Positions 1 through 64,000 of a stretch of 64,000 nt of DNA are shown piece after piece. This DNA is from Candidatus Binatia bacterium (GTDB taxonomy: Bacteria > Desulfobacterota > Binatia > Bin18), in NCBI GenBank assembly GCA_965231765.1, contig OZ246887.1, positions 5,203,823 to 5,267,822 of the forward strand. Direction: 5' to 3'. Position 1 is the first letter of the stretch. Each line of letters begins with the position of its first letter. The notes beneath the pieces were generated by a model, which was not told the origin of the DNA, ran no database searches, and saw only the letters and a program-made list of their open reading frames with translations. The position numbers and the translations under genes were made by a program.

Positions 1-864
1 GCTGGAGTCAATTATTCTGATCTCGGTCGTCGCCAAGGAAGCTACGCCATTCCTCAGCCGCTACCGACTGTGCCTGGCTTAGAGGTGGCTGGAACAGTGA
101 GCCACGTTGGAGCGGAAGTCACCGACTTTGTCCCTGGCCAACGGGTCATGGCTTGGGTTGGTGGAGGCGGATATGCCGAATATGCCAAAGCTTCAGTTGA
201 GGCCGTGTATGCTATTCCTGACACACTGGGCTTTGAGGCGGCGGCGGGAATGCCAGTGGTTTTCTTGACGGCGTACCATATCCTTAAAACTTGCGCTCGT
301 GTCCAGCCGCACGAGTTTGTCCTTGTCCAGGCCGGGGCGAGTGGGGTTGGCACGATTGCTGTCCAGCTGGCAAAGCTGTGGGGCGCGCGGGTGTTTGCGA
401 CCGCTTCTACGGAAGAAAAACTCCAGCGTATCCGTGAGCTGGGGGTTGAGGAGGTCATCAATTATTCCGAGAAGGACTTTGTGTCTGAAGTCCTGCGGAT
501 GACTGACCGACGGGGGGTCGATATTGTTCTCGAATGTGTTGGGGGCGAGGTGCTGACCAAAAGTCTGGCCTGTTTGGTACCAATGGGTAGGTTGGTTATT
601 TATGGTCGGGCCAGCGGTTCCCTGCCAGTCTTGGATAGCGCCCAGATTCTGACCCGTAACATCACGGTGAGTGGTTTACACCTAGGCATGCCGCCTTGGC
701 ATGCGGCTATGCATCGGCAGGCTATGCACGAGCTGCTCGAAATGGTCCAAACTGGAAGACTCCGGCCAATTATAGATCGTACGTTTCGACTCGCCCAGGC
801 GGATGACGCCCATCGGTATCTGGCTGCACGTAAGACGATGGGGAAGGTTGTTTTGGTGCCGTGA
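1..864 (+). CDS. NADPH:quinone oxidoreductase / zinc-type MDR-family dehydrogenase; 5' end lies outside the window
   Basis: Frame 1 is open from base 1 with no stop before 864. The Rossmann motif AGASGVGTIAVQLAKLWGARV and the overall MDR/Qor-like sequence are visible. The ORF track starts at the first internal Met (70). Confidence 0.8.
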   Translation, partial: AGVNYSDLGRRQGSYAIPQPLPTVPGLEVAGTVSHVGAEVTDFVPGQRVMAWVGGGGYAEYAKASVEAVYAIPDTLGFEAAAGMPVVFLTAYHILKTCARVQPHEFVLVQAGASGVGTIAVQLAKLWGARVFATASTEEKLQRIRELGVEEVINYSEKDFVSEVLRMTDRRGVDIVLECVGGEVLTKSLACLVPMGRLVIYGRASGSLPVLDSAQILTRNITVSGLHLGMPPWHAAMHRQAMHELLEMVQTGRLRPIIDRTFRLAQADDAHRYLAARKTMGKVVLVP

Positions 865-880
865 GCTCCCCCACTGAGTC

Positions 881-2002
881 TCAACGCTCCTTGTCTTTCC
901 TGTTTTTTTGCTGCGAATGAGATTTGGCAAATTCTTTCCCGGCCCGTCCCGAGCTGTCTGATTGGCTGTCCGACGGCGCCTCGACGGCGCCTGTCTTCTC
1001 CGACTGGCTTTCCTGCAGCTGTTCACGGGGTTTTTGCTCAGTATTCGGAGCCACTGGATTCGTCCCCGCAGGTTGCTCTGCTAACCGGGTTCTGCTTTTT
1101 TGCGGATGCCACCAGCCGCCGAGGGCAGAATTTTTTGTTGCCAGGGAAAATCCAAAGGTCCGGGCAATCTCTTGCCACACCCGAGTGCGTAAATGGCGGA
1201 AAAAGTCGCTGTTCTCAAACTCTTTCTCAAGAACCGCAGCTGTGGTGTTGGAGACTAATCGTTGCATCCAGCTGTCAAAGGGAATAGGCGGCAGGAAGGC
1301 AAAGGCTCTGAGTTTATTGGCCATGTCCATTAAACCTGCGCTGACTTTATTGGCTAAAAAATAGCTGCGCGATCGGTGCTGGAGGCGTTTATTGATCTCG
1401 GTGATTTCAATGAACATCTGCAGCGAGGTGCGCCAGCTGATGTCGTCTTCTTCAAGCACAATCAGGTTCATATCGCTGAGTGTTGCGGCAGCCAGGCTGA
1501 GGCTGCCTAAACCAGCCTGCGTATCGAAAATCAGAAAGTCGATAGGCAACGCCTTGTCCACAAAACGTCGCAGTCGCCTGAGCTTTTCGACCGCCATATC
1601 GAGATCGATACGAGAAACCTGGGTCCAGTCTGGACGTTCACTTTCTGTAGAAGCTGGCAGGATAAAAGTATTCTCCATCCGCCGATACAGAGAGGGCGAT
1701 TGGGCTCCTTGTCCCTCACCGTCTCCCTCACCATTCATGGCAATTCCTTTTTGCAAGGCTGCTAAGAGGGTGTTTTCCTTATCCGGGTCAACAGACAGAT
1801 ACTCGATCAGTGACAAAGGGACCTGATCAAGCTCAATTTTATTACGGTACGCCAAGAGGGTCAGCCCACTGACGGACAGATCGAGATCGACCAATAAGAC
1901 GTTGCAGTTTGCTTCCTGCTGGATGATACGAGCGAGGCTGGTGGACAGGAGTGTTTTGCCCACGCCACCTTTCCCGCTACACAGCGTGATCGTTCTCAGC
2001 AT
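881..2002 (-). CDS. ParA/MinD-family P-loop ATPase with a long low-complexity Gln/Ser/Lys-rich C-terminal tail
   Basis: The N-terminus reads ITLCSGKGGVGKTLLSTSLA (deviant Walker A KGGxGK[ST]) followed by LLVDLDL. The C-terminal ~100 aa are compositionally biased. Confidence 0.7.
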   Translation of the reverse strand: MLRTITLCSGKGGVGKTLLSTSLARIIQQEANCNVLLVDLDLSVSGLTLLAYRNKIELDQVPLSLIEYLSVDPDKENTLLAALQKGIAMNGEGDGEGQGAQSPSLYRRMENTFILPASTESERPDWTQVSRIDLDMAVEKLRRLRRFVDKALPIDFLIFDTQAGLGSLSLAAATLSDMNLIVLEEDDISWRTSLQMFIEITEINKRLQHRSRSYFLANKVSAGLMDMANKLRAFAFLPPIPFDSWMQRLVSNTTAAVLEKEFENSDFFRHLRTRVWQEIARTFGFSLATKNSALGGWWHPQKSRTRLAEQPAGTNPVAPNTEQKPREQLQESQSEKTGAVEAPSDSQSDSSGRAGKEFAKSHSQQKNRKDKER

Positions 2003-2184
2003 AGTGTCCTCCGAGCTTCAAGGGCAAAGGATGATTGACCTTCATAGAGGCTCCTCCTATGTTGATGCTCCCGAATGGTCAAGAGGCGTTGCCTGCATTA
2101 TGGTGCAGAGTATCCCAAATGAGTCAAATGCGCTGGCGAGATTGCCAGATAATATTGCAAATATACCAGTACAACAGGGGCACC

Positions 2185-3972
2185 ATGAGTAAAGGACACG
2201 CCAAAAAGAATAAACAGGCTCAGCCCAATCAACGCGATGCCCGGACTGGGCAAGCTGCCCGAACTGTACAGGACACCAAATCCGCGCAGAGCACGGAATC
2301 GAAGCAGGTTATTTTTTCCTTAATTGGGGTTGGCCGTATTCATCCACCGAAGCGCTATGTGCTCAAAGACATCTCCTTGTCCTTCTATTATGGGGCCAAA
2401 ATCGGCGTGTTGGGACTCAACGGCTCAGGCAAGAGTTCCTTGCTGCGCATTATCGCTGGGGTGGATAAGGACTACCTGGGTGAGGTGACGTTTTCCAAAG
2501 GCTATTCGGTTGGTTTATTAGAGCAAGAGCCCGTGCTGGAGGCAGGGAAAACCGTCCGCCAAATCGTTGAGGAAGGGCGCCACGAGCTGATCGCTATTCT
2601 GCACGAGTATGAGGAAGTCAGTCATAAGCTCGGCGAAGATATTACTCCTGACGAGATGGAATCCTTGCTTGAAAAACAGGCCAAGCTGCAAGACAAGATT
2701 GAAGCGGCAGGTGGCTGGGATTTAGAAAATCAACTCGAACTGGCCATGGACGCGCTCCGCTGCCCACCAGCTGACTCGCCCGTCGATATTTTATCTGGCG
2801 GTGAGCGCCGACGGGTTGCCTTATGCCGTCTGTTGATTCAACAACCCGATATTCTGCTACTCGACGAGCCGACGAACCACCTCGATGCCGAGTCCGTGCA
2901 ATGGCTGGAGCAGCATCTGCAACGCTATGCGGGGACTGTCATTGCCGTTACTCATGACCGTTATTTCCTTGATAATGTTGCAGGTTGGATTTTGGAGCTG
3001 GATCGGGGCCAAGGCATTCCTTTTCAGGGTAATTATTCCTCATGGTTAGAGCAGAAGAGCGCCCGGCTGGAGAGCCAAGAGAAGACGGAATCCAAGCGCC
3101 GCAAGACTTTGGAGCGGGAACTGGAGTGGATTCGGATGTCGCCCAAGGGCAGGCAGGCCAAGGGTAAGGCGCGGGTGAATCGGTATGAGGAACTGGTCAG
3201 CCAGGAGTATGACCAGGGCGCAGAAGACCTGGAAATTTATATTCCACCTGGTCCTCGTCTGGGTGATGTGGTGGTTGAGGCCGACGCGGTCAGCAAATCG
3301 TTTGGGGGCAAGCTCTTGTTTGAAAACGTGGATTTCAAGCTCCCCCGGGGCGGCATAGTTGGTGTCATTGGGCCGAACGGAGCGGGTAAGACTACCTTGC
3401 TACGGATGATGATTGGCCAAGAAGAGTCAGATACCGGATCGTTCAAAGTTGGCGAGACAGTTCAGGTGGGCTACGCTGACCAAAGTCGGACCTTGGATGG
3501 CGAGAAGAACGTGTGGGAGGTGATCTCAGACGGCCAGGATATTATCCCGCTTGGCAAACGTGAGATGAATTCCCGGGCGTATGTTGGTCGCTTCAATTTC
3601 GGTGGCTCTGATCAGCAGAAAAAGGTCAAAGATTTGTCGGGTGGAGAACGCAACCGGGTCCATATGGCCCGGATGCTCAAAGAAGAAGCCAATCTGTTGT
3701 TGTTTGATGAGCCGACCAACGACCTGGATGTCAATACGCTCCGCGCTTTAGAAGAGGGGATTGAGCAGTTTGGTGGCTGCTGCATGGTCGTCAGTCATGA
3801 TCGCTGGTTTCTCGACCGAGTTGCGACCCATATTCTTGCGTTTGAAGGCGACAGTAAAGTCGTGTGGTTTGAAGGCAATTACAGCGATTATGAGACAGAT
3901 CGGAAAAAGCGTCTGGGCAAGGCCGCCGATCGGCCACATCGGATTCGGTATCGCAAGTTGACCCGCGATTAA
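2185..3972 (+). CDS. ettA: ABC-F family energy-dependent translational throttle protein EttA
   Basis: Two ABC cassettes are present (GLNGSGKSS...LSGGERRRVALCRLL...LLLDEPTNHLD and GPNGAGKTT...LSGGERNRVHMARML...LLFDEPTNDLD), with an inter-domain linker and no TM domain. The start is moved to ATG 2185 (MSKGHAKK), which is in frame with the 2035 ORF. Confidence 0.85.
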   Translation: MSKGHAKKNKQAQPNQRDARTGQAARTVQDTKSAQSTESKQVIFSLIGVGRIHPPKRYVLKDISLSFYYGAKIGVLGLNGSGKSSLLRIIAGVDKDYLGEVTFSKGYSVGLLEQEPVLEAGKTVRQIVEEGRHELIAILHEYEEVSHKLGEDITPDEMESLLEKQAKLQDKIEAAGGWDLENQLELAMDALRCPPADSPVDILSGGERRRVALCRLLIQQPDILLLDEPTNHLDAESVQWLEQHLQRYAGTVIAVTHDRYFLDNVAGWILELDRGQGIPFQGNYSSWLEQKSARLESQEKTESKRRKTLERELEWIRMSPKGRQAKGKARVNRYEELVSQEYDQGAEDLEIYIPPGPRLGDVVVEADAVSKSFGGKLLFENVDFKLPRGGIVGVIGPNGAGKTTLLRMMIGQEESDTGSFKVGETVQVGYADQSRTLDGEKNVWEVISDGQDIIPLGKREMNSRAYVGRFNFGGSDQQKKVKDLSGGERNRVHMARMLKEEANLLLFDEPTNDLDVNTLRALEEGIEQFGGCCMVVSHDRWFLDRVATHILAFEGDSKVVWFEGNYSDYETDRKKRLGKAADRPHRIRYRKLTRD

Positions 3973-4217
3973 TTCCTCACACCCATGCGGGCTGATGGAC
4001 GGTCATACGGTATGCGTATCCCAGATACGGCGCTCAAATATATTCCGTTTCAGCGGATTGGGTATCCACTCTTTACCAACCGTGTTTTTTTCGCGCAGTG
4101 CGAAAAATCCTGCCTTTTTTGAGCGTCGATTAAAGCGTATTGACCGCCTGTCTGTTCCAGCGTGCAGCATCATCGCCGAAGAAAAAAAACACGTCCGCGT
4201 CCTGTGCCATAAATAAG

Positions 4218-5024
4218 ATGAATCAAATAGACGACGCGGAGTATCTCCGTTCGACGCAGTATCGCCAGGCACATAATCTCCGGGCCCGACTCGACGTGCT
4301 GAATCGCTATCGGAGCCATCCAACCCCTTGGTATGTATGGCTCTTTGAGCATATTCAGCTACCACCGATTGCTGCTATCCTTGAAGTCGGCTGCGGTTTG
4401 GGAAACCTGTGGATTGAAAATCTCACCCGCATTCCAACCCAGTGGCATCTCACCCTGTCAGACTTCTCGCCAGGCATGTTGGTCTCTGTCCAGCAGCATC
4501 TAGCTGCCCAGCTTCCGGTTGCGGATTACACCGTACTTGATCTGCAAGCCCTCCCATTTCCTGAGGCGTGCTTCGACGCAGTTATTGCCAATCACATGCT
4601 GTACCATGTGCCGGATCGCCCCACAGCTTTGGCTGAAGTCCAACGAGTACTCAAACCACACGGCCGTTTCTATGCCTCGACAGTTGGACAACAGCATCTG
4701 CTTGAGTTGGCAGATATTGTGCAGCGTTTTGATCCGAATCTTGCGCTGTGGAACGGGTGGCCTATGGAGTCGTTTATTGTGGAGAACGGCTCTGCGCAGC
4801 TTGTCCCTTGGCTGACGCAGATAAGCCTGGATCGGTATACCGATTCGATGATCGTGGACCAAGCCCAAGGGCTCGCTGCGTATGTCTTGTCCAGCACTGC
4901 CGTCCCAAAAGAGCAACATCACGCATTTCAACATTTTGTTGAAGCGGAGTTGCGGAGTCAGGGAGGCAGGCTTCGGGTGACGAAAGAGTTCGGACTGTTT
5001 TCCGGAGTGCGAGGCGAGGCCTAG
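4218..5024 (+). CDS. class I SAM-dependent methyltransferase
   Basis: Motif I ILEVGCGLGNLW and post-I VLDLQALPFPEACFDAVIANHMLYHVPD are present. The internal ATG at 4218 gives a ~268 aa product. Confidence 0.75.
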   Translation: MNQIDDAEYLRSTQYRQAHNLRARLDVLNRYRSHPTPWYVWLFEHIQLPPIAAILEVGCGLGNLWIENLTRIPTQWHLTLSDFSPGMLVSVQQHLAAQLPVADYTVLDLQALPFPEACFDAVIANHMLYHVPDRPTALAEVQRVLKPHGRFYASTVGQQHLLELADIVQRFDPNLALWNGWPMESFIVENGSAQLVPWLTQISLDRYTDSMIVDQAQGLAAYVLSSTAVPKEQHHAFQHFVEAELRSQGGRLRVTKEFGLFSGVRGEA

Positions 5025-5027
5025 GGT

Positions 5028-5579
5028 ATGGATTCCCTACGCTACAGTGTTGCGTTCCTGTTTCTACTGGGCTTACCACCTGGTCTTTTCTTCTGGCTTT
5101 GCATTCATCCGTTTGCCGCGTTTTGGCGGCGGCTGGGATTAGGCTGGGCGTATGGGCTTGTCGGGGCGACCATGCTGGTGCTCATGGCTGGGATCTATCT
5201 GGTTCGCACGCCCCTTTTGGCGACCCAGCTTGGGACCAACTTTTTATGCCTTGGCCTGGCGCTGGTGTGTCTGACTGGTGCGGGATTGATTGCCTTCCAA
5301 CGTCGTCAGTATCTGACGGTTCGTATCATGATAGGCATCCCAGAACTCAGGACCGAAGACCAGCCCGGCGCTCTTTTGACTGAAGGCATCTACGCCCGCA
5401 TCCGGCATCCACGCTATGTTGAGGTGTTCTTGGCCGTGTACGCTTGGGCGGTACTGAGTCTGCCCGTACTCTACGCCATTGTGGTCCTGGAAGAGCGGGA
5501 ATTAGGTCACCGGTTTGGGCAAGTCTATATTGACTACTGTCGTCACGTTCCCCGATTCATTCCCCGTTTCTACGCCTGA
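5028..5579 (+). CDS. isoprenylcysteine carboxyl methyltransferase (ICMT)/phospholipid methyltransferase family membrane protein
   Basis: Multi-TM N-terminus plus the C-terminal ICMT signature EGIYARIRHPRYVEVFLAVYAWAV...EERELGHRFGQVYIDY. Confidence 0.7.
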   Translation: MDSLRYSVAFLFLLGLPPGLFFWLCIHPFAAFWRRLGLGWAYGLVGATMLVLMAGIYLVRTPLLATQLGTNFLCLGLALVCLTGAGLIAFQRRQYLTVRIMIGIPELRTEDQPGALLTEGIYARIRHPRYVEVFLAVYAWAVLSLPVLYAIVVLEERELGHRFGQVYIDYCRHVPRFIPRFYA

Positions 5580-5709
5580 CTTTTTGATCTGCAACGAAAC
5601 CCTGCCAGGGAAGCAACATCAAAAGAACGGTTCTCCTGATGCTTTGCTTTTTTTCAAAGTGTCGAGCTATGCTGCGAGGCGAATAGACGAGAGGAAAGGA
5701 AATATTGCC

Positions 5710-7302
5710 GTGCGTAGAGTTTTTCTGGTGTTTGTCGTTGCCGTTGTTGGGGCGTCTGTTGCAGCTGCGTTTTCAGAGCCGTCGCTGCTGTGGTCGTGGG
5801 TCGTTCTTGGCCCGCTGATTGGCTTGGGATTCTTTGACTATTTCCAGACGTCGCGCGCCATATTGAGAAACTTCCCCATTATGGGCCACGGACGCTATCT
5901 CCTGGAAACGATCCGGCCAGAGATCTACCAGTATTTTGTGGAAAGTGACACTGAAGGCGTTCCATTTGACCGAGATCAACGTTCGCTTGTCTATCAGCGG
6001 GCCAAACAGGTCCGTGACACTGTCCCCTTTGGCACGAAGACGAATGTGTATGAGACGAATTATGAGTGGGCGAATCACTCTTTGGTACCGCTCCACTTGG
6101 CAGTTGATGACCTCCGAGTACAGGTTGGCGGTCCTGACTGCAAACAACCATACTCGGCCAGTATCTTAAATATCTCGGCTATGAGTTATGGATCGCTGAG
6201 CCAAAACGCCGTCTTGGCCTTAAATCAAGGCGCAAAACTGGGTAATTTTGCGCATAATACCGGTGAAGGTGGGCTCAGCCCGTATCATTTGCAAGGTGGT
6301 GGAGACATCATCTGGCAGGTTGGAACGGGGTATTTTGGCTGCCGGACCCTAGATGGGGAATTTTCTCCCGAGAAATTTATGGAAAACGCGACCAAACCTC
6401 AGGTCAAGATGATTGAATTGAAACTGTCCCAGGGCGCGAAGCCAGGGCATGGCGGGATTCTGCCGGCCGCGAAGCTGACGCCAGAGATTGCGGCTATTCG
6501 TGGCGTCCCGCTTGGCCAGGACGTGCTCTCGCCGCCCGGACATTCAGCTTTTTCAACTCCTGTTGGATTGCTCGAATTCATCGCCCAGCTGCGAGAACGG
6601 TGTGGTGGGAAGCCCGTTGGATTTAAACTGTGTGTAGGTAAACGGCGTGAATTTCTGGCTATTTGTAAAGCTATGGTGCAGACGGGGATTACGCCCGACT
6701 TCATTACCGTCGATGGTGGGGAAGGTGGCACTGGGGCAGCCCCGCTCGAATTTACCGACCATATTGGCACACCATTGATCGAAGCCCTGATCTTTGTCCA
6801 TAACGCCCTGGTTGGCTATTCTTTACGAGACGAGATCCGAGTCGCTGCCAGCGGCAAGGTCACGTCAGGTTTTGAGCTGGTGAAAAGACTCTCGCTCGGC
6901 GCAGACTTTTGCAATTCAGCTCGGGGCATGATGATGGCCTTAGGCTGCATTCAGGCGCTCAAGTGCAATTCGAACCATTGTCCGGTAGGCATCACTACCC
7001 AGAATCCCCAATTAGTGGCTGGCCTCGTTCCTGCGGAAAAAAAAGTCAGAGTGATGGGCTTTCACAAAGAGACGATTGAAAGCGTTGGTGAGATCATGGG
7101 CGCAATGGGCATTGCGCGGCCAGCTGATCTGCACCCCTGGCATATCATACGTCGTATTTCGTCGACTGAAATCAAACACTACGGCGAGATTTACGAATTC
7201 CTCAAAGAGGGCGACCTGCTACAAGAGCCATTTCCGGACACGTATAGGCGAGCTTGTGAAGCAGCCTCGGCTGAGACATTTGCGCATCTCGAGGATGTGT
7301 GA
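5710..7302 (+). CDS. glutamate synthase (GltS) FMN-binding domain family protein with N-terminal TM segment
   Basis: LRNFPIMGHGRYLLETIRPEIYQYF, ISAMSYGSLS, GEGGLSPYHLQGGGDIIWQVGTGYFGCR and DGGEGGTGAAPLEF match the GltB central (FMN/[3Fe-4S]) domain. The ORF opens at 5515 but overlaps the upstream gene, so the start is placed at in-frame GTG 5710; the start is uncertain. Confidence 0.7.
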   Translation: MRRVFLVFVVAVVGASVAAAFSEPSLLWSWVVLGPLIGLGFFDYFQTSRAILRNFPIMGHGRYLLETIRPEIYQYFVESDTEGVPFDRDQRSLVYQRAKQVRDTVPFGTKTNVYETNYEWANHSLVPLHLAVDDLRVQVGGPDCKQPYSASILNISAMSYGSLSQNAVLALNQGAKLGNFAHNTGEGGLSPYHLQGGGDIIWQVGTGYFGCRTLDGEFSPEKFMENATKPQVKMIELKLSQGAKPGHGGILPAAKLTPEIAAIRGVPLGQDVLSPPGHSAFSTPVGLLEFIAQLRERCGGKPVGFKLCVGKRREFLAICKAMVQTGITPDFITVDGGEGGTGAAPLEFTDHIGTPLIEALIFVHNALVGYSLRDEIRVAASGKVTSGFELVKRLSLGADFCNSARGMMMALGCIQALKCNSNHCPVGITTQNPQLVAGLVPAEKKVRVMGFHKETIESVGEIMGAMGIARPADLHPWHIIRRISSTEIKHYGEIYEFLKEGDLLQEPFPDTYRRACEAASAETFAHLEDV

Positions 7303-7578
7303 GTGCAAGAGTCGGGCGAGCTGGTAGACTTTAGATGAGGCTGAAGTACGTCTATTGTGCGGTGGCTTCTCAGCTGACCCAAATGCCACGTTGCTAAAGA
7401 GAAAGCGTGGAGGTCCCAATTTTCTCTTATCTGAAAGAAATGTAAGAAAAATAAGTAACTGACAAACGTTTTTGCTGGAATTCAGAATGACGTCTTGACT
7501 GGTGGAATTGAGGAATACCGGATAGATCGGGCTGAAACGCCTGGTTGCTACACTCTGTGGGCAGGAATGTCCCGGCTT

Positions 7579-8478
7579 TTATGTTTCCGACTTGTTCGAC
7601 TTGGCTTTCTCGCTTTGCCAGCGCTCTTCGGTATAGGTCAGATACTCAAGTTTGCCCCTGCATTGTTTACAGATCAGATTTCTTCTTCTGCGCTCAGCCG
7701 TTGCGACCCAACAGCCCCGCTCGCATTTCATGATATAGCGCGGGGGCGCAAACTGCACGCCATAACAACGCTGTCCGCTACAGCCAATCTGGCGTGCCTG
7801 TGTTTGCCAGACCTGATCATGGTTGTGATCTTTTCCCACCAATGCATGGGCAATTTCATGTAAGATGGTATCTCTAACCTCCTCCGCTGGGGCGCGTTTG
7901 GCGAATTCATGCGATAGCGAGATTAACTGAGTCGTAAAATGACACGCGCCAGCTCTGCGGGTGCCTGTGTCAAACTGAAAACTCCACTGACTCAGCTGAT
8001 ATTGCGCCATCAGCGCGCGTGCCTGATCGGCGATGCGAGCCAACTCTACTTGGCCGCGGACTCCATCTGTAGATGCATCTGTAGACGGAGAGGTTTTTGG
8101 CACCTGCTGTAACAGGCCGTACGGCACACGATATTCTTTGCCGTCTTCACATACGATATGCCCAGTACTAGGATTGAGCCGAGCGATAACTCCATACGAT
8201 AGGGTGCCACGACTCTGAAAACTGACGCGATCTCCAGTATTGAACTGCGCCCGTCGCCGCTCATTTGCGGTTTGGACCGGGGAGGCGGCTGTCCCGACAA
8301 TCTTTTGCAAGCGCTGATAAGGGACGCGGAACTCCTGGTCGTTTTCGCATACGATATATGCATGCTGATTGCCTTTTTTGGCAATAGTCCCCTCCCAATT
8401 TCGGCCCTTATGAGAAAAAAGAACACGATCGGATATCTTGGCCTGTGAGGGATTGGTCATGCGACGTGTTTTGCCCAT
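7579..8478 (-). CDS. SprT-like zinc metalloprotease domain protein with two tandem ~45-aa N-terminal repeats and C-terminal Cys4 zinc ribbon
   Basis: HEIAHAL (HExxH) lies inside an SprT-like region. The C-terminus has CERGCW...CKQCRG. The N-terminus repeats DRVLFSHKGRNWEGTIAKKGNQHAYIVCENDQEFRVPYQRLQKI and DRVSFQSRGTLSYGVIARLNPSTGHIVCEDGKEYRVPYGLLQQV. Confidence 0.65.
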   Translation of the reverse strand: MGKTRRMTNPSQAKISDRVLFSHKGRNWEGTIAKKGNQHAYIVCENDQEFRVPYQRLQKIVGTAASPVQTANERRRAQFNTGDRVSFQSRGTLSYGVIARLNPSTGHIVCEDGKEYRVPYGLLQQVPKTSPSTDASTDGVRGQVELARIADQARALMAQYQLSQWSFQFDTGTRRAGACHFTTQLISLSHEFAKRAPAEEVRDTILHEIAHALVGKDHNHDQVWQTQARQIGCSGQRCYGVQFAPPRYIMKCERGCWVATAERRRRNLICKQCRGKLEYLTYTEERWQSEKAKSNKSET

Positions 8479-8578
8479 ATCTTGCGTCTTCTATCACGCT
8501 TGTATTCTCCTGCAAGTATATCCTCCGAACCGAAGAAAAGGGGCGGTTTTCAGGCTCCTCAGATGATGTGGACGTCTT

Positions 8579-9805
8579 TTACGCTTTGAGTGCCTCGGCG
8601 ATTCGCTGCAGAGCCGTCTCGACGTTTTCCCGACTATTAAAGGCACTGATCCGCGCATACCCTTCGCCACACTTGCCAAATCCCGCCCCTGGGGTGCAGA
8701 CAACCCCGGCTTTATTCAGCAACAGATCAAAAAATTCCCAGGAGTCTGCGTTGGCTTTAATCCACACATACGGGGCGTGCTCGCCACCCGTACAGGTGTA
8801 GCCTAAACCGCTCATGGCTTGGCGAATGAGAGCGGCGTTGGCCATATAATAATCGCTTAGCTCGCGGACTTGCTGCTTGCCTTCAGGCGAATAGACTGCT
8901 TCGGCCGCGCGCTGCACAGGATAAGACACGCCATTAAACTTAGTGGATTGGCGACGATCCCATAAGGGGTGCAGGGCCTGAGCGTTGCCTTGTGAGTCGT
9001 AGACTTTGCACTGCTTGGGAATGACGGTGTAGGCACACCGGGTGCCGGTGAAGCCAGCCGTCTTTGAGAAGCTGCGGAATTCAACGGCAACGTCCTTGGC
9101 TCCATCAATCTCGTAAATACTCTGTGGCAGTGATGCATCGCGGATGAACTCAACGTACGCCGCATCGTACAGAATGAGTGCTTTGTTGTCCTTCGCGTAG
9201 TCTACCCAAGATCGCAGCTGGTCTGTGGTGATCATGCTGCCAGTCGGGTTATTGGGAAAGCACAGGTAGATCAGATCGACCTTTTCTTGAGGGGGAGATG
9301 GAATGAAATTATTTGTCTCAGTTGATTCCAAGTACAGCATGCCTTGGTAACGGCCATCTTGCCAGCCGGTTGAGCGGCCAGCCATGACATTTGTATCAAC
9401 ATAGACGGGATACACCGGATCGGGCACGGCAATACGTGTCGCGTCAGCAAACAGCTCCTGGAAATTGCCAGAATCACATTTGGCGCCGTCACTGATGAAG
9501 ACCTCATCGGCAGCCAGATCGATCCCGCGCACCTGAAAATCCTGCTCGGCCACTTTTTCGCGTAAAAAACCATACCCTAGCTCAGGGCCGTAGCCACGAA
9601 ATGTGGCATCCTCGGCCATCTCATCGACTGCCGTATGGAGGGCTGTAATACACGCCGCTGGGAGTGCCCGGGTGACATCGCCAATACCCAGTCGGATAAC
9701 ATTTCGGTCAGGGTTTTGTTCTTGGAATGCATTCACCCGCTTGGCGATATCAGAAAACAAATACGATGCTTGCAGCTTCAAATAATTTTCGTTCATGACA
9801 ATCAT
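8579..9805 (-). CDS. dapL: LL-diaminopimelate aminotransferase
   Basis: The N-terminal signature [24 protein letters not shown]...RLGIGDVT is typical of DapL. The length (408 aa) and overall sequence fit a fold-type I PLP enzyme. Confidence 0.85.
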
Positions 9806-9940
9806 TGCTCACATCCTCCTCGTGCCATACCGTGTGGCAGAAAGCTGAAAAAAAGGGAAGGGGGCAGCCTACTGGTGTTGCCCAACAGGACGACAGAACT
9901 AAGGATTGGGATTGATCTGATTCCGTGGCGCAGGAAAGTC

Positions 9941-11035
9941 TCAGTGTACATCTTGTTGTAAATCTTGAGCAGCTGGATAGCCAGGAATGCCGGCCGCTGC
10001 CCGAGCCGCCCGGACAATCGCTTCAGCCATGACCTCGGCGGCCAGTGCGCCAATTCGCAATACTGAGCTCTGAGCCTCATGTGTACCAGTCGCGACAGCA
10101 AAAACCGTGTCACCGTCATACGGAGTATGTACCGGCGAAATGGCTCTGGCTAAGCCATCGTGAGCCATTTGGGCGACTTTTGTTGCCTGCACCTTGCTGA
10201 GCGGAACATTTGTTGCCACAACGCCGATCGTTGTATTTGCTCCTGTTTGACTCTGGGGTGGAGAGGCAGCCCGGAGCAGCTTCCGACTGTCCGCGAGTCC
10301 TTTGCCATCCGCTGTCCGAACTCCGGCGACAATCTGACCATCCATTGGATCAATGACATCTCCAACCGCGTTGACTGCAACTAAGGCGGCGATGATGACA
10401 CCATTCGGCAAGGTGATGGACGCCGTACCAATGCCAGATTTCATCGCTCTGGCTGCGCCTTTGAGTTTCCCGACTGTTGCTCCAGCTCCGGCACCGACGT
10501 TGCCTTCTTGAATGGGGCCGCTATGTGCGTGGCTGGCGGCTTGATACCCACAGTCTGCGGTCGGTCGAATGGTGTGATCACCAATGCCCAAATCGTATAA
10601 AATAGCGGCTGGAACAATCGGCACCTTAGTGGCTGGGGTCTCAAACCCAATCTCACGTTCCTCCAGGTATTGCATGACCCCGGTTGCCGTCGCCAGCCCA
10701 AACGCACTGCCTCCTGACAAGACAATCGCTTGGACTTTCTCGACCCGACCCAGGGGGTGTAAGAGCGCCGTCTCTCTGGTCCCAGGAGACGATCCACGCA
10801 CATCGACACCAGCAACTGCACCTGCTTCAAGCAGAACAACCGTACAGCCTGTTGGTCGTTCGGTCAGCGTATGCTGACCGACCTTGATCCCCTGTATTGC
10901 CGTCAGACCAGTCGTGGCAGACGTAGGGCTGAGTGACGGAGGTGGGGAAACGTCCGCAGGAGCAGCCATAACCGTGTCGCTAGGCCTCCAGCTCAAAATC
11001 AAGAAAAGAATAAGAATAATCACGACTCTCCTCAC
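9941..11035 (-). CDS. P1-family (S58, DmpA/OAT-type) L-aminopeptidase, secreted
   Basis: N-terminal signal peptide. GIKVGQHTLTERPTGCTVVLLE...AGVDVRGSSPGTRETALL matches DmpA/peptidase S58. Confidence 0.8.
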   Translation of the reverse strand: MRRVVIILILFLILSWRPSDTVMAAPADVSPPPSLSPTSATTGLTAIQGIKVGQHTLTERPTGCTVVLLEAGAVAGVDVRGSSPGTRETALLHPLGRVEKVQAIVLSGGSAFGLATATGVMQYLEEREIGFETPATKVPIVPAAILYDLGIGDHTIRPTADCGYQAASHAHSGPIQEGNVGAGAGATVGKLKGAARAMKSGIGTASITLPNGVIIAALVAVNAVGDVIDPMDGQIVAGVRTADGKGLADSRKLLRAASPPQSQTGANTTIGVVATNVPLSKVQATKVAQMAHDGLARAISPVHTPYDGDTVFAVATGTHEAQSSVLRIGALAAEVMAEAIVRAARAAAGIPGYPAAQDLQQDVH

Positions 11036-11069
11036 TTAGAGAAGTCAGGTGCGCGGAGTTGGTCATTCC

Positions 11070-12773
11070 TCAGGTAACGACATTTGCCCGTTCGACTCCG
11101 CACCGTTCGCGCAGTTCTAAGAGACGAACCGTGTCTTGAATCAACGCGGCCAGCATGCTGTCGGGCTGTGCATTGCCAGCCTGGGGATCATAGCGTTCTG
11201 CATAGACGCGGAGTGTCGCAGTCCCTGTCCCCGTACCAGATAGACGACATACAATACGAGAGCCATCGGCCAGCTGGATGCGCAGACCCTGCTGGGCGCT
11301 CACGCTGCCATCGACTGGATCGGTATAACTGAAGTCGTCCGCCTCACATATGGAGCTGCCTGCGAGCGAATTGCCTACCAGTGTTGGGAGTGTCTCCCGA
11401 AGAGCGGCGATAGCTGCGGTGGCAGTTGCAGCGTCAAGTCCTTCAAAGTCATGGCGTTGATAATAGCTGCGGCCAAAACGTTGCCAGTGCTCGTGCACGA
11501 GGTGAGACACCGACTTGCCTGTTGTGGCCAGGATAGATAGCCAGCACAGGACTGCCCATAGACCGTCTTTTTCACGGATATGGTTCGAACCGGTGCCAAA
11601 GCTTTCTTCTCCACACAGCGTGCACAGACCGGCGTCCATCAGATTGCCAAAAAATTTCCAGCCTGTCGGCGTTTCATAGCACGAGATCTGCAACGCCTTG
11701 GCCACCCGGTCTACAGCTGTACTTGTCGGCATAGAGCGCGCAACACCAGCCAGGCCAGCCTGATAGCCGGGAATGCAACTGGCGGCGTGCTCAGCGATAA
11801 TAGCCAGCGAATCGCCGGGGCTGACAAAACACTGGCGGCCGAGGATCAGGTTGCGATCACCATCGCCATCGCACGCCGCTCCAAAATCCGGGACCGTCTC
11901 ATTACGTACGGTCCCATCTGGAGATAAGCGGGCGACTAACTCCGCAGCATGCACTAAATTGGGGTCGGGGTGTAAACCGCCAAAATCTTCAAGCGGGGTT
12001 CCACGGATGACCGTGCCTATGGGGGCTCCGAGACACTCTTCAAAAATATGCTGGGCATACGGCCCGGTGATGCCGTGCATGGCGTCGAACAACATGCGGA
12101 AGCCGTTACGAAAGAGAGATTGCAAAGCATCAAAGTCGAACAGGTCTTGCATCACCGCCGTATAATCGGCCAGCGGATCGAAAACGCAAACATGGGTTGT
12201 GCCGAGGATTGTGCTGATGACTGTTTCGTCCAGGGTGTCGAGGTCTATATCCGGAGTATCGACTGTTGCGTATGAAGACAGGCGCTGAGAGTGAGTATAG
12301 ATTGCCTCAGTCACTCGCTCAGGAGACGGGCCCCCATTACGCATATTATATTTGATGCCGAAGTCTTCATTCGGGCCTCCAGGATTATGGCTGGCGCTCA
12401 GGATCAGGCCGCCCAGGACCTGTTGGCGACGGATCACGGCCGACATGGCTGGAGTGGACAGTAGCCCTCCGCGTCCGACGAGAATGCGTTTGAAGCCGTG
12501 GGCGGCAGCCATGCGGATAATCTGCTGGATGGCTTCGCGGTTGTAGTAGCGCCCATCTCCGCCAACGACGAGAGTTTCTTGCCGGAGGTCAGTCCGTGTG
12601 CTGTGTGCCGAATCTTTCTGGATGGTATTGAAGACCGCCTGGACAAAGTTTTCCAGATAATGCGGCTGCATAAAAACCTGGGTTTTTTTGCGGAGCCCAG
12701 AGGTGCCAGGCCGTTGGTCTGAAAAAGAGGTTGTTGTGACGTATTGGATCGGGATCTGGCTCATTGTACTCAT
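11070..12773 (-). CDS. pgm: phosphoglucomutase (alpha-D-glucose phosphate-specific)
   Basis: Contains SDQRPGTSGLRKK, the active-site loop SASHNPGGPNEDFGIKYN, metal-binding DGDGDRN and GEESFG. Length is 567 aa. Confidence 0.85.
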   Translation of the reverse strand: MSTMSQIPIQYVTTTSFSDQRPGTSGLRKKTQVFMQPHYLENFVQAVFNTIQKDSAHSTRTDLRQETLVVGGDGRYYNREAIQQIIRMAAAHGFKRILVGRGGLLSTPAMSAVIRRQQVLGGLILSASHNPGGPNEDFGIKYNMRNGGPSPERVTEAIYTHSQRLSSYATVDTPDIDLDTLDETVISTILGTTHVCVFDPLADYTAVMQDLFDFDALQSLFRNGFRMLFDAMHGITGPYAQHIFEECLGAPIGTVIRGTPLEDFGGLHPDPNLVHAAELVARLSPDGTVRNETVPDFGAACDGDGDRNLILGRQCFVSPGDSLAIIAEHAASCIPGYQAGLAGVARSMPTSTAVDRVAKALQISCYETPTGWKFFGNLMDAGLCTLCGEESFGTGSNHIREKDGLWAVLCWLSILATTGKSVSHLVHEHWQRFGRSYYQRHDFEGLDAATATAAIAALRETLPTLVGNSLAGSSICEADDFSYTDPVDGSVSAQQGLRIQLADGSRIVCRLSGTGTGTATLRVYAERYDPQAGNAQPDSMLAALIQDTVRLLELRERCGVERANVVT

Positions 12774-12813
12774 GGCTCCACCCTGGCCTAGCCTGGCTTA
12801 GCCTGCTTTACCC

Positions 12814-13605
12814 TTACCCCGGCATCGCTTGATAATATCCATTCGCCTGAACGAGGTGGACTGAGGTGTCAAACAGCATGCTCAAATTGGCATCGGTACA
12901 GATGTCCGATTTTGCACCGTCGGCAACGATCTTGCCTTCTTTTAACAACACGACCCGTGATACCTCAGGCGGAATCTCGTGAATATGGTGGGTGACGAGG
13001 ACGATCGTTTTACCTGCCTGCATAAGGCCACGGATGATGGCGAGGTACTGGAAGCAGGCTTTCACGTCCAAACCGCTCGTCGGCTCGTCCAGCACGAGTG
13101 CATCCGGATCATGGACGAGCGCCCGACCGAGCAGGAAGCGGCGTTGCTCGCCAGTCGATAGGCTTGCATACAATCTCTCTTTGAGTTCAGTAATGCCGAG
13201 CGTGTGCATAATGTCATACGCACGCTCAACATCGGCTTCCCGAAACTCTTGATGGTCCCAGATATTATTGCTGGAGTAATAGCCTGACAAAATAATACTC
13301 AGCCCCCGAACATTGCCCATGTACTGCTGTTGAAGATCCTGGGATACCAGGCCAAAGTGCGCCCGTAGTGCCCACACATTCCAGCGCTCCTGGCCATAGA
13401 TGCGAACAGAGCTGCCGGCGCGCTGGACTGGGTACAACTCGCGTGACAGTAGTTTGAGCAGAGTTGATTTCCCGGCTCCGTTGGGACCCAGGATGGCAGT
13501 ATTACAGCCCTCAGGAATAGCGATGGAGAGATCGCTGAAGACCTCATTTTGTTGGCGGTATACGCTTGCGTTTGTGATTTCAATAATATTTCGGCTGTTG
13601 TCCAT
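12814..13605 (-). CDS. orphan ABC-type ATPase (YlmA/ModF-like), no adjacent permease
   Basis: Walker A GPNGAGKST, signature LSTGEQRRFLLGRAL, Walker B LVLDEPTSGLD and H-loop VLVTHH are present. Confidence 0.7.
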   Translation of the reverse strand: MDNSRNIIEITNASVYRQQNEVFSDLSIAIPEGCNTAILGPNGAGKSTLLKLLSRELYPVQRAGSSVRIYGQERWNVWALRAHFGLVSQDLQQQYMGNVRGLSIILSGYYSSNNIWDHQEFREADVERAYDIMHTLGITELKERLYASLSTGEQRRFLLGRALVHDPDALVLDEPTSGLDVKACFQYLAIIRGLMQAGKTIVLVTHHIHEIPPEVSRVVLLKEGKIVADGAKSDICTDANLSMLFDTSVHLVQANGYYQAMPG

Positions 13606-13814
13606 AGTGACCTGTTTGGGTTTGGAGTCGTGCGGAGTCTTTAGCTCTGAGAAGCACCGCCGTCATATTGCGGAGGGGAAGTGCCAGCTGTCAACTGCCA
13701 CACCAATACCTGTCGTTTCAGGTGTGCGGAAATGCTATGTGTGACACAACACAGGTCATGCTGTAGTAAGCTGATAGCTGCCTCACTGAGGCAGGAATGT
13801 ATAAGGAGAAAAAT

Positions 13815-14702
13815 ATGCCAGCACGGATCCCGCAGATTTTGACCGACGGTCTTCGATTTCCCGAAGGGCCAGTCTGGGCGCCGGACGGAGCGCTGTATGT
13901 GACTGAGATTGAAGGCGGCTGTATTACCGCCATCGCACCAGATGGCTCCAAACGACTATTCGCTGATACCGGCGGCTCGCCAAATGGCGCTGCGCTTGGT
14001 CCTGACGGGTATCTGTACGTGACGAATAACGGTGGCCGAGGACCTGGTTGCATTCAGCGTATTGACCAGCACGGGACGGTCGAGACGCTGTATGATAAAT
14101 GGAACGGCCAGGCCTTCCAGAGTCCCAACGATCTGGTCATGGATGCCCATGGCGGTTTCTATTTTACCGACCCCGGTATGGTGAACCGTGAAGGCATTAA
14201 ATTCGGCCACCTGTATTACGCGCTTCGGGACGGCAGTCAGGTCACGCGCCTGCAATATTATTTGTACTTGCCAAACGGAATTGCGCTGACCCCTGATGGT
14301 GCCAGGCTGATTGTCTTGGAGTCGATCACTGGTCGTATCTGGTCGATTCCAATTGAAAGCCCTGGGGTCCTGGCCCAGGTCGATGCGGGTGCCCGCTCTG
14401 GCTCTCCACGCGCATGGCCAGTGTCTGCTTTACTGACGACTGTCCCGCAGCCTTCAGCCCCGGATGGGATGTGCTGTGATGCTGCCGGTAATCTGCTGAT
14501 TTGTGCCCATAATGCTGGTGTCGTGTCAGTCCATGCACCAGATGGAACGCCACTTGCCCCGATCGAGGTTGAGGACAAAAGACTGACAAACTGTTGCTTT
14601 GGCGGGGATGACTTTCAGACTTTGTATATCACCGAGTCCGGTCTGGGACGGGTGGTGACGGTACGCTGGGAACGGCCCGGGTTGCGGTTGAATGATTCCT
14701 AA
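13815..14702 (+). CDS. SMP-30/gluconolactonase/LRE-family hydrolase
   Basis: Repeated beta-propeller motifs PEGPVWAPDGALYVTE, PNGAALGPDGYLYVTNNGG and PNGIALTPDG. ATG 13815 is preceded by AAGGAGA. Confidence 0.75.
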   Translation: MPARIPQILTDGLRFPEGPVWAPDGALYVTEIEGGCITAIAPDGSKRLFADTGGSPNGAALGPDGYLYVTNNGGRGPGCIQRIDQHGTVETLYDKWNGQAFQSPNDLVMDAHGGFYFTDPGMVNREGIKFGHLYYALRDGSQVTRLQYYLYLPNGIALTPDGARLIVLESITGRIWSIPIESPGVLAQVDAGARSGSPRAWPVSALLTTVPQPSAPDGMCCDAAGNLLICAHNAGVVSVHAPDGTPLAPIEVEDKRLTNCCFGGDDFQTLYITESGLGRVVTVRWERPGLRLNDS

Positions 14703-14783
14703 AAAGTAGAGGGGGTGGATGCGCTGCGCTGATCCACCCTCCATCCTCTTGGAGAGCCAGCCGCTGGGCTGATCAGAAATAGT

Positions 14784-16010
14784 TTATTCCAACACTTCGT
14801 CAAGCACTAATTGTGTCACTTGCTCTTCGCTATAGCCCAGGATTTTTTCGAGCACGTACTGGTTTTCACGACCCAGGGTTGGCGCACACCCACCGACTTG
14901 GGCTGGCGTGCGGGAGAGTTTAAAGCGTGAGCCTTCCACCGTTGTTTTGCCGTGTTTGGGATGTTCGAGGTCAACAAAGTGTTCACGATGAAGCAGCTGG
15001 GGGTCTTCGGACAGCTGGTGCATGGTGCGGACTGCACTGGCTGGAACTTTATGTTTCTGGAATGTCGTCTCTGCCACAAATACGTCTTGCTGACTTGTCC
15101 AAGCAGAGATGGCAGCGGCGAGCTCATCTTGATGTGCTCGCCGCCCCTCCGTTGTGGCGAACTGTTCATCGCGGGCTAACTCCGGACGTTCGATGACGTG
15201 GCACAGGGCTTGCCACTGCTCCTCATTTTGCACCGCAACCGCAATCCACACATCACTACCCGCTGCCGGATAGACTCCATGCGGAGCATAGTTTTGGTCT
15301 TGGTTACCTATCCGACTCTGGACAGTACCATTAGCAGTATAGTCAAGCAGGGCAGGGCCCATAAAGTGGAGTGATGCTTCAGCCTGTGCCAGATCAATGT
15401 GCTGGCCTGTGCCGGTGCGGCGTTTGTGTTCAAGCGCGGTCAAGATAGAAGCCGCATTATACCAGGGTGCAATATAATCCGTATACGCGCCAAACGGACC
15501 GGCCGGCGGCCGGTCAGGCCAGCCGGTGGGATCAAAAAATCCAGAAACCGCAGCAGCCAGATTGCCAAAACCGGCAAACTTGGCCAGCGGTCCCGTCTGT
15601 CCCATGAGACAGGTGCTGAGCATAATGATGTCCGGCTTGACTTTGCACAGCGATTCATAATCGAGTCCCCAGGCAGTCATGGCACGCGGGGAAAAGGACT
15701 CTGTCACCACATCTGCCCAACGGACCAGATCTAAAATCACCTCTTTGGCAGGGGCTTTGGACATATTTAGCGTCATCGGCAGCTTGCCAGTGTTCATATT
15801 GTAAAACAGACCAGAGCCCTCAGGGCTAGGTTGCCCATCGTGGAAAGGGCCGACCATGCGCACCGCGTCGAAATGGGTTGTTGATTCAACCCGGACAATT
15901 GTCGCTCCGTAATCAGCCAGAATGCGGGTTGAACCCGGGCCGGCCATGGCCCACATGAAATCGAGAATCTTCACATCTGCCAATGGTTTTCCGTTGTCCA
16001 CGCTATCCAT
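14784..16010 (-). CDS. family III CoA-transferase (CaiB/BaiF family)
   Basis: The N-terminus LADVKILDFMWAMAGPGSTRILADYGATIVRVE and the overall length are typical of the family. Confidence 0.8.
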   Translation of the reverse strand: MDSVDNGKPLADVKILDFMWAMAGPGSTRILADYGATIVRVESTTHFDAVRMVGPFHDGQPSPEGSGLFYNMNTGKLPMTLNMSKAPAKEVILDLVRWADVVTESFSPRAMTAWGLDYESLCKVKPDIIMLSTCLMGQTGPLAKFAGFGNLAAAVSGFFDPTGWPDRPPAGPFGAYTDYIAPWYNAASILTALEHKRRTGTGQHIDLAQAEASLHFMGPALLDYTANGTVQSRIGNQDQNYAPHGVYPAAGSDVWIAVAVQNEEQWQALCHVIERPELARDEQFATTEGRRAHQDELAAAISAWTSQQDVFVAETTFQKHKVPASAVRTMHQLSEDPQLLHREHFVDLEHPKHGKTTVEGSRFKLSRTPAQVGGCAPTLGRENQYVLEKILGYSEEQVTQLVLDEVLE

Positions 16011-17251
16011 TAGATGACCCCTTTCGCCTGGAGTTCGCTCAGTTGGGCTCGGCTTAAGCCGAGCTCGCCACTATACACTTCCTGGTTGTGTTCACCAACG
16101 GTTGGCGGACGACGACGATAAGTGATCGGCGCTGCACTAAACTTGGCAAATGGTCCGGGGTAGCGTACGGCTTGGCCCAGCTCGCCATGATCTACTGTCG
16201 TCCAGTAGTCACGCGAGGCAAGTTGCTCACTCTTCACGACCTCGTCTAGCGTCGTGACGGGAGCCACCAATAAACCACGATCGAGCGCACCCTGGAGCAA
16301 TTCCGCTTTGGTTTTGGTTTTGGTGAAATCTTCTACAATGCATGTCAAGCGTTTATAGTCTTCGATGGCTTCTGGGCCGCTGAACAGATAGCCACCGTAG
16401 GCCACCCAGTCCGTCTGATGGGTTTGTTCATCACACAAACCTTCTTCGAATATCCAGTCCATGAGCCGTTTAGTGAAATGGGCAAAGGCAGAGCCAAAAA
16501 GATAGGTAATGGCAACAAAGCCGTCTTTTGCCGGCCAGACCAAACGAATCGGCAAGGCGCCGATTTTCATCCCGCCTGACATGCGGGCAATATCCGAGTC
16601 GCTCAGCGGACCAGCCAAAATACTCGATTGGGTTGCCTGCGTAACAGCCTGTTGGGCTGAGATGTCAATATACTGGCCCTTCCCCGAGCGATGTCGCTCG
16701 TGTGAGGCAATTAAGGCCGCCACAGCGGCAGCGGCACTGGCGTGTAAATAGGCTTGGGGGACGCTGGTTCGCACTGGCGGGCGGTCATCGTCTCCCGTCA
16801 GCACCAGCGGCCCTCCAGAGGCGAGAATGACAAGATCACTGTCTGCATAGCTTGCCTTTGGACCATCCTGACCAAAGGGGCTAATCGAGACATACACCAA
16901 GCCAGGGTTCGCGGCTGCTAAGGCCTCATACCCCAAACCCAGGTCGGAAAACGTACCAGGCATATCCGATTCAATGAAGAAGTGGGCACTTTTGGCCAAG
17001 CGTAGTAGCAGCTCCTTGCCTTCACTTGTGGTCACATCTAGCGTAATGCCGCGTTTGTTGCGGTTATACGCCCACCAAAAGAGGGAGCCTTCTGTGTCAG
17101 GTGTGTGCTGAAAGAAAGGTGCCAGCTTGCGTGCCGGAGAGCCTCCTGGTGGCTCGATTTTTATGACATCTGCACCTAGGTCGCCCAAAATCTGACCACT
17201 TAACAGTCCGCGTTCAGTCGTCAGATCAAGGACCCGGTAGTGATCTAACAT
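16010..17251 (-). CDS. family III CoA-transferase (CaiB/BaiF family), second tandem paralog
   Basis: The N-terminus reads YRVLDLTTERGLLSGQILGDLGADVIKIEPPGG. Its stop overlaps the start of the downstream paralog. Confidence 0.8.
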   Translation of the reverse strand: MLDHYRVLDLTTERGLLSGQILGDLGADVIKIEPPGGSPARKLAPFFQHTPDTEGSLFWWAYNRNKRGITLDVTTSEGKELLLRLAKSAHFFIESDMPGTFSDLGLGYEALAAANPGLVYVSISPFGQDGPKASYADSDLVILASGGPLVLTGDDDRPPVRTSVPQAYLHASAAAAVAALIASHERHRSGKGQYIDISAQQAVTQATQSSILAGPLSDSDIARMSGGMKIGALPIRLVWPAKDGFVAITYLFGSAFAHFTKRLMDWIFEEGLCDEQTHQTDWVAYGGYLFSGPEAIEDYKRLTCIVEDFTKTKTKAELLQGALDRGLLVAPVTTLDEVVKSEQLASRDYWTTVDHGELGQAVRYPGPFAKFSAAPITYRRRPPTVGEHNQEVYSGELGLSRAQLSELQAKGVI

Positions 17252-17433
17252 AGCGGCCCTCCTCCTGATTGTGTGTTTTATAACAACCTATAAGGTGGCT
17301 TCTGTATAGCCTGCCAGCTGACAACTGGAAATCCCCTGTCTTGAGGATATGGCACGAAGACGCTGAATAGCGTAGAGGGAGAAACCAGAACAGTCGGATA
17401 GACGCAAATAGACGAGAGACGAAAGATATTAAG

Positions 17434-17607
17434 ATGTATTGTCCGCATTGTCGTACAAAGATGCAGGTTCAGGCCCACCGGCCGCATAAACACGAAAAAT
17501 GGTACTGTCCTCAGTGTGGGACTGTCCGTATGAAACCGGCCATCTATCAGCGCAACTCTCGCAAGTCTCGGAAAGCCGGCAGACCAGGCAATTGGCAGTA
17601 TGAATAG
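17434..17607 (+). CDS. small (57 aa) zinc-ribbon protein (CxxC-x17-CxxC), basic C-terminal tail
   Basis: ATG 17434 opens MYCPHCRTKMQVQAHRPHKHEKWYCPQCGTVRMKPAIYQRNSRKSRKAGRPGNWQYE*. It sits in an otherwise gene-free gap and is below the 60-aa ORF-track cutoff. Confidence 0.4.
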   Translation: MYCPHCRTKMQVQAHRPHKHEKWYCPQCGTVRMKPAIYQRNSRKSRKAGRPGNWQYE

Positions 17608-17753
17608 CCAGAAAGAGACAGAAAGAGCTGGGGAGAGAGGGATTCGAATGGAGGTCCATACGTACGCAGTGCTCTTGTTTGCTCTCGGCTGGTCGGGGTG
17701 GAGCAGAAGAGGGATAGGTATTGGGGGCGCTTCGTGTTCTGTGCGTATTTCTA

Positions 17754-18218
17754 TTACCGAGCCTCAGTCTGTGCTGCCTGTTTTTGAGACGCGACATACG
17801 CTGCCATTAAGCCTGGGATATCCACCGGAGACTCCGTGTCACGGATTTTACCACCGGGTCCAAGAATGCGGTCTGAACCACCCAAGGACAAAACCATATA
17901 TAAACCGCCTAATAAACCCCGTGTTTTGATTGAGGCGATAGCATCTTCCTGGATTTCTATGCCGTCGTGGACACTCAATGTCACCCGTGCCCGATCGTTG
18001 ATGCGTTGAATGAAATCCACCCGACCGACCTCGACCCCAGCAATCTCGACCACTGAGCCTGGTTCTAGTCCGCTTGCGTTTATGAAATCCGCTTGCAGGG
18101 TGTACTGCTGGCCCCACTGAAGATGTGTTTCGCCTAACACGCTGAACAGGTAGGCGAACGCCAGCCCGCCCAAGAGCAAGAAGCCAACCACACTGGCACT
18201 GATTCTGAATGTCTGCAT
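17754..18218 (-). CDS. MlaD/Mce-domain protein
   Basis: An N-terminal TM helix is followed by the Mce core QYTLQADFINASGLEPGSVVEIAGVEVGRVDFI. The start is taken at internal Met MQTFRISAS; the upstream part of the ORF has no domain support. Confidence 0.55.
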   Translation of the reverse strand: MQTFRISASVVGFLLLGGLAFAYLFSVLGETHLQWGQQYTLQADFINASGLEPGSVVEIAGVEVGRVDFIQRINDRARVTLSVHDGIEIQEDAIASIKTRGLLGGLYMVLSLGGSDRILGPGGKIRDTESPVDIPGLMAAYVASQKQAAQTEAR

Positions 18219-18574
18219 GCAGGCCAAGTCTAGCAGGCAGGCGAAATAAGGCCAATACGGCAAATGACGAATTATGAACGCTGAATGATGAATAGGGAAA
18301 TAAAAAAGGCTAGAGAACGGTTTGGCTGTTCTCAAGTTCCCTCTCCCGCAGGGTGAGGGTGGTACACAGCTTATGAGATCCGAAAACCACCCTAGGGGAG
18401 CGGATCTTCAGTCTGTGCAGGATGTGGATTGTGGGTCATGATGATATTGGCTTGGCTCTCTACAGTCGCGGTTCCACACTCTGCATTGTGTAAAGCAACT
18501 GATACGGAGCGTCACACAGTGACTTGCGCCGGATCGGGTTTCTTCATACAACCACGGAAGGAGGGGAACGACAG

Positions 18575-19504
18575 ATGGAGGGAAGACTGGGAGCCGGAAG
18601 CCGAAGATTTCTGGCGCGTCTGATCGCCTGTCTGGCTTGCGGTGCTGGGCTAAGCGGCCTGATACCGTACGCTTGTGCCGAAGAAGATCCGACTGCGACA
18701 GATCCCATAGCACGTGGCCAGTATGTGTTTGCCTTAGCCGGTGGCTGTGGCTGCCATACCGCGGCTGATGGCCAGGTGAATGCTGGGGGCCGGCCGCTCA
18801 GCACCCCGTATGGCACGTTTTATGGTACAAATATTACGCCTGACTCGACGCATGGCATAGGCAGCTGGACAGATCGTCAGATCATTGACGCGATTCGCTT
18901 GGGCGTCCGACCTGATGGCTCAGTGATGAGTCCGGTGATGCCATATCCTGCCTTGAGCGGGATGAGTGATGAAGATGTGGCGGCGTTGGTCGTCTATCTG
19001 CGCAGTTTACCAGCTGTTGCGCAGGAAAATCAGCCGCATCGTCTTTCGCTGCCATTTGCCAGTATGGCGATGAAAGTGTGGTACTGGCTGTTCTTTGAGC
19101 CTGTTGAGGCTCCCGCTCGTGCACCACAACAGGGGCTGGCGCGAGGGGCATATATCAGTGAGCATGTCGCCCACTGCCAGGAGTGTCATACGCCGCGTAC
19201 ACTCGTTGGAACGCTGGACCGGTCTCGGTATTTGGCTGGTAACCCAGACGGCATTGATGGGGAGATCGCGCCGAATATTACGCCTGATCCCAAGACCGGT
19301 ATTGGCGAGTGGAGTGAAGGTGAAATGATTACCCTGGTACGGACTGGATTTCTGCCGAATTTTGACAATGTACAAGGGCTTATGGCGCTCGTGATTGAAG
19401 GGATCCCGGAAGGAGGGTACAAAGATATGAGTGACGCAGACGTCCAGGCGGTTGCGCAGTATTTCAGAAGTGTACCGGCTGTGGAACAGAAGATTGGACG
19501 TTAA
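18575..19504 (+). CDS. diheme c-type cytochrome, Tat/Sec-exported
   Basis: Two CxxCH motifs (CGCHT and CQECHT), each in a ~110-aa c-type domain. The N-terminus has a twin-arginine-like SRRFLARL plus a hydrophobic stretch. A GGAAGGAGGGG RBS precedes ATG 18575. Confidence 0.75.
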   Translation: MEGRLGAGSRRFLARLIACLACGAGLSGLIPYACAEEDPTATDPIARGQYVFALAGGCGCHTAADGQVNAGGRPLSTPYGTFYGTNITPDSTHGIGSWTDRQIIDAIRLGVRPDGSVMSPVMPYPALSGMSDEDVAALVVYLRSLPAVAQENQPHRLSLPFASMAMKVWYWLFFEPVEAPARAPQQGLARGAYISEHVAHCQECHTPRTLVGTLDRSRYLAGNPDGIDGEIAPNITPDPKTGIGEWSEGEMITLVRTGFLPNFDNVQGLMALVIEGIPEGGYKDMSDADVQAVAQYFRSVPAVEQKIGR

Positions 19505-19634
19505 GACGTTAAGCTGTTGAGGAAACGAGAGAGGCAGCCGAGCCAACCGTCTCGTAACTTGGTGACTCGAAACGTGTTTTAAGCATGGGCTGTAATAGAA
19601 TCACATTGGAAAAGTCGGCATAGGAGGGAAGAGA

Positions 19635-20111
19635 ATGAAGTGGATGATTTTTGCACTCGTGGCGGTGGCAGTTGCTTTTGGTGCCGAGTGGAGTGGCGCG
19701 GACGGAGAGGAGCATAGTCATAGTGTGTCCAACCCGGATGACCCAATTGCCGTCCGGATGTATCTGATGGAGAATGTTGGCGCGAATGCCAAAGCGCTCA
19801 AAGGTAAGCTTGATGCGGGAAAGATCAAAGATGCTGCGCTGAATGCTCAGGCGATCGCTTTGCATGCGACCCAGATTCCAGTTTTATTCCCTGAAGGCAG
19901 CACATCCGAGACCTCGCGTGCCTTGCCTGAGATCTGGCAGAAATGGGACGATTTTGTGCAAAGCTCACATGCTTTACGCGATACCGCACAGGCGCTTGGA
20001 CATGCCGCTGCTGAGGACAAAGCGGACGAAGCTAAGGCCAAGCTCGGAGAGGTTTTTGGCACCTGCAAAGGCTGTCATGATAGCTTTCGCAAACCGGAAG
20101 AGAAGTCTTAG
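19635..20111 (+). CDS. cytochrome c' / class II (four-helix-bundle) c-type cytochrome
   Basis: Signal peptide, predominantly helical sequence, and a single C-terminal CKGCH heme-binding motif, as in cytochromes c'/c556. Confidence 0.65.
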   Translation: MKWMIFALVAVAVAFGAEWSGADGEEHSHSVSNPDDPIAVRMYLMENVGANAKALKGKLDAGKIKDAALNAQAIALHATQIPVLFPEGSTSETSRALPEIWQKWDDFVQSSHALRDTAQALGHAAAEDKADEAKAKLGEVFGTCKGCHDSFRKPEEKS

Positions 20112-20128
20112 ATATGGGTTCGATACAG

Positions 20129-20150
20129 TCAGTGGGAACGCTTCTCACTG
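20129..20150 (+). terminator. possible stem-loop downstream of the cytochrome c' gene (no U-tract)
   Basis: CAGTGGGAA-cgc-TTCTCACTG is an imperfect 9-bp stem lying 18 nt after the stop. It is not followed by a T-run. Confidence 0.2.
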
Positions 20151-20321
20151 GCTGTGGGTCTGTCTCATGCAGAAAAAGTTTCCATGAAACGTTGTGTTCC
20201 CGCGTTGCATCTTGCGTTTAGATCTTGTGTGTAGAATAAATGAAGCAAGACTTTACTTGAGCCGGACAGAGAAACATGAGATGAAATCTTGCGATGACGC
20301 TCCGCTAAGGAGGTACCTACC

Positions 20322-21623
20322 GTGCCGGGTCCTGTCTCATTCCAGTCCCTCTCCAGCCGTGAGGCTGTCTTAAGCAGTGCCGAAAATTTTGTTCTCTATC
20401 TCTTGCTGGAAGCCAAGACGCAAGCAGAAGGAGGAGGGGGCGTCAGACTGCCCTTAAACCTAGGTGTTGTACTCGACCGGAGTGGCTCGATGTACGACGA
20501 AAAGCGGCTGGATTATGTCATCGAAGCCGTGAACTACCTGGTCGATAGTCTGGGGCCAGAAGATCGTGTCTCAATTGTGGCATTTGCCGATAGTGCGGCC
20601 GTTGTTGCCACCGCAGATCAAGTTCAGAGCGATAAAAGCCGGGTCAAACGGGCGATGGACGATATCGATCTGTTAGAAATTGGCGGTGGCACCCAGATGG
20701 CACTCGGCATGCAAGCCGCTCTGAGCGAGGTTGAAAAAAATCACTCAGGCAACTATCTGAACCGCATCTTGTTGCTGACCGATGGCCAAACCTACGAAGA
20801 GCGCAAATGTTTGGAAATTGCGCGTCAGCAGCGCGAGCGGGTTTCCTTTAGCACGCTCGGGGTTGGCATCGAGTTTAATGAAAAGCTGCTGATGGAGATT
20901 GCTGAAGAGGGGGGGGCCAATTACCACTTTATTGGCGATCCCTCGACCATCCCAGGGATTTTTTCCAGCGAACTGCAAGGCCTGCGCAATGTCGCCCTCA
21001 CCAACGCCCGGATCGAAGTCCAGCTGAGTGCTGGGGTCCAAGTCCGAGAGGCCTTCCGCGCTAGCCCGCAAATCTATCCGGTCAAAGACGCCAGCCCAGA
21101 TGCTAATCGGGTTGTCTCTATCCCGCTCGGAGATCTGGAATCTGGGGTGCCCAACTCCGCACTCTTAGTGTTGGTATTGCCGCCACGCCGGCCTGGGCGG
21201 GTCCGTCTGGCCCAATCGCAGTTGTGCTACGATACCACAGATGCGCGCGATCTACGCGAGAAGGCAGAATCGGTTATCACCTATACGCTTGACCGCGGCT
21301 CAGTTGGTAAGGCAAACGGCTATGTCATGAATCTGGTCGATCAGGTCAGTGTTGCCAAGCTGCAGAATCAGGCTGAGGCTGCCATTTCAGCTGGCAATAT
21401 GGACAAAGCAACCCGCTTGCTTGGTAACGCCATTTCCGGCACCCAGCGTCTGGGCAACTCCAAGGCCACTCAAGCCCTAGAATCATTGCAGAGTGAAGTC
21501 AAAAAAACACAAAGCCTGGCCAGCCGAGCCGCCAAAACACAACTGCTCACGGCTCAGGCCTCGTTGCGTAAGACCCAACTGCTTGATCCTGATAGTGTGA
21601 AAGATGCCCTGCGGGATGATTAA
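20322..21623 (+). CDS. cytoplasmic von Willebrand factor A (vWA) domain protein
   Basis: MIDAS motif VVLDRSGSMYD, then SIVAFADSA and LLTDGQ. No signal peptide. The C-terminal ~200 aa are of unknown function. Confidence 0.75.
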   Translation: MPGPVSFQSLSSREAVLSSAENFVLYLLLEAKTQAEGGGGVRLPLNLGVVLDRSGSMYDEKRLDYVIEAVNYLVDSLGPEDRVSIVAFADSAAVVATADQVQSDKSRVKRAMDDIDLLEIGGGTQMALGMQAALSEVEKNHSGNYLNRILLLTDGQTYEERKCLEIARQQRERVSFSTLGVGIEFNEKLLMEIAEEGGANYHFIGDPSTIPGIFSSELQGLRNVALTNARIEVQLSAGVQVREAFRASPQIYPVKDASPDANRVVSIPLGDLESGVPNSALLVLVLPPRRPGRVRLAQSQLCYDTTDARDLREKAESVITYTLDRGSVGKANGYVMNLVDQVSVAKLQNQAEAAISAGNMDKATRLLGNAISGTQRLGNSKATQALESLQSEVKKTQSLASRAAKTQLLTAQASLRKTQLLDPDSVKDALRDD

Positions 21624-21668
21624 AAGAAGTAGTGAGGACTGAGAACTTATGTGTAAGGAGGCCTAGGT

Positions 21669-22343
21669 ATGATCCGCTGTGCCGAGTGCGACGTAGAAAA
21701 CATGGATGGGGTCGAGTATTGTGATGGCTGTGGCCACAAGCTTGAAGCCGTCGCTGATGGTGCTGAAGCAGTCCCGGTTGCAACTGAAGAAGCACCTGTA
21801 GACGGAGCAGCTACGACTGAAGTGAGGGACAGTGTAGACGAGGCCCCAGCCGCAGCTGAGGCTGTTCAAGAGGTGCCAGAAGCTGCTGAAGAAGCACCAG
21901 CTGTTGAGCCCATTGTCGAAGAGCCCATTGTCGAAGAGCCTATTGTCGAAGAGCCTGCACCGGTCAGTGCTCCTGCGCCGGAGCCAGCAGCCCCACCCGT
22001 AGCTGCTGCAGCTGGCCAGACCGCTAAGCTGACTGTTATGCGGGGCGGCACAATTGGCAAAGAGTTTCCGCTGCAAGCTGGAGATAATCTCATCGGACGT
22101 TGGGACCCGGACTCCGGATCTTTCCCGGAAGTCGATTTAGAAACCGACGATACCGAAGCCCGTATTTCACGCAAACATGCCCTCATTAAATTCGGAGATA
22201 CAATAACGATTGAGGACATTGGCAGTCTGAATGGCACGTTTGTGAATAGAGGCCAGCGTCTTGAGCCTGGTTCTCCTGCCACGTTGAAAGACGGGGATGA
22301 GATCATTATTGGCAAAACGTTCTTCAAAGTTGCTATTGCCTAA
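21669..22343 (+). CDS. zinc-ribbon + acidic Pro/Glu-rich linker + FHA domain protein
   Basis: N-terminal CAECDV...CDGCGH. Tandem EPIVEEPIVEEPIVEEP from three 15-bp DNA repeats. C-terminal FHA (LIGRWD...ARISRKHALI...NGTFVN). Confidence 0.75.
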   Translation: MIRCAECDVENMDGVEYCDGCGHKLEAVADGAEAVPVATEEAPVDGAATTEVRDSVDEAPAAAEAVQEVPEAAEEAPAVEPIVEEPIVEEPIVEEPAPVSAPAPEPAAPPVAAAAGQTAKLTVMRGGTIGKEFPLQAGDNLIGRWDPDSGSFPEVDLETDDTEARISRKHALIKFGDTITIEDIGSLNGTFVNRGQRLEPGSPATLKDGDEIIIGKTFFKVAIA

Positions 22344-22391
22344 GACCGAGGACTACCTGAGTTGCTGAGTTGCTGAATCTACTGGTGATAC

Positions 22392-24116
22392 ATGACCGCT
22401 ACCCTTCCTTCGATTCCTGCCCTGGACACGGATATTGGGGCGTGTCCACAGTGTGGTGAGGACAATCCGCCTGAAGAGACTTTCTGCCTGTCGTGTGGTG
22501 TCGCGCTTGACGAAGAGAGCGAAACGACGCTCGATACGCTCAATCACAGCGAAGCCCTTTCTCCTCTGTCGGTCGGGGACGTGGTTGCCGAGCGTTGGAT
22601 TATTGAATCTGTTCGAACACATGGCGATGAGAATCGCTACCAGGCACGCTCGCAGGGAGAGGATGCGGCTCGGGTTATACTGCGCGAACGGGCGAGTGAG
22701 AATGCCGAGTCCTTGTTGGCACTTGAGGCGCGAACGACAAGATTGTCAGATGCTCCCCATCCCGCTTTACTCATCCCTGAGCCGAGCGTCGCATATGAGG
22801 GACGCGTCTATGTCGCTTTTCCCCATATTGCAGGCATGCATCTGGCCGACCGCATCGGACTCACCTCAGAACGGGAAGCTGTCGGCTGGGGCGTGCAGCT
22901 GTGTCAGATTCTCGGCTTTTTGCACCGGCATGACATGGTGTGTTTAGAATTGCCGCCCGAAGGCGTGATTTTGGATAAAACGGGCCGACTCCGGCTCGCT
23001 CAATTTGAAACCTTAACGGAAAAAGGAGCCCAGCACGAACCGCTGTTCCTGTCCGATGGTTACAGCGCTCCTGAGCTATATAAATCGGGCGAGTTGCACG
23101 AGACTGCCGATGTTTTTGCCATTGGTGCTTTGCTGTACTCTCTTGTTGTTGGTCTGCGCCTGCCGACAGAAAGCTGGGTGGTCCAGCCCGAGCCACCACT
23201 TTTTTACCCAGAAAAAGTCTTGTCACCCGATTTAGAACGTGTTTTGCGTCAGGCGCTTGCCTTTGAGGCTGAAGATCGGCATCAGACCGTTGGCGAACTC
23301 AAATCAGCCTTGCTGGAACTGACACACGAGACTCGTATCCGTTCTGCTTGGCGGACTGATGTTGGCCAGTGGCGCGATCACAACGAAGATGCTGTTCTGG
23401 TCAAAGAGGTTGGCCAAGGGACGATCGACGGCAACACCTCTCGTGGGCTGTATGTTGTGGCTGACGGCATGGGCGGTGCGGAAGCTGGCGAAATTGCCAG
23501 TGAGATCAGCATCACGGTTGTCGCCGAACATATTGAGCAAGCGTGGTCTCAAGATCGGTCGGATTCGGATAATGTCGAGCGGGACGATGCGGCTTGGGAA
23601 GTCTGTTTGCGAGAAGCCGTTGAGGCGGCCAATACCGCAATTGTGGGCTATGCCACAGCGCATCCTGAAGCGGAAGGCATGGGCTCCACTATTGTGGCAG
23701 TCCTACTCACCGAACACAGCCAGATATTGGCCTGGGTCGGAGATAGCCGGATCTACCTCTTAGAAGGTGGACAGTTGAGTCAGTTGTCACGCGATCACTC
23801 TCTGGTTGAGCGTTTGGTCGAAATCGGCCAACTGACTCCTGAAGAGGCGCGCACTCACGAGCACCGGAATGTCCTCATTCGTTCCCTTGGCAGCAAGGCG
23901 CAGGTGACAGTCGATACGCTGACCCGTCCCTTCAAACGCGGCGGCCGCCTACTCTTGTGTAGCGACGGTCTCACAAGTCATGTGGAGGATCCGGCGCTGG
24001 CAGACATTCTCAGTCGGCATCGAGAACCCAGAGATGCGGCGTTGGAGTTGGTGGTGGCGGCGAATACCGGTGGAGGGAGCGATAACGTCTCGGTGATTGT
24101 CGTTTTTAACGAATAG
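22392..24116 (+). CDS. zinc-ribbon / degenerate kinase-like domain / PP2C Ser-Thr phosphatase fusion
   Basis: N-terminal CPQCG...CLSCG. The central kinase-like fold has no GxGxxG, has HRHDMVCLELPPEGV in place of HRDLKPxN and has no DFG. C-terminal PP2C (DHNEDAVL, VVADGMGGAEAGEIAS, LLCSDGLTSHV). Confidence 0.75.
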   Translation: MTATLPSIPALDTDIGACPQCGEDNPPEETFCLSCGVALDEESETTLDTLNHSEALSPLSVGDVVAERWIIESVRTHGDENRYQARSQGEDAARVILRERASENAESLLALEARTTRLSDAPHPALLIPEPSVAYEGRVYVAFPHIAGMHLADRIGLTSEREAVGWGVQLCQILGFLHRHDMVCLELPPEGVILDKTGRLRLAQFETLTEKGAQHEPLFLSDGYSAPELYKSGELHETADVFAIGALLYSLVVGLRLPTESWVVQPEPPLFYPEKVLSPDLERVLRQALAFEAEDRHQTVGELKSALLELTHETRIRSAWRTDVGQWRDHNEDAVLVKEVGQGTIDGNTSRGLYVVADGMGGAEAGEIASEISITVVAEHIEQAWSQDRSDSDNVERDDAAWEVCLREAVEAANTAIVGYATAHPEAEGMGSTIVAVLLTEHSQILAWVGDSRIYLLEGGQLSQLSRDHSLVERLVEIGQLTPEEARTHEHRNVLIRSLGSKAQVTVDTLTRPFKRGGRLLLCSDGLTSHVEDPALADILSRHREPRDAALELVVAANTGGGSDNVSVIVVFNE

Positions 24117-24131
24117 TGAGAACGTTTCCCA

Positions 24132-26660
24132 TTGATGTCCCGCAATGAAAGTGGCCAACTTGAGCCCGGAAGTCTCCTTGCTGGGCGGTACCGCGTTGAG
24201 CGCTTTCTGGCTGGCGGCGGCATGGGTGTGGTCTATATTGGGACCGATCAGCGTCTGGCTGAGCGCCAGTGTGCGATTAAAGAAATTTTTGATCGCTTCA
24301 CCACCCCTGAAGAGCGAGCCCAGGCGATAGAATATTTCCACCGCGAAGCCGACACACTGTCGCAGCTCAACCATCCCGCCATTCCCGCCATTTTTGACCG
24401 TTTTGGTGAGGGCAACTGCCATTACCTAGTCATGGATTTCATTGAGGGCAGGAATCTTGAAGAAGTGTTAGTTGAACAAGAGGGACCCTTGCCTGAGAGC
24501 CGGGTCGTTGAGATTGCTCGTGAGCTGTGCGATGTGCTCAGCTATCTGCACAGTTTTGACCCGCCTGTTATCTACCGCGACATGAAGCCCGGCAATGTGA
24601 TTGTGAAGCCCGACGGCCATGTGGCTTTGATTGACTTCGGTATTGCTCGCATCTTTTCGCCGCAAGGGAAAGCGACGCTGATCGGCACGCCCGGTTTTGC
24701 TCCGCCTGAACAGTACGCTGGGAAAGTTGATCAACGCTCCGATATCTACAGCTTAGCTGCTAGCTTGCATTACATGGTCACCGGGCGAGATCCGGAAAAG
24801 CACCCGCCTTTCTCGTGTCCGCCCGTCCTGTCTGAAAAGCCCGACGTTTCGCCATTTTTAGCCCAAGCCGTAGATAAGGCGCTCGCGTATAAGGTAGGAG
24901 AGCGTCCATTTAGCGCCGAAGAATTCAAGGAAATGTTTCTGTATGGACGTGGTCTGAGCGCGACAGCTCCCTCGTCTAGTGCCAAGGCGGCAACCCAGCC
25001 GCTTGAACCTTTGGAGGAAATTGCGGAGGCTGCTGCAGAAGCTGAAGTATTTGCGCCAGCCCCAAACCTTCGCCGAAAACGACGCTGGACCAGACGTATT
25101 GCGGCTTTGCTCTTTATTGGACTCCTGGCGAGTAGTGCCTATGGGCTGTACACCAATCCAGAAGTCCTGCCCGCAGCGTTTGAAGGGAATGCTATGGAAC
25201 GTGTCGGCGAACAGATTCCCTGGCAGAAAATTGAAGCCTGGCTGCCAGAACCAGGCCAAGTCTGGCTGCGGGAATTTGTGGCAGACTTGCCCTGGGAACG
25301 CGAAAAGCGACTGCGGGCCTTACGCGCAGACCCGGTCGAGTTAGTATCGCTCAAAATCTTCAATACCTCACGGGATGGAACTCCGGTTACGGAGCCCCAA
25401 GAAAAATACAGCGTTGGACAAGTCAAATATCTGACCTGGGAAGTGGTCCTCAAAAACCGTTTAGCAGGCATCGAAGGAATACACTACCAACTGGAAGGCC
25501 GATTTTTTGATCCGGAAGGTGGCTTAGCTGGAAAAAGCAAAGCGGGGCGTTATGTGCGGCCTGAGGAAGAGCAGCTGGAGTTCCGTGGGATTACGCTGTT
25601 AGAAGGACTCAGAGAGCGAGCGAAAGGCGATTACCAGCTTGACGTGTACCTGGGCGATACAAAGCTGGTCGATCAGAAGCTGCTCATTGAGGCCGAACCT
25701 ACACTCGTTGCGAAAAAAGATGCTCCCTCAGCAAAAGAGACCAGAATCGCCACGGCTCCGCCTGTCCTGCCCGGTCCCTCTGCAACGGCGATTGCGGCGG
25801 CAGAGGCCGAGCGCAAGCGACGGGCCGGGGATGCCAAACGCGTGGCCTTAATTCAGGAACGGAGTAAAAAGCCGCTCGAAATTGTGAGAGTCAGATTTAT
25901 CAACACGGCCAAGAATGGCAAACGTCTGTCAGAGCCGAGCAAGAGTTTTGCCGCCTCAAAGATCCGTTTTATGGCCTGGGAAGCTGAGTTCAAGAACCGA
26001 CTCCATAGCTTGACACCTGCCTACCATCGGGTCGAGGCGACCTATTATGCCCCGAATGGCCAACCCTTGGGCACAGTTCAGGATGGCAAAGAGGTGAAGG
26101 TCAACAGCAAACGGACAACCTTCACCGGCCGGATTGGGAATGCCAGCGGCGGGGCATTTATACCAGGAAAGTATCGGGTTGATTTTTATGTGAATGGCTG
26201 GCCGCTGTCGTCCGAAGAGTTTATCGTACAGGACGATCGGAAGGGAATCCAAGTCGTGGACCGTGATGAGCAGCCTTGGAGCGGCCTTGCAGGGGGGGGG
26301 CCAGGAAGACAAGCTTCCACCCCTGAACGTCCCGGTATTGGCCCTGCATTGCGTCACCACACTGGCAGTCTGCTCGGTTTGGTTTCTGGGCGCGAGGTGC
26401 CCCTTGAGATCACCTTCCGTCCTCAGCGCAACGGTTCCTTACGCGGGAGGCTCATCATTCACGAGCCGGGCTATGGGGTTGCACCATTGGAAGGCCAGGT
26501 GCAGGGGAGTCAGATTGAATTTCGGAGTCCACTCGGCCGCGATACCTATTATTTCAAAGGCTGGCAAGAAGGCGACCGCCTGACGGGAACGTACCGAGTC
26601 TCCCCGACGCGCAAGGATGGCCGCTGGTCGGTGCGTATCAGTGAGCGGCCAGCCTCCTGA
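24132..26660 (+). CDS. receptor-type Ser/Thr protein kinase with single TM and duplicated extracytoplasmic domain
   Basis: GGGMGVVYIG...AIKEI...VIYRDMKPGNVIV...DFGIAR...GTPGFAPPE is a Hanks-type kinase. A TM helix (IAALLFIGLLASSAYGLY) lies ~aa 320. Two ~120-aa repeats follow (KIFNTSRDGTPV... and RFINTAKNGKRL...). Confidence 0.85.
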   Translation: MMSRNESGQLEPGSLLAGRYRVERFLAGGGMGVVYIGTDQRLAERQCAIKEIFDRFTTPEERAQAIEYFHREADTLSQLNHPAIPAIFDRFGEGNCHYLVMDFIEGRNLEEVLVEQEGPLPESRVVEIARELCDVLSYLHSFDPPVIYRDMKPGNVIVKPDGHVALIDFGIARIFSPQGKATLIGTPGFAPPEQYAGKVDQRSDIYSLAASLHYMVTGRDPEKHPPFSCPPVLSEKPDVSPFLAQAVDKALAYKVGERPFSAEEFKEMFLYGRGLSATAPSSSAKAATQPLEPLEEIAEAAAEAEVFAPAPNLRRKRRWTRRIAALLFIGLLASSAYGLYTNPEVLPAAFEGNAMERVGEQIPWQKIEAWLPEPGQVWLREFVADLPWEREKRLRALRADPVELVSLKIFNTSRDGTPVTEPQEKYSVGQVKYLTWEVVLKNRLAGIEGIHYQLEGRFFDPEGGLAGKSKAGRYVRPEEEQLEFRGITLLEGLRERAKGDYQLDVYLGDTKLVDQKLLIEAEPTLVAKKDAPSAKETRIATAPPVLPGPSATAIAAAEAERKRRAGDAKRVALIQERSKKPLEIVRVRFINTAKNGKRLSEPSKSFAASKIRFMAWEAEFKNRLHSLTPAYHRVEATYYAPNGQPLGTVQDGKEVKVNSKRTTFTGRIGNASGGAFIPGKYRVDFYVNGWPLSSEEFIVQDDRKGIQVVDRDEQPWSGLAGGGPGRQASTPERPGIGPALRHHTGSLLGLVSGREVPLEITFRPQRNGSLRGRLIIHEPGYGVAPLEGQVQGSQIEFRSPLGRDTYYFKGWQEGDRLTGTYRVSPTRKDGRWSVRISERPAS

Positions 26661-26686
26661 CATGAAATTTTTGAGCTGACAACTGA

Positions 26687-27559
26687 GTGACTATGGAACT
26701 CTCACGCGAGCGACTCATTTTGTATACTGGGGCAGGATTTCTGGGTGGGCTGGCCGGTTGGGCAGCCGCAGACCCATTGGCAAGTCTCGGCAATGTCTAC
26801 GTTCGGGCTCTTGCCCTGGGAGCTGTCATCGGGGTGTTTATTGGTGCGTTTATTGCCTCTATTGAGGGGCTCAGTCGCGGCCACAAAAACCAGATCATGC
26901 AGGGTCTGCAACTCGGTGGGCTAGCTGGTTTGATTGGTGGTGGGACTGGGCTGTTGATGGGCGAACTGGTGTTTGGCCTATTCGGAGGACTGGGCGGCCG
27001 GATTATTGGCTGGGGCATATTTGGTTTGATTGCCGGACTGGGCGTTGGCTGGGTTGGCCGTTCGGTTGCCCGGATGCGGAATGGCATGATTGGTGGAGCA
27101 ATCGGCGGAGCGACTGGTGGAGCACTGTACCAGATTGTGACAGGCTTATTACCTCAGACCGCAGGGCGTGGCCTTGCGCTTGCGCTGCTCGGGGCGATGA
27201 TTGGTTTGTGGATTGGCCTGGTCGGAGAAATCCTCAAGCGAGGCTGGTTTATGGTCATTCGTTCCCAGAGCCGGAATGCCAGAGAAGGCAAAGAATATCC
27301 ACTGGTGAAGGCCAAAACCACGATCGGTCGGGCTGAGGAGAGTGATGTCGGGCTGTTCGGGGATCGCTCAATCTCGGATATGCACGCCGTTGTTGAGCGT
27401 CAGAAAGGGAAATTCCTGCTGGCTCGTGGGCAAGGCATAGTCAAGGTCAATCAGTCGTCAGTGACCCAGCCGGTCCAGCTCAAGAATGGAGACCGAGTTG
27501 AGGTCGGGGGAACACTCCTCCTGTTTCGTGATCGCGCGGCTGTCCCTGAAGAGGCATAA
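26687..27559 (+). CDS. polytopic glycine-zipper membrane protein with C-terminal FHA domain
   Basis: Four or five Gly-rich TM segments (GxxxG repeats). The C-terminal FHA reads TIGRAEESDVGLFGDRSISDMHAVV...NGDRVEVGGTLLLF. Confidence 0.7.
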   Translation: MTMELSRERLILYTGAGFLGGLAGWAAADPLASLGNVYVRALALGAVIGVFIGAFIASIEGLSRGHKNQIMQGLQLGGLAGLIGGGTGLLMGELVFGLFGGLGGRIIGWGIFGLIAGLGVGWVGRSVARMRNGMIGGAIGGATGGALYQIVTGLLPQTAGRGLALALLGAMIGLWIGLVGEILKRGWFMVIRSQSRNAREGKEYPLVKAKTTIGRAEESDVGLFGDRSISDMHAVVERQKGKFLLARGQGIVKVNQSSVTQPVQLKNGDRVEVGGTLLLFRDRAAVPEEA

Positions 27560-27605
27560 GAAGCATACGGGACCGAGACGTCAACACACAGAAAAGTGAA
27601 GCTGT

Positions 27606-29168
27606 ATGGGAAAGCATAACTATTTTTATCAATATTGCATTGCCAGTCTCTCGTTTGTCGCGTGCGTGGCCGTCCAGACGTTGGCCTGGGCGGTAGACAC
27701 TGCGGTGGTGTCCCTGACCAATCCACAGCTGGAGACTTTTTCAAATGGCGGTGCAGTTGGCTTGTATTTTAGTGTGACCGACACCCGCGGACAGCCCGTC
27801 GGACAGCTCAGCCTAGACCAGGTGCAAATTCTCGAAGACGGCCAGATAGCAAAAGTCATTGATTTCCGAGGTGAAGAACAGGGACGACCGGTCGATATCG
27901 TGGTTGTCTTTGATATCACCGAGAGTATGGGACCCTTTATCGACGGCATGAAAGAGGCGACAAATGCCTTTGCCGATGGGCTATCGAAAGCCAACCGCGA
28001 TTATCGTTTGGGCCTGGTGACCTTTGAGGATTATGTCACTCGTGATGAGAAGGTGTTTACCCGGAGCGCGACAGAATTCAAAAGCTGGATTGGAGCCTTG
28101 CAGGCAGTTGGCGGCGGGGACATTCCAGAGAACTCGCTCGACGCGTTGATGATCGCCAGCCGTTTTCCTTTTCGGCCAGATGCCCAGGCCGTCGTCATCC
28201 TCATCACCGATGCGCCCAATCATTCTAAAGGGGATGGCTCGGAGAAGAATAATCCGTATGGACATGAGATTAGCCAGGTTTCCGCAGGCGAAGTGGTAGA
28301 GGAACTGAAACGGGCGAATCTGAGCGTGTTTGCAATCACCCCGCCTCCGTTTGTGGCACCCGACCTGCACAGAATGGCCAAAGAAACCGGAGGCAAGCAC
28401 TACAATATTGTGAGTGAAGGCCGCCGTTTTCCTGAGCTGATCGGCAAAATTGGCCGCTCGCTGGCATCGCAGTATTTCCTGACGTATGAGAGCCCACGGC
28501 CGGTCGAAGATGGGACCAGACGGGAAGTCGTACTCAAAATCAGCCATCCAAACGGTGCCGGTGAGGTACGCAGTAAGTACCAGCTGCGCGGAATTGGCGG
28601 CGGTGCCCGAGCTGTCGTGTCGAGCTCTGTTGCTGGCGTTGCTCCAGCTGAAAATATGCTCACCTACAGCTGGTGGAATATGCTTGTGCCGCTCTTGTCC
28701 GGAGCGGGACTCCTCCTGTTGGCGCGGGTGCGGCTGAGTGAACTACCGGCTGATGTCATGAGACGTCTCAAAACAGCTTCGAGCGCAGTCAGTGCTGCTG
28801 CCGGTACAGCCGCCAGCGCGGCTGCCGGCACCGTGGCTGCCGTTAAACCAGATAAACCTGCCGCCTATGCCCGCTTAATCCGTCAAACGCCACTTGACGA
28901 GGTACCGCGCGAGATTGCCTTAACCCGCGAGGAGTTTGTGATTGGGCGTGGTGAAGAGTGTGATATCGTCATTCCCCACACCTCAATTTCGCGTGAGCAT
29001 GCGCGTTTAAAAAAGCTCAAACCTGGCTTTGTGTTGTTTGACCTGAAGAGCAGAAACGGAACCTTTGTGAATGGCCGGAAAGTGGTTGAGAACCTGCTCA
29101 AAGAAGGCATGACGGTCAAGATTGGCGATATTGAGTTTGTCTTTTATGGGGCGAACCCATCGGCCTAA
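27606..29168 (+). CDS. signal peptide / vWA domain / TM / cytoplasmic FHA domain protein
   Basis: Signal peptide. vWA MIDAS VVFDITESM. TM helix WWNMLVPLLSGAGLLLLARV. C-terminal FHA FVIGRGEECDIVIPHTSISREHARL...NGTFVNG. Confidence 0.75.
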   Translation: MGKHNYFYQYCIASLSFVACVAVQTLAWAVDTAVVSLTNPQLETFSNGGAVGLYFSVTDTRGQPVGQLSLDQVQILEDGQIAKVIDFRGEEQGRPVDIVVVFDITESMGPFIDGMKEATNAFADGLSKANRDYRLGLVTFEDYVTRDEKVFTRSATEFKSWIGALQAVGGGDIPENSLDALMIASRFPFRPDAQAVVILITDAPNHSKGDGSEKNNPYGHEISQVSAGEVVEELKRANLSVFAITPPPFVAPDLHRMAKETGGKHYNIVSEGRRFPELIGKIGRSLASQYFLTYESPRPVEDGTRREVVLKISHPNGAGEVRSKYQLRGIGGGARAVVSSSVAGVAPAENMLTYSWWNMLVPLLSGAGLLLLARVRLSELPADVMRRLKTASSAVSAAAGTAASAAAGTVAAVKPDKPAAYARLIRQTPLDEVPREIALTREEFVIGRGEECDIVIPHTSISREHARLKKLKPGFVLFDLKSRNGTFVNGRKVVENLLKEGMTVKIGDIEFVFYGANPSA

Positions 29169-29200
29169 AAGGACACAATGAGCCCCCTTGGCGTCTTTTT

Positions 29201-31276
29201 TTACTGGTACAGCTCTTCACTCTGAACGCCATTATCTGGCACACGAATCTTGGGATATAATGACGGTATACCGTTGCGGCCGAGGAGCAGAAAATCGACC
29301 GGTACAAAAGGCATTGGGACTTCCATTCCGACAAAGGCGCTGCGTTGATCTTTACCAAAGGCCAAACGTGTGCCCAGCACTTCTTTGGGCAGCGTCCCCC
29401 GAACATCAATGCTTGTCCCAGACGTACTTCCGGTCAGATAGGGTAGGGCCCGCCACCCTGCGGAAGTGTGTTTTTCCTGGCTGCTCTTGAGCGTAATATC
29501 GGCCTCTTCTGCCCCGAGAGCCAAACGGGCGAGTTCACGATCGCCATCTTGGCTGGCTCGTTCAAAACCTTTCTCCCGGAAACGCCGCCAAAATTGCTTC
29601 CAGGCGTTTGTTGGCACGCCAAAGACCCTGATACGTGGACCATCATCGGTCTGGATCAGGAGAGAAATCTCTTGATCTGCCAGGATGGTAATCCCGCCCT
29701 CGGCCAGCTCAACATTGTCCCAGTCCCCGTCGAGCAATTCGGTTTTGAGGCTCAAGCCCCGAGGGCCGATCAGGTCGGGATTTTCTTTGAGAAAGGCTTT
29801 GCTGAGTTGGATGCCCTGCGCTTCCCAGCGACTTAAGGCCAGGAGTTGTGGGGCTGCTTCTTGAGCCGCATCGGTATTTGGATAGCGCTCAACCAAGGTC
29901 CGCAGGGCTGTGATTTTCTCCGAGCGATGGGGCGATTGTTTTGCCTGTTCGAGCAAACCTTCGGCCGCCTGTTCTTCGAGCTCTGGGATTTTGTCTTCCT
30001 GTCCAGCGAGTTTATAGTAGTTGATAGCTTGATCGATTTTGCCTTCGCGCTGATACGATTTGGCTAACAGGGGATATACTTCGGGCGTACGTTTTTCGGG
30101 TGGCGTTTTGTGCAGATAGGTCTTGGCTTCCGTAATCACCTCTTCGTGTGATACCGGGTTACTCGTCATCACTTGCCATAATTTACCGCCGAGCTGTACC
30201 GCAGACAGGGCACCAAAGGTTGCGGCCCCGACCAAGCCTTCAGTCGCCACTTGGACTCCAGCCACCACAAAATTATCTTTGACAAACGAGCTGCCAGGCA
30301 TGACATATTTGAAGGTCTCGACTTGATGGTCCCACTCTGCCTGTTTGACTCGCTCGTAGGGGTCCTCCGGTTGTTGTTCTCGGAGCGGTTGGAGCTGCTG
30401 CAAACGGGCTTCGACTTGACGGATACCGGCGTGCGCGTCAGCCGATTCTTCGTCTATCATCAACGCCAGCTGATAGTGAAAATTTGCTCTCCAATAGTCC
30501 TGCTGTGCAAAGGCGGCTTTGGCCTGGGCAAGTTCATCTTTGAGGAGGGCGTTTGTGCGTCGAACTTCGAGTGCCTGGGCTTTTTCCCGCACCTGTGCGG
30601 CACGTTGATCCTGTGGAGCACGTCGCAGAAATTCTTGATACAGCACGAGTGCCTTCCGTTCGCGCGGGGTGGGGGAATCGTCAGCATTGCGCAAAGACGA
30701 GATCACGCCTTGGGCGGAATACGGACTCGGGCTGCGTGGGGTGCCTAAAAACAGACTGCCGACGTCAAATGTTGACAGCACCCAGTTAAAAACGCGGGCG
30801 ACACGTCCGCGTTTTTCCTCTGCGAGCAGTGTATCGGCTCGGACAAGGAGTTCATCCGGCCCAATGTCGAGATCCGCAGCAGTCGGCTGGTCGTGGTTCG
30901 GCTGGCTGTTTTGGGATTCTTGCGGAGCGGCAAGTGCGTGCACATAGGCGGTTAAGCCAGTTGGTTTCTCGCCCTGAAGAATGAGTTGGGCATCATACTC
31001 AGACAGCTCACGAGCATGGGCTTTGACGGCCTCTGGATCTTGCAAATAGGCATCAACAATGGCATTGGCGACTTGTTTGCCGATTGCATCCGGAAAATAA
31101 CGGTCAGCTGGGATGGGTGCTATAAACGGATTATAGCGGGGGAATACATCCGTCAGTTTGGAGAGCAGTGGGTCGGAAAATTCCTGGCCAAACTCTGGGT
31201 CATAGTCCTGAGCGTGGACTGGAGGCAGCAGCAGGACACACAAAAGAATGCCGATAAGGTATTGTGCTCGTTGCAT
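29201..31276 (-). CDS. hypothetical secreted protein with TPR-like helical region
   Basis: 690-aa ORF with an N-terminal signal peptide (MQRAQYLIGILLCVLLLPPVHAQ). No catalytic motif is recognised. The start is taken at the Met before the signal peptide. Confidence 0.5.
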   Translation of the reverse strand: MQRAQYLIGILLCVLLLPPVHAQDYDPEFGQEFSDPLLSKLTDVFPRYNPFIAPIPADRYFPDAIGKQVANAIVDAYLQDPEAVKAHARELSEYDAQLILQGEKPTGLTAYVHALAAPQESQNSQPNHDQPTAADLDIGPDELLVRADTLLAEEKRGRVARVFNWVLSTFDVGSLFLGTPRSPSPYSAQGVISSLRNADDSPTPRERKALVLYQEFLRRAPQDQRAAQVREKAQALEVRRTNALLKDELAQAKAAFAQQDYWRANFHYQLALMIDEESADAHAGIRQVEARLQQLQPLREQQPEDPYERVKQAEWDHQVETFKYVMPGSSFVKDNFVVAGVQVATEGLVGAATFGALSAVQLGGKLWQVMTSNPVSHEEVITEAKTYLHKTPPEKRTPEVYPLLAKSYQREGKIDQAINYYKLAGQEDKIPELEEQAAEGLLEQAKQSPHRSEKITALRTLVERYPNTDAAQEAAPQLLALSRWEAQGIQLSKAFLKENPDLIGPRGLSLKTELLDGDWDNVELAEGGITILADQEISLLIQTDDGPRIRVFGVPTNAWKQFWRRFREKGFERASQDGDRELARLALGAEEADITLKSSQEKHTSAGWRALPYLTGSTSGTSIDVRGTLPKEVLGTRLAFGKDQRSAFVGMEVPMPFVPVDFLLLGRNGIPSLYPKIRVPDNGVQSEELYQ

Positions 31277-31335
31277 AGAGTCAGATCCCCGAGCGTGCAT
31301 GAAACGTAAAAAGACCTGAAAACTTCATCAAAGCT

Positions 31336-32349
31336 TCATCTTCCCAAGCGTCCGATTTTGGCGATATAGGCTTCCAGCGCTTGGAGTTTACCTTTGGCTT
31401 CGAGTTTTTCGATCACGCCGTCTTCTTGGGTGACTTGGGCGTACTGATTCAGGGCGGCTTGGCCTAATTCTTCAAAAACAGTTGGGTTAAAGCTGAGGCT
31501 TTCCGGGTCGTTTTGAGACACATATTCCTCGGCCAAACTGCTATAAAAATCGCCCAATTCTATCCGGTATTGGTAGCGATTTTTGCTCTCTGTATGGGTG
31601 TCGAGCAGTTGCCGGTAAGCCACGATGACGCTCTCATTGCCGTCTTGGATTTGATACCGATTGAGGGTCAGGAAGGTCACTTTGGCCATGTCTAAGCGTT
31701 CGGCTTCTTCAAGGGCGAGCGATTCGTACGGCGTGCCTGCCAATTCTTGGCTGAGGGCACGCCAGGCAACGGCTTGATCGTCTAGGGCTTTGAGGTATTC
31801 GACTGGGGTGCTGGCTGAGAACTGACGCTCGGTCAGCTCTTTGAATTTGGTCAGCGCGGCAACTGATTTTGTGGCTTCGTCCTTTAGACGGTGGTTGGTT
31901 TGGCTGACACGTTCATACTCCTCAAAGGCTTCTTGGTAAGCGTGCAGTCCCTCATAGGCGCGTCCACGCGTATATGCGATCAGGACAGGATACGCGCCTG
32001 GGTGTTTGGACTGATAGTCTTGGAGTCGTTTCAGGGTCGCTTTATGCGCATTTGCGCCAGTCACGTCCTCGGGCAAAGGAAAGCGGTAGGTATCCTTGGT
32101 CGCAACGCGCTGAAATTCGGCGGTGACTTTGAGCAGATCTTCTTCGGTTTCATACTGCGGGTTGCTGTCTGCCGCAGTGTTTTTGGACAGACCTGGGATC
32201 ATGTCGCGTATCTGTGAAGTGGTTGAGGAAACGCGTGGGCCAGTTGCGGTTGGTTGTGAACGAAAAAGGGAACACGCTGATAGCAGACAGGCGGAGAGGA
32301 GAAGAACGATGAGAGGCAGGAACGAAAAGGGCGTGTTCTGCATCTGCAT
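31336..32349 (-). CDS. hypothetical lipoprotein (TPR-like)
   Basis: Lipobox-like LLSAC|S after a hydrophobic N-terminus. Helical repeat-like body. The start is ambiguous between Met codons at 32367, 32349 and 32343. Confidence 0.5.
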   Translation of the reverse strand: MQMQNTPFSFLPLIVLLLSACLLSACSLFRSQPTATGPRVSSTTSQIRDMIPGLSKNTAADSNPQYETEEDLLKVTAEFQRVATKDTYRFPLPEDVTGANAHKATLKRLQDYQSKHPGAYPVLIAYTRGRAYEGLHAYQEAFEEYERVSQTNHRLKDEATKSVAALTKFKELTERQFSASTPVEYLKALDDQAVAWRALSQELAGTPYESLALEEAERLDMAKVTFLTLNRYQIQDGNESVIVAYRQLLDTHTESKNRYQYRIELGDFYSSLAEEYVSQNDPESLSFNPTVFEELGQAALNQYAQVTQEDGVIEKLEAKGKLQALEAYIAKIGRLGR

Positions 32350-32506
32350 AATCCCACGATATGACATAGCTGATCGGGCTCAGGCGTGCGTAATAGTACC
32401 CACCTTAATGTGAGCGAGACAGGGTGTCAAACCGGGTTTTTGGGGTTTCTTGGCTTGGGCTTGCCAGCAGTCATTACTTCCAGATAATATCCGACACGAT
32501 GCTAGT

Positions 32507-32591
32507 GCCGGGGTGGTGGAATTGGCAGACACACAGGACTTAAAATCCTGTGAGCTTTTTGCTCGTACGGGTTCAAGTCCCGTCCCCGGCA
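32507..32591 (+). tRNA. tRNA-Leu (anticodon UAA), type II with long variable arm
   Basis: Acceptor stem GCCGGGG/CCCCGGC with discriminator A. Anticodon stem CAGGA/TCCTG with loop CUUAAAA. Long variable arm GAGCTTTTTGCTC. T-arm GGGTTCAAGTCCC. Length 85 nt. Confidence 0.8.
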
Positions 32592-32986
32592 TAAGAAAAT
32601 TAACTACTTATGCCCCCTCTCAGCTGCGGAGGCGCGCGAAATTCCGGTCAAGGACACGATCCGAGTGTCGGCTGCACCCGGGACAGCGGAACGGCGCTGG
32701 GCGACCGCGACTTGGACACCACATGCTGCACGCTGAGGCAAACTCTGTGTGGCTCCGGGCCCGGACCGGGTTAGCGGACAGGCTCAAGCGCCAGGCCGAG
32801 GACTTTGCGTTTCATCTGCTGGTTGACTTGGAGGAAGCCCGGGCCGAGGGCCTGACCGACGTGGCTGTGATCGCGGAGCGCTATGGCGTCCCGCGTGAGA
32901 TGGTGCTGCTGGGGCGGGTGGCGTGAGAGAGAACACTCATACCCCACTTCACGCAGGAGCACGGATTACATAACGAGGAACCCTTA

Positions 32987-33850
32987 ATGGTAGACCGTAA
33001 AGCCGATACCGAGCCTCCGCAATTCACGAGGGCTGGCATCGAAAGAGGCATCACCAAGTTAAACCGTCGCATTAAAGACCTGAAAGGTCTCGATCCGAGC
33101 GAAGTCCATCAGTACGCTCCCTCAGTTCAAGTCGTCGAGTCGAACATCCGCGCAGCTATTCATGATGTATTTGGCAAGAATTCCCTGGAGTCTAAGCTGA
33201 AAGGGCTTTCTCTAATACTGTCGCCCGACGGATACAACAATAAGAAAAGTGACGCTGAGCGCCGAGAGGAGTCCTCCAAAATACTCGATCGCGCAGTCAC
33301 GATACTGGAGGGACATATCTTGCGTCTTAAAGAGAAACGCGAAGACCTGGAAGCAGATCAGGGGACTGAGCAGTCGGGTACACTTTCTTCGGACAAGTCA
33401 TCTACGAACAGCCGCCGAGTCTTCGTGGTCCACGGGCGGGACGTGGCAGCGAAGGAGGAAGTTCGCAGGCTTCTAACTCAGTTGAAGCTTGAGCCCGTGA
33501 TCCTTGGTGAACAGCCAGACCAGGGTCAGACGGTCATTGAGAAGTTCGAGGGGAACGCGGACGTGGGCTTCGCGGTGGTCCTTTTGACGCCCGACGACAA
33601 GGGTGGACTGGCTGACTCATCTAATGAGCCTCAGCGACGAGCGCGCCAGAATGTGATCTTCGAACTCGGTTTCTTCGTTGGCAAGCTCGGCAGAAAGAAG
33701 GTCTGCACCCTGTACAAGGGCAATGTCGAGATCATGAGCGATTATCAGGGTGTCATATATGTTCCCATGGATGATGAGGGCTGGCGATTGAATCTCGCAC
33801 AGGAGATTAAGAGCGCTGGCATCAATGTGGATCTGAATCACCTATGCTAG
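32987..33850 (+). CDS. coiled-coil + TIR-like (PF10137-type, predicted nucleotide-binding TIR-like) domain protein; candidate defence effector
   Basis: The C-terminal ~140 aa ([64 protein letters not shown]...[28 protein letters not shown]) match, from memory, the conserved TIR-like family motif set ([35 protein letters not shown]). The N-terminal ~150 aa are charged, helical and coiled-coil-like. Confidence 0.6.
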
Positions 33851-33934
33851 CGCGGTGTTTCATGTCGGCAAGGATGATCGGGTGCTCGGCCTTGTGGCTG
33901 GGCCGCTGACGGTGGGTAAGGAGAACGCATCACC

Positions 33935-34684
33935 ATGAGATCTCGGCTTTGGCTTTCCATTTGTGTCGCCTTAGTGTGGGCCTGGGTGGCGCCACAGCCA
34001 GCAGCGGCGCAAGATGCTGAGGTCGCGGACTGCCTCAAGACCGATCTGGCGCCCGCAGCGAAGGTCGCCGCGTGCCGAGCCGCCGCGGAAAACGGAGACG
34101 CGGATGCGCAGCTCAGGCTCGGTGTCATGTACGACAACGGCCAGGGCGTGGCGCAGGACTATGCGGAGGCGATGACGTGGTTCCGCCGGGCCGCTGCGCA
34201 GGGAAATGCAGGTGCGCAGGTCGCTCTCGGCGTCATGTACGCCGGCGGTCAGGGCGTGCCACAGGACTATGCGGAGGCGATGACATGGTATCGCCGGGCG
34301 GCTGCGCAGGGAAATGCAGGTGCGCAGGTCAATCTTGGCGTCATGTACAGTAAGGGCCGGGGCGTGGCGCAGGACCATGCGGAGGCGCTGGTGTGGTATC
34401 GCCGGGCGGCTGCGCAGGACTATGGGCTTGCGCAGTACAATCTCGGCGTCATGTACAGTAAGGGCCGGGGCGTGGCGCAGGATTATACGCTGGCCCATAT
34501 GTGGTTCAATCTCGCCAGCGCAAGTGGCTACAAGGATGCGTCTGAGGCCCGCAATGAGATGGCAAAGCGCATGACCCTGGCCCAGATCGCTGAAGCCCAA
34601 CGGTTGGCGCGGGAGTGGACGCAGGCATATACGGTAGGGGGGCAAGTAGTGCCAGCCGGGCCAGGCACGGCTGAACGATTTTAG
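33935..34684 (+). CDS. Sel1-like repeat (SLR) protein, secreted
   Basis: Signal peptide. Five tandem Sel1 repeats (LGVMYxxGxGVxQDYAEAMTWYRRAAAQGNAGAQ). Confidence 0.8.
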   Translation: MRSRLWLSICVALVWAWVAPQPAAAQDAEVADCLKTDLAPAAKVAACRAAAENGDADAQLRLGVMYDNGQGVAQDYAEAMTWFRRAAAQGNAGAQVALGVMYAGGQGVPQDYAEAMTWYRRAAAQGNAGAQVNLGVMYSKGRGVAQDHAEALVWYRRAAAQDYGLAQYNLGVMYSKGRGVAQDYTLAHMWFNLASASGYKDASEARNEMAKRMTLAQIAEAQRLAREWTQAYTVGGQVVPAGPGTAERF

Positions 34685-34895
34685 GGAAAAGGACAGACCG
34701 GCCGACGATTCTTCAGTGCGGAGCTTGGGGGTGGGGCCGAACGGCTGCCAAGTCGCCTTCAAAAAGCGCAGCCGTCATTGCACCTCAATAATCACAAAAT
34801 TCTGGCTTGCCTCTTGCCACTCGACCGTCACTGTTGTGTCCGGCTCGGGGAAGTCAGGCAGATTGTACACGCCACTCGCACCTGTCAGACGAACT
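34671..34895. repeat. direct repeat copy A (~97% identical to 41870-42095)
   Basis: A ~225-bp block is almost identical to copy B, with about six mismatches. Weaker homology extends a further ~100 bp upstream into the Sel1 gene 3' end. Confidence 0.7.
34780..34895 (-). pseudogene. remnant 3' end of an LRR/PPC surface-protein gene (paralog of 41981..44773)
   Basis: The reverse strand encodes ...LTGASGVYNLPDFPEPDTTVTVEWQEASQNFVIIEVQ*, identical to the last 37 aa of the 930-aa LRR protein. It has no upstream coding continuation. Confidence 0.6.
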
Positions 34896-34899
34896 GCTG

Positions 34900-37824
34900 C
34901 ATGAGCTTTCGCAGCACAGTCTTCAGATTCAGAGCCGCTATTTCCCCGAGGACAGCGAGTTATGGGTTGACCGCCAACTTGACCGGAACCTGGAAGAGGC
35001 TGTCGGCCGGGACGTCGTTTTTGTCGTTGCCGAGTCGGGTCTCGGCAAAAGCATAGCGTGTCACAAACGCCTGACGGCGCATGTTGAGATGGGAGGGTTT
35101 GGGCTGGTCATTCCGCATCAAATCATTGCTGACTCCCTGTCACTTGAGCAAGCGGTCGGTACGACGCTACGACAGCTCCATCCTTCTCTTGCCTCCGACG
35201 CGGGGAGCGAGGCGCGCGCGCTGGCGTCGGAACGCAAACCATTGTTGATGGTCGTGGAGGATATCAACAAATTTGGACAGCCAATCTCGCTCATCGAACG
35301 GCTGGCGAGCTGGAGCGCGCAGCGGGCAGAACGCAATCAGGTGGCCAGCTGGCAGATTCTTTGTCCGGTTTGGCCTCGGATACTCACAGCGCTTGGTGAT
35401 CAAGCCCGCAAGAAGATCAATGAGTTAGTGCTCACGGCATCTTCCTTCACACCAGAGGAAGGCGCTGCTGCCGTAAACCGCCGTCGCCACCAGGCAGGGA
35501 TTCCAATAACGCAGCTCGACGCAGAAGCGGTGGCGTCGGCTCTGGGTTACGATCCCTTTCTTATCGCCCTACAAGACCTTACGGCAACGCCAGACCCCAA
35601 CCATGTCATTCAAGCCTTTATCAAAGGCAGTCTCGAACGGCTCGCCGAAAGTCGCGGCGAGTTTACAGCGGGGGAATATCGAGAGGGATTGAGGCATCTC
35701 GCTGCCACAATGCTTGAACGGCGACGCCTTGATCTTTCTATGACTGACGTTGCCGCCTAGTTTGAAGACACACCCAGCACCGTAAACATGCTCCGGCATA
35801 TCGTCCGTTTCGGTGAGATCATTCGCGTTACTGGATCTGCCTCGAACGAGCGCTTGGCATTTCGCCATGACCGCGTTCTTGACTGGCTTCTTGCCGATGC
35901 GGCGGCAGACCTCATGCGCCATGGTGCCATCCCCCAGACCGTGCTGACGGAACCGTATTTTGCAGAAATCATCGGTGCTGCACTGGTCCGTGATGCCATC
36001 CCACTTGCAACGGTTGAACAGGTAAGAGTCACTAATCCCCTCGCGCTGTTCTGCGCAATGTCCGTGTTCGGCGAGCCGTGATCTGCACTGTGCCGTCCTC
36101 AAAGCTGCCGAGGCGTGGCTGGACGACGAGACAACACACACACCACACCACGAGAATCTTCGTTGGGCCGCGCGCCGTGTTCTCTCGGAATGTGATGCGT
36201 CCTATGTCATTTCGCTCGTCAAGCGCTTTCGTGAAGAACGAAACGATCGGTGGGGGCTACGCGCCCGTTTCCGCAATGGAGATTTTGGGGCGGGCCTCGT
36301 ACTTTGCAGTCTGTACCAGCCTGGGTTCGGCGTAGTCGGGCATGTGGAATTAATCGATCATGTTCAGCGGCGCCGAGGCAGAGCGCTTGTTCGCACGCTC
36401 AATGCTTTTCTGCGTCACGATCAACTCCCAGCTGCCGGCAGGTCTGGCGCTCTGAGGCTAGCCGGCTACCTCGCTGACCCGACGCTAGCCAGCGCAATTA
36501 AAACGTCCTGGTTGGCCGATACCGGCCGGGATGAGAGGCTCACGGATTATTTATGGGCTAGCGCGCAATGCGGTGGCGAGGATGCAGCCGGACTGTTGGC
36601 ACCGGTCTGCGATAAGTGGGCCGCGCTGCCCGATAAAGCAGACAGAGAGCATTCAGTCTCCTCCCGTAATAATCTCGCAGCGCATGAAATTCGATGGGCG
36701 TTTCGGGACAGAGTCCCTGAGTCGGCAATCCACTACTTCATCGAACAGGCAAAAACATCTGCATTGCGATGGCCGATCACCTTTATGCTGCACGGTATTG
36801 ATCACCCTGACGCGGTTGAGTTTGTTACTCGAGAACTCGCTGCAACTGAAAACTTTTCGCCGTTCGCGATGAACGCAGAAGATGAATGGAAGCGGCAGCA
36901 AGAAAAAACGGGCCGTGCGATGTCGGACGCTTCACGGAACCGGCTGCGTGAATTATGGACGAACAAACAGAATGGAAAACATCTGAGGAATTGGGCTACT
37001 GGTGGCAGGTAGGGCGGTATATCTGGTCGGATGAGCTGACTGAAAGTCTTGATGAGGCGCTAGGCCGGCGGAGCGACCGGGTGGAACGAGCTTGGGACTT
37101 CAATAATGAGATCTCGGCTGACTGTATTCTATCCGAGCGCCTGGTGGAGCTTCCAACGCCGACCGTGGAAGGATTACTGATCAAGCACTGGGATCATTTG
37201 CGTTTTTCATTTTACTATGTGCAAGCGGCTCTTTACACCGTGACTCCCCGACTCATGGAGATGGTCGCGCAAACGGTTGCCAGATGCCCGAACCCCAAAT
37301 CTATGTTTGAGCTCGCAACCAGGCATTTTGGAATCAGGACTAAAGAGCGAACGGGGATCGTGCGCATTGCGCAGCTTCAAGCCCTGTTGCCTTACCTTGA
37401 TCATCTTAGCGATCTGGATGTCCTAAACCTTTGGGAGACGTGCAACGATCATGGCTGGTTTGAATGGCGCCGTCAGCACCTCGATTCGCGTTTAAGGATT
37501 GGCAGGGCAAAAATATATGAAAATGACAACCGAGCAATGGCAGATCTTGACGACATGTTTCCCAAAGGGCTCTGGACTAATCATTGGGCTGACGAGTTTC
37601 TCAAAACCGGTATCTCCGTTGATCACATGATGGAAGTTGTACAGAACTGGTTGAGCCGACAAACAGACATTAGGGCTCTAACGATGGCAGCAGCCATTGT
37701 CGCCCATGCTGGTCAGCGTCGCCATATAAGTATCTTGTCCAGCCATAATATTGAGGCGACAGATCAGACTGGGCCCATCATTGAAGATACGCTTTTTGCG
37801 CTGAAACGGCGGTCTCCAAATTAG
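34900..37824 (+). pseudogene. frameshift-fragmented large P-loop NTPase (STAND/AAA-like) with helical-repeat C-terminal region
   Basis: Consecutive same-strand ORFs (34807-35760, 35788-36081, 36078-36335, 36344-37012, 36955-37824) run frame 1, then 1, 3, 2, 1 with overlaps. The first carries Walker A VVAESGLGKS and Walker B LLMVVEDINKF. The later pieces are alpha-helical. This is consistent with one ~950-aa gene broken by frameshifts. Confidence 0.4.
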
Positions 37825-38263
37825 GAGCAGCCCCCATGGCAGAAACACCCCTCCCTGAACTTCAGCCGGCTTCCGATAACCCATGGTACAGACTCGCTAC
37901 CGCTGGAGAAGATCACACGGACAACATGCGCCGTTGGAATGGCTACATGCGCCATCTGGTTGGGGAGGAGGAGGCGGCCAATTTGAAGCGGGACGATGGA
38001 AAGAATTGCTTCCCGGCAGATCGGCAGAGGCTTCGAGATCGGTGTTTTCAACGGACGCGGTGTACATTGGCGCGGAATGGACGACGGTGGCACCCAGGAA
38101 CGCGACCTTGTCCAAAGTACCGAGGCTGGGCAAAGCTGCGCGCCTTTGACTATCCCTTATGTCAGCAGTGTCCTTGAAAGCCTCGCGGCCAGCTATGACC
38201 GCGAGGCGAAGAGGGCAGATGACAGAGTGGAAATCAGAAAGAGGCTGGGACGTCGAACAAAAC

Positions 38264-38683
38264 TCATGCTCTTCCCCGACCTTTCAGCCCGTGTGGGGCG
38301 AGGATCGGCACGGAAAACACCAGAGCCAGGGTCAGCAGGTCCTCGTCACCCGTCACCAGGGCATCAGCCTGGCCCACCAGCGCCAGTTCGAGAAAAGGAC
38401 GGTCGAACGGGTCACGACACGCCGGGACGGCCGACGGTTCCGACACGCTGACCGTCTCGCACCAGGGCAGATAGTCGGCCAACAGATCTTCTCGCTCATC
38501 GTCGGTTAGCTGGAACTTGGCGTAGGACAGCACCCGAATCAATTCCGCCGTCGTCTCGCGGCTGGCCAGCGGCACAACGGCTCGCGCCTGCCACGCGTCG
38601 CGCAGCCAAGACACCGTTCCTGACGGGAACAGCAAGGCCGACACCAGGACATTGGTATCGAGCACCAACCGCCGAAAACTCAT
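38264..38683 (-). CDS. vapC: PIN-domain (VapC-type) toxin
   Basis: LVLDTNVLVSALL (first acidic residue), then a conserved ...TGDEDLL... acidic cluster. The start overlaps the antitoxin stop (ATGA). Confidence 0.7.
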   Translation of the reverse strand: MSFRRLVLDTNVLVSALLFPSGTVSWLRDAWQARAVVPLASRETTAELIRVLSYAKFQLTDDEREDLLADYLPWCETVSVSEPSAVPACRDPFDRPFLELALVGQADALVTGDEDLLTLALVFSVPILAPHGLKGRGRA

Positions 38684-38904
38684 TGAGCCTGGCGTGCCCA
38701 CGCCACGGCTTCTGCCACGTCCGTTTCGGACAAGCCCAGCTCGGCCAGTTTCGCCCGCACGGCATTAGCTCGGGTGAGCCGCACAGGGGTCAGCACGAGC
38801 CGCCCATTTTCGTGGGTGACATCGAAGTACTCTGTCCCCTGGAAGGCGGACACCAGCGCTTTCGGCAGGGTGAGTTGGTTCTTGGAAGTCAGTTTGGCAA
38901 GCAT
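38680..38904 (-). CDS. vapB: AbrB/MazE/SpoVT-family antitoxin
   Basis: 74 aa with a swapped-hairpin motif (LTSKNQLTLPKALV). It lies immediately upstream of the PIN gene and overlaps it. Confidence 0.65.
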   Translation of the reverse strand: MLAKLTSKNQLTLPKALVSAFQGTEYFDVTHENGRLVLTPVRLTRANAVRAKLAELGLSETDVAEAVAWARQAQ

Positions 38905-39210
38905 GGAGACATCTTCCTTATTCTGTTGTAAGGAAACAAGGATAAAGAAGATCCTTTCTCAGGGCAAGAGGAGGGACGACCGTCGCCTCACTTGATCCGA
39001 CCGTCGTTTTTGCTGTCTTTTGTCACTGGAGGGATCTCACTCGGCCCAGCCTGGTGGACGAACTGAGGGCGGGAGCAGGGCAGACTTGGTTTCTGCTCTC
39101 TGCGGCCGCTCCCTTAATCATCGGTTCCCTCTTGATGAATAGTATACATATAACTAAACTTTTTCTATCTGTGCCAAGGAGAAGGGAAAGGAGGGGAGGG
39201 GAGGATGCTT

Positions 39211-39590
39211 TGACGCAAATTGTCGCTGAGGGAAAATGGGGAAGGGTCGAGTGGGCGACAGACCGAAACGGGAATATGCCCGCGCGGTCTTATTATTCGG
39301 ACCTTCCTGATAGCGACAAAGCAAAAATCCTCGCTCTTTTCAACTTTTTGCGATTTCTTCAAAACCGGGAGAAACTCAAAAAACTAGGCAGTAAGGCAAA
39401 AGGGAAAGACTCAGAATTGTGGGAATTCAAGAGCTTTCAACATCGTTTTCTCGGTGATTATAGGCCACACAGCCGCTTTATTATCGCGCGTGCGCTTCAG
39501 AAAAAAAGCGATAACTTGCCAACATCTGATATTGCACGAGCCATTCGTATTCTCCCAGAAAACGACCAGCGAGAGGAAGGAATGCCATGA
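39211..39590 (+). CDS. higB: HigB/RelE-superfamily (Gp49-like) toxin
   Basis: ...GKDSELWEFKSFQHRFLGDYRPHSRFIIARALQKK... resembles the Gp49/HigB family. The ORF opens at 39054; the start is placed at TTG 39211 after GGAGGGGAGGGGAGG, and is uncertain. The stop overlaps the downstream HTH gene (ATGA). Confidence 0.5.
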
Positions 39591-39940
39591 ATCGCCCCTC
39601 CACGGACTATGAACTTTTTGAGCAATCCTCAGATCACAACAGACGGCTTCTGCGAGAGGAAGAGTTGATCCTGGAGGTGACAGAAGCGGTCAGCGCGGTG
39701 ATGCAGGAAGAAGGCATCTCTAAAGCCCGGCTCGCAAAGCGCCTGGGGAAAACCAAAGGATTCATTTCCCAGCTCTTGTCGGGCGGACGGAATCTGACCC
39801 TGCGGACGCTCGCTGGCCTTGTTGATGCGTTGGGATATCGGGTCACCATTACGGTTTCCAAGAATCGTGATAGCAGGTCTGTCGGCAGCGAGTCTCCTGA
39901 CCTCAGAGTCATCAATATCGAATCTTGGTCTTCCCCCTAG
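39587..39940 (+). CDS. higA: HTH (XRE/HigA-like) antitoxin with short C-terminal extension
   Basis: HTH reads ISKARLAKRLGKTKGFISQLLSGGRNLTLRTLAGLVDALG, and a ~25-aa tail follows. Its position after the toxin matches a HigBA-type reversed TA arrangement. Confidence 0.6.
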   Translation: MNRPSTDYELFEQSSDHNRRLLREEELILEVTEAVSAVMQEEGISKARLAKRLGKTKGFISQLLSGGRNLTLRTLAGLVDALGYRVTITVSKNRDSRSVGSESPDLRVINIESWSSP

Positions 39941-40017
39941 ACCCAGCCGCCGGTTTGGAGGGAACCCACTGTCAGTATTCCTCTCCAAACCTCAGTTAGT
40001 GACTATGGAGCAGCAGC

Positions 40018-40494
40018 ATGAGCAAGGCAGCTGATGGCCTGAAACGATTGATTGCGGAGGTCGAGATTGAAGGGGTGCGCCTCGTTGAAGCAAACGCGGA
40101 AACGAAGGTGCGGTCGCCGGAAGACACTGGCGCTGTTGATCTCTTGGTCAATCGAACGGCCGGGATTAGCGAGCGTCAAGAAAACGGGATGTTTTTTGTT
40201 GTGGCAACCATCAGGGCTCAACTTGTCTCTGAAGAGGCGAAGGAGGAGCCTCTGGTCTCGATCGAGACGAGTTTTGAACTCCAGTATCGCCTCCCTGAAG
40301 GATTGCGCGTCGATCCTCAAGCTCTGACAACCTTTGCCGAGACGAACGGGATCTATAATGCCTGGCCCTATTGGCGTGAGTTTGTGCAAAGCACGTTGGC
40401 CCGGATGGGACTCCCGCCAGTCGTGCTCCCGTTGTTACGCGCTCGGGAGGTGAAGGAGAAGACAGAAGCCGAGAAGGCAGAGGGGGTGGTATGA
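40018..40494 (+). CDS. SecB-like chaperone (TAC-system-type)
   Basis: 158 aa. Blocks align to E. coli SecB: VEANAET vs FEAPNAP, FFVVATIRAQLVSEE vs YEVVLRVTVTASLGEE, and AWPYWREFVQSTLARMGLPPVVLPLL vs [26 protein letters not shown]. Confidence 0.55.
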   Translation: MSKAADGLKRLIAEVEIEGVRLVEANAETKVRSPEDTGAVDLLVNRTAGISERQENGMFFVVATIRAQLVSEEAKEEPLVSIETSFELQYRLPEGLRVDPQALTTFAETNGIYNAWPYWREFVQSTLARMGLPPVVLPLLRAREVKEKTEAEKAEGVV

Positions 40495-41306
40495 AGTCAG
40501 ACCTCATTAGCAAAGCGACCCGGAACGCGTTTCGAGAAACTCTTGTGAATTACTCTCTTCGTCAGATAGACACGATTTTTGATGGGGCAGGACTGAGTCC
40601 CAAATTGGATCACAATCCGAGCGTACCAGGCCAACGGCGCACCTTGGTCGAGCAGTATTACGCTGGTATCGACTTTCGCTCTCCGAGCGATATCGACCAA
40701 CTCCTCTCTGCTTACGGAGAGCTAGTATTGCAAATGGGAGGCTCCGACGAACCGCTCTGCAGAGATCTTCTGCAACGCATGGAACAGGATGGGTACTCCT
40801 ATCAAGCAGGGAGCTTCATTCAGCTGCCAAACAGACAACAACCTCTCGTCGCCACTATCCAGTCTTACGCGGTCGCTCTTGATCTCGAAGGACTGCAAAG
40901 CCAAATCCATCGTCTTACTCAGGCTGCTGAAAATGATCCCCCTCTAGCCGTGGGAACAGCAAAGGAGATGGTGGAGACAATCTGCAAGACTATCCTTGAA
41001 AAAAGAGGTGTATCTACAGATGACAAAGAACTGCCAAAGCTTGTCCGTGCGACAGCTAAAGAACTCGCCCTACTGCCGGGGACTGTTCCCGACAATGCGA
41101 AAGGTTCAGAGGCCATTCGTCGGCTGCTCAGCAACTTGAACCAAGTCGCCCAGGGGATGGCGGAGCTCCGTAACCTCTATGGCACCGATCATGGTCGCGC
41201 TGGACGTGTCAAGGGTATACAGCCTCGACACGCTAGGCTCGCCGTCGGAGCGGCGACAACCCTGGCCACTTTCTTGCTGGAAACACATCTGGAGCGCAGT
41301 CCGTAG
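40491..41306 (+). CDS. HEPN-superfamily / Abi_C-like (abortive-infection C-terminal domain) protein
   Basis: The start overlaps the SecB-like stop (ATGA). The C-terminal ELRNLYGTDHGRAG carries an Rx4-6H HEPN motif in the position typical of Abi_C-family proteins. Confidence 0.55.
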   Translation: MKSDLISKATRNAFRETLVNYSLRQIDTIFDGAGLSPKLDHNPSVPGQRRTLVEQYYAGIDFRSPSDIDQLLSAYGELVLQMGGSDEPLCRDLLQRMEQDGYSYQAGSFIQLPNRQQPLVATIQSYAVALDLEGLQSQIHRLTQAAENDPPLAVGTAKEMVETICKTILEKRGVSTDDKELPKLVRATAKELALLPGTVPDNAKGSEAIRRLLSNLNQVAQGMAELRNLYGTDHGRAGRVKGIQPRHARLAVGAATTLATFLLETHLERSP

Positions 41307-41869
41307 GTGCCAGCCTCATGGTTCGCAGACAAGGACTCAAATGCATAACCGACGTGCTGGCCTGGATCAAAGCGCAGGGTGCCAGCTATCAGACCCGGAT
41401 GAACGCCGTGTTCCGGGCCTTCCAGGAAGCCACCAGATAATCGGGGGTCCGGAGATTCTCCTACACTGACGAGGGTAGACCCCTCACAGTCGAGCGAAGA
41501 GCCGGGGCAACAGAGACAAAAAAGGAGGAGGAAATCATACCCAGATGCAACATCTTATTGCGTCGTCTAGGAGACAGGTTTGGGCCGGTCTTCTCGGCTC
41601 GTTCTCCTCTGCTCTTGTCGTTGTTAAAATCCTCGGGTTTGGAAAGCAGGTTACAATAACCGGGAAAGTAGACTCCGTTGACCTGATATCTATTTATCTG
41701 AAGGAATGTGAATTGGTCGATGAGTAGATTTCGCGCAATCCTGCCGGCAGGCCACAGGCAAACGCCTCCCACTTCCAAGCTTGACACTTTGTCCCTTACC
41801 AGACGGAGCGGGTGGCGCGGCCTTATGTGGGCGGAGGAAAATCAGGGACTTACAGAGCCAGTCGAGCCC

Positions 41870-42095
41870 GGCGGGGCTGGACGATTTTAGAGAAAAGGAC
41901 AGATCGGCCGACGATTCTTCAGTGCGGAGCTTGGGGGTAGGGCCGAACGGCTGCCAAGTTGTCTTCAAAAAGCGCAGCCGTCATTGCACCTCAATAATCA
42001 CAAAATTCTGGCTTGCCTCTTGCCACTCGACCGTCACTGTTGTGTCCGGCTCGGGGAAGTCAGGCAGATCGTACACGCCACTCGCGCCCGTCAGA
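41870..42095. repeat. direct repeat copy B (partner of 34671-34895)
   Basis: Covers the last ~115 bp of the LRR gene plus ~110 bp of downstream sequence. Upstream of it (41700-41890) lies a degenerate remnant resembling the Sel1 gene C-terminus (...EPVEPGGAGRF* vs ...VVPAGPGTAERF*). Confidence 0.7.
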
Positions 42096-44773
42096 AACGT
42101 CTCGCCCAGGGTGGTGACGGTAAACGTTGCCCGCCCAAACTCTTTGCCGTCGGCTAAGGCCCGCACGGTGTGCTCGCCGTCGCCGAACTCGTTCCAGTTC
42201 AGCCGCAGTCCGAAGCCGGTGTTGGTGTCGTCGCATAGCTCCGTCATATCCTCCCGACTCGCGCCAAAGGCGGCCTCAAAGGTCGCCGTGCCATCAATTT
42301 CAATCTCGACCTGCTCGGCCCCACACACCCAGCCCGACACGAGGCCGATTCCGCTCTGGAACGAGCCGGCAACAGGATTTTCCAACATGCCGGGCAGATC
42401 GCTCTGGGCGGCCGGATCGCTCTGGGCGGGCGGACTCTCGGCAGGAGGTGAAACCGCGGCAATCACAAAGTTCTGCAATGCCTCTTGCCACACGAGCCGT
42501 ATCTGTTGCCCCATGTCGGGAAAGTCGCTCAGCAGGTAGTCGCCCTGTACGCCGGTCAGGAACTCCACGCCGAGCGTTGTCACGCTAAAGGTGGCCGTGC
42601 CGAACTCCAGCCCATCGGCCAAGGCTCGCACTGTATGCTTGCCGTCGCCGAGCAGATTCCAGTTCATCCCCAGTACGAAGCCATTATTCCGGTCGCCGCA
42701 GGGCTCCAGGCTATCCTCCCGGTCGGTCCCGTATGGAGCGGTCAGGACGGCTTCGCCGTCGATTTCCAGCTCGACCAGCTCAGCCTCACATACCCAGCCC
42801 GAAATGAACCCGATACCACTCTGAAAAGTCTCGGGTCCCAGTATGTCCAAGGCACCAACAACGAAGTTGACGACGAGCGTGTACTGCCCGGTCAAGGCGC
42901 CATAGCCCCGCACCGCTACCTCATACGTCCCGGCGGCGACGGGCGCGACCAGCAGGAAATTCTGGCCGTCGCCGCTATCGTCGTCTCTCGCAATCTCCTC
43001 GCCCGCTTGCCACAGGGTCCCGACGGTGTCCATATGGCCGGTCGTCTCGACTGTCAGCGTCCCGGCTTGGGGCACGGCAATTTGGAAGTAATCGACATCA
43101 CCCGCCGGTCCAATCTGGCCCGAGGTTGATGAAGCGGGCTCGACGTGCGTAGCGGTGCCTGGCACATCAGCGTGGGCGTCAACGGGCGGAGTCAGCGGGG
43201 CGACGTCCGGTTCAAACGGTTCGCTTGATACGGTCGGCATCAAACCCCGGTAGCAGGGGAGGTCGAGGAAGGAGCAGGAGTCGCTTGGAAGCGCCGGCGC
43301 GGCACCCAGCGTGATCCGTACCGGGCCTCCAGTCGGGATGACGGTAATCGCGTCGCTGGTGACGCCGCCCCTAGCCACGGTGACCGACGGAGCTGACAAG
43401 GTCGCGCCGGTCACGGACAGGTCGACCGTCATGGCGAACGGCGCGCCGGAAGCGACCTTGACGGCGACTCCACCGGAAGGCGTGGTGTTCTCCAGCGTCA
43501 TCGCCACGGGAAAGGGGGCACCAGGGTTGGCGTTGAGCCACACTTGCCGCAGGCTGGTGAGACCGGCAAACACCTTGGGCGGCAGGCTGGTAAGGTGGTT
43601 GCCGCTGAGATCTAAGACCTGCAGGCTGCTCAGGCCGGCGAAGAGCGTCGGTGGCAGGGTGGTGAGTTGATTCGTGTCAATCTCTAATCTCACTAGATTG
43701 GTCAGGCCGGTAAAGACATCGGGCGGGAGGGCGGTGAGGCGGTTGCGGTCAAGGAACAGGATCCCCAGATTGGTCAGGCCGCTAAACACGTCGGGCGGGA
43801 GGGCGGTGAGATCGTTTTCGTGGAGATACAAGCTTTGCAGATTGGTCAGGCCGGTAAAGATGCCGGGGGGGAGGGTGGTGAGGTGGTTGTCGTGGAGATA
43901 CAAGCTTTGCAGATTGGTCAGGCCGGTAAAGATGCCGGGGGGGAGGGTGGTGAGGAAGTTATTCCTGAGCGATAAGTATTCCAAGCTGGTGAGGTTGGCA
44001 AACACGTCGGGGGGAAGAGTAGTGAATTCGTTTCCAGAGACCACCAGGGTCTCCAGATTGGTCAGGCCGGCAAAGAGGCCGGGGGGGAGGGTGGTGAGGC
44101 GGGTGTCGTTGAGCCACAAGTACACCAGATTGGTCAGGCCGGCAAAGACGTTGGGCGGGATGTCGGCGAAGTCGTTGTCGTCCAGATCCAAAATTCTCAA
44201 GTTGGTCAGGCCGGCGAAGACGTTGGGGGAGAGGCTGGTGAGATCGTTGTGCCACAGATTCAGCTGTCGCAAGTTGGTCAGGCCGGCGAAGACGTTGGGG
44301 GGAAGGGTGGTGAGGTCGTTGCCGTAGAGATCCAACTGCTCCAAGTTGGTGAGACCGGCAAAGTCACCCGACTGTAATGTTTCTATGCGTTCGGAGCCCA
44401 GACTCAAAACACTAATGCGGCCGAGCTGGTCGGGCGTCACATCGGCGCAGGTTACCTCGCCTCCGACTATAGCGACGAGGGCGTCTCGCACCTGTGGGGT
44501 CCGGTCGCAGACACCAGACTGCGTCTGCGCCTGAGCGGTGGAAGACAGCGCTAGCAGGCTCATGGTCAGGAGGAAGAGAAGGCAGGCTCTTCCTATGCTC
44601 CAGTGGTGGCATCCCTGCTCCTGAGGCCCCCGGCCTAGTGGACAGGCAGCCAGAAAAAGACAAGACATGGCGAACTGCGCCACGCCTGGGACATTATTGT
44701 AGGTGCTGGAGGGGGAATCCATTCTGTCTGTGCCTCTTAAGCGGTGCATCATAATAGACAGCTGCCATACCAA
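41981..44773 (-). CDS. secreted leucine-rich-repeat (LRR) protein with PPC (pre-peptidase C-terminal) domain and two tandem ~135-aa C-terminal domains of unknown type
   Basis: About 13 units of LTNLxxLxLxxNxLTTLPPxxFAG (24-aa LRR). Then GDVDYFQIAVPQAGTLTVETTGHMDTVGTLW (PPC-like). Then two homologous domains (FQSGIGxxSGWVCxAExVExEIDG...HTVRALADGxEFGxATFxVTTLG...WQEAxQNFVI). The signal-peptide-like N-terminus makes the exact start uncertain. Confidence 0.8.
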   Translation of the reverse strand: MVWQLSIMMHRLRGTDRMDSPSSTYNNVPGVAQFAMSCLFLAACPLGRGPQEQGCHHWSIGRACLLFLLTMSLLALSSTAQAQTQSGVCDRTPQVRDALVAIVGGEVTCADVTPDQLGRISVLSLGSERIETLQSGDFAGLTNLEQLDLYGNDLTTLPPNVFAGLTNLRQLNLWHNDLTSLSPNVFAGLTNLRILDLDDNDFADIPPNVFAGLTNLVYLWLNDTRLTTLPPGLFAGLTNLETLVVSGNEFTTLPPDVFANLTSLEYLSLRNNFLTTLPPGIFTGLTNLQSLYLHDNHLTTLPPGIFTGLTNLQSLYLHENDLTALPPDVFSGLTNLGILFLDRNRLTALPPDVFTGLTNLVRLEIDTNQLTTLPPTLFAGLSSLQVLDLSGNHLTSLPPKVFAGLTSLRQVWLNANPGAPFPVAMTLENTTPSGGVAVKVASGAPFAMTVDLSVTGATLSAPSVTVARGGVTSDAITVIPTGGPVRITLGAAPALPSDSCSFLDLPCYRGLMPTVSSEPFEPDVAPLTPPVDAHADVPGTATHVEPASSTSGQIGPAGDVDYFQIAVPQAGTLTVETTGHMDTVGTLWQAGEEIARDDDSGDGQNFLLVAPVAAGTYEVAVRGYGALTGQYTLVVNFVVGALDILGPETFQSGIGFISGWVCEAELVELEIDGEAVLTAPYGTDREDSLEPCGDRNNGFVLGMNWNLLGDGKHTVRALADGLEFGTATFSVTTLGVEFLTGVQGDYLLSDFPDMGQQIRLVWQEALQNFVIAAVSPPAESPPAQSDPAAQSDLPGMLENPVAGSFQSGIGLVSGWVCGAEQVEIEIDGTATFEAAFGASREDMTELCDDTNTGFGLRLNWNEFGDGEHTVRALADGKEFGRATFTVTTLGETFLTGASGVYDLPDFPEPDTTVTVEWQEASQNFVIIEVQ
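43821..43964. repeat. two near-identical tandem 72-bp LRR coding units
   Basis: 43821-43892 and 43893-43964 are identical for the first ~62 bp (tggagatacaagctttgcagattggtcaggccggtaaagatgccgggggggagggtggtgag). G7/C7 homopolymer runs recur in neighbouring units. Confidence 0.7.
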
Positions 44774-45104
44774 TTCCGCACACAGCGGTCAAGAACCGCA
44801 CCTCCGTCTGTGTCTCCACAAAGAAAACGGCGCCGCCCGCCCGACCCCACCCGTTCGCGCTCAGTCGGGCGCGAGGGAAGCCACACCGCCTAGTCCGTCC
44901 ATGGCACGAGACGACCCGCTGATCCCCGACGCGGCGACGTGGCAGAAATTGCAGCGGCGTCGAAGCCGGCCGCCTTTACTTCTCCCGCTCCACTCTCCTC
45001 CCTTTTTCCCTCTGTCCATCTTGTCTCTACATCGGGGAGGTAGTACAGGTGAGGGTAGGGTATGCATTGTGTGACACAACAATGCCACTCTGCAGGAAGA
45101 AACA

Positions 45105-45509
45105 GTGATGAAAACAGTTCAGAGTTTCGTGACGGCCGGGGCGCTAGTGGCTTGGGCGACCCTCTTCAACGTCGGAGCAGCGCCAGGAGAAGCTGCGGCT
45201 GTGCTGGAGGAAAGAGAGCTGGTGACCAGGCAGCAATGCCGCGTGGACGAGCATGCCCCTTTGCTGCTGGTCCACGGACGATCCCGTCATTCCTCCCCCC
45301 ATCCTCCCCCCTATTACCCGCTCCCGCCCTATCCTCCGCTTGTCTATCCCCCGTCTTCCCCCTACTATTCCCCGTACTCCGCTGCCGCCATCTGTCGCAA
45401 CCAACTCCGGTTCTGTCACCTGAAGGTCGCCATGCCAGTCGGCGCGCCGTGTGTTTGTGCTGCGCCGGTTGGCGGGGTGTGGTTCAGTGGTTGGGTGACG
45501 TTCTATTAG
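45105..45509 (+). CDS. small secreted Pro/Tyr-rich hypothetical protein
   Basis: Signal-peptide-like N-terminus (MMKTVQSFVTAGALVAWATLFNVGAAPGEA) followed by PHPPPYYPLPPYPPLVYPPSSPYYSPY. It lies in a gene-poor GC-rich stretch. Weak. Confidence 0.3.
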   Translation: MMKTVQSFVTAGALVAWATLFNVGAAPGEAAAVLEERELVTRQQCRVDEHAPLLLVHGRSRHSSPHPPPYYPLPPYPPLVYPPSSPYYSPYSAAAICRNQLRFCHLKVAMPVGAPCVCAAPVGGVWFSGWVTFY

Positions 45510-46176
45510 GCTGAAGCGATATTGAGGGGACCACAGAGCGCACAGCGGCGAGACCTGGTGCTCGCCCGGGGCGCGGCTCCCACCGCGGGGAGCGCGTTCG
45601 ACCTTCCAGAACAGCGTCCCATCCCTGATCCCCCACGCCCGGCCTCCATCCGATCCCTCGTCAACGTCCCCCGGTCCAGCACCGCTCCTGGGCCATATGA
45701 ATTCCTTATCCAAGGAAACGGGAAAGGCCGCCAGAGCTATATCCTACCCAGTATTGGGTCGTTTCCGCGGACCCAGGTTGTCTCCAAAAACGGGGGGTTG
45801 ATGAAATAGTGGAGAACTTTCTTCGGGCTAGGAATTCGTTCTAAAGACCCTCAAATTTCCCCTCCGCGGTCGCACCGCCCCTTCCCCAGGGGAGGACCCG
45901 GGAAGCCTGGCGGTGAGACAGACGACGGCTCTCAGGCCCCGTTCTCCTCGTGGCTCAGCTTGACACACTACAGACGTAAAACTGGCCCCTTTGCGGCCGA
46001 TTTGCCGGGGTTCCTGGCCGATCTGCGCGAATCGCGGGTCAACCGGCCGCAAAGGGGGGGGGCCTGGATGACCGGAGGCGGGCGGAACGGCGAATGGCGT
46101 GGCGATCCCTGCCAGACTTACGGGGTGCCCGCATGTATGCTAGGAGAGGGAGCGCATTGCTGTAAGGAGGTGTCGG

Positions 46177-47046
46177 ATGCGAAGCAAGCAGATCGTGTGT
46201 GGGCTGGTCGTAGTTGCCCTGATGGGCGGGGTCAGCTCGCGTGTGCGGGCCCAGGTCTTCCCGTGGTGGGCGTTTGACAGCGTCATTGAGGAGGTCCAGG
46301 ACCGGGGGACGTTGCGCGTCGGGCTCGGGCTATTCGAGCCCTGGTCGGCGTGTAATGCCGACGGCGAGCTGATCGGCTTTTGGGTCGATGTCGCGACAAA
46401 AGTGGCCGAGGACATGGGGGTGGAGGTGGAATTTGCGCGGACGAACTGGAACTACATCATCCCGTCGCTGATCGCCGAGGAGTTTGATCTCATCAGTGGG
46501 ATGACGATTCTTCCGGCCCGCGCCCTCAAGGTCAATTTCACGTCCTCGTACAACTCTACCGGACTCTACCTGGTGGCGAATGCGGCGCAAAGCGCCGGCC
46601 TGGCCACACTGGCCGATTTCAACAGTCCCAGCGTCACGATTGCGACCCGGCGGGGCGCCTCGTCCATCCCTGCTCTCGAGAATACCTTTCCCGCTGCCCT
46701 GCTCCTGCTCTTTGATACCGACAATGCGGTCCTCCAGGCCGTCGTCGCCGGGGAGGCGCATGCGGCGGCGGCATATTCAACGACGCGGCGGGACACGTGG
46801 GTGGACGCCCACCCGGAGACGTTGCACCTGCCCTTCGCGGAACCGTTTGCCGCGGGCGTGGAGGGGTTCGGCGTGCGCAAAGGGGACCTGGATACCTTAA
46901 ATTTTCTCAATGGCTGGATTGCGGTGCGCCAGGCCGATGGCTGGCTCGCCCAGCGCCGCCAATATTGGTGGGAGACTCACGAGTGGGCCGATCAGGTCGT
47001 GACCGATCCGGACACCGTGGCGGCGTGCGAGGACTCCTTTCAATAG
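46177..47046 (+). CDS. family-3 solute-binding protein (SBP_bac_3), orphan
   Basis: Signal peptide. TLRVGLG...PW...DGELIGFWVDVATKVAEDMGVEVEF...WNYIIPSL...FDLISGMTI matches polar amino-acid/MoxJ-type binding proteins. No permease or ATPase gene is nearby. Confidence 0.75.
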   Translation: MRSKQIVCGLVVVALMGGVSSRVRAQVFPWWAFDSVIEEVQDRGTLRVGLGLFEPWSACNADGELIGFWVDVATKVAEDMGVEVEFARTNWNYIIPSLIAEEFDLISGMTILPARALKVNFTSSYNSTGLYLVANAAQSAGLATLADFNSPSVTIATRRGASSIPALENTFPAALLLLFDTDNAVLQAVVAGEAHAAAAYSTTRRDTWVDAHPETLHLPFAEPFAAGVEGFGVRKGDLDTLNFLNGWIAVRQADGWLAQRRQYWWETHEWADQVVTDPDTVAACEDSFQ

Positions 47047-47301
47047 CCGGCTGCGGGGCAAGCTGCCCGGATAGGCAGCCCCCCCCGCGCTGAACATTCT
47101 TCGGCCAGGTCGCCGGCTTCCCTAAAATCCTTCAGCCGCGCCGCGCCAGCCTCGGCCCGTAACTCCCTGATATTCCTGCACTCACACACGGCCAGCTCGC
47201 TGCGTCCGATAAGGGGTGCAGGGTCAACTTCAGTCCAGCCGCTGGCCGCGCCGCCAGGCCCAGCAGGTTGTCTCGCAAAACAGGGGTTTTCTCGGGACGC
47301 C

Positions 47302-47703
47302 TCAGGCTCTGTTGGCACGCCGCCAGAAGCGGATGGCCGAGACGCCCGTGATAACGATCACCGCCGGGGCAAAGAGGTTCCAAATGGTGGCGCTGGCCTC
47401 AAAATGCTCCGAGAACTTGAGCACGTAGTTATGCAGGTAGACCAGGCCGACATACGCGGTGACCATGGTGAACAGCTCGACCGGCCGCTGGTGCCGCTCC
47501 GGCTCCACACCAAGAGTCTGGAGTGAATCACGAACGTTGAGGGTGACCACCAAGCCCAGGACAAGCAGCGTCAGCGGATCAACCACATAGTCCCAGATCG
47601 GCTGGACACCGGCCGGGTTGAGCGGGAAGTACGTGTTGCAGCAGAGGACGGCGACTGCGGTGATCCCACACAGGAGGGAGACGAGTCTGAAGAGGCTGGC
47701 CAT
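47302..47703 (-). CDS. hypothetical 4-TM membrane protein
   Basis: Hydrophobic segments run throughout. The start is taken at MASLFRLVSLL; the upstream Glu/Pro-rich ORF extension is unlikely to be coding. Confidence 0.45.
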   Translation of the reverse strand: MASLFRLVSLLCGITAVAVLCCNTYFPLNPAGVQPIWDYVVDPLTLLVLGLVVTLNVRDSLQTLGVEPERHQRPVELFTMVTAYVGLVYLHNYVLKFSEHFEASATIWNLFAPAVIVITGVSAIRFWRRANRA

Positions 47704-48010
47704 GGGAATCACTCCTCTCATAGACAATTGGGGGCTTGGGCTTGCCGGGGTGAAGGACGACGGCTCCTCTTCTCCTCCTGGCTCCTCTTCCCTCCTCACA
47801 CAACTGCTAACTCCCCCGCTTGCAAGCCCCGCTTTCCTGGGGTTTTTGGGGGTGGGTGGAGCGTGGCGAAAAAGCCCAACAAAATCACGCCGGAAACTTC
47901 ACATAATACAACTTTATCAGATGTAATCACGCGGGTCAGTCCGGGAGATCTTTGAGATACAGGAGATCCTCCGGCAGGTGCGCGCGGCCCCAATTTCGGG
48001 CGACCTGAAC

Positions 48011-49348
48011 CTACTCTGCTGGGAGATTCTTTGCCCGGCGCAGGTCGGCCCGGCGCAGGTCGGCCCCGCTCAGGTCGGCCCGGCGCAGGTCGGCCCCGCT
48101 CAGGTCGGCCCGGCGCAGGTCGGTCCCGCTCAGGTCGGCCCCGCTCAGGTTGGCCCGGCGCAGGTCGCCCCGGCGCAGGTCGGCCCCGCTCAGGTTGGCC
48201 CGGCGCAGGTCGCCCCCGCGCAGGTCGGCCCGGCGCAGGTCGGCCTGGCTCAGGTCGGCCCGGCTCAAGTCGGCCCCGCTCAGGGTGGCCTCGCTCAGGG
48301 TGGCCTCGCTCAGAGTGGCCTCGCTCAGGGTGGCCCCGCTCAGGGTGGCCCCGCTCAGGGTGGCCCCGCTCAGGTCGGCCCCGCTCAGGTCGGCCCGGCG
48401 CAGGTTGGCCCCGCTCAGGTCGGCCTGGCTCAGGGTGGCCCAGATCAGGTTGGCCCGGCGCAGGTTGGCCCCACTCAGGGTGGCCTGGCTCAGATTGGCC
48501 CCGCGCAGGGTGGCCTCGCGCAGGGTGGCCCCGCTCAGGTCGGCCCAGATCAGGTTGGCCTCGCTCAGGGTGGCCCCGCTCAGGTCGGCCTGGCTCAGGT
48601 CGGCCCCACTCAGGTTGGCCTGGCTCAGGTCGGCCCGACGCAGGGAGGCCTCGCGCAGTTTGGCCAGGTTCAGGTCGGCCCGGCGCAGGGAGGCCCCGCT
48701 CAGGTCGGCCCGGCGCAGGGTGGCCAGGATCAGGGTGGCCCGGTGCAGGGTGGCCAGGCTCAGGGTGGCCCCGCTCAGGTCGGCCCGGCGCAGGGTGGCC
48801 CCGCTCAGGTCGGCCCCGCTCAGGTCGGCCTCGGGTATGACGACCCCGGCCAAATGCGTGTTGCGTAAATCAAGACGATCATCGCGCCTGTTCGGGCCCG
48901 GTGTTGCCCGCCGGCCAATAACGGTCAGGATCGCTTGGATGTCGGGAGGCGGCTTTTGGGCGGCGTTTGGAGAGAAGTCCCCCTGTCTGGGCGCCCGCTC
49001 TCGGACGTAGGCCGTCAAGGCTTCCAGGATCAGGCCGTGGTCTTGCTCTGAATCTGTGGCCAGCTGGCCCAGGGCCTCAATCCCGCACAATCGGATTGCC
49101 AGGGTGGCATCTGCCAGTTGCGCAATCGCTTGGGGCACATCCGGCTTGTCGCGGCAGCCCGTTACTTGTGCACTCAGCAACGGGGGAACGCACCAGAAGA
49201 GAGCCACCACTACCGCGAGTAGGGAGATGCGCCAGCTGAGGCAGAATGTCTTCACATCAGAGAATGCCATGCTCACCATCATAGCCCGCCCGGGAGCGCC
49301 GCAAAAAAATAATTTCAAGGCGATTCCCCCTTCCTCAGTGAACGTCAA
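48011..49348 (-). CDS. pentapeptide-repeat protein with N-terminal membrane anchor and helical domain
   Basis: More than 50 consecutive A(D/N)LSx pentapeptides (ADLSGADLSGATLRRADLSGATLS...). The N-terminal region has a hydrophobic helix. The true start may be at MMVSMAFSD (49282). Confidence 0.75.
   Translation of the reverse strand: MTFTEEGGIALKLFFCGAPGRAMMVSMAFSDVKTFCLSWRISLLAVVVALFWCVPPLLSAQVTGCRDKPDVPQAIAQLADATLAIRLCGIEALGQLATDSEQDHGLILEALTAYVRERAPRQGDFSPNAAQKPPPDIQAILTVIGRRATPGPNRRDDRLDLRNTHLAGVVIPEADLSGADLSGATLRRADLSGATLSLATLHRATLILATLRRADLSGASLRRADLNLAKLREASLRRADLSQANLSGADLSQADLSGATLSEANLIWADLSGATLREATLRGANLSQATLSGANLRRANLIWATLSQADLSGANLRRADLSGADLSGATLSGATLSGATLSEATLSEATLSEATLSGADLSRADLSQADLRRADLRGGDLRRANLSGADLRRGDLRRANLSGADLSGTDLRRADLSGADLRRADLSGADLRRADLRRAKNLPAE
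48041..48830. repeat. 15-bp-periodic coding repeat (caggtcggccccgct / caggtcggcccggcg variants)
   Basis: The pentapeptide-repeat gene DNA is composed of ~50 tandem degenerate 15-mers. This creates long spurious ORFs in all frames on both strands. Confidence 0.7.
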
Positions 49349-49717
49349 AACTCAAACATTTGAATGCCCGACTCCTATGAAACATAAGGGCAAAACACAA
49401 ATCCGCCATGCATCATAAAAGCATCTGTACTCAAAAAATCTGGAAATACAATACGGCAGAATGCATCGAAAAAGATTTTCTCTCTTCCGCTGGAGGAATA
49501 ATTCTCACTTGCCTGCTTGAACTGACAGGACGAACCCTCACGATGGAAAGCTTTTTAAGGGTAAAAATAAGCTGTGTGACATGAGCCGAGAGGGGATAGC
49601 AGCGTTGGGACCAGAGGGGCTCTAGCTTCGCACAGGAATGTGCTAGGTAGGGAACAGTCAAGATAAGAACAAGATAAGAAAAAAATACGCAAGACGAGCA
49701 AGGAGGCTGTGAGCCGT

Positions 49718-50653
49718 ATGCCTGCATTCAACCTGACCCGACGCGATTTTTTGGTCACCAGTTTAGCGGCTGGGTTTGCGCTCGCCGCACGGCCAGTCTC
49801 GGCCGAGACAATCACCACAGATACCGAAGGGCTGAAAGCCGGTGAGGTCAGCATCCCAACTCCTGATGGACAGATGCCTGCCTACCATGCCCGCCCGGCA
49901 ACGCCTGGCCCGTTTCCAGTGATCTTAGTCGTACAAGAAATATTTGGCGTTCACGAACATATCAAGGACGTCTGCCGGCGCCTTGCCAAGCGTGGTTATC
50001 TGGCTGTCGCACCTGAACTCTACGCTCGCCAGGGAGATGTCTCGACGCTGAGTGATATTCCGGACATCCTCAAGATTGTACGCCAAGTACCGGATGCGCA
50101 AGTCATGCAGGACCTGGATGCGAGCGTGCAGTGGGCGGAGCAGACCAGTCAGGGCAATGGCAGACAGCTCGGCATCACCGGTTTTTGCTGGGGCGGGCGG
50201 ATTGTCTGGTTGTACGCTGCGCATAATCCGCAGCTCAAGGCTGGGGTTGCCTGGTATGGCCGTTTGATTGGGGAAAAGACTCCTCTGGCTCCTCAGCACC
50301 CAGTTGATATTGTGGCCAAGTTGCGTGCCCCGGTACTGGGTCTGTACGGTGGGGCCGATCGTGGCATTCCAGCAGAAAACGTAGAGCAGATGCAGACTGC
50401 GCTCAAGGCGGCCAGCAAATCGGCCGCTGCGTCACAGATTATTGTCTACCCAGACACGCCCCACGGCTTTCACGCTGACTATCGGTCCAGCTATCGGAAG
50501 AAGTCGGCTGAGGATGGCTGGAACCGGATGCAGGTGTGGTTTATGAAAAATGGACTTTCTGTAGACGGGGGTGGGATGCCGTTACCGAAAGAATCACGCC
50601 GGAGTTCCAGGAGGCGCAGTCGGACCAACGAGCGAATGGCTGCGCGAACGTAA
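49718..50653 (+). CDS. dienelactone hydrolase family protein, Tat-exported
   Basis: Tat motif TRRDFLV. DLH core [36 protein letters not shown]...GFCWGG...HGF. ATG 49718 has AGGAGG at the proper spacing. The unusual Arg/Ser-rich C-terminal ~30 aa may reflect a 3' frame problem. Confidence 0.75.
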
Positions 50654-50692
50654 CGCGTCCCGCAGCCATTCAACAAGAGAGGGCAGGGAAGC

Positions 50693-51796
50693 ATGCAAAC
50701 GATCCTCGTGACTGGCGGAGCAGGTTTTATTGGGGCGAATTTTGTCAGATTGGCACTCGCGCAGATGGATGCGCAGGTGGTGGTATGCGACAAACTCACC
50801 TATGCCGGTAGCCTGGACAATCTCGTCGAGATTCAGGAGGACCCTCGGTTCACCTTCGTGCAGGCTGATATTGCTGATCGATCCGCAGTCACCGCCCTGT
50901 ATCGTCAGTACCGCCCGAGCTGGATCGTGAATTTTGCCGCTGAATCGCATGTTGATCGTTCAATTGATGGGCCGCGCATCTTTGTCCAGACGAACGTGCT
51001 TGGAACTTTTGAGCTACTCGAAGCCGCGCGGCTGTATGCCGCGGAACTGGACGCGTCTGCCAAGTCAGGCTTCCGTTTTTTGCACGTCTCAACTGACGAG
51101 GTGTACGGCAGTTTAGGCACCGACGGCTGGTTTACAGAAACGACGCCGTATGCTCCCAATTCTCCGTACTCGGCTTCCAAGGCGGCTGCCGATCATTTTG
51201 TCCAGGCGTATCACGTCACGTATGGTCTGCCGACTTTGTTGACCAACTGTTCCAATAATTATGGCCCGTATCAGTTTCCCGAGAAACTGATTCCATTGAC
51301 CCTCTTGAATGCGATTGAGGGACATCCTGTGCCGATCTATGGCGATGGCAAAAACGTCCGCGACTGGCTATTTGTCGAGGATCATTGTGAAGGCATTCTG
51401 CGTGTGTTGGGCCAAGGGAGCGTTGGGCACAAGTATCATATCGGCGGGCAAAATGAACGGACCAATGTGGAAGTGGTTGACTGCATTTGTGGCGTGCTCG
51501 AGGAATTACTGCCCGCGGCTCAGAACGCTGCTCTGGTCCAACACGGGCTAGCAGGCTACGCTGACCTGAAAACCTTTGTGGCCGATCGGCCGGGGCATGA
51601 CCAGCGCTACGCTGTCGATGCGAGCAGAATCCGACAAGAGCTGGGGTGGCAGCCACAGTACGATTTTCATACTGGTATGAGACGAACAGTTGAGTGGTAT
51701 CTGGCTCATCGCGATTGGTGTACGGCAGTCCAAGCCGGTCAGTATCAGCGCCAGCGGCTCGGGCTGCCGGCCGCTGCTGCTGGCGAAAAGCACTGA
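50693..51796 (+). CDS. rfbB: dTDP-glucose 4,6-dehydratase
   Basis: [16 protein letters not shown], the YSASKAAAD catalytic YxxxK, and [17 protein letters not shown] are present. Confidence 0.85.
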
Positions 51797-51822
51797 GCTG
51801 GCCTGCGTATGAGGAGCAGGGT

Positions 51823-52692
51823 GTGAAAGGAATTATTCTGGCCGGAGGATCCGGCTCGCGTCTGTATCCTGCCACTCGGGCCGTGAGTAAGCAGCTGATG
51901 CCCGTGTATGACAAACCGATGGTGTATTATCCACTGTCAACACTGATGTTGGCTGGTATTCAAGATATTTTGATTATTACCACCCCGCATGAACAAGCTG
52001 GGTTTCAGAACTTGCTCGGTGATGGCCACAGCCTCGGGCTCAATTTTTCCTACGCTGCCCAGCCACGACCGGAAGGCATTGCCCAGGCGTTTCTGATTGG
52101 CAAGACATTCATTGGCAATGCCGCTGTTGCATTAGCCTTAGGCGACAATATTTTCTATGGCCACGGATTTCCCGACTCCCTGCACCGGGCAACCAGCCAC
52201 TCTGCTGGAGCGACCATCTTTGGCTACTGGGTGCGCGACCCGGAACGCTATGGAGTGGTGGAGTTTGACTCCACAGGTCAGGCCGTGTCATTGGAGGAGA
52301 AACCTGTCCAGCCGCGCTCTCCGTATGCGGTAACCGGTTTGTATTTCTACGATAATGAGGTGGTGGAGATTGCCGCCGGACTCACGCCTTCGGCGCGGGG
52401 TGAGTTAGAGATTACCGATGTCAATCTCGTGTATCTTGAGGCTGGGGCCCTCCACGTTGAGGTCCTTGGGCGCGGTATTGCGTGGCTTGATATGGGGACG
52501 CATGAGTCGCTCCTGCAAGCATCGAATTTTATTCAGGCGGTTGAGGAGCGCCAGGGGCTGAAGATTGCGTGTCTTGAAGAGATTGCCTGGCGAATGGGGT
52601 ATATTGATCAGGACGAAGTCCGGCAGAGTGCTGCGCGCATGGAAAACAGTACGTATGGACAGTATTTGCTGAGCTTGATTGAGCACAAGTGA
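51823..52692 (+). CDS. rfbA: glucose-1-phosphate thymidylyltransferase
   Basis: [48 protein letters not shown] 51823 follows GAGGAGCAGG. Confidence 0.85.
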
Positions 52693-52698
52693 GAAACC

Positions 52699-53238
52699 AT
52701 GAAGGTCTTGCCCACTGCGTTGCCAGAGGTTCTGATTATTGAATCGCATGTCTACCAGGATAAGCGCGGTTTTTTTCTCGAAACCTATCATGCGCAGAAA
52801 TATCGTGACGCTGGTATTCCAGAAACCTTTGTGCAGGATAATCATTCCCGTTCGGTTGGTCACACGTTGCGCGGATTACATGCGCAACGCTGCCATCCCC
52901 AAGGCAAGCTCGTGCGCACTGTTCAAGGGGAAATTTTTGATGTGGCGGTAGATATCCGACCGCACTCAAAGACCTTTTGCCACTGGGTCGGTGTGCTATT
53001 GTCTGCACAGAACTTTCGCCAGCTCTATATCCCGCCTGGCTTTGCCCACGGCTTTTGCACGACGAGCGACAGTGCCGAAGTCGAGTATAAATGTACGGAC
53101 TTCTATGATCCGGACGATGAGATTGGGATACGCTGGAATGATCCGCGGATTGGGATTGCGTGGCCGGTTACGGACGCACTCCTGTCTGACAGAGATCGGA
53201 CTGCACCCTCCATCAGTGAAATTCTGCATCTGCTGTAA
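52699..53238 (+). CDS. rfbC: dTDP-4-dehydrorhamnose 3,5-epimerase
   Basis: DKRGFFLETY...LRGLHAQ...QGKLVRTVQGEIFDVAVDIR, RmlC cupin. Confidence 0.85.
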   Translation: MKVLPTALPEVLIIESHVYQDKRGFFLETYHAQKYRDAGIPETFVQDNHSRSVGHTLRGLHAQRCHPQGKLVRTVQGEIFDVAVDIRPHSKTFCHWVGVLLSAQNFRQLYIPPGFAHGFCTTSDSAEVEYKCTDFYDPDDEIGIRWNDPRIGIAWPVTDALLSDRDRTAPSISEILHLL

Positions 53239-53298
53239 GTGCCCTGATTGTGCGGCATGGCATGGATTCAGCCGGAATTGTGATGAAAGCTGGACTGC

Positions 53299-54438
53299 TC
53301 ACTTCCCAATTTGCTGGGCGACAAAATACTCTTGTATAAGGTCTACGACATAACGCTGTTGCTCTTCAGTCAGCTCAGGGTAAATTGGCAGGGCTAAAGA
53401 CTCTTGCGCAGCGGCCTCGGCGTGTGGAAAATCTCCCGGCCGATAATTGAGCTGCTGAAAACACTCCTGGAGATGGAGGGGCACGGGATAATAGATTTCG
53501 GTGCCGACGCCTCGCTCGTTTAAGAAATCGCGGAGCTGGTCACGGTGAGGAACCCGGATATTAAATTGATTATAAATATGGCCAGCAGAATCTTGGGGCA
53601 GGGTGATCCAGTCCAAGAGATCAGCTCGGGTAATCAGATTCCGGTAGCGCGCTGCATTCTCTCGTCGCTTGGCCGTCCACGCCTCCAAATAGGGTAATTT
53701 GACCCGTAGTACGGCTGCCTGCAGGGCATCGAGCCGAAAATTCCCGCCGATCACCGGGTGATAGTACTTCGGTTTGCCGCCGTGAACGCGCAGGCTCCGC
53801 AGGCTGTCGGCCAGTTTTTCATCGCTTGTCACAACCATGCCAGCGTCACCAAAAGCGCCAAGATTTTTGCTTGGAAAAAATGAAAAACACCCCATCGCAC
53901 CAGTCGTGCCAGCCTGATTGCCGTGTGTGTCAGTTGCCCTAATGGCTTGGGCAGCATCCTCAATAATCGGAATATTGCGCTCCTGAGCGAGCGACAGTAA
54001 TTGTGTCAGATCGACACATTGACCATACAAGTGGACGGGAATAATGGCTTTTGTCCTGGCGTTGAGCTTGGCTGGGACAGCTGTCGGGTCAATATTAAAC
54101 GTATTGGGGTTGATGTCGACAAAAACCGGCCGCGCTCCCAACCGAGCCACCACCCCAGCCGTCGCAAAGAAAGAGTAGGGGGTGGTCACGACTTCATCAC
54201 CTGGACCGACTTCGAGCGCCATCAGGGCAACCAGTAAGGCATCGGTGCCGGACGAGACTCCAATCGCAAAACGGGCGCCACACACCTGTGCGAGTTCCTC
54301 CTCTAGGGCGGAGACTTCCGGGCCGAGGATGAAGTGCTGCGATTCACACACGCGGTCAATTGCCGCTCGGATTTCCGACTGAATAGTGACGTACTGGGCT
54401 TTGAGGTCCAAAAGTGGGACTTGGAGTGGAACGTTCAC
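53299..54438 (-). CDS. DegT/DnrJ/EryC1/StrS-family PLP-dependent sugar aminotransferase
   Basis: Family-typical N-terminus (LLDLKAQY...HFILGPEV...[11 protein letters not shown]) and the conserved lysine region ([18 protein letters not shown]). Confidence 0.85.
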
Positions 54439-54527
54439 AGTGCTGTTAGCCTCCCGTCGCCTTTCTCATAGCGCTTGGGTTCATCACATTCAACGCTGGC
54501 GCTGGACCAAAATGATCGTGCCAGGCG

Positions 54528-57500
54528 CTAATACCGTTGCCGCCAAATAATATCAGCTCCGCTCGACCCTTTTGAACTCGTTGTCGTTCTCAGGTCTATG
54601 TTGGGGCTAATCTCATAATCGATGGCAACTTCTTGGCCAGCTTTTCCGCCCACGCTGTGCGAGGCAGAAATCCGGGTTTTACGATTGAGATTGCGTCCAA
54701 ACCTGACTTGCCCCCCCGAAAAACCAACATCGCTGAGATTTAAGCCGAGACCTAAGTCGAGTTCACTCAAGCCCAGTGCATCTGCCACAGATCGGCCAAT
54801 AGCCGAGGCGGCATAGCCGGTGAGAGACACGGCTTGTTGCTGGAGATTGGCCTGTTCACCTTTGCCGAGTGCGCTGGCAGGCTTGCCAAACAGGAGGACG
54901 GACAAAATATCGGCCTGTTCCAGGGCGGGGTTGCTACGCAGGTCCAGGCTCGGCTCTTCTCTCGTGCCGCTGACCACTGCATCTATGCGGTAGTCCTCAT
55001 GTTCGTACTGAGCCACGATATCGAGTCGAGGGTTAATCTTGGTCCCGCCAGTAAAAGTGATCTTGCCCTGATCCAGCTCGAAGCGGTGACCCTGAAAGCC
55101 GACCCAGCCGCGGGGTAATGCAATAGCCCCGGCAACGCGGGACTCCTCTCCGCGTTTTTTGCTCACATCAAGGTCGCCAGTCAAGGTTATATTGGCGTTC
55201 TGATGCAGGATACGGGTGTTCTGATGCAGGTGGATGGCCAGTTGCATTGCCAGATTGAGAAAAGGGTCCCCTTCAGATGGGGTGGCGGCGGATGTGGTCT
55301 CCGGTGTGGCTTCTGTCATGGGAGGCGCCTCAGCACTCGAACGGACAATAATCGTCTCGTCCCGACTCAGAGGATGGGCTGACAAGAAAGACAGGGCCGG
55401 TTGCAAGGTGGCTTGCCACACATCAACCTGGCCGTTGACTGTGGGAGCCTTGAGAGGCCCTTGGGCTTTGATTTGACTGTCAATTTCAACTTGATATTGG
55501 CGTGTCCAAATCACCGGCCAGTGATCAGCTGTCATGCTGAGGTCTAGTATCTCAGGCTGGTAGTCTTTAAGGGCGAAGGTGGCCTGCGTCTCAAACGTGC
55601 CTTCACGGGCTTTGGCTAACAGCTGCGTGATCTGGATCTGCTCAGGACTGACGGTTCCAGTGAGAGTAATGGGGGCAACCGTGAGGCCCAAAGGTTTGAC
55701 CGTGGCCTGTCCCCCTTTCAGCTCAAACGTGCCGTTGACACGGGGCTTTTCAACCGGGCCGTCGGCTTGTATATCGAGGTGAATCTCGCCCCCAATGTCA
55801 TGCACGGATTTGCCGCTCAGCCCATTCAGAAAGGCAAGACTCAGGCCCTCTGAATGGACATGAAAAGAGGGCTCGCCTACGAGTGCAGACTGAAATCCGT
55901 TTGCCCAACTGAGCGAGATCGGCAAATAGCCCTGTGCCTGGAGGGTGTGGTCCGTATCTTGCTGAAAAGTCAGATCCAGACTGACCTTTTTTTGCTGATA
56001 ATCGATTCTTGTCTTCAGCCCTGCGTAGGCTTGAGACGCAATCTTCAGGGCGTCTAAGCCCGCCTGACCAGATATGGTTGGCGCAGCTGCCGTTCCCGTA
56101 AGCTGAATATCCGCCGAGAAAATGCCACTGACCTCGAGGCCGGGTGGCAGGAAATCTGTGAGGTTATCCAAGAAGAAGTCTGTAATCTGCAACTGTAAAT
56201 CCTGTGGGCCTGTGGTGGCGACCGAGCCGTTCAGCAATATCTGCTGGTTCTGCTGGGCTTGATTCGTCAGGACAAAACGGTCGATGCTCAGCCCGCTTGG
56301 CTGGTGCTGAATCGTGACTGGCCGGGCGAGCTGCCAGGTGCCGATGGGCAAGGCCAAGGACAACTCCTGGAGTTGGGCGTGTATCTGGTCTGCCTGGGCG
56401 AGGACCTCAGCTTGCAAGCGATGGCGGCGCTGAGGGGCTTCTTTCTCTTGGGCCTTGAGGCTGATGTGTACCCGTTGAGTGTCTGCTGTTTGGGCTGGCA
56501 GGAGTTGAATATCTGCATCAACCGATTGCAGCGCCAGGCCGGCATCCAGATCTGTGAGACGAACGCTGACGGTTGCCTGAGGGTGGGCTTGGCCAAGCTC
56601 AGCCGCCTGAAACTGCATAGCGGCATTGGCAAGTGTGAAGCCGGGTAATGTGAGGGCTTTGGCGCGGAGTGTTCCCTCGGTCTGTAAATTGGCCAGACTG
56701 CCCGTCGCCGCGCCTTTGAGCGCGATTTGGCCGGAACCGTCTTGGCCGGCCAAGGCCAGCCAGGGCGTGAGTTGATCGACCTGGAGCGAGTACGACAGCT
56801 GGCCAATCTCTTCAAGGGCAGTGCCGAGTTCGCCCTCAATACTGACTGACGCATCTGGGGTAATGAGGGTGCCTTCAGACAGGTGAATACGGCCATTTGC
56901 AATCTGAGCAATAAACCGCCCATGTGTGACCTGTACGGGGCCGACCGTAGACGGCTGAATAGTGAGATCGGCCTGTGTATGCATACTTGGCAGGTCAAAT
57001 CCTGTTCCCTGGACCGTGCCGGATACGTTGAGTTCTCCGCCAAGAGATTCCTGCCCAGCAACAACTTTCTGCAAGGACAGATGGTCAGCGGCAAAGCTCA
57101 GGTCATAGCGGGGGGGCTCTGGCAGAGCAAGCGTGGCCTGCCATGTTGCGTGGCCGACACTGCCTGTCAGCTCTCCGCTCAGCGTGGCCATCTCGTGCGC
57201 AATGGAACCCTGGACTGATACTGTCCCCAGCCGCATATCTGCCACTTGCAGCCCGCTGATAGCGAGGTCGGTTGTGGCTTCTAAGGACGGGAAAGAAGCG
57301 CCGACTCCGCGTGCCTGGAGCGTGCCGTCGACAACCGCCCGCACGTCGCCGACATCGCGGATGAGTTGCGGGATATCAAGCTGGGTGAGAGAGACTGTCG
57401 CCTGATAGGTTTGATACGCCTGATCGTCTTGATTCAGGTTTGCCTGTGCCTTGACCTGAATAGTAGCGTCGGCGGTTTTGATCAGCCCAGTCGTATGCAG

Positions 57501-58418
57501 ATCGCCGAGTGGGCCCGTCACCTGTATATGGCCAACAATATCATGTTTGAGCGGCACATCAGGGGCCAGCTGGAGAATATCGACTAAGGCCAATTTTTCG
57601 AGCGTCAGTTCGAGATGTGTGTCCAGCTTGGTCTGGGGCATATCCAGGTTGTTGACGCTGCCTGTCAGCTGGAGTTGGGATGCGTCTGTTTCCAGCCGAA
57701 GATGCTCAATCTGGGCCGAGGGCGGAGTCGCGGTGTTCTGATAGCTGGCTGCTACGGCTAGACTGACAGGCGGCAGGCCCTGAGCCAATGCCCGCAAGGA
57801 AAAATTGCGAACAGTCGCTTTGAGACCCGCTGGCACGATATCAAGCTGGGCGTCGAGGTCGATGTCTTCCAGCTGGTAGGCGTGATCCGGCCGGCGAAAG
57901 GACATGGCGCCAGCCTGTATTTTAAGGCTTTCCAAGGCGATGACCAGACTTGATTGGCTGGTTTCTTCCTCTTCGGGTGTATCTTCTGTTTCTCCCGTTT
58001 CTCCCGTTTCTTCTTGCGTTCGCGGCGACACGGCTTCGAGGATATTCAAGTTTCCCTGGGCATCCTGCTCAAGATGAATAACCGGCTTCAGCAACGTAAT
58101 CTGTGATACCTCAACCCGTCCGTCGAATAGCGGCCGGAGATTATAGCGCGCAATCACTTGAGGGATATGGACAAGCGTTTCCCCATCGTGTTCCAGGCCG
58201 ACATTGTCCAGGATGAGAGAGCCCCAGAGTGTCCCTTCAATCCGCTCCAGGCTGATTGTTCCGGTCAGAGTTTCATTCAAGGTGCCCACAACTTGGTCAC
58301 GGGCCAGTGCCCGAAACTGTTGTGTTTGTAGGAACAGCAAACCGCCACCCACCAGCAAGACCAGCCCAACAACAAAGAGGAGAGCACTCCAGCGGACTAT
58401 TTTCCAGACTGTTTTCAT
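54528..58418 (-). CDS. tamB: translocation and assembly module subunit TamB (AsmA-like/DUF490)
   Basis: 1296 aa. N-terminal TM anchor. Long repetitive beta-rich body. C-terminal DUF490-like region. Lies immediately downstream of the Omp85 gene. Confidence 0.8.
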   Translation of the reverse strand: MKTVWKIVRWSALLFVVGLVLLVGGGLLFLQTQQFRALARDQVVGTLNETLTGTISLERIEGTLWGSLILDNVGLEHDGETLVHIPQVIARYNLRPLFDGRVEVSQITLLKPVIHLEQDAQGNLNILEAVSPRTQEETGETGETEDTPEEEETSQSSLVIALESLKIQAGAMSFRRPDHAYQLEDIDLDAQLDIVPAGLKATVRNFSLRALAQGLPPVSLAVAASYQNTATPPSAQIEHLRLETDASQLQLTGSVNNLDMPQTKLDTHLELTLEKLALVDILQLAPDVPLKHDIVGHIQVTGPLGDLHTTGLIKTADATIQVKAQANLNQDDQAYQTYQATVSLTQLDIPQLIRDVGDVRAVVDGTLQARGVGASFPSLEATTDLAISGLQVADMRLGTVSVQGSIAHEMATLSGELTGSVGHATWQATLALPEPPRYDLSFAADHLSLQKVVAGQESLGGELNVSGTVQGTGFDLPSMHTQADLTIQPSTVGPVQVTHGRFIAQIANGRIHLSEGTLITPDASVSIEGELGTALEEIGQLSYSLQVDQLTPWLALAGQDGSGQIALKGAATGSLANLQTEGTLRAKALTLPGFTLANAAMQFQAAELGQAHPQATVSVRLTDLDAGLALQSVDADIQLLPAQTADTQRVHISLKAQEKEAPQRRHRLQAEVLAQADQIHAQLQELSLALPIGTWQLARPVTIQHQPSGLSIDRFVLTNQAQQNQQILLNGSVATTGPQDLQLQITDFFLDNLTDFLPPGLEVSGIFSADIQLTGTAAAPTISGQAGLDALKIASQAYAGLKTRIDYQQKKVSLDLTFQQDTDHTLQAQGYLPISLSWANGFQSALVGEPSFHVHSEGLSLAFLNGLSGKSVHDIGGEIHLDIQADGPVEKPRVNGTFELKGGQATVKPLGLTVAPITLTGTVSPEQIQITQLLAKAREGTFETQATFALKDYQPEILDLSMTADHWPVIWTRQYQVEIDSQIKAQGPLKAPTVNGQVDVWQATLQPALSFLSAHPLSRDETIIVRSSAEAPPMTEATPETTSAATPSEGDPFLNLAMQLAIHLHQNTRILHQNANITLTGDLDVSKKRGEESRVAGAIALPRGWVGFQGHRFELDQGKITFTGGTKINPRLDIVAQYEHEDYRIDAVVSGTREEPSLDLRSNPALEQADILSVLLFGKPASALGKGEQANLQQQAVSLTGYAASAIGRSVADALGLSELDLGLGLNLSDVGFSGGQVRFGRNLNRKTRISASHSVGGKAGQEVAIDYEISPNIDLRTTTSSKGSSGADIIWRQRY

Positions 58419-58443
58419 CTAATCCTCCGCGTGAGCCCGTCTC

Positions 58444-60414
58444 TTAAAAAAACTGTCCGACGCTGAAATGGACCTGTACCGGAGCATCGCCAGACGGAGG
58501 ATTAAAGGGAAAGCCGAGATACAGCTGAAGCGGACCGAGCGGGGTGTCATAGCCCACACCAAAACCGGTTGAAAACTGCAAGTCATCAATTGGAACGTCA
58601 TGCGCTTGGGTGGAAACCTGACCAAAGTCGAAGAACACAGTCCCACTGACCCCCTTCCAGACTGGCCGCCTGAGTTCTACCGAGCCTTCCATACGGCCCA
58701 GCCCGCCGAGGGGATCGTCGGCACTGCTGATCGGTCCCAACCGATGCCGTCCATACCCCCGTACGCCCTTCTCGCCGCCAGCATACAAGCGCTCAAAAAT
58801 AGGCAAGTTGGTCTGTTTGCCAAGCGCATCGGCAATACTGAGTTTCACACGTCCAGCCAGGACGGTCTGCCAGCCAATAGAATGATATTTTTTGGCTTCA
58901 GTGGTAACAGTATAAAATTTATAATCCCCACCCCAAAATTTGCCAATTTGGTCAGCAGTGAGGGACAGAATAGTCCCGTACTGGGGGGTAAGAGGGTCTT
59001 CGGTCGTATCCCAAATGAGCCCGGAGGTTAGGCCAGATACAAAGCCCTCACGTTTAATCCCGCCAATTTCACGGATCGTTGCAGAGGACAAGTTATTGAG
59101 TTTTACAAATTCAAACCGGTAGCCGAGAAAGCCAGACAATTGTGGGCTCAAATGATGTTCCAGCCGGGGCCGTAAGCGGCTGAAGTTCAACAGATACGTC
59201 TCTTCATCTTCTTGGCCTTGAGTCAGATCAATAATCACTTGAGAGCGTTTGGTCGGGAAATACGGTTGCACAAACTGCGCGCCGAGCGAACGGGTAATAG
59301 GGGAAAAGGTCAAGAGCGCAGACAGGCGTCGGCCACCGCCAAACCAATTCCGATTATGCCACTCGAACAGGCCTCGAAACTGATCTTCGGTCCCGAAACC
59401 CAAGCCGACCTTTATATCCCGGGGCTCGTCTTCTTCGACCCGGATTCGCATGGGGACATCTGCCGGGTGCCCATCTGCAGGAGCTGGCGTGATCTGGACT
59501 GAATGAAACAAGCCGAGGTCTATGATTTTCGACCGCGAGGCTTTGAGTTGATCGAGCGAGAACTGCTCACCGGGCTGATAGGTGATTTCACGCGTGACCA
59601 ATTCAGGCGCAATCTGTTGTAAGCCTTCGATCTCGGTTGCACCAAAAACGGTTAACGGACCGGGAGCAACGCTATACTTCAGCTGAGCGACACCTTGGTC
59701 CACAATGACTTCTGCCCGGCGCTCGACCTCGGTCCAGCCATAGCCACGTTCCAGAAAAAATGCCTTGAGCTGTGCTTCGGCTGACTGGTAGCTGTCCTCT
59801 ACAAAGATATCCCCTTTTTGGAGGGGGAGACTTGCCTGGATTGCGGGTAATGCCGTCTTAAAAGCGGCTTGGGTAGCCATATTGGGCTGGGTGAGATCAC
59901 CGTTTGACCCATTTTCTTCCTTATGCTGACCCAGCACGATATCCACTTGAGCCACGCGTACGGGCTCACCTTCGCTGACCGTAATCAGTGCAGTCACAAG
60001 AGCCGCTTGTCTGTCGTTTTGGGCGAGTGTCTTCTGATTTGTTCCGGTTTGCCCGGCTTGAGAGGTAAGTTCATAGCTGACCGAGACGTCATAATAGCCA
60101 TGCGACTGATAGAAGCGGGTCAGGCGTTCCAGATCAGTCGCAAACGCGATCGGGTCCAGCAGCATATGTTTGCGCCATGGGGTATACCACGGGCGAATTT
60201 TTGCCGTCAGCGCACCTCGGAGATCGGCCTCGGTAAAGTTCGTATTACCGGAAAAGCTCAATTCTGCGAGGCGCCATTCCTTGGCTGGATCAAGATCGTC
60301 AAGGGTCAGGGCAAAAGCTGGGGGCGGGAGGACAAAGGAGAGAACGCATAGGAGACAGATGAGACATTGTTTCCTAACGGCGCATGAACGTACTGTTAAA
60401 CGAAAAGTTCGCAC
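58444..60414 (-). CDS. Omp85-family outer-membrane protein assembly factor (BamA/TamA-like)
   Basis: Signal peptide (RKQCLICLLCVLSFVLPPPAFA), POTRA-like repeats, and a C-terminal 16-strand barrel ending GFPFNPPSG...HFSVGQFF. There is no ATG before the signal peptide, so the start is placed at in-frame GTG 60414. The ORF is open to 60579 and the start is uncertain. Confidence 0.75.
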   Translation of the reverse strand: MRTFRLTVRSCAVRKQCLICLLCVLSFVLPPPAFALTLDDLDPAKEWRLAELSFSGNTNFTEADLRGALTAKIRPWYTPWRKHMLLDPIAFATDLERLTRFYQSHGYYDVSVSYELTSQAGQTGTNQKTLAQNDRQAALVTALITVSEGEPVRVAQVDIVLGQHKEENGSNGDLTQPNMATQAAFKTALPAIQASLPLQKGDIFVEDSYQSAEAQLKAFFLERGYGWTEVERRAEVIVDQGVAQLKYSVAPGPLTVFGATEIEGLQQIAPELVTREITYQPGEQFSLDQLKASRSKIIDLGLFHSVQITPAPADGHPADVPMRIRVEEDEPRDIKVGLGFGTEDQFRGLFEWHNRNWFGGGRRLSALLTFSPITRSLGAQFVQPYFPTKRSQVIIDLTQGQEDEETYLLNFSRLRPRLEHHLSPQLSGFLGYRFEFVKLNNLSSATIREIGGIKREGFVSGLTSGLIWDTTEDPLTPQYGTILSLTADQIGKFWGGDYKFYTVTTEAKKYHSIGWQTVLAGRVKLSIADALGKQTNLPIFERLYAGGEKGVRGYGRHRLGPISSADDPLGGLGRMEGSVELRRPVWKGVSGTVFFDFGQVSTQAHDVPIDDLQFSTGFGVGYDTPLGPLQLYLGFPFNPPSGDAPVQVHFSVGQFF

Positions 60415-60662
60415 GATTGCGGCACGCACAGTAGCTGGGAATCTCACCGTTGTAAAGCGTCTAAAAAGTCTCGCCCAGCGGCCATAGCTGGTGAGCGAGT
60501 ACAAGCCAAAAGCAGAACCATTCTGATTTGCTGTAGTCTTCTCCGTGTGTGTCGAGATGCTCAAGTTGCAGATGCTCAAGTCCCGCGCCTCGCTGGTCCA
60601 GTTTCACCAAGCCTATCGATAGCTGGTTGTATCTTGCTACAATGGCGGTGGAGGATGCAGGT

Positions 60663-62378
60663 ATGGAAGCATGTATGCAACTTGGGGATTTTCTGGTGGC
60701 GTATCTGCGCAAGCTTGGGGTGAGCCATCTGTTTGGCATTCCGGGCGATCTGGTCATTCAGCTGTTCATGAAGTTTGGTAAGCCGCAGGGGATGAAGGTC
60801 ATTACCTTTTCTCATGAACCCGGGGCTGGCTTTGCCGTTGATGGGTATGCCCGAGGAACCGGAGAGCTTGGCGTGCTGTGTGTGACGTATGGCGCGGGTG
60901 GGCTGAATGTCGTGAATGCCGTTGCTGGCTCCTATTCTGAGCGTGTACCGGTCTTGGTGATAAGCGGCGGGCCAGGTGAGGAAAAACGCAAGCTCGACAT
61001 TCTGGTCCACCACCAAGCCAAAGAAATTGAATCGCAGTTCCGCGTCTTTAACGAAATTACCTGCGCGGCCAAGATCATTGATAATCCACAGACGGCGGTT
61101 GAAGATATTAACCACGTGTTACAAGAGATCTGGGAGCATCAACAGCCAGGCTATATTGAGATTCATCAAGATATGGTCGAGCAGGAAATCACCGTCCCGC
61201 CACACATCCTGGCTTGGAATCCTGAGATGATTGAGACCTGGGGCGGGTTTTTTCCACAGCCGATTTCTGATGATAAAAAGCTGGCTGAAGCTGCGCGCGA
61301 TACCGTCGAGCGATTTAAGGACGCAGACAAACCGTTCATTATCATCGGGATTGAAACGTTTCGGATGCATCTGGCCGAGAAGGCGGTTGCCCTGGTTGAG
61401 AAAATGGGGGCACCGTGTGCCACGACGGTGTTGGCCAAAGGCGCGTTTCCTTCAGACCATCCCCAGTACATGGGCGTGGATATTGGTGCGCTTTCGCCAC
61501 AGGCGATTCGGAAACGGGTGGACGAGGCTGATCTGGTGCTCAACCTTGGGGCGCTGCTGACAGATATGAACCTGGGCTCTCAACTGCCTCTGCTGCCGCG
61601 TGAGAAACTTGTCTGGGCGTCCGATAATAAAGTTGATATCAGCCATCATACGTATACTGATGTTGTATTAAGCGATTATATTCAGGCGTTGCTTGATTCG
61701 CCCCTTAAGCAGCACCAAGAGACGGTCGCTTATCATGATAATCTGGCACCGCAGCCTCCTGGCATAGACCGTTCCATCACGGTCGCTGATATGCTGTGTG
61801 AGGTGAATGCTTTCTTGCATGCCAATCCCGACTATTTGGTTGTCGCTGAGGCAGGGGATATGTTGTTCGCCGGTCTTGATGTCAAGGTCGGCCATCAGGG
61901 CGGGTACTTGGCCCAAGGCTATTATGCCTCAATGGGGTTTGGCATCCCCGGTGCACTGGGAGCCCAGATCGGAACCGGCCAGCGGCCATTCATTTTATGT
62001 GGAGATGGCGCGTTTCAAATGACCGGTCCAGAAATCGCCCAGGCACCTCGACATGGACTCAATCCGATCGTCGTGTTGATGAATAACGGCGGCTGGGGAA
62101 TATTCCGGCCGGTGTCTGAACGTGAAGACTTGCTGGCTACGCCGCCGTGGCCATATGCTGAGCTTGCCGAGGCCTGGGGCGGGAAGGGCATACAAGTCAA
62201 AACGGTTGGCGAACTCCGGACGGCGCTCAAAGAGGCGGATACCATTTCGTCCTTTGTCATCATTGAAGTGATGGCTGATGCCCATGATCTGTCGCCGGTC
62301 ACCGTGAAGTATATTATGGCTTCAGTTGGGGAGAAGCCGTCAGCTGAGGAGCCTGAAGAGGGTGACGGGTTCCGATAA
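60663..62378 (+). CDS. thiamine-pyrophosphate-dependent alpha-keto-acid decarboxylase (indolepyruvate/pyruvate decarboxylase family)
   Basis: N-terminal Pyr domain LGDFLVAYLRKLGVSHLFGIPGD...GYARGTGELGVLCVTYGAGGLN. C-terminal PP domain GDGAFQMTGPEI...NNGGWG. Confidence 0.8.
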   Translation: MEACMQLGDFLVAYLRKLGVSHLFGIPGDLVIQLFMKFGKPQGMKVITFSHEPGAGFAVDGYARGTGELGVLCVTYGAGGLNVVNAVAGSYSERVPVLVISGGPGEEKRKLDILVHHQAKEIESQFRVFNEITCAAKIIDNPQTAVEDINHVLQEIWEHQQPGYIEIHQDMVEQEITVPPHILAWNPEMIETWGGFFPQPISDDKKLAEAARDTVERFKDADKPFIIIGIETFRMHLAEKAVALVEKMGAPCATTVLAKGAFPSDHPQYMGVDIGALSPQAIRKRVDEADLVLNLGALLTDMNLGSQLPLLPREKLVWASDNKVDISHHTYTDVVLSDYIQALLDSPLKQHQETVAYHDNLAPQPPGIDRSITVADMLCEVNAFLHANPDYLVVAEAGDMLFAGLDVKVGHQGGYLAQGYYASMGFGIPGALGAQIGTGQRPFILCGDGAFQMTGPEIAQAPRHGLNPIVVLMNNGGWGIFRPVSEREDLLATPPWPYAELAEAWGGKGIQVKTVGELRTALKEADTISSFVIIEVMADAHDLSPVTVKYIMASVGEKPSAEEPEEGDGFR

Positions 62379-62532
62379 ATTTCGGTTGCATCGGAAACAC
62401 CATTACGAACCGCTTTGATATTTTTACTTGACAAATAAGTCGTATTGCTTGTATTTGCGATGAGCGAAACTTAACAGAAAATTCTTGGAAGCAGTTTCTT
62501 CGGCCTTCTTTAGTCGGAGAAAGGAGGACGCT

Positions 62533-63957
62533 ATGTTGCACGATTCCAATACGGGGCGTGATTTTCCTCAGTCAGCCCCACCCGACCGCCCAATACAGAG
62601 GACTACGAACGGGACTGTGCATCCTGCTCATCCTGCTCCGCGTTTTCAGGTGTACACCGAACGCCATCTCGATCAGATTCCGCAGCTCGCTCGGCTTTCT
62701 GCCCAGCAGCGTTTTGACATGCGGGTGGTGGCCAATGTGCTCCCTTTTCGGGTCAATCAGTACGTCATTGAGCAGCTGATCGACTGGGACCGGGTGCCTG
62801 ACGATCCCATGTTTCAGTTAACCTTTCCCCAACAGGGGATGATTGCGCCCCAAGAGTTTTCCCGCATGGCTGACGCCCTCCGACGCGGAGCAGACCGAGC
62901 GGCTGTCCGCGCTGTGGCGGACAAAATTCGGATTGGACTGAATCCACACCCAGCCGGACAACAGCAAATGAACGTGCCTGAGCTTGGGAGTAAGGCGCTG
63001 CCAGGCATGCAGCATAAATATCGTGAGACGGTCTTGTTTTTTCCCAGTCAGGGCCAGACCTGCCACGCCTACTGCACGTTTTGTTTTCGCTGGGCACAAT
63101 TTGTGGGCAATCAAGAATTGCGTTTTGCCTCAAATGACGCTGGGCTGATGCATCAGTATTTAGCCGCTCATGCCCAGGTCAGCGATCTGCTGATGACTGG
63201 CGGTGACCCGATGGTGATGAAAACCCATCACATGGCCGACTACCTGTTGCCCTTACTTCATCCGGAGTTTGATCATATTCAGACGATCCGGATTGGGACC
63301 AAGGCGCTGACCTACTGGCCATACCGCTTTACGAGTGATGCCGATGCTGACGACATGCTGCGCCTGTTCGAGCGGCTGGTGGTTGGCGGGAAGCATGTGG
63401 CGCTCATGGCGCATTACAATCACTGGCGCGAGTTGGAGACACCACACGCCCGCAAGGCCATTCGACGGATTCAGGAGACTGGGGTGGTGATTCGTGGGCA
63501 GGGGCCCTTGTTGGCGCATATCAATGACGAGTCCGCCGTGTGGGCACGTCTATGGCGGACCCAGGTTCGTTTGGGGATCATTCCATACTACCTGTTTGTT
63601 GAACGGGATACCGGAGCCCGGCGCTACTTCGAAGTGCCATTGGTGAAAGCGTGGCAGATTTACCGCGAGGCGATGAGTCAGGTGTCTGGGTTAGCCCGAA
63701 CCGTGCGTGGGCCGTCGATGAGTGCCGGACCGGGCAAAGTTGAAATCCAAGGTGTGACAGAGATTGGTGGCGAACGGGTCTTCGTGCTGCGCTTCATTCA
63801 GGGCCGTAACGCAGATTGGGTCGAACGCCCATTCTTTGCCCGCTTTGATCCGACGGCGACCTGGCTTGATGGACTGCGGCCTGCTTTTGGCGAGGAGCAC
63901 TTCTTCTTTGAGGAGGAGTATCAGGCGATGCAGGCGCATGCCGTAGGCGGACACTAA
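62533..63957 (+). CDS. KamA-family radical SAM aminomutase (lysine 2,3-aminomutase-like)
   Basis: Cluster-binding CHAYCTFCFRW (CxxxCxxC), typical KamA N-terminal helical region, and PLP-binding region. AAGGAGGA precedes ATG 62533. Confidence 0.8.
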   Translation: MLHDSNTGRDFPQSAPPDRPIQRTTNGTVHPAHPAPRFQVYTERHLDQIPQLARLSAQQRFDMRVVANVLPFRVNQYVIEQLIDWDRVPDDPMFQLTFPQQGMIAPQEFSRMADALRRGADRAAVRAVADKIRIGLNPHPAGQQQMNVPELGSKALPGMQHKYRETVLFFPSQGQTCHAYCTFCFRWAQFVGNQELRFASNDAGLMHQYLAAHAQVSDLLMTGGDPMVMKTHHMADYLLPLLHPEFDHIQTIRIGTKALTYWPYRFTSDADADDMLRLFERLVVGGKHVALMAHYNHWRELETPHARKAIRRIQETGVVIRGQGPLLAHINDESAVWARLWRTQVRLGIIPYYLFVERDTGARRYFEVPLVKAWQIYREAMSQVSGLARTVRGPSMSAGPGKVEIQGVTEIGGERVFVLRFIQGRNADWVERPFFARFDPTATWLDGLRPAFGEEHFFFEEEYQAMQAHAVGGH

Positions 63958-64000
63958 AAGTAGGAATCGGCTACACCTTCAAGCTCAGGCTCTCCCTGTT

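Follow-up and report, generated by a model that had tools for sequence, protein, structure and literature searches.

A duplicated gene junction marks a chimera of two alternative accessory cassettes at a tRNA-Leu-linked island site

What brings the same convergent gene junction into one locus twice? In the stretch of DNA analysed here, which is 64,000 nt long and is called the window throughout, the 3' end of a Sel1-repeat gene, a spacer and the oppositely oriented 3' end of an LRR gene follow each other at two places about 7.2 kb apart. This had been noticed in the original prediction, and both the double junction and the genes listed between the copies (an NTPase pseudogene and the PIN/MazE, Gp49-like/HTH and 158-aa/Abi_C genes) were found again. 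The explanation offered at that time was a segmental duplication or a recombination-mediated insertion. Comparison with sister loci supports the recombination part of it, as the locus is a recombination product, and speaks against the segmental duplication, as the two copies carry alleles of two haplotypes. The features of the region are given below, where type I and type II designate the two alternative cassettes of the slot.

32506-32592, plus strand: tRNA-Leu(UAA), left anchor of the variable slot (ARAGORN)
32604-34647, plus strand: type I cassette in the window, present in locus L004 and absent from loci L006 and L007 (Pfam, PADLOC)
~32711-32926, plus strand: M78/IrrE-like fragment, type I cassette (Pfam)
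32987-33850, plus strand: CAP12/Pycsar-type TIR protein (PADLOC PDC-S35, 4e-78)
33935-34684, plus strand: Sel1-repeat gene, mostly in the type I cassette, with its end in the common right flank J (Pfam Sel1, 3e-38)
34880-37824, plus strand: NTPase pseudogene, 5'-truncated, starting at about codon 204 of ~1241
38264-38701, minus strand: PIN-domain toxin, type II cassette (Pfam PIN_3, 1.3e-20)
38680-38904, minus strand: AbrB/MazE-type antitoxin, type II cassette (Pfam MazE_antitoxin, 1.4e-3)
39054-39590, plus strand: Gp49/HigB-like ORF, type II cassette (weak Pfam match, start uncertain)
39587-39940, plus strand: HTH_3 protein, type II cassette (Pfam; PADLOC PDC-M64B/C)
40018-40494, plus strand: 158-aa protein, type II cassette
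40491-41306, plus strand: Abi_C/AbiJ-like protein, type II cassette (Pfam Abi_C, 4.4e-27; PADLOC AbiJ, 4e-12, and PD-T4-9_C, 5e-5)
41981-44773, minus strand: intact LRR protein gene, up to 930 aa (Pfam, ORF list)

The LRR protein consists of LRR repeats, a PPC-like region and two copies of a C-terminal domain of ~125 aa, and it has orthologues in six of the related loci (L001-L004, L006 and L007). When the 7-kb segment between the copies was compared with plasmids, only the PIN/MazE pair was matched, on two plasmids at ~71% identity, where the two genes are annotated as a PIN toxin and an AbrB/MazE-family protein; the comparison of the segment with phages gave no matches. Judged by their PADLOC matches, both cargo types look defence-related: the TIR protein corresponds to PDC-S35, a 239-aa gene of the type II loci to PD-T4-5/AbiD and the Abi_C protein to AbiJ.

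The first question concerns the extent of the repeat itself. Repeat searches on the 32-45 kb region and on the whole window returned one long two-copy direct repeat, 34648-34889 (copy A) and 41854-42095 (copy B), with a start-to-start spacing of 7206 nt and 94% ungapped identity (227 of 242 positions match in register, 94-95%). The claim of a long imperfect direct repeat is therefore confirmed, and its details need correction. Copy A had been placed at 34671-34895, which is shifted by 6-7 nt relative to copy B at 41870-42095; the matching range is 34664-34889, and over this range there are 11 mismatches in 226 positions (95%) instead of the six mismatches and ~97% identity that had been reported. 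A perfect block of 107 nt lies at 34757-34863. The left edge of the repeat is rich in mismatches and the right edge is sharp, with no similarity between the copies downstream of it in a local alignment test. Weaker homology had also been proposed upstream of the repeat, but the best local alignment over the 100-700 nt upstream has 11 of 12 identical positions, a value reached by 32-306 of 500 shuffles according to the length compared, and the proposed extension is therefore not significant.

The right flank that is common to both cassette types, which we call J, begins 37 nt before the end of Sel1 and continues through the spacer and the LRR gene. The truly duplicated part of the repeat is shorter than the apparent one: it covers 34648-34879, i.e. 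232 nt with 13 mismatches. The apparent repeat ends with 10 nt (34880-34889) of NTPase sequence, which resembles the LRR gene at 10 of the 12 positions of a 12-nt patch, and what look like copy A mismatches at 34880 and 34883 belong to the NTPase. The two copies are divided as follows.

34648-34879, no strand: copy A of J, 232 nt, carrying type-I-linked alleles
34648-34684: last 37 nt of Sel1 in copy A, including TAG
34685-34774: spacer of copy A, 90 nt
34775-34777, minus strand: orphan LRR stop codon of copy A
34778-34879, minus strand: orphan LRR codons 930-897 of copy A
41854-42085, no strand: copy B of J, contiguous with the intact LRR gene, carrying type-II/L007-linked alleles

Copy A thus holds 34 LRR codons (897-930) and the stop codon on the minus strand, rather than the 37 codons counted earlier, the remainder being microhomology of the NTPase gene. 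A tblastn search aligns the orphan fragment with LRR residues 894-930 (36 of 37 identical) because the microhomology extends the match. Copy B has four private changes at 41862-41891. Its Sel1-like stretch comprises only the last 12 codons before the common TAG, and tblastn detected no Sel1 similarity upstream of it; what had been taken for a decayed C-terminus of Sel1 is the abrupt edge of the common flank J (34 of 37 identical in L006) and not the remnant of a decaying gene. Terminator and promoter consensus sequences were looked for in J and not found, and an exact 40-mer of the J core had zero matches in genome contigs and in metagenome contigs.

What occupies this position in close relatives? 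The related loci all come from ENA metagenome assemblies and were reached through members of protein clusters, exact look-ups of the Sel1, Abi_C and TIR proteins having given no encoding contig. L004 was found through the second member, 97% identical, of the 90% cluster of the window Sel1 protein, and L006 and L007 through cluster members of the window Abi_C and NTPase fragments. L004 lies on a contig of 5.59 Mb and carries, in order, Pkinase, FHA, VWA-FHA, a 691-aa gene, a 343-aa gene, CAP12-TIR and Sel1, which directly adjoins the convergent LRR gene; SBP_bac_3 and a pentapeptide-repeat gene follow. L006, on a contig of 5.60 Mb, has the flank with the 343-aa gene and tRNA-Leu, then a pentapeptide protein, a 141-aa ORF, a 239-aa Abi_2/HEPN-like gene and an intact 1243-aa NTPase gene, after which come a 104-aa ORF, PIN, MazE, HTH, a 158-aa ORF, Abi_C and the LRR gene. 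L007, on a contig of 302 kb, has the layout of L006, and its backbone is almost identical to that of the window. The PIN/MazE pair is present in both L006 and L007, and the TIR and Sel1 genes are absent from these two loci.

Accordingly, the slot between tRNA-Leu and the convergent LRR gene is an island site whose content varies among strains: it can be filled by either of two cargoes, which have both flanks in common. The type I filling (L004) of ~2 kb consists of the M78 fragment, CAP12-TIR and Sel1, and the type II filling (L006, L007) of ~10.7 kb consists of the pentapeptide protein, the Abi_2/HEPN gene with the 1240-aa NTPase, PIN-MazE, the HTH module and Abi_C. The flanks are conserved, the cargo alternates between close relatives and a tRNA gene is adjacent, as is expected of a tRNA-linked slot. 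In a four-way comparison of the window, L004, L007 and L006 the haplotypes part at 32601-32604, 9-12 nt past the 3' end of tRNA-Leu. Their homology resumes at 34648/41854, 37 nt before the stop codon of Sel1. Therefore the right boundary of the supposed insert, between 41853 and 41854, pre-exists in type II and was not made in the lineage of the window.

The window matches both types. Positions 23939-34888 correspond to L004 1-10954 at 97.9% identity, and 41854-45003 to L004 10714-13879; because both alignments cover it, the single L004 junction (10714-10954) matches both copies, and the 6964 bp between the copies are absent from L004. The type I cassette of the window differs from that of L004 by 2-3%. 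Positions 34878-41622 are collinear with the L006 and L007 islands at ~98%, beginning inside the NTPase gene, and L007 matches further at 26458-32603 (L007 1-6146, 99.85%) and at 36015-47019 (99.1%). When related strains are compared for the presence or absence of the 7-kb segment, as had been suggested, L004 has a single junction without it. It would be too simple, however, to call the segment the insert: in L007, the nearest relative, with flanks 99.85-99.9% identical, the 7-kb content is resident in the slot and the Sel1/TIR cassette is the extra. Two other lines of comparison were abandoned. The LRR orthologues of L001-L003 (81-87% nucleotide identity) have different neighbours and their homology ends at the stop codon, which makes them unsuitable as junction evidence. 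An apparent jump in divergence across the insertion (LRR gene 90% and left flank 98% to L004) turned out to be confined to the LRR-repeat region, the background identity between L004 and the window being 97-98% on both sides.

From left to right the window contains tRNA-Leu, the complete type I cassette, positions 1-232 of J, a join, type II sequence from about NTPase codon 204 to Abi_C, the complete J and the LRR gene. Type I and type II sequence are combined here in one chimera, with the join between 34879 and 34880. The join connects approximately LRR codon 897 to approximately NTPase codon 204 inside the 12-nt patch, which has 10 of 12 identities between GCGCCCGTCAGA in the LRR gene and GCACCTGTCAGA in the NTPase gene. 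The patch occupies one feature line.

34878-34889, no strand: breakpoint microhomology, GCACCTGTCAGA in the window as in the NTPase genes of L005, L006 and L007

At the same place the LRR genes of copy B, L004, L006 and L007 read GCGCCCGTCAG[A/G]. The switch lies at the GC common to both sequences (34878-34879), so the exact overlap is 2 nt; the chance of at least 10 identities in a random pair of 12-mers is 3.8e-5. Copy A reads ...CACTC-GCACCTGTCAGA-CGAACTG at the join, and the 12-mer and all sequence to the right of it are those of the NTPase of L005, L006 and L007. The three alignments are as follows.

Copy A: ...CACGCCACTC-GCACCTGTCAGA-CGAACTGCTG...
LRR gene (copy B, L004, L006, L007): ...CACGCCACTC-GCGCCCGTCAG[A/G]-AACGTCTCG...
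NTPase gene (L005, L006, L007): ...GAACAGGA-GCACCTGTCAGA-CGAACTGCTG...

The gene that was truncated at the join is therefore not the one that had been proposed. There is no evidence of a second, paralogous LRR gene. The orphan fragment belongs to the first 232 nt of the common flank and stops at the illegitimate join; it is the NTPase gene that lost ~203 of its ~1241 codons. The AAA-like ORFs at 34807-37824 are one gene split by a stop codon and two frame changes, and their conceptual translation matches, with 100% query coverage, a family of ~1230 aa whose intact homologues have 1230-1243 aa. The best family match (P0199, 1241 aa) is 87% identical. The window NTPase starts at about residue 204-207 and aligns from residue 207 of this protein at 94% identity; therefore ~200 N-terminal codons are missing. 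The locus that encodes P0199, L005, matches window positions 34878-37830 at 97-98%, and this match begins 12 nt inside the apparent repeat. A resolvase adjoins the NTPase gene in L005 only, which is an unrelated context.

The lesions of the NTPase gene also carry information about descent. Across L005, L006 and L007 the nucleotide identity to the window NTPase is 97-98%. The gene is intact in L005 and L006, and the L007 copy keeps the 5' part. A TAG codon (TGG in the others) at 35758-35760 is found only in the window, while a 5-nt deletion at 36078 and a deletion of ~155-166 nt at 36991 are common to the window and L007. Thus the type II part of the window descends from a resident island that had already decayed. 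L007 itself has a private deletion of 174 nt, and the interior of the island is 1.2-1.8% diverged from it, so L007 is a sister and not the parent. For annotation this means that the NTPase should be listed as a pseudogene whose partner gene is gone, and that neither the orphan LRR fragment nor the chimeric ORF 34807-35760 should be called a gene.

If the two copies of J had arisen by duplication in place, they should share the alleles of one genome, except for random changes acquired since. What was found is that over the 232 nt copy B has 4 differences from J of L007 and 14 from J of L004, whereas copy A has 7 differences from L004, 8 from L006 and 13 from copy B, and it has private variants at 34698 and 34864. 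Copy A is type-I-like and copy B is type-II/L007-like; therefore they are allelic versions from different haplotypes that were brought together, not copied in situ. A duplication of the Sel1-LRR pair, followed by deletions that removed most of one LRR gene and one Sel1 copy, would account for the fact that both convergent 3' ends occur twice in equal order and orientation. It would, however, leave the copies differing at 13 of 232 sites in a locus whose flanks are only ~0.1% from L007, and these differences are not random decay, as copy B has mostly type II J alleles and copy A is closer to type I J. No residual LRR or Sel1 similarity extends past the sharp edges, the edge of copy A is a microhomology join to an unrelated gene, and two precisely placed deletions would be needed besides the duplication. 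We consider this course of events highly improbable.

The pairing of the two haplotypes could also have been produced by the assembly, if coexisting type I and type II strains of a metagenome were stitched together by the assembler or by a chimeric read. Several strains of the lineage, with both haplotypes, exist in the sampled metagenomes, and the hybrid is on record in one contig only: the junction occurs in one assembly, the chimeric ORF and the exact window Sel1 protein are each found on a single contig, and a search for a second assembly with the chimeric ORF found none, the related ORFs all having the native NTPase N-terminus. Strain-switch errors, however, occur in kilobases of homology, and this join lies at an imperfect 12-nt microhomology in two unrelated genes; moreover, an assembler would collapse a 232-nt repeat and not create one. 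The private variants of copy A and the 2-3% divergence of the type I cassette from L004 do not fit a simple stitching of the sampled strains either, the type II part is a distinct mosaic that is neither L006 nor L007, and both flanks form one coherent L007-like backbone. An artefact of this kind is therefore unlikely.

Direct repeats around 7 kb of accessory TA/Abi cargo, a target gene that is intact with an orphan 3' end left behind, a nearby tRNA gene and a relative (L004) that resembles an empty site are together what a site-specific integration would be expected to leave. In that case a 7.2-kb element would have integrated into the LRR 3' end and supplied a replacement 3' end, and the repeats would be attL and attR. 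The edges of the segment do not behave as recurring ends of an element. The left edge cuts through the middle of the NTPase, a gene that occupies the slot together with its upstream partner in L006 and L007, and the right edge, between 41853 and 41854, is the ordinary boundary of type II cargo in the same two loci. No integrase or recombinase domain was found by Pfam in the ORFs of the segment (34.8-41.3 kb) or in the larger ORFs on either side of it (20.3-21.6, 22.4-34.7 and 41.9-51.8 kb), and no copy of the tRNA 3' end is present elsewhere in the window. Integration is already contradicted by the arrangement of L006 and L007, and we give it hardly any credence. A related idea was rejected as well. 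The integration of a circle by a Campbell-type crossover in the 107-nt block was at first suggested by the hybrid allele pattern, until the mismatches at 34880 and 34883 proved to be NTPase; with the arrangement of L006 and L007, moreover, no autonomous 7.2-kb element is needed.

How did the two haplotypes come to be joined? The two parental arrangements, the recombinant, the breakpoint at nucleotide level and the differing allelic origin of the copies are direct observations. From these we infer that, following uptake or transfer of DNA, the two haplotypes were joined by homology-facilitated illegitimate recombination (HFIR), an origin of the hybrid that we regard as quite probable. DNA of one haplotype would have recombined with the chromosome of the other; one side would have been resolved by ordinary homologous exchange in the common flank, and the other by an illegitimate join at the imperfect 12-nt microhomology, from the LRR 3' end in the type I right flank to NTPase codon ~204 of type II. 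The stretch of J is present twice because this join fell 232 nt inside the common right flank: copy A is the orphan LRR 3' end that follows the type I cassette, and copy B is the native one before the LRR gene. Three observations are in agreement with HFIR. One boundary lies in extended homology, as 6146 nt of the left flank match L007 at 99.85% (the alternative anchor is the right flank, where J and the LRR gene agree almost completely with L007 from 41892 on). The other boundary is a microhomology join of non-homologous sequences (10 of 12, with the GC overlap). Both parental arrangements exist independently, type I in L004 and type II in L006 and L007.

The evidence from the breakpoint applies equally to an illegitimate recombination in which gene transfer has no direct part, i.e. 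a break or template switch in a cell containing both haplotypes, or a two-step swap combined with a microhomology rearrangement, and the mosaicism of the interior shows that several recombination events have taken place at the locus. However, the haplotypes must still meet in one cell, which itself implies DNA transfer, and more steps are required than in a single event with one-sided homology. It is thus a rather doubtful alternative to HFIR.

With regard to the direction of the HFIR event, the sequence gives arguments on both sides. On the one hand, a type II recipient may have taken up ~2.5 kb of type I DNA, which would have replaced ~2.6 kb of its chromosome. This is favoured by flanks that are L007-like on both sides and L004-like only from 32387: of the 120 variable sites in the 6-kb left flank, 111 have the L007 state in the window, and L004-like states appear at 32387, 32393 and 32601, which places the switch between 32288 and 32387. 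On the other hand, a type II tract of at least 7.2 kb may have entered a type I chromosome, which is favoured by the mosaic interior and by the near-perfect identity to L007 that starts exactly at 41892. From this position, inside copy B, to ~45500 the window is almost identical to L007 (3 mismatches in 42000-45499), and the interior of the island (34880-41891) is a mosaic relative to L006 and L007 and equal to neither. As the interior is 1.2-1.8% from L007, compared with ~0.1% in the flanks, additional recombination events or unsampled parents must be assumed for either direction. A closer type II parent was not found through the members of the Abi_C cluster, one of which (P0322) led to plasmid-like contigs that have only the Abi_C gene in common with the island.

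The arrangement has a predictable consequence. Both copies of J contain the perfect 107-nt block, so a homologous deletion of 7206 bp is expected: RecA-dependent recombination between the copies would remove these 7206 bp, with a clean type I allele as the result. The loss provides a testable instability, and the hybrid could be an unstable intermediate of cassette replacement. Going further, a duplicated flank might be the working intermediate of a two-step exchange of defence cassettes in situations where only one flank can pair. In the first step, one-sided HFIR capture would stack the incoming cassette and a piece of the common flank before the resident one; in the second, RecA-mediated deletion between the flank copies would remove the resident cargo and complete a clean swap of alleles. 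This more general proposal is speculative, with low odds in our own estimation; if it is true, and if stacked intermediates are common at hotspots, it would explain the turnover of defence islands that have no integrase. More immediately, the locus demonstrates that a long direct repeat around accessory genes need not mean an att site or a gene duplication.

Comparison with known systems places the locus among familiar ones. The integrative elements e14 and phage 21 of E. coli duplicate the 3' end of their target gene, icd. The window resembles them in the intact target gene, the orphan 3' fragment at the far end and direct repeats of 100-250 bp; unlike them, it has no integrase, one of its supposed ends is a truncated resident gene, and sister strains have the accessory DNA as native content of the slot.

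The resemblance to HFIR is closer. To our knowledge, a direct repeat that results from a join inside common sequence is not a described feature of HFIR products. In the window the join fell inside sequence common to both partners and yielded the 232-nt direct repeat, and in this respect it differs from HFIR as described. It is alike in that a novel tract is bounded by extended homology at one end and by a join of unrelated sequences over a few nucleotides at the other, and in that foreign cargo is gained beside the anchor while recipient DNA may be lost. The window case is deduced from natural genomes, whereas HFIR is known from experiments. HFIR with joins of 3-10 nt has been reported for S. 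pneumoniae, A. baylyi and P. stutzeri (PMC6382021, with reference to de Vries & Wackernagel 2002, Prudhomme et al. 2002 and Meier & Wackernagel 2003). The exact overlap of 2 nt inside a 10/12 patch stands at the short end of the reported joins.

Finally, the slot has the properties of tRNA-linked hotspots of genomic and defence islands. It starts 9-12 nt past tRNA-Leu, its cargo varies among strains whose flanks are 97.7-99.9% identical, and this cargo includes TA, Abi and TIR genes with PADLOC matches. It differs from such hotspots in that neither cargo type has an integrase or a tRNA-derived repeat, and in that the window contains a partial stack of both cargo types instead of one or the other. 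Both the process and the kind of locus are already known, and this is not a new kind of element. What the window adds is a complete natural set from an uncultured lineage, in which both parental haplotypes and the recombinant are available with a breakpoint at nucleotide level, and thereby a nucleotide-resolved natural case of the reshuffling of integrase-less accessory and defence cargo at a tRNA-linked hotspot.

The window retains, at 34880-37824, a remnant of an NTPase of about 1240 amino acids, which belongs to a family without a Pfam domain; some of the homologues carry HNH domains. The NTPase is intact in two loci, of which L006 is a sister locus with the type II filling of the slot and L005 lies in an unrelated context:

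L006, 2887-7337: intact NTPase with the gene that precedes it
L005, 6636-11080: intact NTPase with the gene that precedes it

In both of these loci the NTPase is preceded by a gene for an Abi_2/HEPN-like protein of 239 amino acids, which is matched by PADLOC as PD-T4-5 (5e-19) and as AbiD. Together the two genes form a candidate defence system, which has hundreds of relatives. In the window, the 276 nt that lie immediately downstream of the PIN gene (37988-38263) match L005 2248-2524 at 89% in inverted orientation, and this counterpart sits several kb upstream of the L005 NTPase.

The Abi_C gene together with 140 nt downstream of it (window 40491-41446) is 97% identical to segments of two contigs, L088 (7423-8378) and L089 (10001-10956), which carry plasmid-like genes (ArdC in L088, ParA/CbiA in L089). 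Because the homology with both contigs begins exactly at the start codon, the gene moves as a module. Between Abi_C and the right flank common to both fillings, L006 contains a 366-nt segment (11133-11498) that is missing from the window and from L007, the nearest relative, and is an indel; an ORF of 182 amino acids in L006 corresponds to one of 60 amino acids where the segment is missing.

Over the LRR-repeat part of the LRR gene (43254-44453), identity to L004, a sister-strain locus with the type I filling, is 70-86%, whereas the DNA around it is 97-98% identical; the window allele is near-identical to that of L007 and nearer to L006 than to L004. This pattern suggests that the allele was replaced or that the repeats diversify rapidly. 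In the linker of the same gene the 18-nt unit CGGGCAGATCGCTCTGGG is present as a tandem duplicate (42391-42426), and an 18-nt gap relative to L004 falls in the same 200-nt bin. Residues ~655-930 of the LRR protein (window 41984-42810) comprise two copies of a C-terminal domain of ~125 amino acids, for which Pfam gives no match; the domain is also found as stand-alone proteins of 170-240 amino acids in many metagenomes and, in L005 (12072-15281), fused to a sulfatase/fn3 protein.

Outside the slot, at 47913-48900, lies a long repeat array whose period is 15 nt and whose GC content is 74%. It encodes the following protein:

48011-49348, minus strand: pentapeptide-repeat protein, 445 amino acids (Pfam, 6e-113)

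Since its identity to the L004 copy is only ~87% and the lengths differ, it is a strain-variable repeat gene. Upstream of the slot lies a cluster of VWA, Ser/Thr kinase-PP2C, Ser/Thr kinase, FHA and VWA-FHA genes (20322-29168), the portion of which from the kinase-PP2C gene onward is shared by L004 and the last part by L007.

A solitary gene with no cyclase nearby stands directly after tRNA-Leu and a fragment of an M78/IrrE-like gene; it encodes a TIR protein of the CAP12/Pycsar type (32987-33850), matched by Pfam at 4e-38 and by PADLOC as PDC-S35 at 4e-78.

What the first reader, a model, noticed from the sequence alone, without database searches (positions are those of the whole stretch)
39211..41306. 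Toxin-antitoxin-chaperone (TAC)-type HigB/HigA/SecB-like module fused to a HEPN/Abi_C-like gene
Four co-directional genes with translational coupling are seen in sequence. A Gp49/HigB-like toxin (39211-39590) overlaps by ATGA an XRE-HTH antitoxin with a C-terminal tail (39587-39940). A SecB-like chaperone follows (40018-40494; alignable blocks to E. coli SecB include WPYWREF...PPVVLPLL vs FPYAREC...PQLNLAPV). It in turn overlaps by ATGA a 271-aa protein whose C-terminus carries an Rx6H HEPN motif (RNLYGTDHGR) in an Abi_C-like context. From established knowledge, toxin-antitoxin-SecB-like tripartite systems are known from M. tuberculosis HigBA1-Rv1957. Pairing a SecB-like chaperone with a HEPN/Abi_C predicted RNase as a translationally coupled downstream gene is not an arrangement I recognise as described. 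By inference, the HEPN protein could be a second chaperone-dependent toxin, or the abortive-infection effector of a phage-sensing module.
Basis: partly seen in the sequence, partly recalled or inferred. Interest (0 to 1): 0.8.

Follow-up and report, generated by a model that had tools for sequence, protein, structure and literature searches.

The report
Decaying HigBAC cassette beside mobile HEPN gene
The four genes are real, but they are two independent, already-known defence modules: a HigB/HigA/SecB-like toxin-antitoxin-chaperone cassette, mutationally damaged in this lineage, and a stand-alone AbiJ-like HEPN gene joined to it by recombination in one narrow lineage, not a new four-gene system.

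Summary
Four co-directional genes lie at 39210-41306: HigB/Gp49, XRE-HTH HigA, a SecB-like chaperone and an Abi_C/HEPN protein, with ATGA overlaps at g1/g2 and g3/g4. The chaperone call is solid: its family profile hits M. tuberculosis Rv1957 at E 4.6e-13, and the predicted fold matches 5MTW.

The four-gene-system reading fails. The HigB-HigA-chaperone trio recurs in about 70 of 80 loci across several phyla, and none carries Abi_C. None of 80 Abi_C loci carries a SecB-like or HigB gene. DNA comparison shows a mosaic: 39115-40482 matches TAC-only cassettes, and 40480-41306 matches stand-alone Abi_C genes. The switch lies in a purine-rich stretch and creates the ATGA overlap. A 95%-identical Abi_C copy (L173) sits in an unrelated HNH/type I R-M context.

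Only a narrow, probably Binatia, sub-clade shares the junction, and there the TAC is damaged. higB carries an ancestral 8-nt deletion, re-framed in the window by a second 1-nt deletion. The window's HigA has a private TGG-to-TAG stop that removes three of four aromatic ChAD residues and the terminal Ala-Ala. Its Abi_C has a private G233D next to the catalytic His.

Verdict: new members of known kinds, incidentally juxtaposed. Low interest.

The parts
39115..39209 (+). 5' end of the mobile TAC cassette: an AT-rich putative promoter/operator region and the GGAGG ribosome-binding site upstream of higB
   Evidence: blastn homology of 83-85% to the TAC-only loci L001-L003 begins at 39115-39125. The consensus promoter scan was uninformative.
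39210..39590 (+). higB (Gp49/HigB RelE-superfamily toxin, 126 aa, TTG start). It carries two indel scars: a 1-nt loss in the T-run at 39337-39340, and an 8-nt deletion between 39351 and 39352. Together these replace 'LFQLFANQG' with 'LFNFLR'.
   Evidence: Pfam PF05973 E 1.3e-5. The intact L001 orthologue hits PDB 6AF3 HigB at E 2e-5. Indels are shown in alignment A3. The same 8-nt deletion leaves higB frameshifted in L081 and L166.
39587..39940 (+). higA (XRE-HTH antitoxin), truncated to 117 aa by a private TGG-to-TAG nonsense codon at 39938-39940 (W118*)
   Evidence: HTH_3 E 1.7e-8. L001-L003, L081, L166 and L174 encode a 144-aa HigA with Trp at this codon.
39941..40021 (+). Cut-off remainder of the HigA ChAD tail: 26 codons still open in frame (TQPPVWREPTVSIPLQTSVSDYGAAA), ending in the TGA that overlaps the chaperone ATG
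   Evidence: Read-through translation aligns with full-length HigA of relatives. 59 of 72 family members end in Ala-Ala or Val-Ala.
40018..40494 (+). SecB-like TAC chaperone (HigC-type, 158 aa). The last five codons (AEGVV*) derive from the junction with the Abi_C cassette.
   Evidence: Profile hit to 5MTW_C at E 4.6e-13. Foldseek 5MTW at 8.8e-10, then SecB 1OZB/1FX3/1QYN. PADLOC PD-T4-9_C (CmdC) at 5e-5. C-terminus comparison.
40476..40490 (+). Recombination junction between the TAC cassette and the Abi_C cassette, in a purine-rich stretch. It replaces the chaperone's native stop and creates the ATGA overlap.
   Evidence: TAC-only homology ends at 40482 and Abi_C-only homology starts at 40480. 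Alignment A2 shows the switch.
40491..41306 (+). AbiJ-like Abi_C/HEPN gene (271 aa): an unassigned, mostly helical N-terminal domain (about residues 1-150) plus a C-terminal HEPN domain. The HEPN motif R227-x6-H234 lies at 41169-41192. A private G233D substitution lies at 41187-41189.
   Evidence: PF14355 E 4.4e-27 and PADLOC AbiJ 4e-12. The motif is ELRNLYG[TS]GHG in 118 of 120 homologues. The AF2 model has pLDDT 82, with weak hits to HEPN structures only.
41351..41440 (+). Remnant of a BrnA-type antitoxin gene (C-terminal ~30 codons only), which travels with the Abi_C cassette
   Evidence: PF14384 BrnA_antitoxin E 1.4e-7, profile positions 44-67 of 68. Homology to L173 runs from 40491 to 41446.

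Best explanation
Two separate, self-contained defence modules lie end to end. Module 1 (39115-40482) is a HigBAC-type toxin-antitoxin-chaperone cassette. HigB is a RelE-superfamily mRNA interferase. HigA is an XRE-HTH antitoxin whose disordered, aromatic-rich C-terminal ChAD tail ends in an Ala-Ala degron. The SecB-like chaperone holds that tail and keeps HigA soluble and stable. By analogy with characterised TACs, titration of the chaperone, for example by a phage structural protein, would free HigB (inferred). Module 2 (40480 to about 41446) is a single-gene AbiJ-family abortive-infection protein, in which an N-terminal domain presumably senses and restrains a C-terminal HEPN RNase (inferred from the family). 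In an ancestor of one narrow, probably Binatia, sub-clade the two were joined by recombination in a short purine-rich stretch. This removed the native Abi_C upstream region and the chaperone's native stop codon, which produced the ATGA overlap. Abi_C is therefore probably co-transcribed with the TAC (inferred) but does not depend on it. In this sub-clade the TAC is degenerating. higB acquired an 8-nt frameshifting deletion. The window copy regained the frame by a second 1-nt deletion, which scrambles and shortens a helix. The window's HigA lost the distal ChAD and the degron through a nonsense mutation. If the window's HigB is still active, the shortened HigA would be expected to act as a stable, chaperone-independent antitoxin, which would disconnect the chaperone sensor (inferred).
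For: Identity of the parts. Trio synteny: HigB is found in 67, HigA in 72 and the chaperone in 78 of 80 genome loci from Binatia, Vicinamibacterales, Pirellulales, Phycisphaerae, Methylomirabilota and others, and Abi_C in none, by both phmmer and an Abi_C HMM. About 67 of these loci have at least 1 kb downstream of the chaperone gene. Reverse survey: 79 metagenomic Abi_C loci, 36 of them with at least 1.2 kb upstream, contain no SecB-like and no HigB gene, and only one generic XRE. Mosaic DNA: window 39115-40482 is 83-85% identical to the TAC-only loci L001-L003, and 40480-41303/41307 is 83-88% identical to the Abi_C-only loci L082/L084. The junction is shown. L173 carries Abi_C at 94.9% nt identity, with homology starting exactly at the ATG and an unrelated HNH/IS/type I R-M context. 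Junction-type chaperone C-termini (AEGVV) occur only in the window, L081, L165, L166 and L174. Lesions. The 8-nt deletion is seen in three independent assemblies, including a short-read one (L166). Literature: ChAD removal makes HigA chaperone-independent, and C-terminal Ala-Ala or Val-Ala acts as a ClpXP degron (bioRxiv 10.1101/2024.02.24.581848). AbiJ family proteins have variable N-terminal domains plus HEPN, and solos are embedded in other defence operons (PMC3710099). Here Abi_C relatives lie next to HsdM/HsdS in some loci.
Against: HigA, the chaperone and Abi_C stay intact in four or five sub-clade members. Their dN/dS there (HigA core 0.33-0.44, chaperone 0.33-0.39) is below 1 although higB was inactivated ancestrally. 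This could mean HigA and the chaperone retain a function, although the counts are only 10-17 substitutions. The tight ATGA overlap would allow translational coupling of chaperone and Abi_C whatever its origin. The private TAG and G233D changes cannot be distinguished from sequencing errors without reads. No experiment supports any functional statement for these particular proteins.
Confidence: 0.8

Rival explanations
1. One reading: a true four-gene system in which the HEPN/Abi_C protein is a second chaperone-dependent toxin or the effector released when the TAC senses phage.
For: ATGA overlap between the chaperone and Abi_C. The arrangement is inherited in at least five assemblies of one sub-clade with chaperone and Abi_C ORFs intact. 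dN/dS is below 1 for HigA and the chaperone after higB inactivation.
Against: 0 of 80 TAC loci carry Abi_C and 0 of 80 Abi_C loci carry a SecB-like gene. Abi_C copies 76-95% identical stand alone elsewhere. The overlap is a junction by-product. Abi_C has no ChAD-like disordered aromatic extension and is colinear with stand-alone homologues. The AbiJ family is described as single-protein systems (PMC3710099).
Confidence: 0.06
2. Regulatory capture only. Abi_C lost its own promoter at the junction and is now transcribed from the HigA-autoregulated TAC promoter. HigA and the chaperone are kept because they set Abi_C expression, with no protein-level dependence.
For: Only about 11 nt of native Abi_C upstream sequence remains. 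No separate promoter-like site was found between 39600 and 40490. HigA and the chaperone are retained after higB inactivation.
Against: The promoter scan is a crude sigma-70 consensus and is uninformative for this phylum. No operator was identified. An internal promoter within the chaperone gene cannot be excluded. The window's HigA nonsense mutation spares the DNA-binding domain, so it neither supports nor contradicts this model.
Confidence: 0.12
3. The window-specific lesions (HigA TAG, the T-run length in higB, Abi_C G233D) are assembly or sequencing errors, so the window's TAC and Abi_C equal those of its sister strains.
For: All three changes are private to the window among five closely related assemblies. 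One lies in a homopolymer, and the two substitutions are both G-to-A.
Against: If the T-run were really T5, as in the sister strains, the window's higB would be frameshifted like theirs, so the module would still be damaged. The shared 8-nt deletion is real, being present in three independent assemblies. Neighbouring genes show no excess of disruptions.
Confidence: 0.15

Closest known systems
M. tuberculosis HigBA1-Rv1957 TAC (PDB 5MTW)
   Same: Toxin-antitoxin-chaperone gene order. HigB-type toxin. XRE-HTH antitoxin with a C-terminal ChAD tail that ends in a small aliphatic dipeptide. The SecB-like chaperone is the best sequence-profile and fold match.
   Different: Only about 21% identity in the chaperone. 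The clade here is distinct and marked by an invariant WPYWRE motif. In the window the toxin carries indel scars and the ChAD is truncated.
E. coli NT1F31 HigBAC (Mets et al., bioRxiv 10.1101/2024.02.24.581848)
   Same: HigB/HigA/SecB-like architecture. The ChAD has spaced aromatic anchor residues, four in this clade: W114, W118, W124 and Y140. The mechanism is presumably the same: the chaperone protects the antitoxin and is titrated by a phage protein.
   Different: The ChAD here is about 48 aa rather than 96 aa. No phage trigger is known. Here the terminal Ala-Ala is strongly conserved (51 of 72), whereas E. coli HigA inactivation was reported not to rely on ClpXP.
CmdTAC / PD-T4-9 (Vassallo et al. 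2022, PMC9519451)
   Same: The chaperone gives a weak PADLOC hit to PD-T4-9_C, which is CmdC (E 5e-5). Same tripartite logic.
   Different: The toxin is HigB/Gp49, not an ADP-ribosyltransferase. The antitoxin is unrelated.
Lactococcal AbiJ / Pfam Abi_C (PF14355) HEPN family (Anantharaman et al. 2013, PMC3710099)
   Same: C-terminal Abi_C HEPN domain with an R-x6-H motif. An N-terminal non-catalytic domain. Occurs alone or embedded in other defence operons such as type I R-M.
   Different: The N-terminal ~150 aa match no Pfam domain, AbiJ-NTD families included. The window copy has Asp in place of the near-invariant Gly next to the catalytic His.
HepT-MntA HEPN/MNT type VII TA systems
   Same: HEPN RNase toxin fold (weak Foldseek matches to 7BXO and 7AE6).
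   Different: No MNT nucleotidyltransferase partner is encoded here. The domain family is different (Abi_C), and the protein has two domains.

Membership tests
TAC (toxin-antitoxin-chaperone), HigBAC type | RelE/ParE-superfamily HigB (Gp49-like) toxin gene as the first gene | tested here: met
   PF05973 at E 1.3e-5, 25.6 bits against a cutoff of 23.9. The orthologue hits PDB 6AF3 HigB at 2e-5. Caveat: the window allele carries -1 and -8 nt scars, so activity is uncertain.
TAC (toxin-antitoxin-chaperone), HigBAC type | Antitoxin with a canonical DNA-binding domain plus a C-terminal chaperone-addiction (ChAD) extension | tested here: inconclusive
   The family meets this: 144-aa HigA, a ~48-aa tail with four aromatic residues, and an Ala-Ala or Val-Ala end in 59 of 72 members. 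The window copy stops at codon 118. It keeps one aromatic residue and loses three, plus the terminal Ala-Ala.
TAC (toxin-antitoxin-chaperone), HigBAC type | SecB-like chaperone encoded directly downstream in the same orientation | tested here: met
   Profile against PDB 5MTW_C at E 4.6e-13. AF2 model plus Foldseek gives 5MTW at 8.8e-10 and SecB at 6.5e-8. There is no Pfam SecB hit.
TAC (toxin-antitoxin-chaperone), HigBAC type | Conserved three-gene synteny across genomes | tested here: met
   HigB in 67, HigA in 72 and chaperone in 78 of 80 loci, usually with 0-30 nt spacing or overlaps.
TAC (toxin-antitoxin-chaperone), HigBAC type | Antitoxin needs the chaperone to neutralise the toxin | not testable with these tools
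   Requires co-expression toxicity assays.
AbiJ / Abi_C HEPN abortive-infection proteins | Abi_C (PF14355) domain at the C-terminus | tested here: met
   E 4.4e-27 over residues 182-264, covering the full profile 1-83. PADLOC AbiJ 4.2e-12.
AbiJ / Abi_C HEPN abortive-infection proteins | HEPN R-x(4-6)-H catalytic motif | tested here: met
   R227-x6-H234 is invariant in alignment A4. 118 of 120 homologues have ELRNLYG[TS]GHG, and the window has G233D.
AbiJ / Abi_C HEPN abortive-infection proteins | One of the described N-terminal domains AbiJ-NTD1 to NTD5 | tested here: not met
   There is no Pfam hit for residues 1-147 even at E 10. The model shows a mostly helical domain with a beta-hairpin. 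This places it in the Abi_C domain family, not strictly among AbiJ orthologues.
AbiJ / Abi_C HEPN abortive-infection proteins | Confers abortive-infection phage resistance as a single gene | not testable with these tools
   Requires phage challenge assays. Stand-alone occurrence of close homologues is consistent with it.
   0 of 80 TAC loci and 0 of 80 Abi_C loci show the pair. It occurs only in the window, L081, L165, L166 and L174, which share one junction.
   The window's Abi_C is colinear with stand-alone homologues from Met1 to the C-terminus with no added segment.
CmdTAC (PD-T4-9) | ADP-ribosyltransferase toxin CmdT | tested here: not met
   g1 has no PADLOC hit and is Gp49/HigB. Only the chaperone resembles CmdC.

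The most novel reading that the evidence does not exclude
After higB was inactivated in this sub-clade, HigA and the SecB-like chaperone were retained because they were rewired to the co-transcribed Abi_C HEPN protein. This would be a natural toxin replacement, in which the chaperone and/or HigA now gates expression or activity of a HEPN effector placed downstream of the chaperone. It would extend the experimentally shown modularity of TACs to a new warhead and a new gene order.
Probability: 0.06. Interest if true: 0.7.

Novelty: new member of a known kind. Interest (0 to 1): 0.22.

Why it matters
This result stops a lineage-specific gene juxtaposition from being catalogued as a new defence architecture. 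It also documents a large, uncharacterised clade of HigBAC-type TAC cassettes in Binatia, Acidobacteriota, Planctomycetota and Methylomirabilota. The clade has an invariant WPYWRE chaperone motif, and most of its antitoxins end in Ala-Ala. The locus gives natural examples of TAC decay: a toxin frameshift, re-framing by a second indel, and truncation of the ChAD and degron. It also shows a HEPN gene moving as a single-ORF unit between defence loci.

Tried and rejected
Pfam and NCBIfam do not recognise g3 as SecB (no Pfam hit; NCBIfam E 0.14). This was resolved with a family profile against the PDB and a predicted fold.

The consensus promoter and terminator scan and the inverted-repeat search upstream of higB gave nothing usable.

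dN/dS was computed to ask whether HigA and the chaperone are still selected after higB loss. The values are intermediate (0.33-0.44) and rest on 10-17 substitutions. The higB values (0.45-1.6) rest on fewer than 10. Both are inconclusive.

The Foldseek search of the Abi_C model against the PDB gave only weak HEPN hits, E above 0.1. The N-terminal domain could not be assigned.

Ten same-strand ORFs lying close downstream of the chaperone in other TAC loci showed no recurrent or HEPN-like fourth gene.

TAG read as a sense codon was rejected, because Abi_C itself terminates with TAG.

A viral-contig scan found six SecB-like relatives, which were not analysed further.
Full report
**Observation.** The window carries four co-directional ORFs: g1 39210-39590, g2 39587-39940, g3 40018-40494 and g4 40491-41306. 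The in-frame start is TTG at 39210, five bases after a GGAGG. ATGA start/stop overlaps join g1/g2 and g3/g4. Between g2 and g3 there is a 77-nt gap.

**Identity of the parts.**
- g1 is a Gp49/HigB-type toxin: PF05973 at E 1.3e-5, above the gathering cutoff. The intact orthologue from L001 hits the solved HigB toxin 6AF3 at 2e-5.
- g2 is an XRE-family HTH protein: HTH_3 at 1.7e-8.
- g3 gets no Pfam hit, and NCBIfam SecB only at E 0.14. PADLOC gives PD-T4-9_C at 5e-5. PD-T4-9_C is CmdC, the SecB-like chaperone of CmdTAC (PMC9519451).
- A profile built from 36 g3 homologues has an invariant WPYWRE motif. It hits the M. tuberculosis TAC chaperone Rv1957 (PDB 5MTW chain C) at E 4.6e-13 over almost its full length.
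- An AlphaFold2 model of g3 (pLDDT 89.4) gives 5MTW as the top Foldseek hit (8.8e-10, TM 0.70-0.84), followed by canonical SecB structures. g3 is therefore a SecB-like TAC chaperone.
- g4 has a full-length Abi_C domain: PF14355 at 4.4e-27 over residues 182-264, and PADLOC AbiJ at 4e-12. R227 and H234 are invariant across homologues. Its N-terminal ~150 residues match no Pfam family. The model (pLDDT 82) gives only weak fold hits, but these are to HEPN proteins.

**Is the four-gene arrangement conserved?** It is not.
- A scan of one genome per species with the chaperone alignment returned 80 loci from Binatia, Vicinamibacterales and other Acidobacteriota, Pirellulales, Phycisphaerae/Sedimentisphaerales, Methylomirabilota, Gemmatimonadota and others.
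- Searching their six-frame ORFs with the four window proteins found HigB in 67 loci, HigA in 72 and the chaperone in 78, almost always in the order HigB-HigA-chaperone and tightly spaced. Abi_C was found in none. An Abi_C HMM also found nothing.
- About 67 of these loci have at least 1 kb of sequence downstream of the chaperone. What lies there is variable and often on the other strand. Ten close same-strand downstream ORFs showed no recurrent or HEPN-like gene.
- Conversely, 80 metagenomic loci retrieved with an Abi_C alignment contain no SecB-like gene and no HigB. Only one has a generic XRE neighbour. 36 of these loci have at least 1.2 kb upstream.
- Abi_C has no fixed neighbour. The largest neighbour clusters are type I R-M HsdM and HsdS, and Fic. 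This matches the published description of AbiJ-family solos embedded in R-M operons (PMC3710099).

**The locus is a mosaic.**
- blastn shows that window 39115-40482 is 83-85% identical to the TAC-only cassettes of the Binatia MAGs L001-L003, and nothing else in those loci matches.
- Window 40480-41303/41307 is 83-88% identical to Abi_C genes in L082 and L084. Those genes sit between CoA-transferase and ABC-transporter genes, behind a pentapeptide-repeat or P63C gene, with no TAC present.
- The two homology blocks abut within a purine-rich stretch. TAC-only relatives end the chaperone gene with ...GAGAAGGAAGAGCGATAA. Abi_C-only relatives carry GGAGGTGGTGGTATGAAG upstream of their start. The window reads ...GAGAAGGCAGAGGGGGTGGTATGAAG.
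- The junction therefore replaced the chaperone's native stop and produced the ATGA overlap. This is also why junction-type chaperones end in AEKAEGVV while all other close relatives end in AEKAEQ.
- A further copy, L173, is 94.9% identical in DNA from exactly the ATG (40491) to 41446. Upstream it has an HNH gene and an IS-like fragment, and downstream a type I R-M system.
- Abi_C is thus an independently mobile single-gene unit. Its protein is colinear with stand-alone homologues and has no ChAD-like extension.

**Extent of the junction.** The same junction is present in L081 (a 5.6-Mb contig, about 98% identical to the window across 36-45 kb, with the same VapBC and LRR neighbours), and in L165, L166 and L174. 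These are a narrow sub-clade with 90-100% chaperone identity, consistent with one ancestral event.

**State of the TAC in that sub-clade.**
- Relative to L001 and L003, the window, L081 and L166 share an 8-nt deletion in higB. In L081 and L166 this splits higB into two frames. L166 is a short-read assembly, so the deletion is real.
- The window has an additional 1-nt loss in a T-run 15 nt upstream, which restores the frame. As a result LFQLFANQG is replaced by LFNFLR.
- The window's HigA has TAG where L001-L003, L081, L166 and L174 have TGG (W118). The frame stays open for 26 more codons, up to the conserved TGA/ATG overlap with the chaperone gene.
- In this family 51 of 72 HigA proteins end in Ala-Ala and 8 in Val-Ala. 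In this clade the tail has four aromatic residues: W114, W118, W124 and Y140.
- According to work on E. coli HigBAC and M. tuberculosis TAC, spaced aromatic residues anchor the ChAD in the chaperone. Removing the ChAD makes HigA chaperone-independent. A terminal Ala-Ala or Val-Ala is a ClpXP degron (bioRxiv 10.1101/2024.02.24.581848).
- The window's stop removes three of the four aromatic residues and the degron. This predicts a stable antitoxin uncoupled from the chaperone (inference).
- The window's Abi_C also has a private G233D next to the catalytic His. 118 of 120 homologues have Gly there.
- dN/dS within the sub-clade is 0.33-0.44 for the HigA core and 0.33-0.39 for the chaperone, against 0.09-0.28 in intact relatives. 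For higB it is 0.45-1.6 against 0.14. All of these rest on very few substitutions. This suggests relaxed constraint but does not prove it.

**Mechanism.**
- Shown: the domain identities, the trio synteny, the independent distribution of Abi_C, the junction and the lesions.
- Inferred from characterised relatives: HigB cleaves ribosome-bound mRNA; HigA neutralises it and represses the operon; the chaperone binds the ChAD and is the phage-sensing element; Abi_C acts as a self-contained sensor-plus-HEPN-RNase abortive-infection protein.
- Inferred from the anatomy: Abi_C, having lost its native upstream region, is co-transcribed with the TAC.

**Comparison and novelty.** The TAC is a new member of the HigBAC/TAC kind, closest to Rv1956-Rv1957. 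It is not a CmdTAC, because the toxin is different. g4 is a member of the Abi_C (PF14355) domain family but has none of the described AbiJ N-terminal domains. The chaperone-HEPN adjacency has not been described, but the evidence indicates a lineage-specific recombination product rather than a system.

**Residual possibility.** HigA and the chaperone may have been kept after higB loss because they now serve the co-transcribed HEPN gene. This cannot be excluded and is rated at about 6%.

**Verdict.** The locus holds new members of known kinds, and the interest is low, about 0.2.

Noticed in passing
window 38264-38904 (- strand): A VapBC-type TA pair lies directly upstream and divergent from the TAC. 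It consists of an AbrB/MazE-like antitoxin (38680-38904; PF04014 at E 1.4e-3, below cutoff) and a PIN_3 toxin (38264-38701; PF13470 at 1.3e-20). The same pair is present in L081. The region is a small TA/defence cluster.
   Followed up: partly
window 41351-41440 (+ strand): The C-terminal ~30 codons of a BrnA-type antitoxin (PF14384 at E 1.4e-7, profile positions 44-67 of 68) lie just after Abi_C, with no N-terminal part and no BrnT. This remnant moves with the Abi_C cassette: homology to L173 runs to 41446.
   Followed up: partly
window 41981-44773 (- strand): A 930-aa leucine-rich-repeat protein with many LRR_8 copies, a PPC-like domain and an internally duplicated C-terminal domain. It is only 93% identical to the L081 orthologue, while flanking DNA is about 98% identical. 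blastn also shows many off-register repeat matches, which suggests repeat-driven variation.
   Followed up: no
L173 1231-1842 and 1842-2797: The homology breakpoint of the Abi_C cassette falls exactly at its ATG in L173, and 11 nt upstream of it in L082 and L084. How a single ORF is exchanged with such precise 5' boundaries is unexplained. An IS5-like transposase fragment lies upstream in L173.
   Followed up: partly
L013, L071, L078 (Acidobacteriota/Vicinamibacteria loci): The gene order is inverted to HigA-HigB-chaperone in these three loci, a variant TAC layout. L078 also has a second HigA-like ORF after the chaperone.
   Followed up: no
L048 2305-2826 and 4944-5480; L067: L048 (Anaerohalosphaeraceae) carries two SecB-like genes within 3 kb. 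L067 is labelled as a Thermoplasmata archaeon MAG and has a SecB-like gene with no recognisable HigBA. This could reflect binning contamination or transfer to archaea.
   Followed up: no
L167-L172 (IMG/VR viral contigs): Six viral contigs encode relatives of the C-terminal half of the SecB-like chaperone (28-46% identity), so TAC-type chaperones of this clade also occur on phage or prophage DNA.
   Followed up: no
window 36344-37824 (+ strand): Two overlapping ORFs of 222 and 289 aa upstream of the VapBC pair have no Pfam match. They are conserved in L081 at about 98% DNA identity. Their function is unknown.
   Followed up: partly

Follow-up and report, generated by a model that had tools for sequence, protein, structure and literature searches.

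A large Binatia-centred family of tandem Ig-like modules, found in an LRR protein of a Candidatus Binatia bacterium, and its possible role as a surface handle

Sponge symbionts are known for the abundance of their eukaryote-like proteins (ELPs), whose route of export and mode of presentation to the host have, to our knowledge, been little explained. Sponge microbiomes are enriched in eukaryote-like proteins with LRR, fn3, cadherin and TPR domains (PMC9531527), and the LRR class of sponge-symbiont ELPs has been the subject of a review (Reynolds & Thomas 2016, as cited in PMC9531527). In two groups of bacterial LRR adhesins, the Listeria internalins and the Leptospira LIC LRR proteins, the signal peptide is followed by an LRR solenoid, then by a beta-rich domain, and the C-terminal region serves for surface attachment. 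A different organization is typified by the SLH domains and the C-terminal domain (CTD) of the T9SS, where one conserved module type is borne by many otherwise unrelated exported proteins per genome. The SLH modules are helical and are used in multiples, at either terminus; the T9SS CTD is a single Ig-like sandwich of about 80 aa that is strictly C-terminal. Here, we compare with these systems an LRR protein of a Candidatus Binatia bacterium, encoded in a stretch of 64,000 nucleotides (henceforth, the window), whose features are collected in Table 1.

The gene has 11 orthologs, all in Binatia MAGs, at 83-87% nucleotide identity (13-17% DNA divergence); a few other matches to Binatia loci were also obtained. 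Their alignment makes M36 (44668) the most likely start, with ortholog homology beginning at GRGPQ, 11 residues past it; the alternative start M18 (44722) has a better Shine-Dalgarno-like sequence (AAGAGG) upstream than M36. A scan for promoters and terminators around the gene returned nothing above shuffled expectation, and no synteny was found between the window flanks and the orthologous loci. The predicted signal peptide, as read from the sequence, combines a long n-region with the h-region ACLLFLLTMSLLALSS, and cleavage is expected after AQA. All eight cysteines of the mature protein fall into four local pairs, the first of which lies in an N-terminal cap with the highest amino acid identity among the orthologs (91.5%). 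The window further encodes TamB and an Omp85/TamA homologue; thus, this organism has an outer membrane. From the N-terminus, the protein runs from the signal peptide through a Cys-capped 13-LRR solenoid and a PPC-fold sandwich to a homologous pair of Ig-like sandwiches, an order that the earlier note had correctly read as LRRs, a PPC-like sandwich and two homologous modules. Taking these features together, we see an about even chance that the gene encodes a modular, disulfide-bonded adhesin exported by a diderm bacterium, with eukaryote-like LRRs set on a Binatia-specific tandem handle.

Table 1. Features of the LRR gene and of the associated direct repeat in the window; residue numbers are those of the maximal ORF.
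Feature	Position	Strand	Details
LRR-protein ORF	41981-44773	-	maximal ORF, 930 codons (ORF list)
Probable LRR-protein CDS	41981..44668	-	895 aa from M36; ortholog alignment and upstream sequence
Sec-type signal peptide, predicted	44528..44668	-	residues 36-82; read from sequence; conserved in 11 orthologs
N-terminal cap	44435..44527	-	Cys pair C89, C109
LRR array, 13 units of 24 aa	43499..44434	-	Pfam LRR_8; unit register
Two exact 66-bp copies	43818-43883 and 43890-43955		72 bp apart; span unit 6/7 and 7/8 boundaries
Post-LRR beta-rich segment, then Pro-rich linker with C500, C507	43175..43498	-	no Pfam match
PPC-fold (collagenase collagen-binding-domain-like) beta-sandwich	42854..43174	-	residues ~534-640; motif DVDYF...TLTVETTG
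Tandem module 1	42449..42853	-	residues 641-775; Cys pair 662/692; own module HMM 199.6 bits
Inter-module linker, Pro/Ser/Ala/Glu-rich	42392..42448	-	residues 776-794
Tandem module 2	41984..42391	-	residues 795-930; Cys pair 817/847; own module HMM 210.4 bits
242-bp repeat, copy B	41854..42095		last 115 bp of LRR gene, spacer, vestigial Sel1-gene end (GGAGRF*)
242-bp repeat, copy A	34648..34889		real Sel1-repeat gene end (GTAERF*), spacer, LRR-gene-end remnant
Sel1-repeat gene	33935-34684	+	Pfam Sel1 E 3.3e-38
LRR-gene-end remnant in copy A	34778-34888	-	37 codons, 97% aa identity

The LRR array, put at ~13 units of 24 aa from the sequence at first reading, indeed comprises twelve regular units (residues 138-425) preceded by one further unit (114-137). 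The unit consensus, LxxLxLxxNxLxxLPxxxFxGL, is of the 'typical' eukaryote-like class, and Pfam LRR_8 (PF13855) matches in six stretches with an E-value of 1.6e-75 (249.2 bits against a cut-off of 27). The best PDB sequence matches of the repeats are to IGFALS, LRRC15, plant LRR-RLKs, LGR4, TLR3 and the Leptospira LIC proteins (including LIC11098, LIC10831 and LIC12759), the closest solved sequences being the animal ectodomains of IGFALS, LRRC15, LGR4 and TLR3. Across the 12 orthologs, variation peaks at unit positions 8, 9, 11, 13, 19 and 23 and falls mainly on the x residues of LxxLxLxxN, the expected ligand-contacting face; the solenoid would bind a protein ligand of the host or the environment.

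The likeness to the internalins and the LIC proteins lies in the overall layout of signal peptide, solenoid, beta-rich domain and C-terminal region. In contrast to the 22-aa LRRs of the internalins, the repeats here have 24 aa, and the NCBIfam internalin and LIC models all score far below their cut-offs (internalin_K at 21.7 bits against 1100, internalin_J at 10.2 against 1700), the match to LIC_11051 being partial. Nor did Pfam detect an LPXTG, GW, LRR_adjacent or other anchor domain in the protein. The type III LRR effectors (XopL, XopAC, XopAE, SlrP and SspH2) score 46.6-99.6 bits against cut-offs of 450-1243, over the LRR part only, and such an identity is contradicted by the Sec-type signal peptide and the four Cys pairs.

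The beta-rich segment that follows the LRRs is 84% identical in amino acid sequence among the orthologs; its AF2 model is poor (pLDDT 38-59) because the alignment is shallow. The next domain has the beta-sandwich fold of the clostridial collagenase collagen-binding domain and shares its D-x-D-Y-F start motif. In sequence, it remains below the Pfam threshold for PPC (PF04151; 18.5 bits with the whole protein and 20.9 with the fragment, against 25.9), as does the match to NCBIfam FDP_fam (24.7 bits against 29). Unlike PPC domains that form C-terminal extensions of secreted peptidases, it is internal, between the LRR array and the tandem pair, in a protein devoid of a peptidase domain. It might serve as an optional spacer or a matrix-binding accessory.

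The C-terminal part of this protein consists of two homologous modules of ~135 aa, which were recognized at first reading and are delimited here (Table 1). They are 59% identical to each other in amino acid sequence and 71% at the DNA level; each holds two invariant cysteines and about 50 positions that are invariant or nearly so. Of all parts of the protein, module 2 is under the tightest purifying selection (dN/dS 0.17), and module 1 carries a loop insertion of ~45-60 aa in five orthologs. The linker between them is the least conserved segment (64% amino acid identity, dN/dS 0.73) and the block of lowest pLDDT (69) in the AF2 model of the pair. That model as a whole has a pLDDT of 93.5 and a pTM of 0.87, and the relative placement of the two modules is therefore confident.

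The modules had been called unclassifiable, and our searches bear this out: they have no match in Pfam or NCBIfam, and neither a single sequence nor a 61-sequence profile retrieved anything from the PDB sequences at E<=10. By fold, they match generic Ig-like/E-set domains that carry no functional label, and a Foldseek search of the module pair against the PDB returned generic tandem-Ig matches only (TM about 0.2), with the two-module arrangement not reproduced. Against E-set/Ig-like accessory domains, such as the Ig-like module of mannanase and the dimerisation domain of sulfite oxidase, identity is 13-21% over about 100 of the 135 residues; the extra C-terminal strands, the Cys pair and the motifs LENP...SGWVC and WQxxxQNFVI are specific to the Binatia modules. 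That the modules are divergent PPC domains was considered and rejected, the PPC-like region and the modules matching different fold families.

The earlier note had called for a search for other genes with the tandem module, and this uncovered a family with at least 3,314 clusters at 50% identity (E<=1e-3), 1,710 of them with E<=1e-30. We define its members by two consecutive ~135-aa modules with one Cys pair each and the motifs LENPxxxSFQSGIGxxSGWVC, YGTxRxDT, CGDxxNGFG, NWN, DFP and WQxxxQNFVI. The LRR protein belongs here, its modules scoring 200-210 bits against the module HMM, with two departures from the consensus: module 1 starts with ALDILGPETFQS where the consensus has LENP, and CDDTNTGFG occurs in module 2. 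At least 530 genomic matches of the module were found, almost all in Binatia MAGs, and single genomes contribute 11-12 loci among the best 80 of these; up to three module genes lie side by side. Paralogs are thus numerous, at dozens per genome. No relatives were seen in the viral contigs scanned, where they might have given a clue to an envelope ligand. The tandem pair is thus a member of a large, unnamed, Binatia-centred domain family.

The architecture of this family is that of a fixed pair with changing companions. Exactly two modules are present in 141 of the 145 representatives and in 85 of the 94 genomic ORFs. The pair is C-terminal in 114 of the 145 representatives (79%) and in 85% of the genomic ORFs; in 25 representatives (17%) and nine genomic ORFs, it is N-terminal and immediately follows the signal peptide. 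The passenger domains in 42 sampled members are fn3 (10), LRR (8), cadherin (6), cadherin-like (5), He_PIG (5), LDL-receptor class B (3), SRCR (2) and Calx-beta (2). The two modules of one protein are 70% identical, as against 56% between proteins in any combination of first and second modules; this suggests, as far as sequence comparison goes, that the two evolve together as a matched pair, and we reject the possibility that modules 1 and 2 are anciently distinct subtypes.

Clustering of the ORFs around the 80 loci revealed no conserved neighbour, be it a partner or a secretion component, and the one contig looked up has an unrelated neighbourhood (SecA, YkuD and acyl-CoA dehydrogenase); the names of the cluster members gave no clue either. 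The sole recurrent neighbour family that is not an artefact is a luciferase-like monooxygenase, assigned by eye from its sequence. It lies directly upstream in one ortholog clade only (L003-L011) and is elsewhere a divergent paralog of variable position and strand; a functional linkage was rejected.

Against this backdrop, we tentatively propose an undescribed, Binatia-particular cell-surface display system for the whole eukaryote-like adhesion repertoire, sponge symbionts included, in which recognition or anchoring would fall to the tandem pair. This system would be a functional counterpart of the SLH domains or the T9SS CTD, with LRR, fn3, cadherin, LDL-receptor and SRCR domains as its passengers. 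On our preferred reading, the pair would be the common handle of the family, acting as one unit independently of its position in the protein; it would most likely retain or dock the protein at the cell envelope via a conserved envelope component or partner; and the varied eukaryote-like adhesion domains might then be displayed on a common footing. Speaking against this reading are the lack of a recurrent neighbour around the 80 loci, the negative scan of the viral contigs and the generic fold matches. The pair resembles the SLH domains and the T9SS CTD in that each genome bears it on numerous exported proteins with little else in common; it shares with the SLH domains the use in multiples and at either terminus, and with the T9SS CTD the Ig-like fold. 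It has no sequence relationship to either, and unlike the T9SS CTD it is a double unit of about 290 aa.

An alternative that we consider rather unlikely is that the pair is a lectin or carbohydrate-binding module whose target is external (host matrix, a glycoprotein or a polysaccharide, for instance), thereby providing a second adhesive end in place of a self-anchor. It draws on the invariant residues, among which Trp, Asn, Asp, Gln and Arg abound, as is typical of sugar or Ca2+ sites; they include the motifs NWN, GTxRxDT, GDxDNGFG and WQxxxQNF. However, no CBM family scored in Pfam, and most of the GH Ig-like domains matched are spacers that are not known to bind sugars; moreover, a ligand shared by such varied passengers, at ten or more copies per genome, suits a molecule of the bacterium's own surface at least equally.

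The confident, compact packing of the two modules and their co-evolution within each protein could also be read as the signature of an oligomerisation or lattice unit, with the bearers joining one another in a coat that resembles an S-layer or fibres and not binding another molecule. Yet, the similarity involved does not go beyond the general fold, and a dimer-like interface would already be satisfied by the intramolecular pseudo-dimer, making this reading improbable. A secretion or sorting signal like the T9SS CTD, which a dedicated machinery recognizes and then removes or modifies after export, would account for the predominance of the pair at the extreme C-terminus and for one tag on many cargo proteins per genome, the pattern of the T9SS. 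We deem this very unlikely, given that the N-terminal pairs noted above are impossible for a C-terminal signal, the unit is double and long, and no secretion genes recur near the loci. Further, no T9SS C-terminal sorting domain model (TIGR04183/Pfam) scored at E<=1, and NCBIfam gave no match to tags of the PEP-CTERM, LPXTG or GlyGly-CTERM type. The protein ends four residues past the last strand of module 2, with the terminus ...QNFVIIEVQ directly following that strand, as in its relatives, and no hydrophobic or motif tail is present beyond it.

A separate question is posed by the LRR array, where the near-identity of two adjacent 72-bp units and the recurrence of G7 runs had been taken to imply recent unit duplication and a capacity for repeat-number variation. 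Both observations hold. Of the 72 bases, 64 are the same in units 7 and 8, as against 36-60 for every other unit pair, and an exact tract of 66 bp is repeated across the unit 6/7 and 7/8 boundaries; the longest in-register run after it is 32 bp. G7 runs occur at three sites (43865, 43937 and 44081) and G6 runs at two (44009 and 44297), all being in-frame CTC CCC CCC GG coding for the LPPG motif; on the coding strand these C tracts recur because the LRR units are homologous. The implications drawn from them fail: the 11 orthologs align over the array without any indel and have the same number of units as the window, leaving neither an extra unit here nor any copy-number variation. Between units 7 and 8 of the orthologs, 54-61 of 72 bases agree, and the residues that make the units of the window identical (LPPGI and NLQSLYLH) differ there. 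Given the equal unit count, the ~66-bp tract would be a local event and not an added unit; it fits a short intragenic gene conversion. That the duplicated units and G/C homopolymers form a contingency locus by which a surface antigen varies in repeat number or phase, as the exact repeat at a 72-bp distance and the three C7 and two C6 tracts might intimate, is hardly credible, the unit number being the same in 12 orthologs with 13-17% diverged DNA and an indel-free array, the tracts being Leu-Pro-Pro-Gly codons that recur with unit homology, the reading frame being intact and seven bases being short for slipped-strand switching. A misleading lead is hereby removed: the array is stable and not a variable-number locus.

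The 3' end of the gene takes part in a direct repeat of 242 bp whose two copies are 93.8% identical. What had been described as a truncated paralogous 3' end 7 kb away does include a 37-codon remnant of the LRR-gene end, in copy A; it is not a paralog or second gene, as both copies hold two convergent gene ends. By these contents, the repeat is apparently the duplicated intergenic junction of the convergent Sel1 and LRR genes, flanking about 7 kb of inserted DNA. This ~7-kb cassette (34890-41853) includes defence-related genes, and the ORFs within it that were scanned with Pfam or PADLOC contained neither an integrase nor a transposase.

As to the ecology of the bearers, some orthologs of the LRR gene sit in MAGs named jk18x..bins, a naming used for MAGs from Caribbean Ircinia sponges (PMC9531527), and the source bacterium is probably a sponge associate. 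Like the sponge-symbiont ELPs, the LRR protein is a bacterial protein with a eukaryote-type extracellular repeat domain and has orthologs in sponge-derived MAGs; the fn3, cadherin, LDL-receptor and SRCR domains of its tail relatives overlap the classes enriched in sponge microbiomes, and Sel1-repeat and pentapeptide-repeat proteins are encoded near its gene. There are two differences. First, the ELPs are a class set by repeat type alone, whereas the Binatia family is united by a shared tail; the literature searched does not mention a tandem tail domain common to ELPs. Second, unlike the sponge ELPs, the tail family also occurs in MAGs with isolate names (K_Offshore_80m and GL45_Down) that do not look sponge-derived; therefore, the module is probably not specific to symbiosis.

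In conclusion, a large share of the eukaryote-like repertoire in one uncultured lineage bears the same strongly conserved, unannotated two-domain tail. The tandem module provides a sequence marker for listing the set of surface or secreted adhesins of Binatia genomes, and the 290-residue pair, with its confident model, is a defined construct for binding and structural work. As a family without an entry in Pfam, NCBIfam or the PDB, it merits a database entry of its own.

The 930-codon LRR gene is confirmed as real, with eleven whole-gene orthologs in Candidatus Binatia MAGs (83-87% DNA identity) and purifying selection across them in every domain of the protein. Since homology with these orthologs begins at GRGPQ, the likely start codon is M36 (44668; residues are numbered along the maximal ORF), with M18 (44722), which has a better upstream AAGAGG, as an alternative. 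The mature protein would begin after ...STAQA, which ends at residue 82, and all eight of its cysteines fall in four local pairs (89/109, 500/507, 662/692 and 817/847), as one would expect of an extracytoplasmic protein. The architecture described in the earlier note, namely an LRR array, a PPC-like sandwich and two tandem C-terminal modules, is borne out, and the LRR protein as such is nothing out of the ordinary among eukaryote-like adhesins. What makes it of interest is its tail, a large two-domain module that is unannotated and centred on one lineage.

The two modules of this tail (residues 641-775 and 795-930) are homologous and 59% identical, and in a confident AlphaFold model of the pair (pLDDT 93.5, pTM 0.87) each is predicted to be a beta-sandwich of ~12 strands with one short helix. 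They had been called unclassifiable from the sequence, and at the level of families they are: neither the single sequence nor a 61-sequence profile matched anything in Pfam-A, in NCBIfam or among PDB sequences, no Pfam family extended across this region in the relatives scanned, Foldseek retrieved no solved structure in which two domains are arranged in this way (TM ~0.2), and a literature search found no published description of the tail. The reservation that they might match a well-known domain proved apt for the general fold but not for any family. Some 50 positions vary little or not at all, among them the two paired cysteines of each module, and across the orthologs no part of the LRR protein is more constrained than module 2 (dN/dS 0.17). 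Modules 1 and 2 of one protein are 70% identical, as against 56% between proteins; thus, both are kept alike within each gene by concerted evolution. As the 56% holds in every combination, the two modules being ancient subtypes is ruled out. Five orthologs (L004, L005, L008, L009 and L011) have a Cys-rich insertion of ~45-60 aa, absent in the window's gene, in one module 1 loop after ...VELEFDGE; hence, this loop tolerates large insertions.

Searching for other genes with the tandem module, as had been suggested, uncovered a large family: 3,314 clusters at E<=1e-3 (1,710 when the limit is set at E<=1e-30) when a profile was run against 1.84 billion representative proteins, with relatives encoded in at least 530 stretches (one genome per species). 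Nearly all come from MAGs of Candidatus Binatia or those labelled Deltaproteobacteria or Thermodesulfobacteriota; single genomes supply 11-12 of the best 80 loci, and at some loci two or three such genes are adjacent. We found no phage protein carrying the module among the viral contigs scanned and no partner gene recurring near its loci, of which 80 were compared. Of 145 representatives, 141 have exactly two modules, as do 85 of 94 genomic ORFs; an occasional member has four (two pairs). The pair lies at the extreme C-terminus in 114 of the 145 representatives and N-terminally, right behind the signal peptide, in 25. Among 42 sampled members, the passenger domains fused to it are fn3 (10), LRR (8), cadherin (6), cadherin-like (5), He_PIG (5), LDL-receptor class B (3) and, more rarely, SRCR, Calx-beta and CARDB (2 each). 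In nine genomes (L003-L011), a 94-100% conserved gene directly upstream of the LRR ortholog resembles, by eye from its sequence, a luciferase-like (F420-type) oxidoreductase; L001, L002 and the window lack this gene, and other module genes have divergent paralogs of it scattered in their vicinity.

We propose that the tandem pair is most likely an envelope retention or docking module, because it is a strongly conserved unit shared by many exported proteins, with unrelated adhesion-type passengers, and can occupy either terminus. SLH domains, the textbook example of a shared docking/retention module, provide an analogy. GH-associated fold neighbours and a conserved Trp/Asn/Asp/Gln/Arg set point instead to a lectin-like module for external glycans, which we regard as a secondary and rather unlikely reading. 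Less probable again is an oligomerisation unit, as might be suggested by similarity to the sulfite-oxidase dimerisation domain and by the co-evolving halves. A T9SS-CTD-like sorting signal is quite improbable, since the pair is also found N-terminally, is of double size and matched no model; no sorting-tag-like sequence was seen after module 2 in the LRR protein or its relatives. With the pair as a docking or retention module, the LRR solenoid would form the ligand-binding end of the protein.

This solenoid comprises 13 units of 24 residues (residues 114-425; Pfam LRR_8 E 1.6e-75). Its nearest solved sequences are animal ectodomains (IGFALS, LRRC15, LGR4/5, LRRTM and TLR3), followed by plant receptor kinases and Leptospira LIC proteins; thus, it belongs to the eukaryote-type "typical" class rather than the short bacterial class. 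From internalins and type III LRR effectors the protein is set apart by scores far under the NCBIfam cut-offs for both. The near-identity of two adjacent units is genuine, with an exact 66-bp match between 43818-43883 and 43890-43955 (the next longest in-register run in the array is 32 bp) and 64 of 72 bases shared by units 7 and 8. However, neither a recent unit duplication nor repeat-number variability, both proposed earlier, finds support: all 11 orthologs align across the array with zero gaps, and hence the window gene has no additional unit. In the orthologs the corresponding figure for units 7 and 8 is only 54-61 bases, and LPPGI and NLQSLYLH, identical in the window's two units, differ between them. 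This pattern bears the signature of a short conversion event within the gene, which would have rendered the two units near-identical in the lineage of the window. The G7 runs (+ strand; 43865, 43937 and 44081) represent the codons CTC CCC CCC GG of Leu-Pro-Pro-Gly and recur because the units are homologous; longer homopolymers of 8-9 G or C occur elsewhere in the window, at 20909, 26292, 46054 and 47079. Of the folded parts of the protein, the array shows the weakest constraint across the orthologs (dN/dS 0.42), and its variation is concentrated at unit positions 8, 9, 11, 13, 19 and 23. The first four are x positions in LxxLxLxxN and lie on the concave face of the strands, a pattern that fits a putative binding surface whose specificity might drift between lineages.

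Between array and tail, residues 426-533 have no family match and are poorly modelled because few homologs cover them. The PPC-like sandwich that follows (residues ~534-640) scores 18.5-20.9 bits with Pfam PPC, short of the threshold of 25.9, and likewise stays below that of NCBIfam FDP_fam, with 24.7 where 29 is required. It directly precedes the tandem pair in 12 of 37 aligned relatives, the others having a Gly/Pro-rich linker straight into the pair; thus, it is an optional accessory.

The supposed truncated paralog of the LRR gene's 3' end is indeed part of a 242-bp direct repeat (copies A and B, 93.8% identity) but not a paralog: on base-by-base reading, each copy contains the ends of two convergent genes, Sel1 and LRR. 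Copy A combines the true Sel1 end (...GTAERF*) with 37 codons left over from the end of the LRR gene; copy B has the true LRR end and a vestigial Sel1 end (...GGAGRF*). As both ends are in both copies, the ancestral state was one of converging Sel1 and LRR genes, and we infer that their junction was duplicated, with ~7.0 kb now between the copies. This segment, at 55% G+C, is lower in G+C than the flanking LRR and Sel1 genes and has the look of a defence cassette that came to lie between genes for two eukaryote-like proteins. A circular element with its own copy of the junction may have integrated by a Campbell-type event; no integrase was seen in the scanned ORFs. Of the five consecutive same-strand ORFs at 34807-37824, the first has a P-loop-like GLGKS motif, and the four scanned gave no family match beyond one marginal PADLOC match; the series may be what frameshifts have left of a single large NTPase gene.

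Features of the window around the LRR gene
Feature	Position	Strand	Remarks
Kinase + PP2C fusion	22392-24116	+	signalling gene cluster, 22392-29168
Ser/Thr kinase	24132-26660	+	same cluster
VWA + FHA protein	27606-29168	+	same cluster
PDC-S35/TIR protein	32987-33850	+	PADLOC candidate defence family PDC-S35 E 4e-78; TIR-like effector similarity
Sel1-repeat secreted protein	33935-34684	+	Pfam Sel1 E 3.3e-38
Repeat copy A	34648-34889
Five-ORF series	34807-35760, 35788-36081, 36078-36335, 36344-37012, 36955-37824	+
Inter-copy segment	34890-41853
Gp49/HigB-like gene	39054-39590		in inter-copy segment
PD-T4-9_C-like gene	40018-40494		in inter-copy segment
AbiJ/Abi_C-like gene	40491-41306		in inter-copy segment; paired with PD-T4-9_C-like gene
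Repeat copy B	41854-42095
LRR gene	41981-44773	-
Small ORF	45105-45509	+	divergent from LRR gene
Pentapeptide-repeat protein	48011-49348	-	445 aa; Pfam E 6e-113
TamB	54528-58418
Omp85/TamA protein	58444-60579

The window, which is chromosomal and comes from a diderm bacterium, also encodes a phosphoglucomutase and a glutamate-synthase domain protein. The ~42000-50000 block with the LRR and pentapeptide-repeat genes has a G+C of 0.61-0.64, against ~0.545 in the rest of the window, and the Sel1 gene is likewise GC-rich (65%). In other Binatia genomes the LRR ortholog matches at least its upstream flank in G+C (0.60-0.63); hence, a Binatia relative of higher G+C may have been the source of the block. 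Internal DNA repeats are seen in the Sel1 gene (~111 bp, 34074-34505) and, as a long array ~80% identical at many offsets, in the pentapeptide-repeat gene (48030-48848). The small divergent ORF has a signal-peptide-like N-terminus, a Pro/Tyr/Ser-rich middle (PPPYYPLPPYPPLVYPPSSPYYSPY) and no family match.

Several MAGs bearing LRR-gene orthologs have isolate names of the jk18x..bins form, that of Caribbean Ircinia sponge MAGs; 14 Binatia MAGs were recovered in that study, which also reports an enrichment of LRR, fn3, cadherin and TPR eukaryote-like proteins in sponge microbiomes (PMC9531527). Binatia MAGs assembled from HiFi reads are also among those listed in sponge genome notes. The Sel1-repeat, pentapeptide-repeat and defence-type neighbours fit this sponge-associated picture. 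The module family is also present in MAGs with non-sponge-looking isolate names (K_Offshore_80m and GL45_Down), and thus probably represents a lineage trait rather than a symbiosis trait. The tandem module seems to be the common element of the adhesins that Binatia export.
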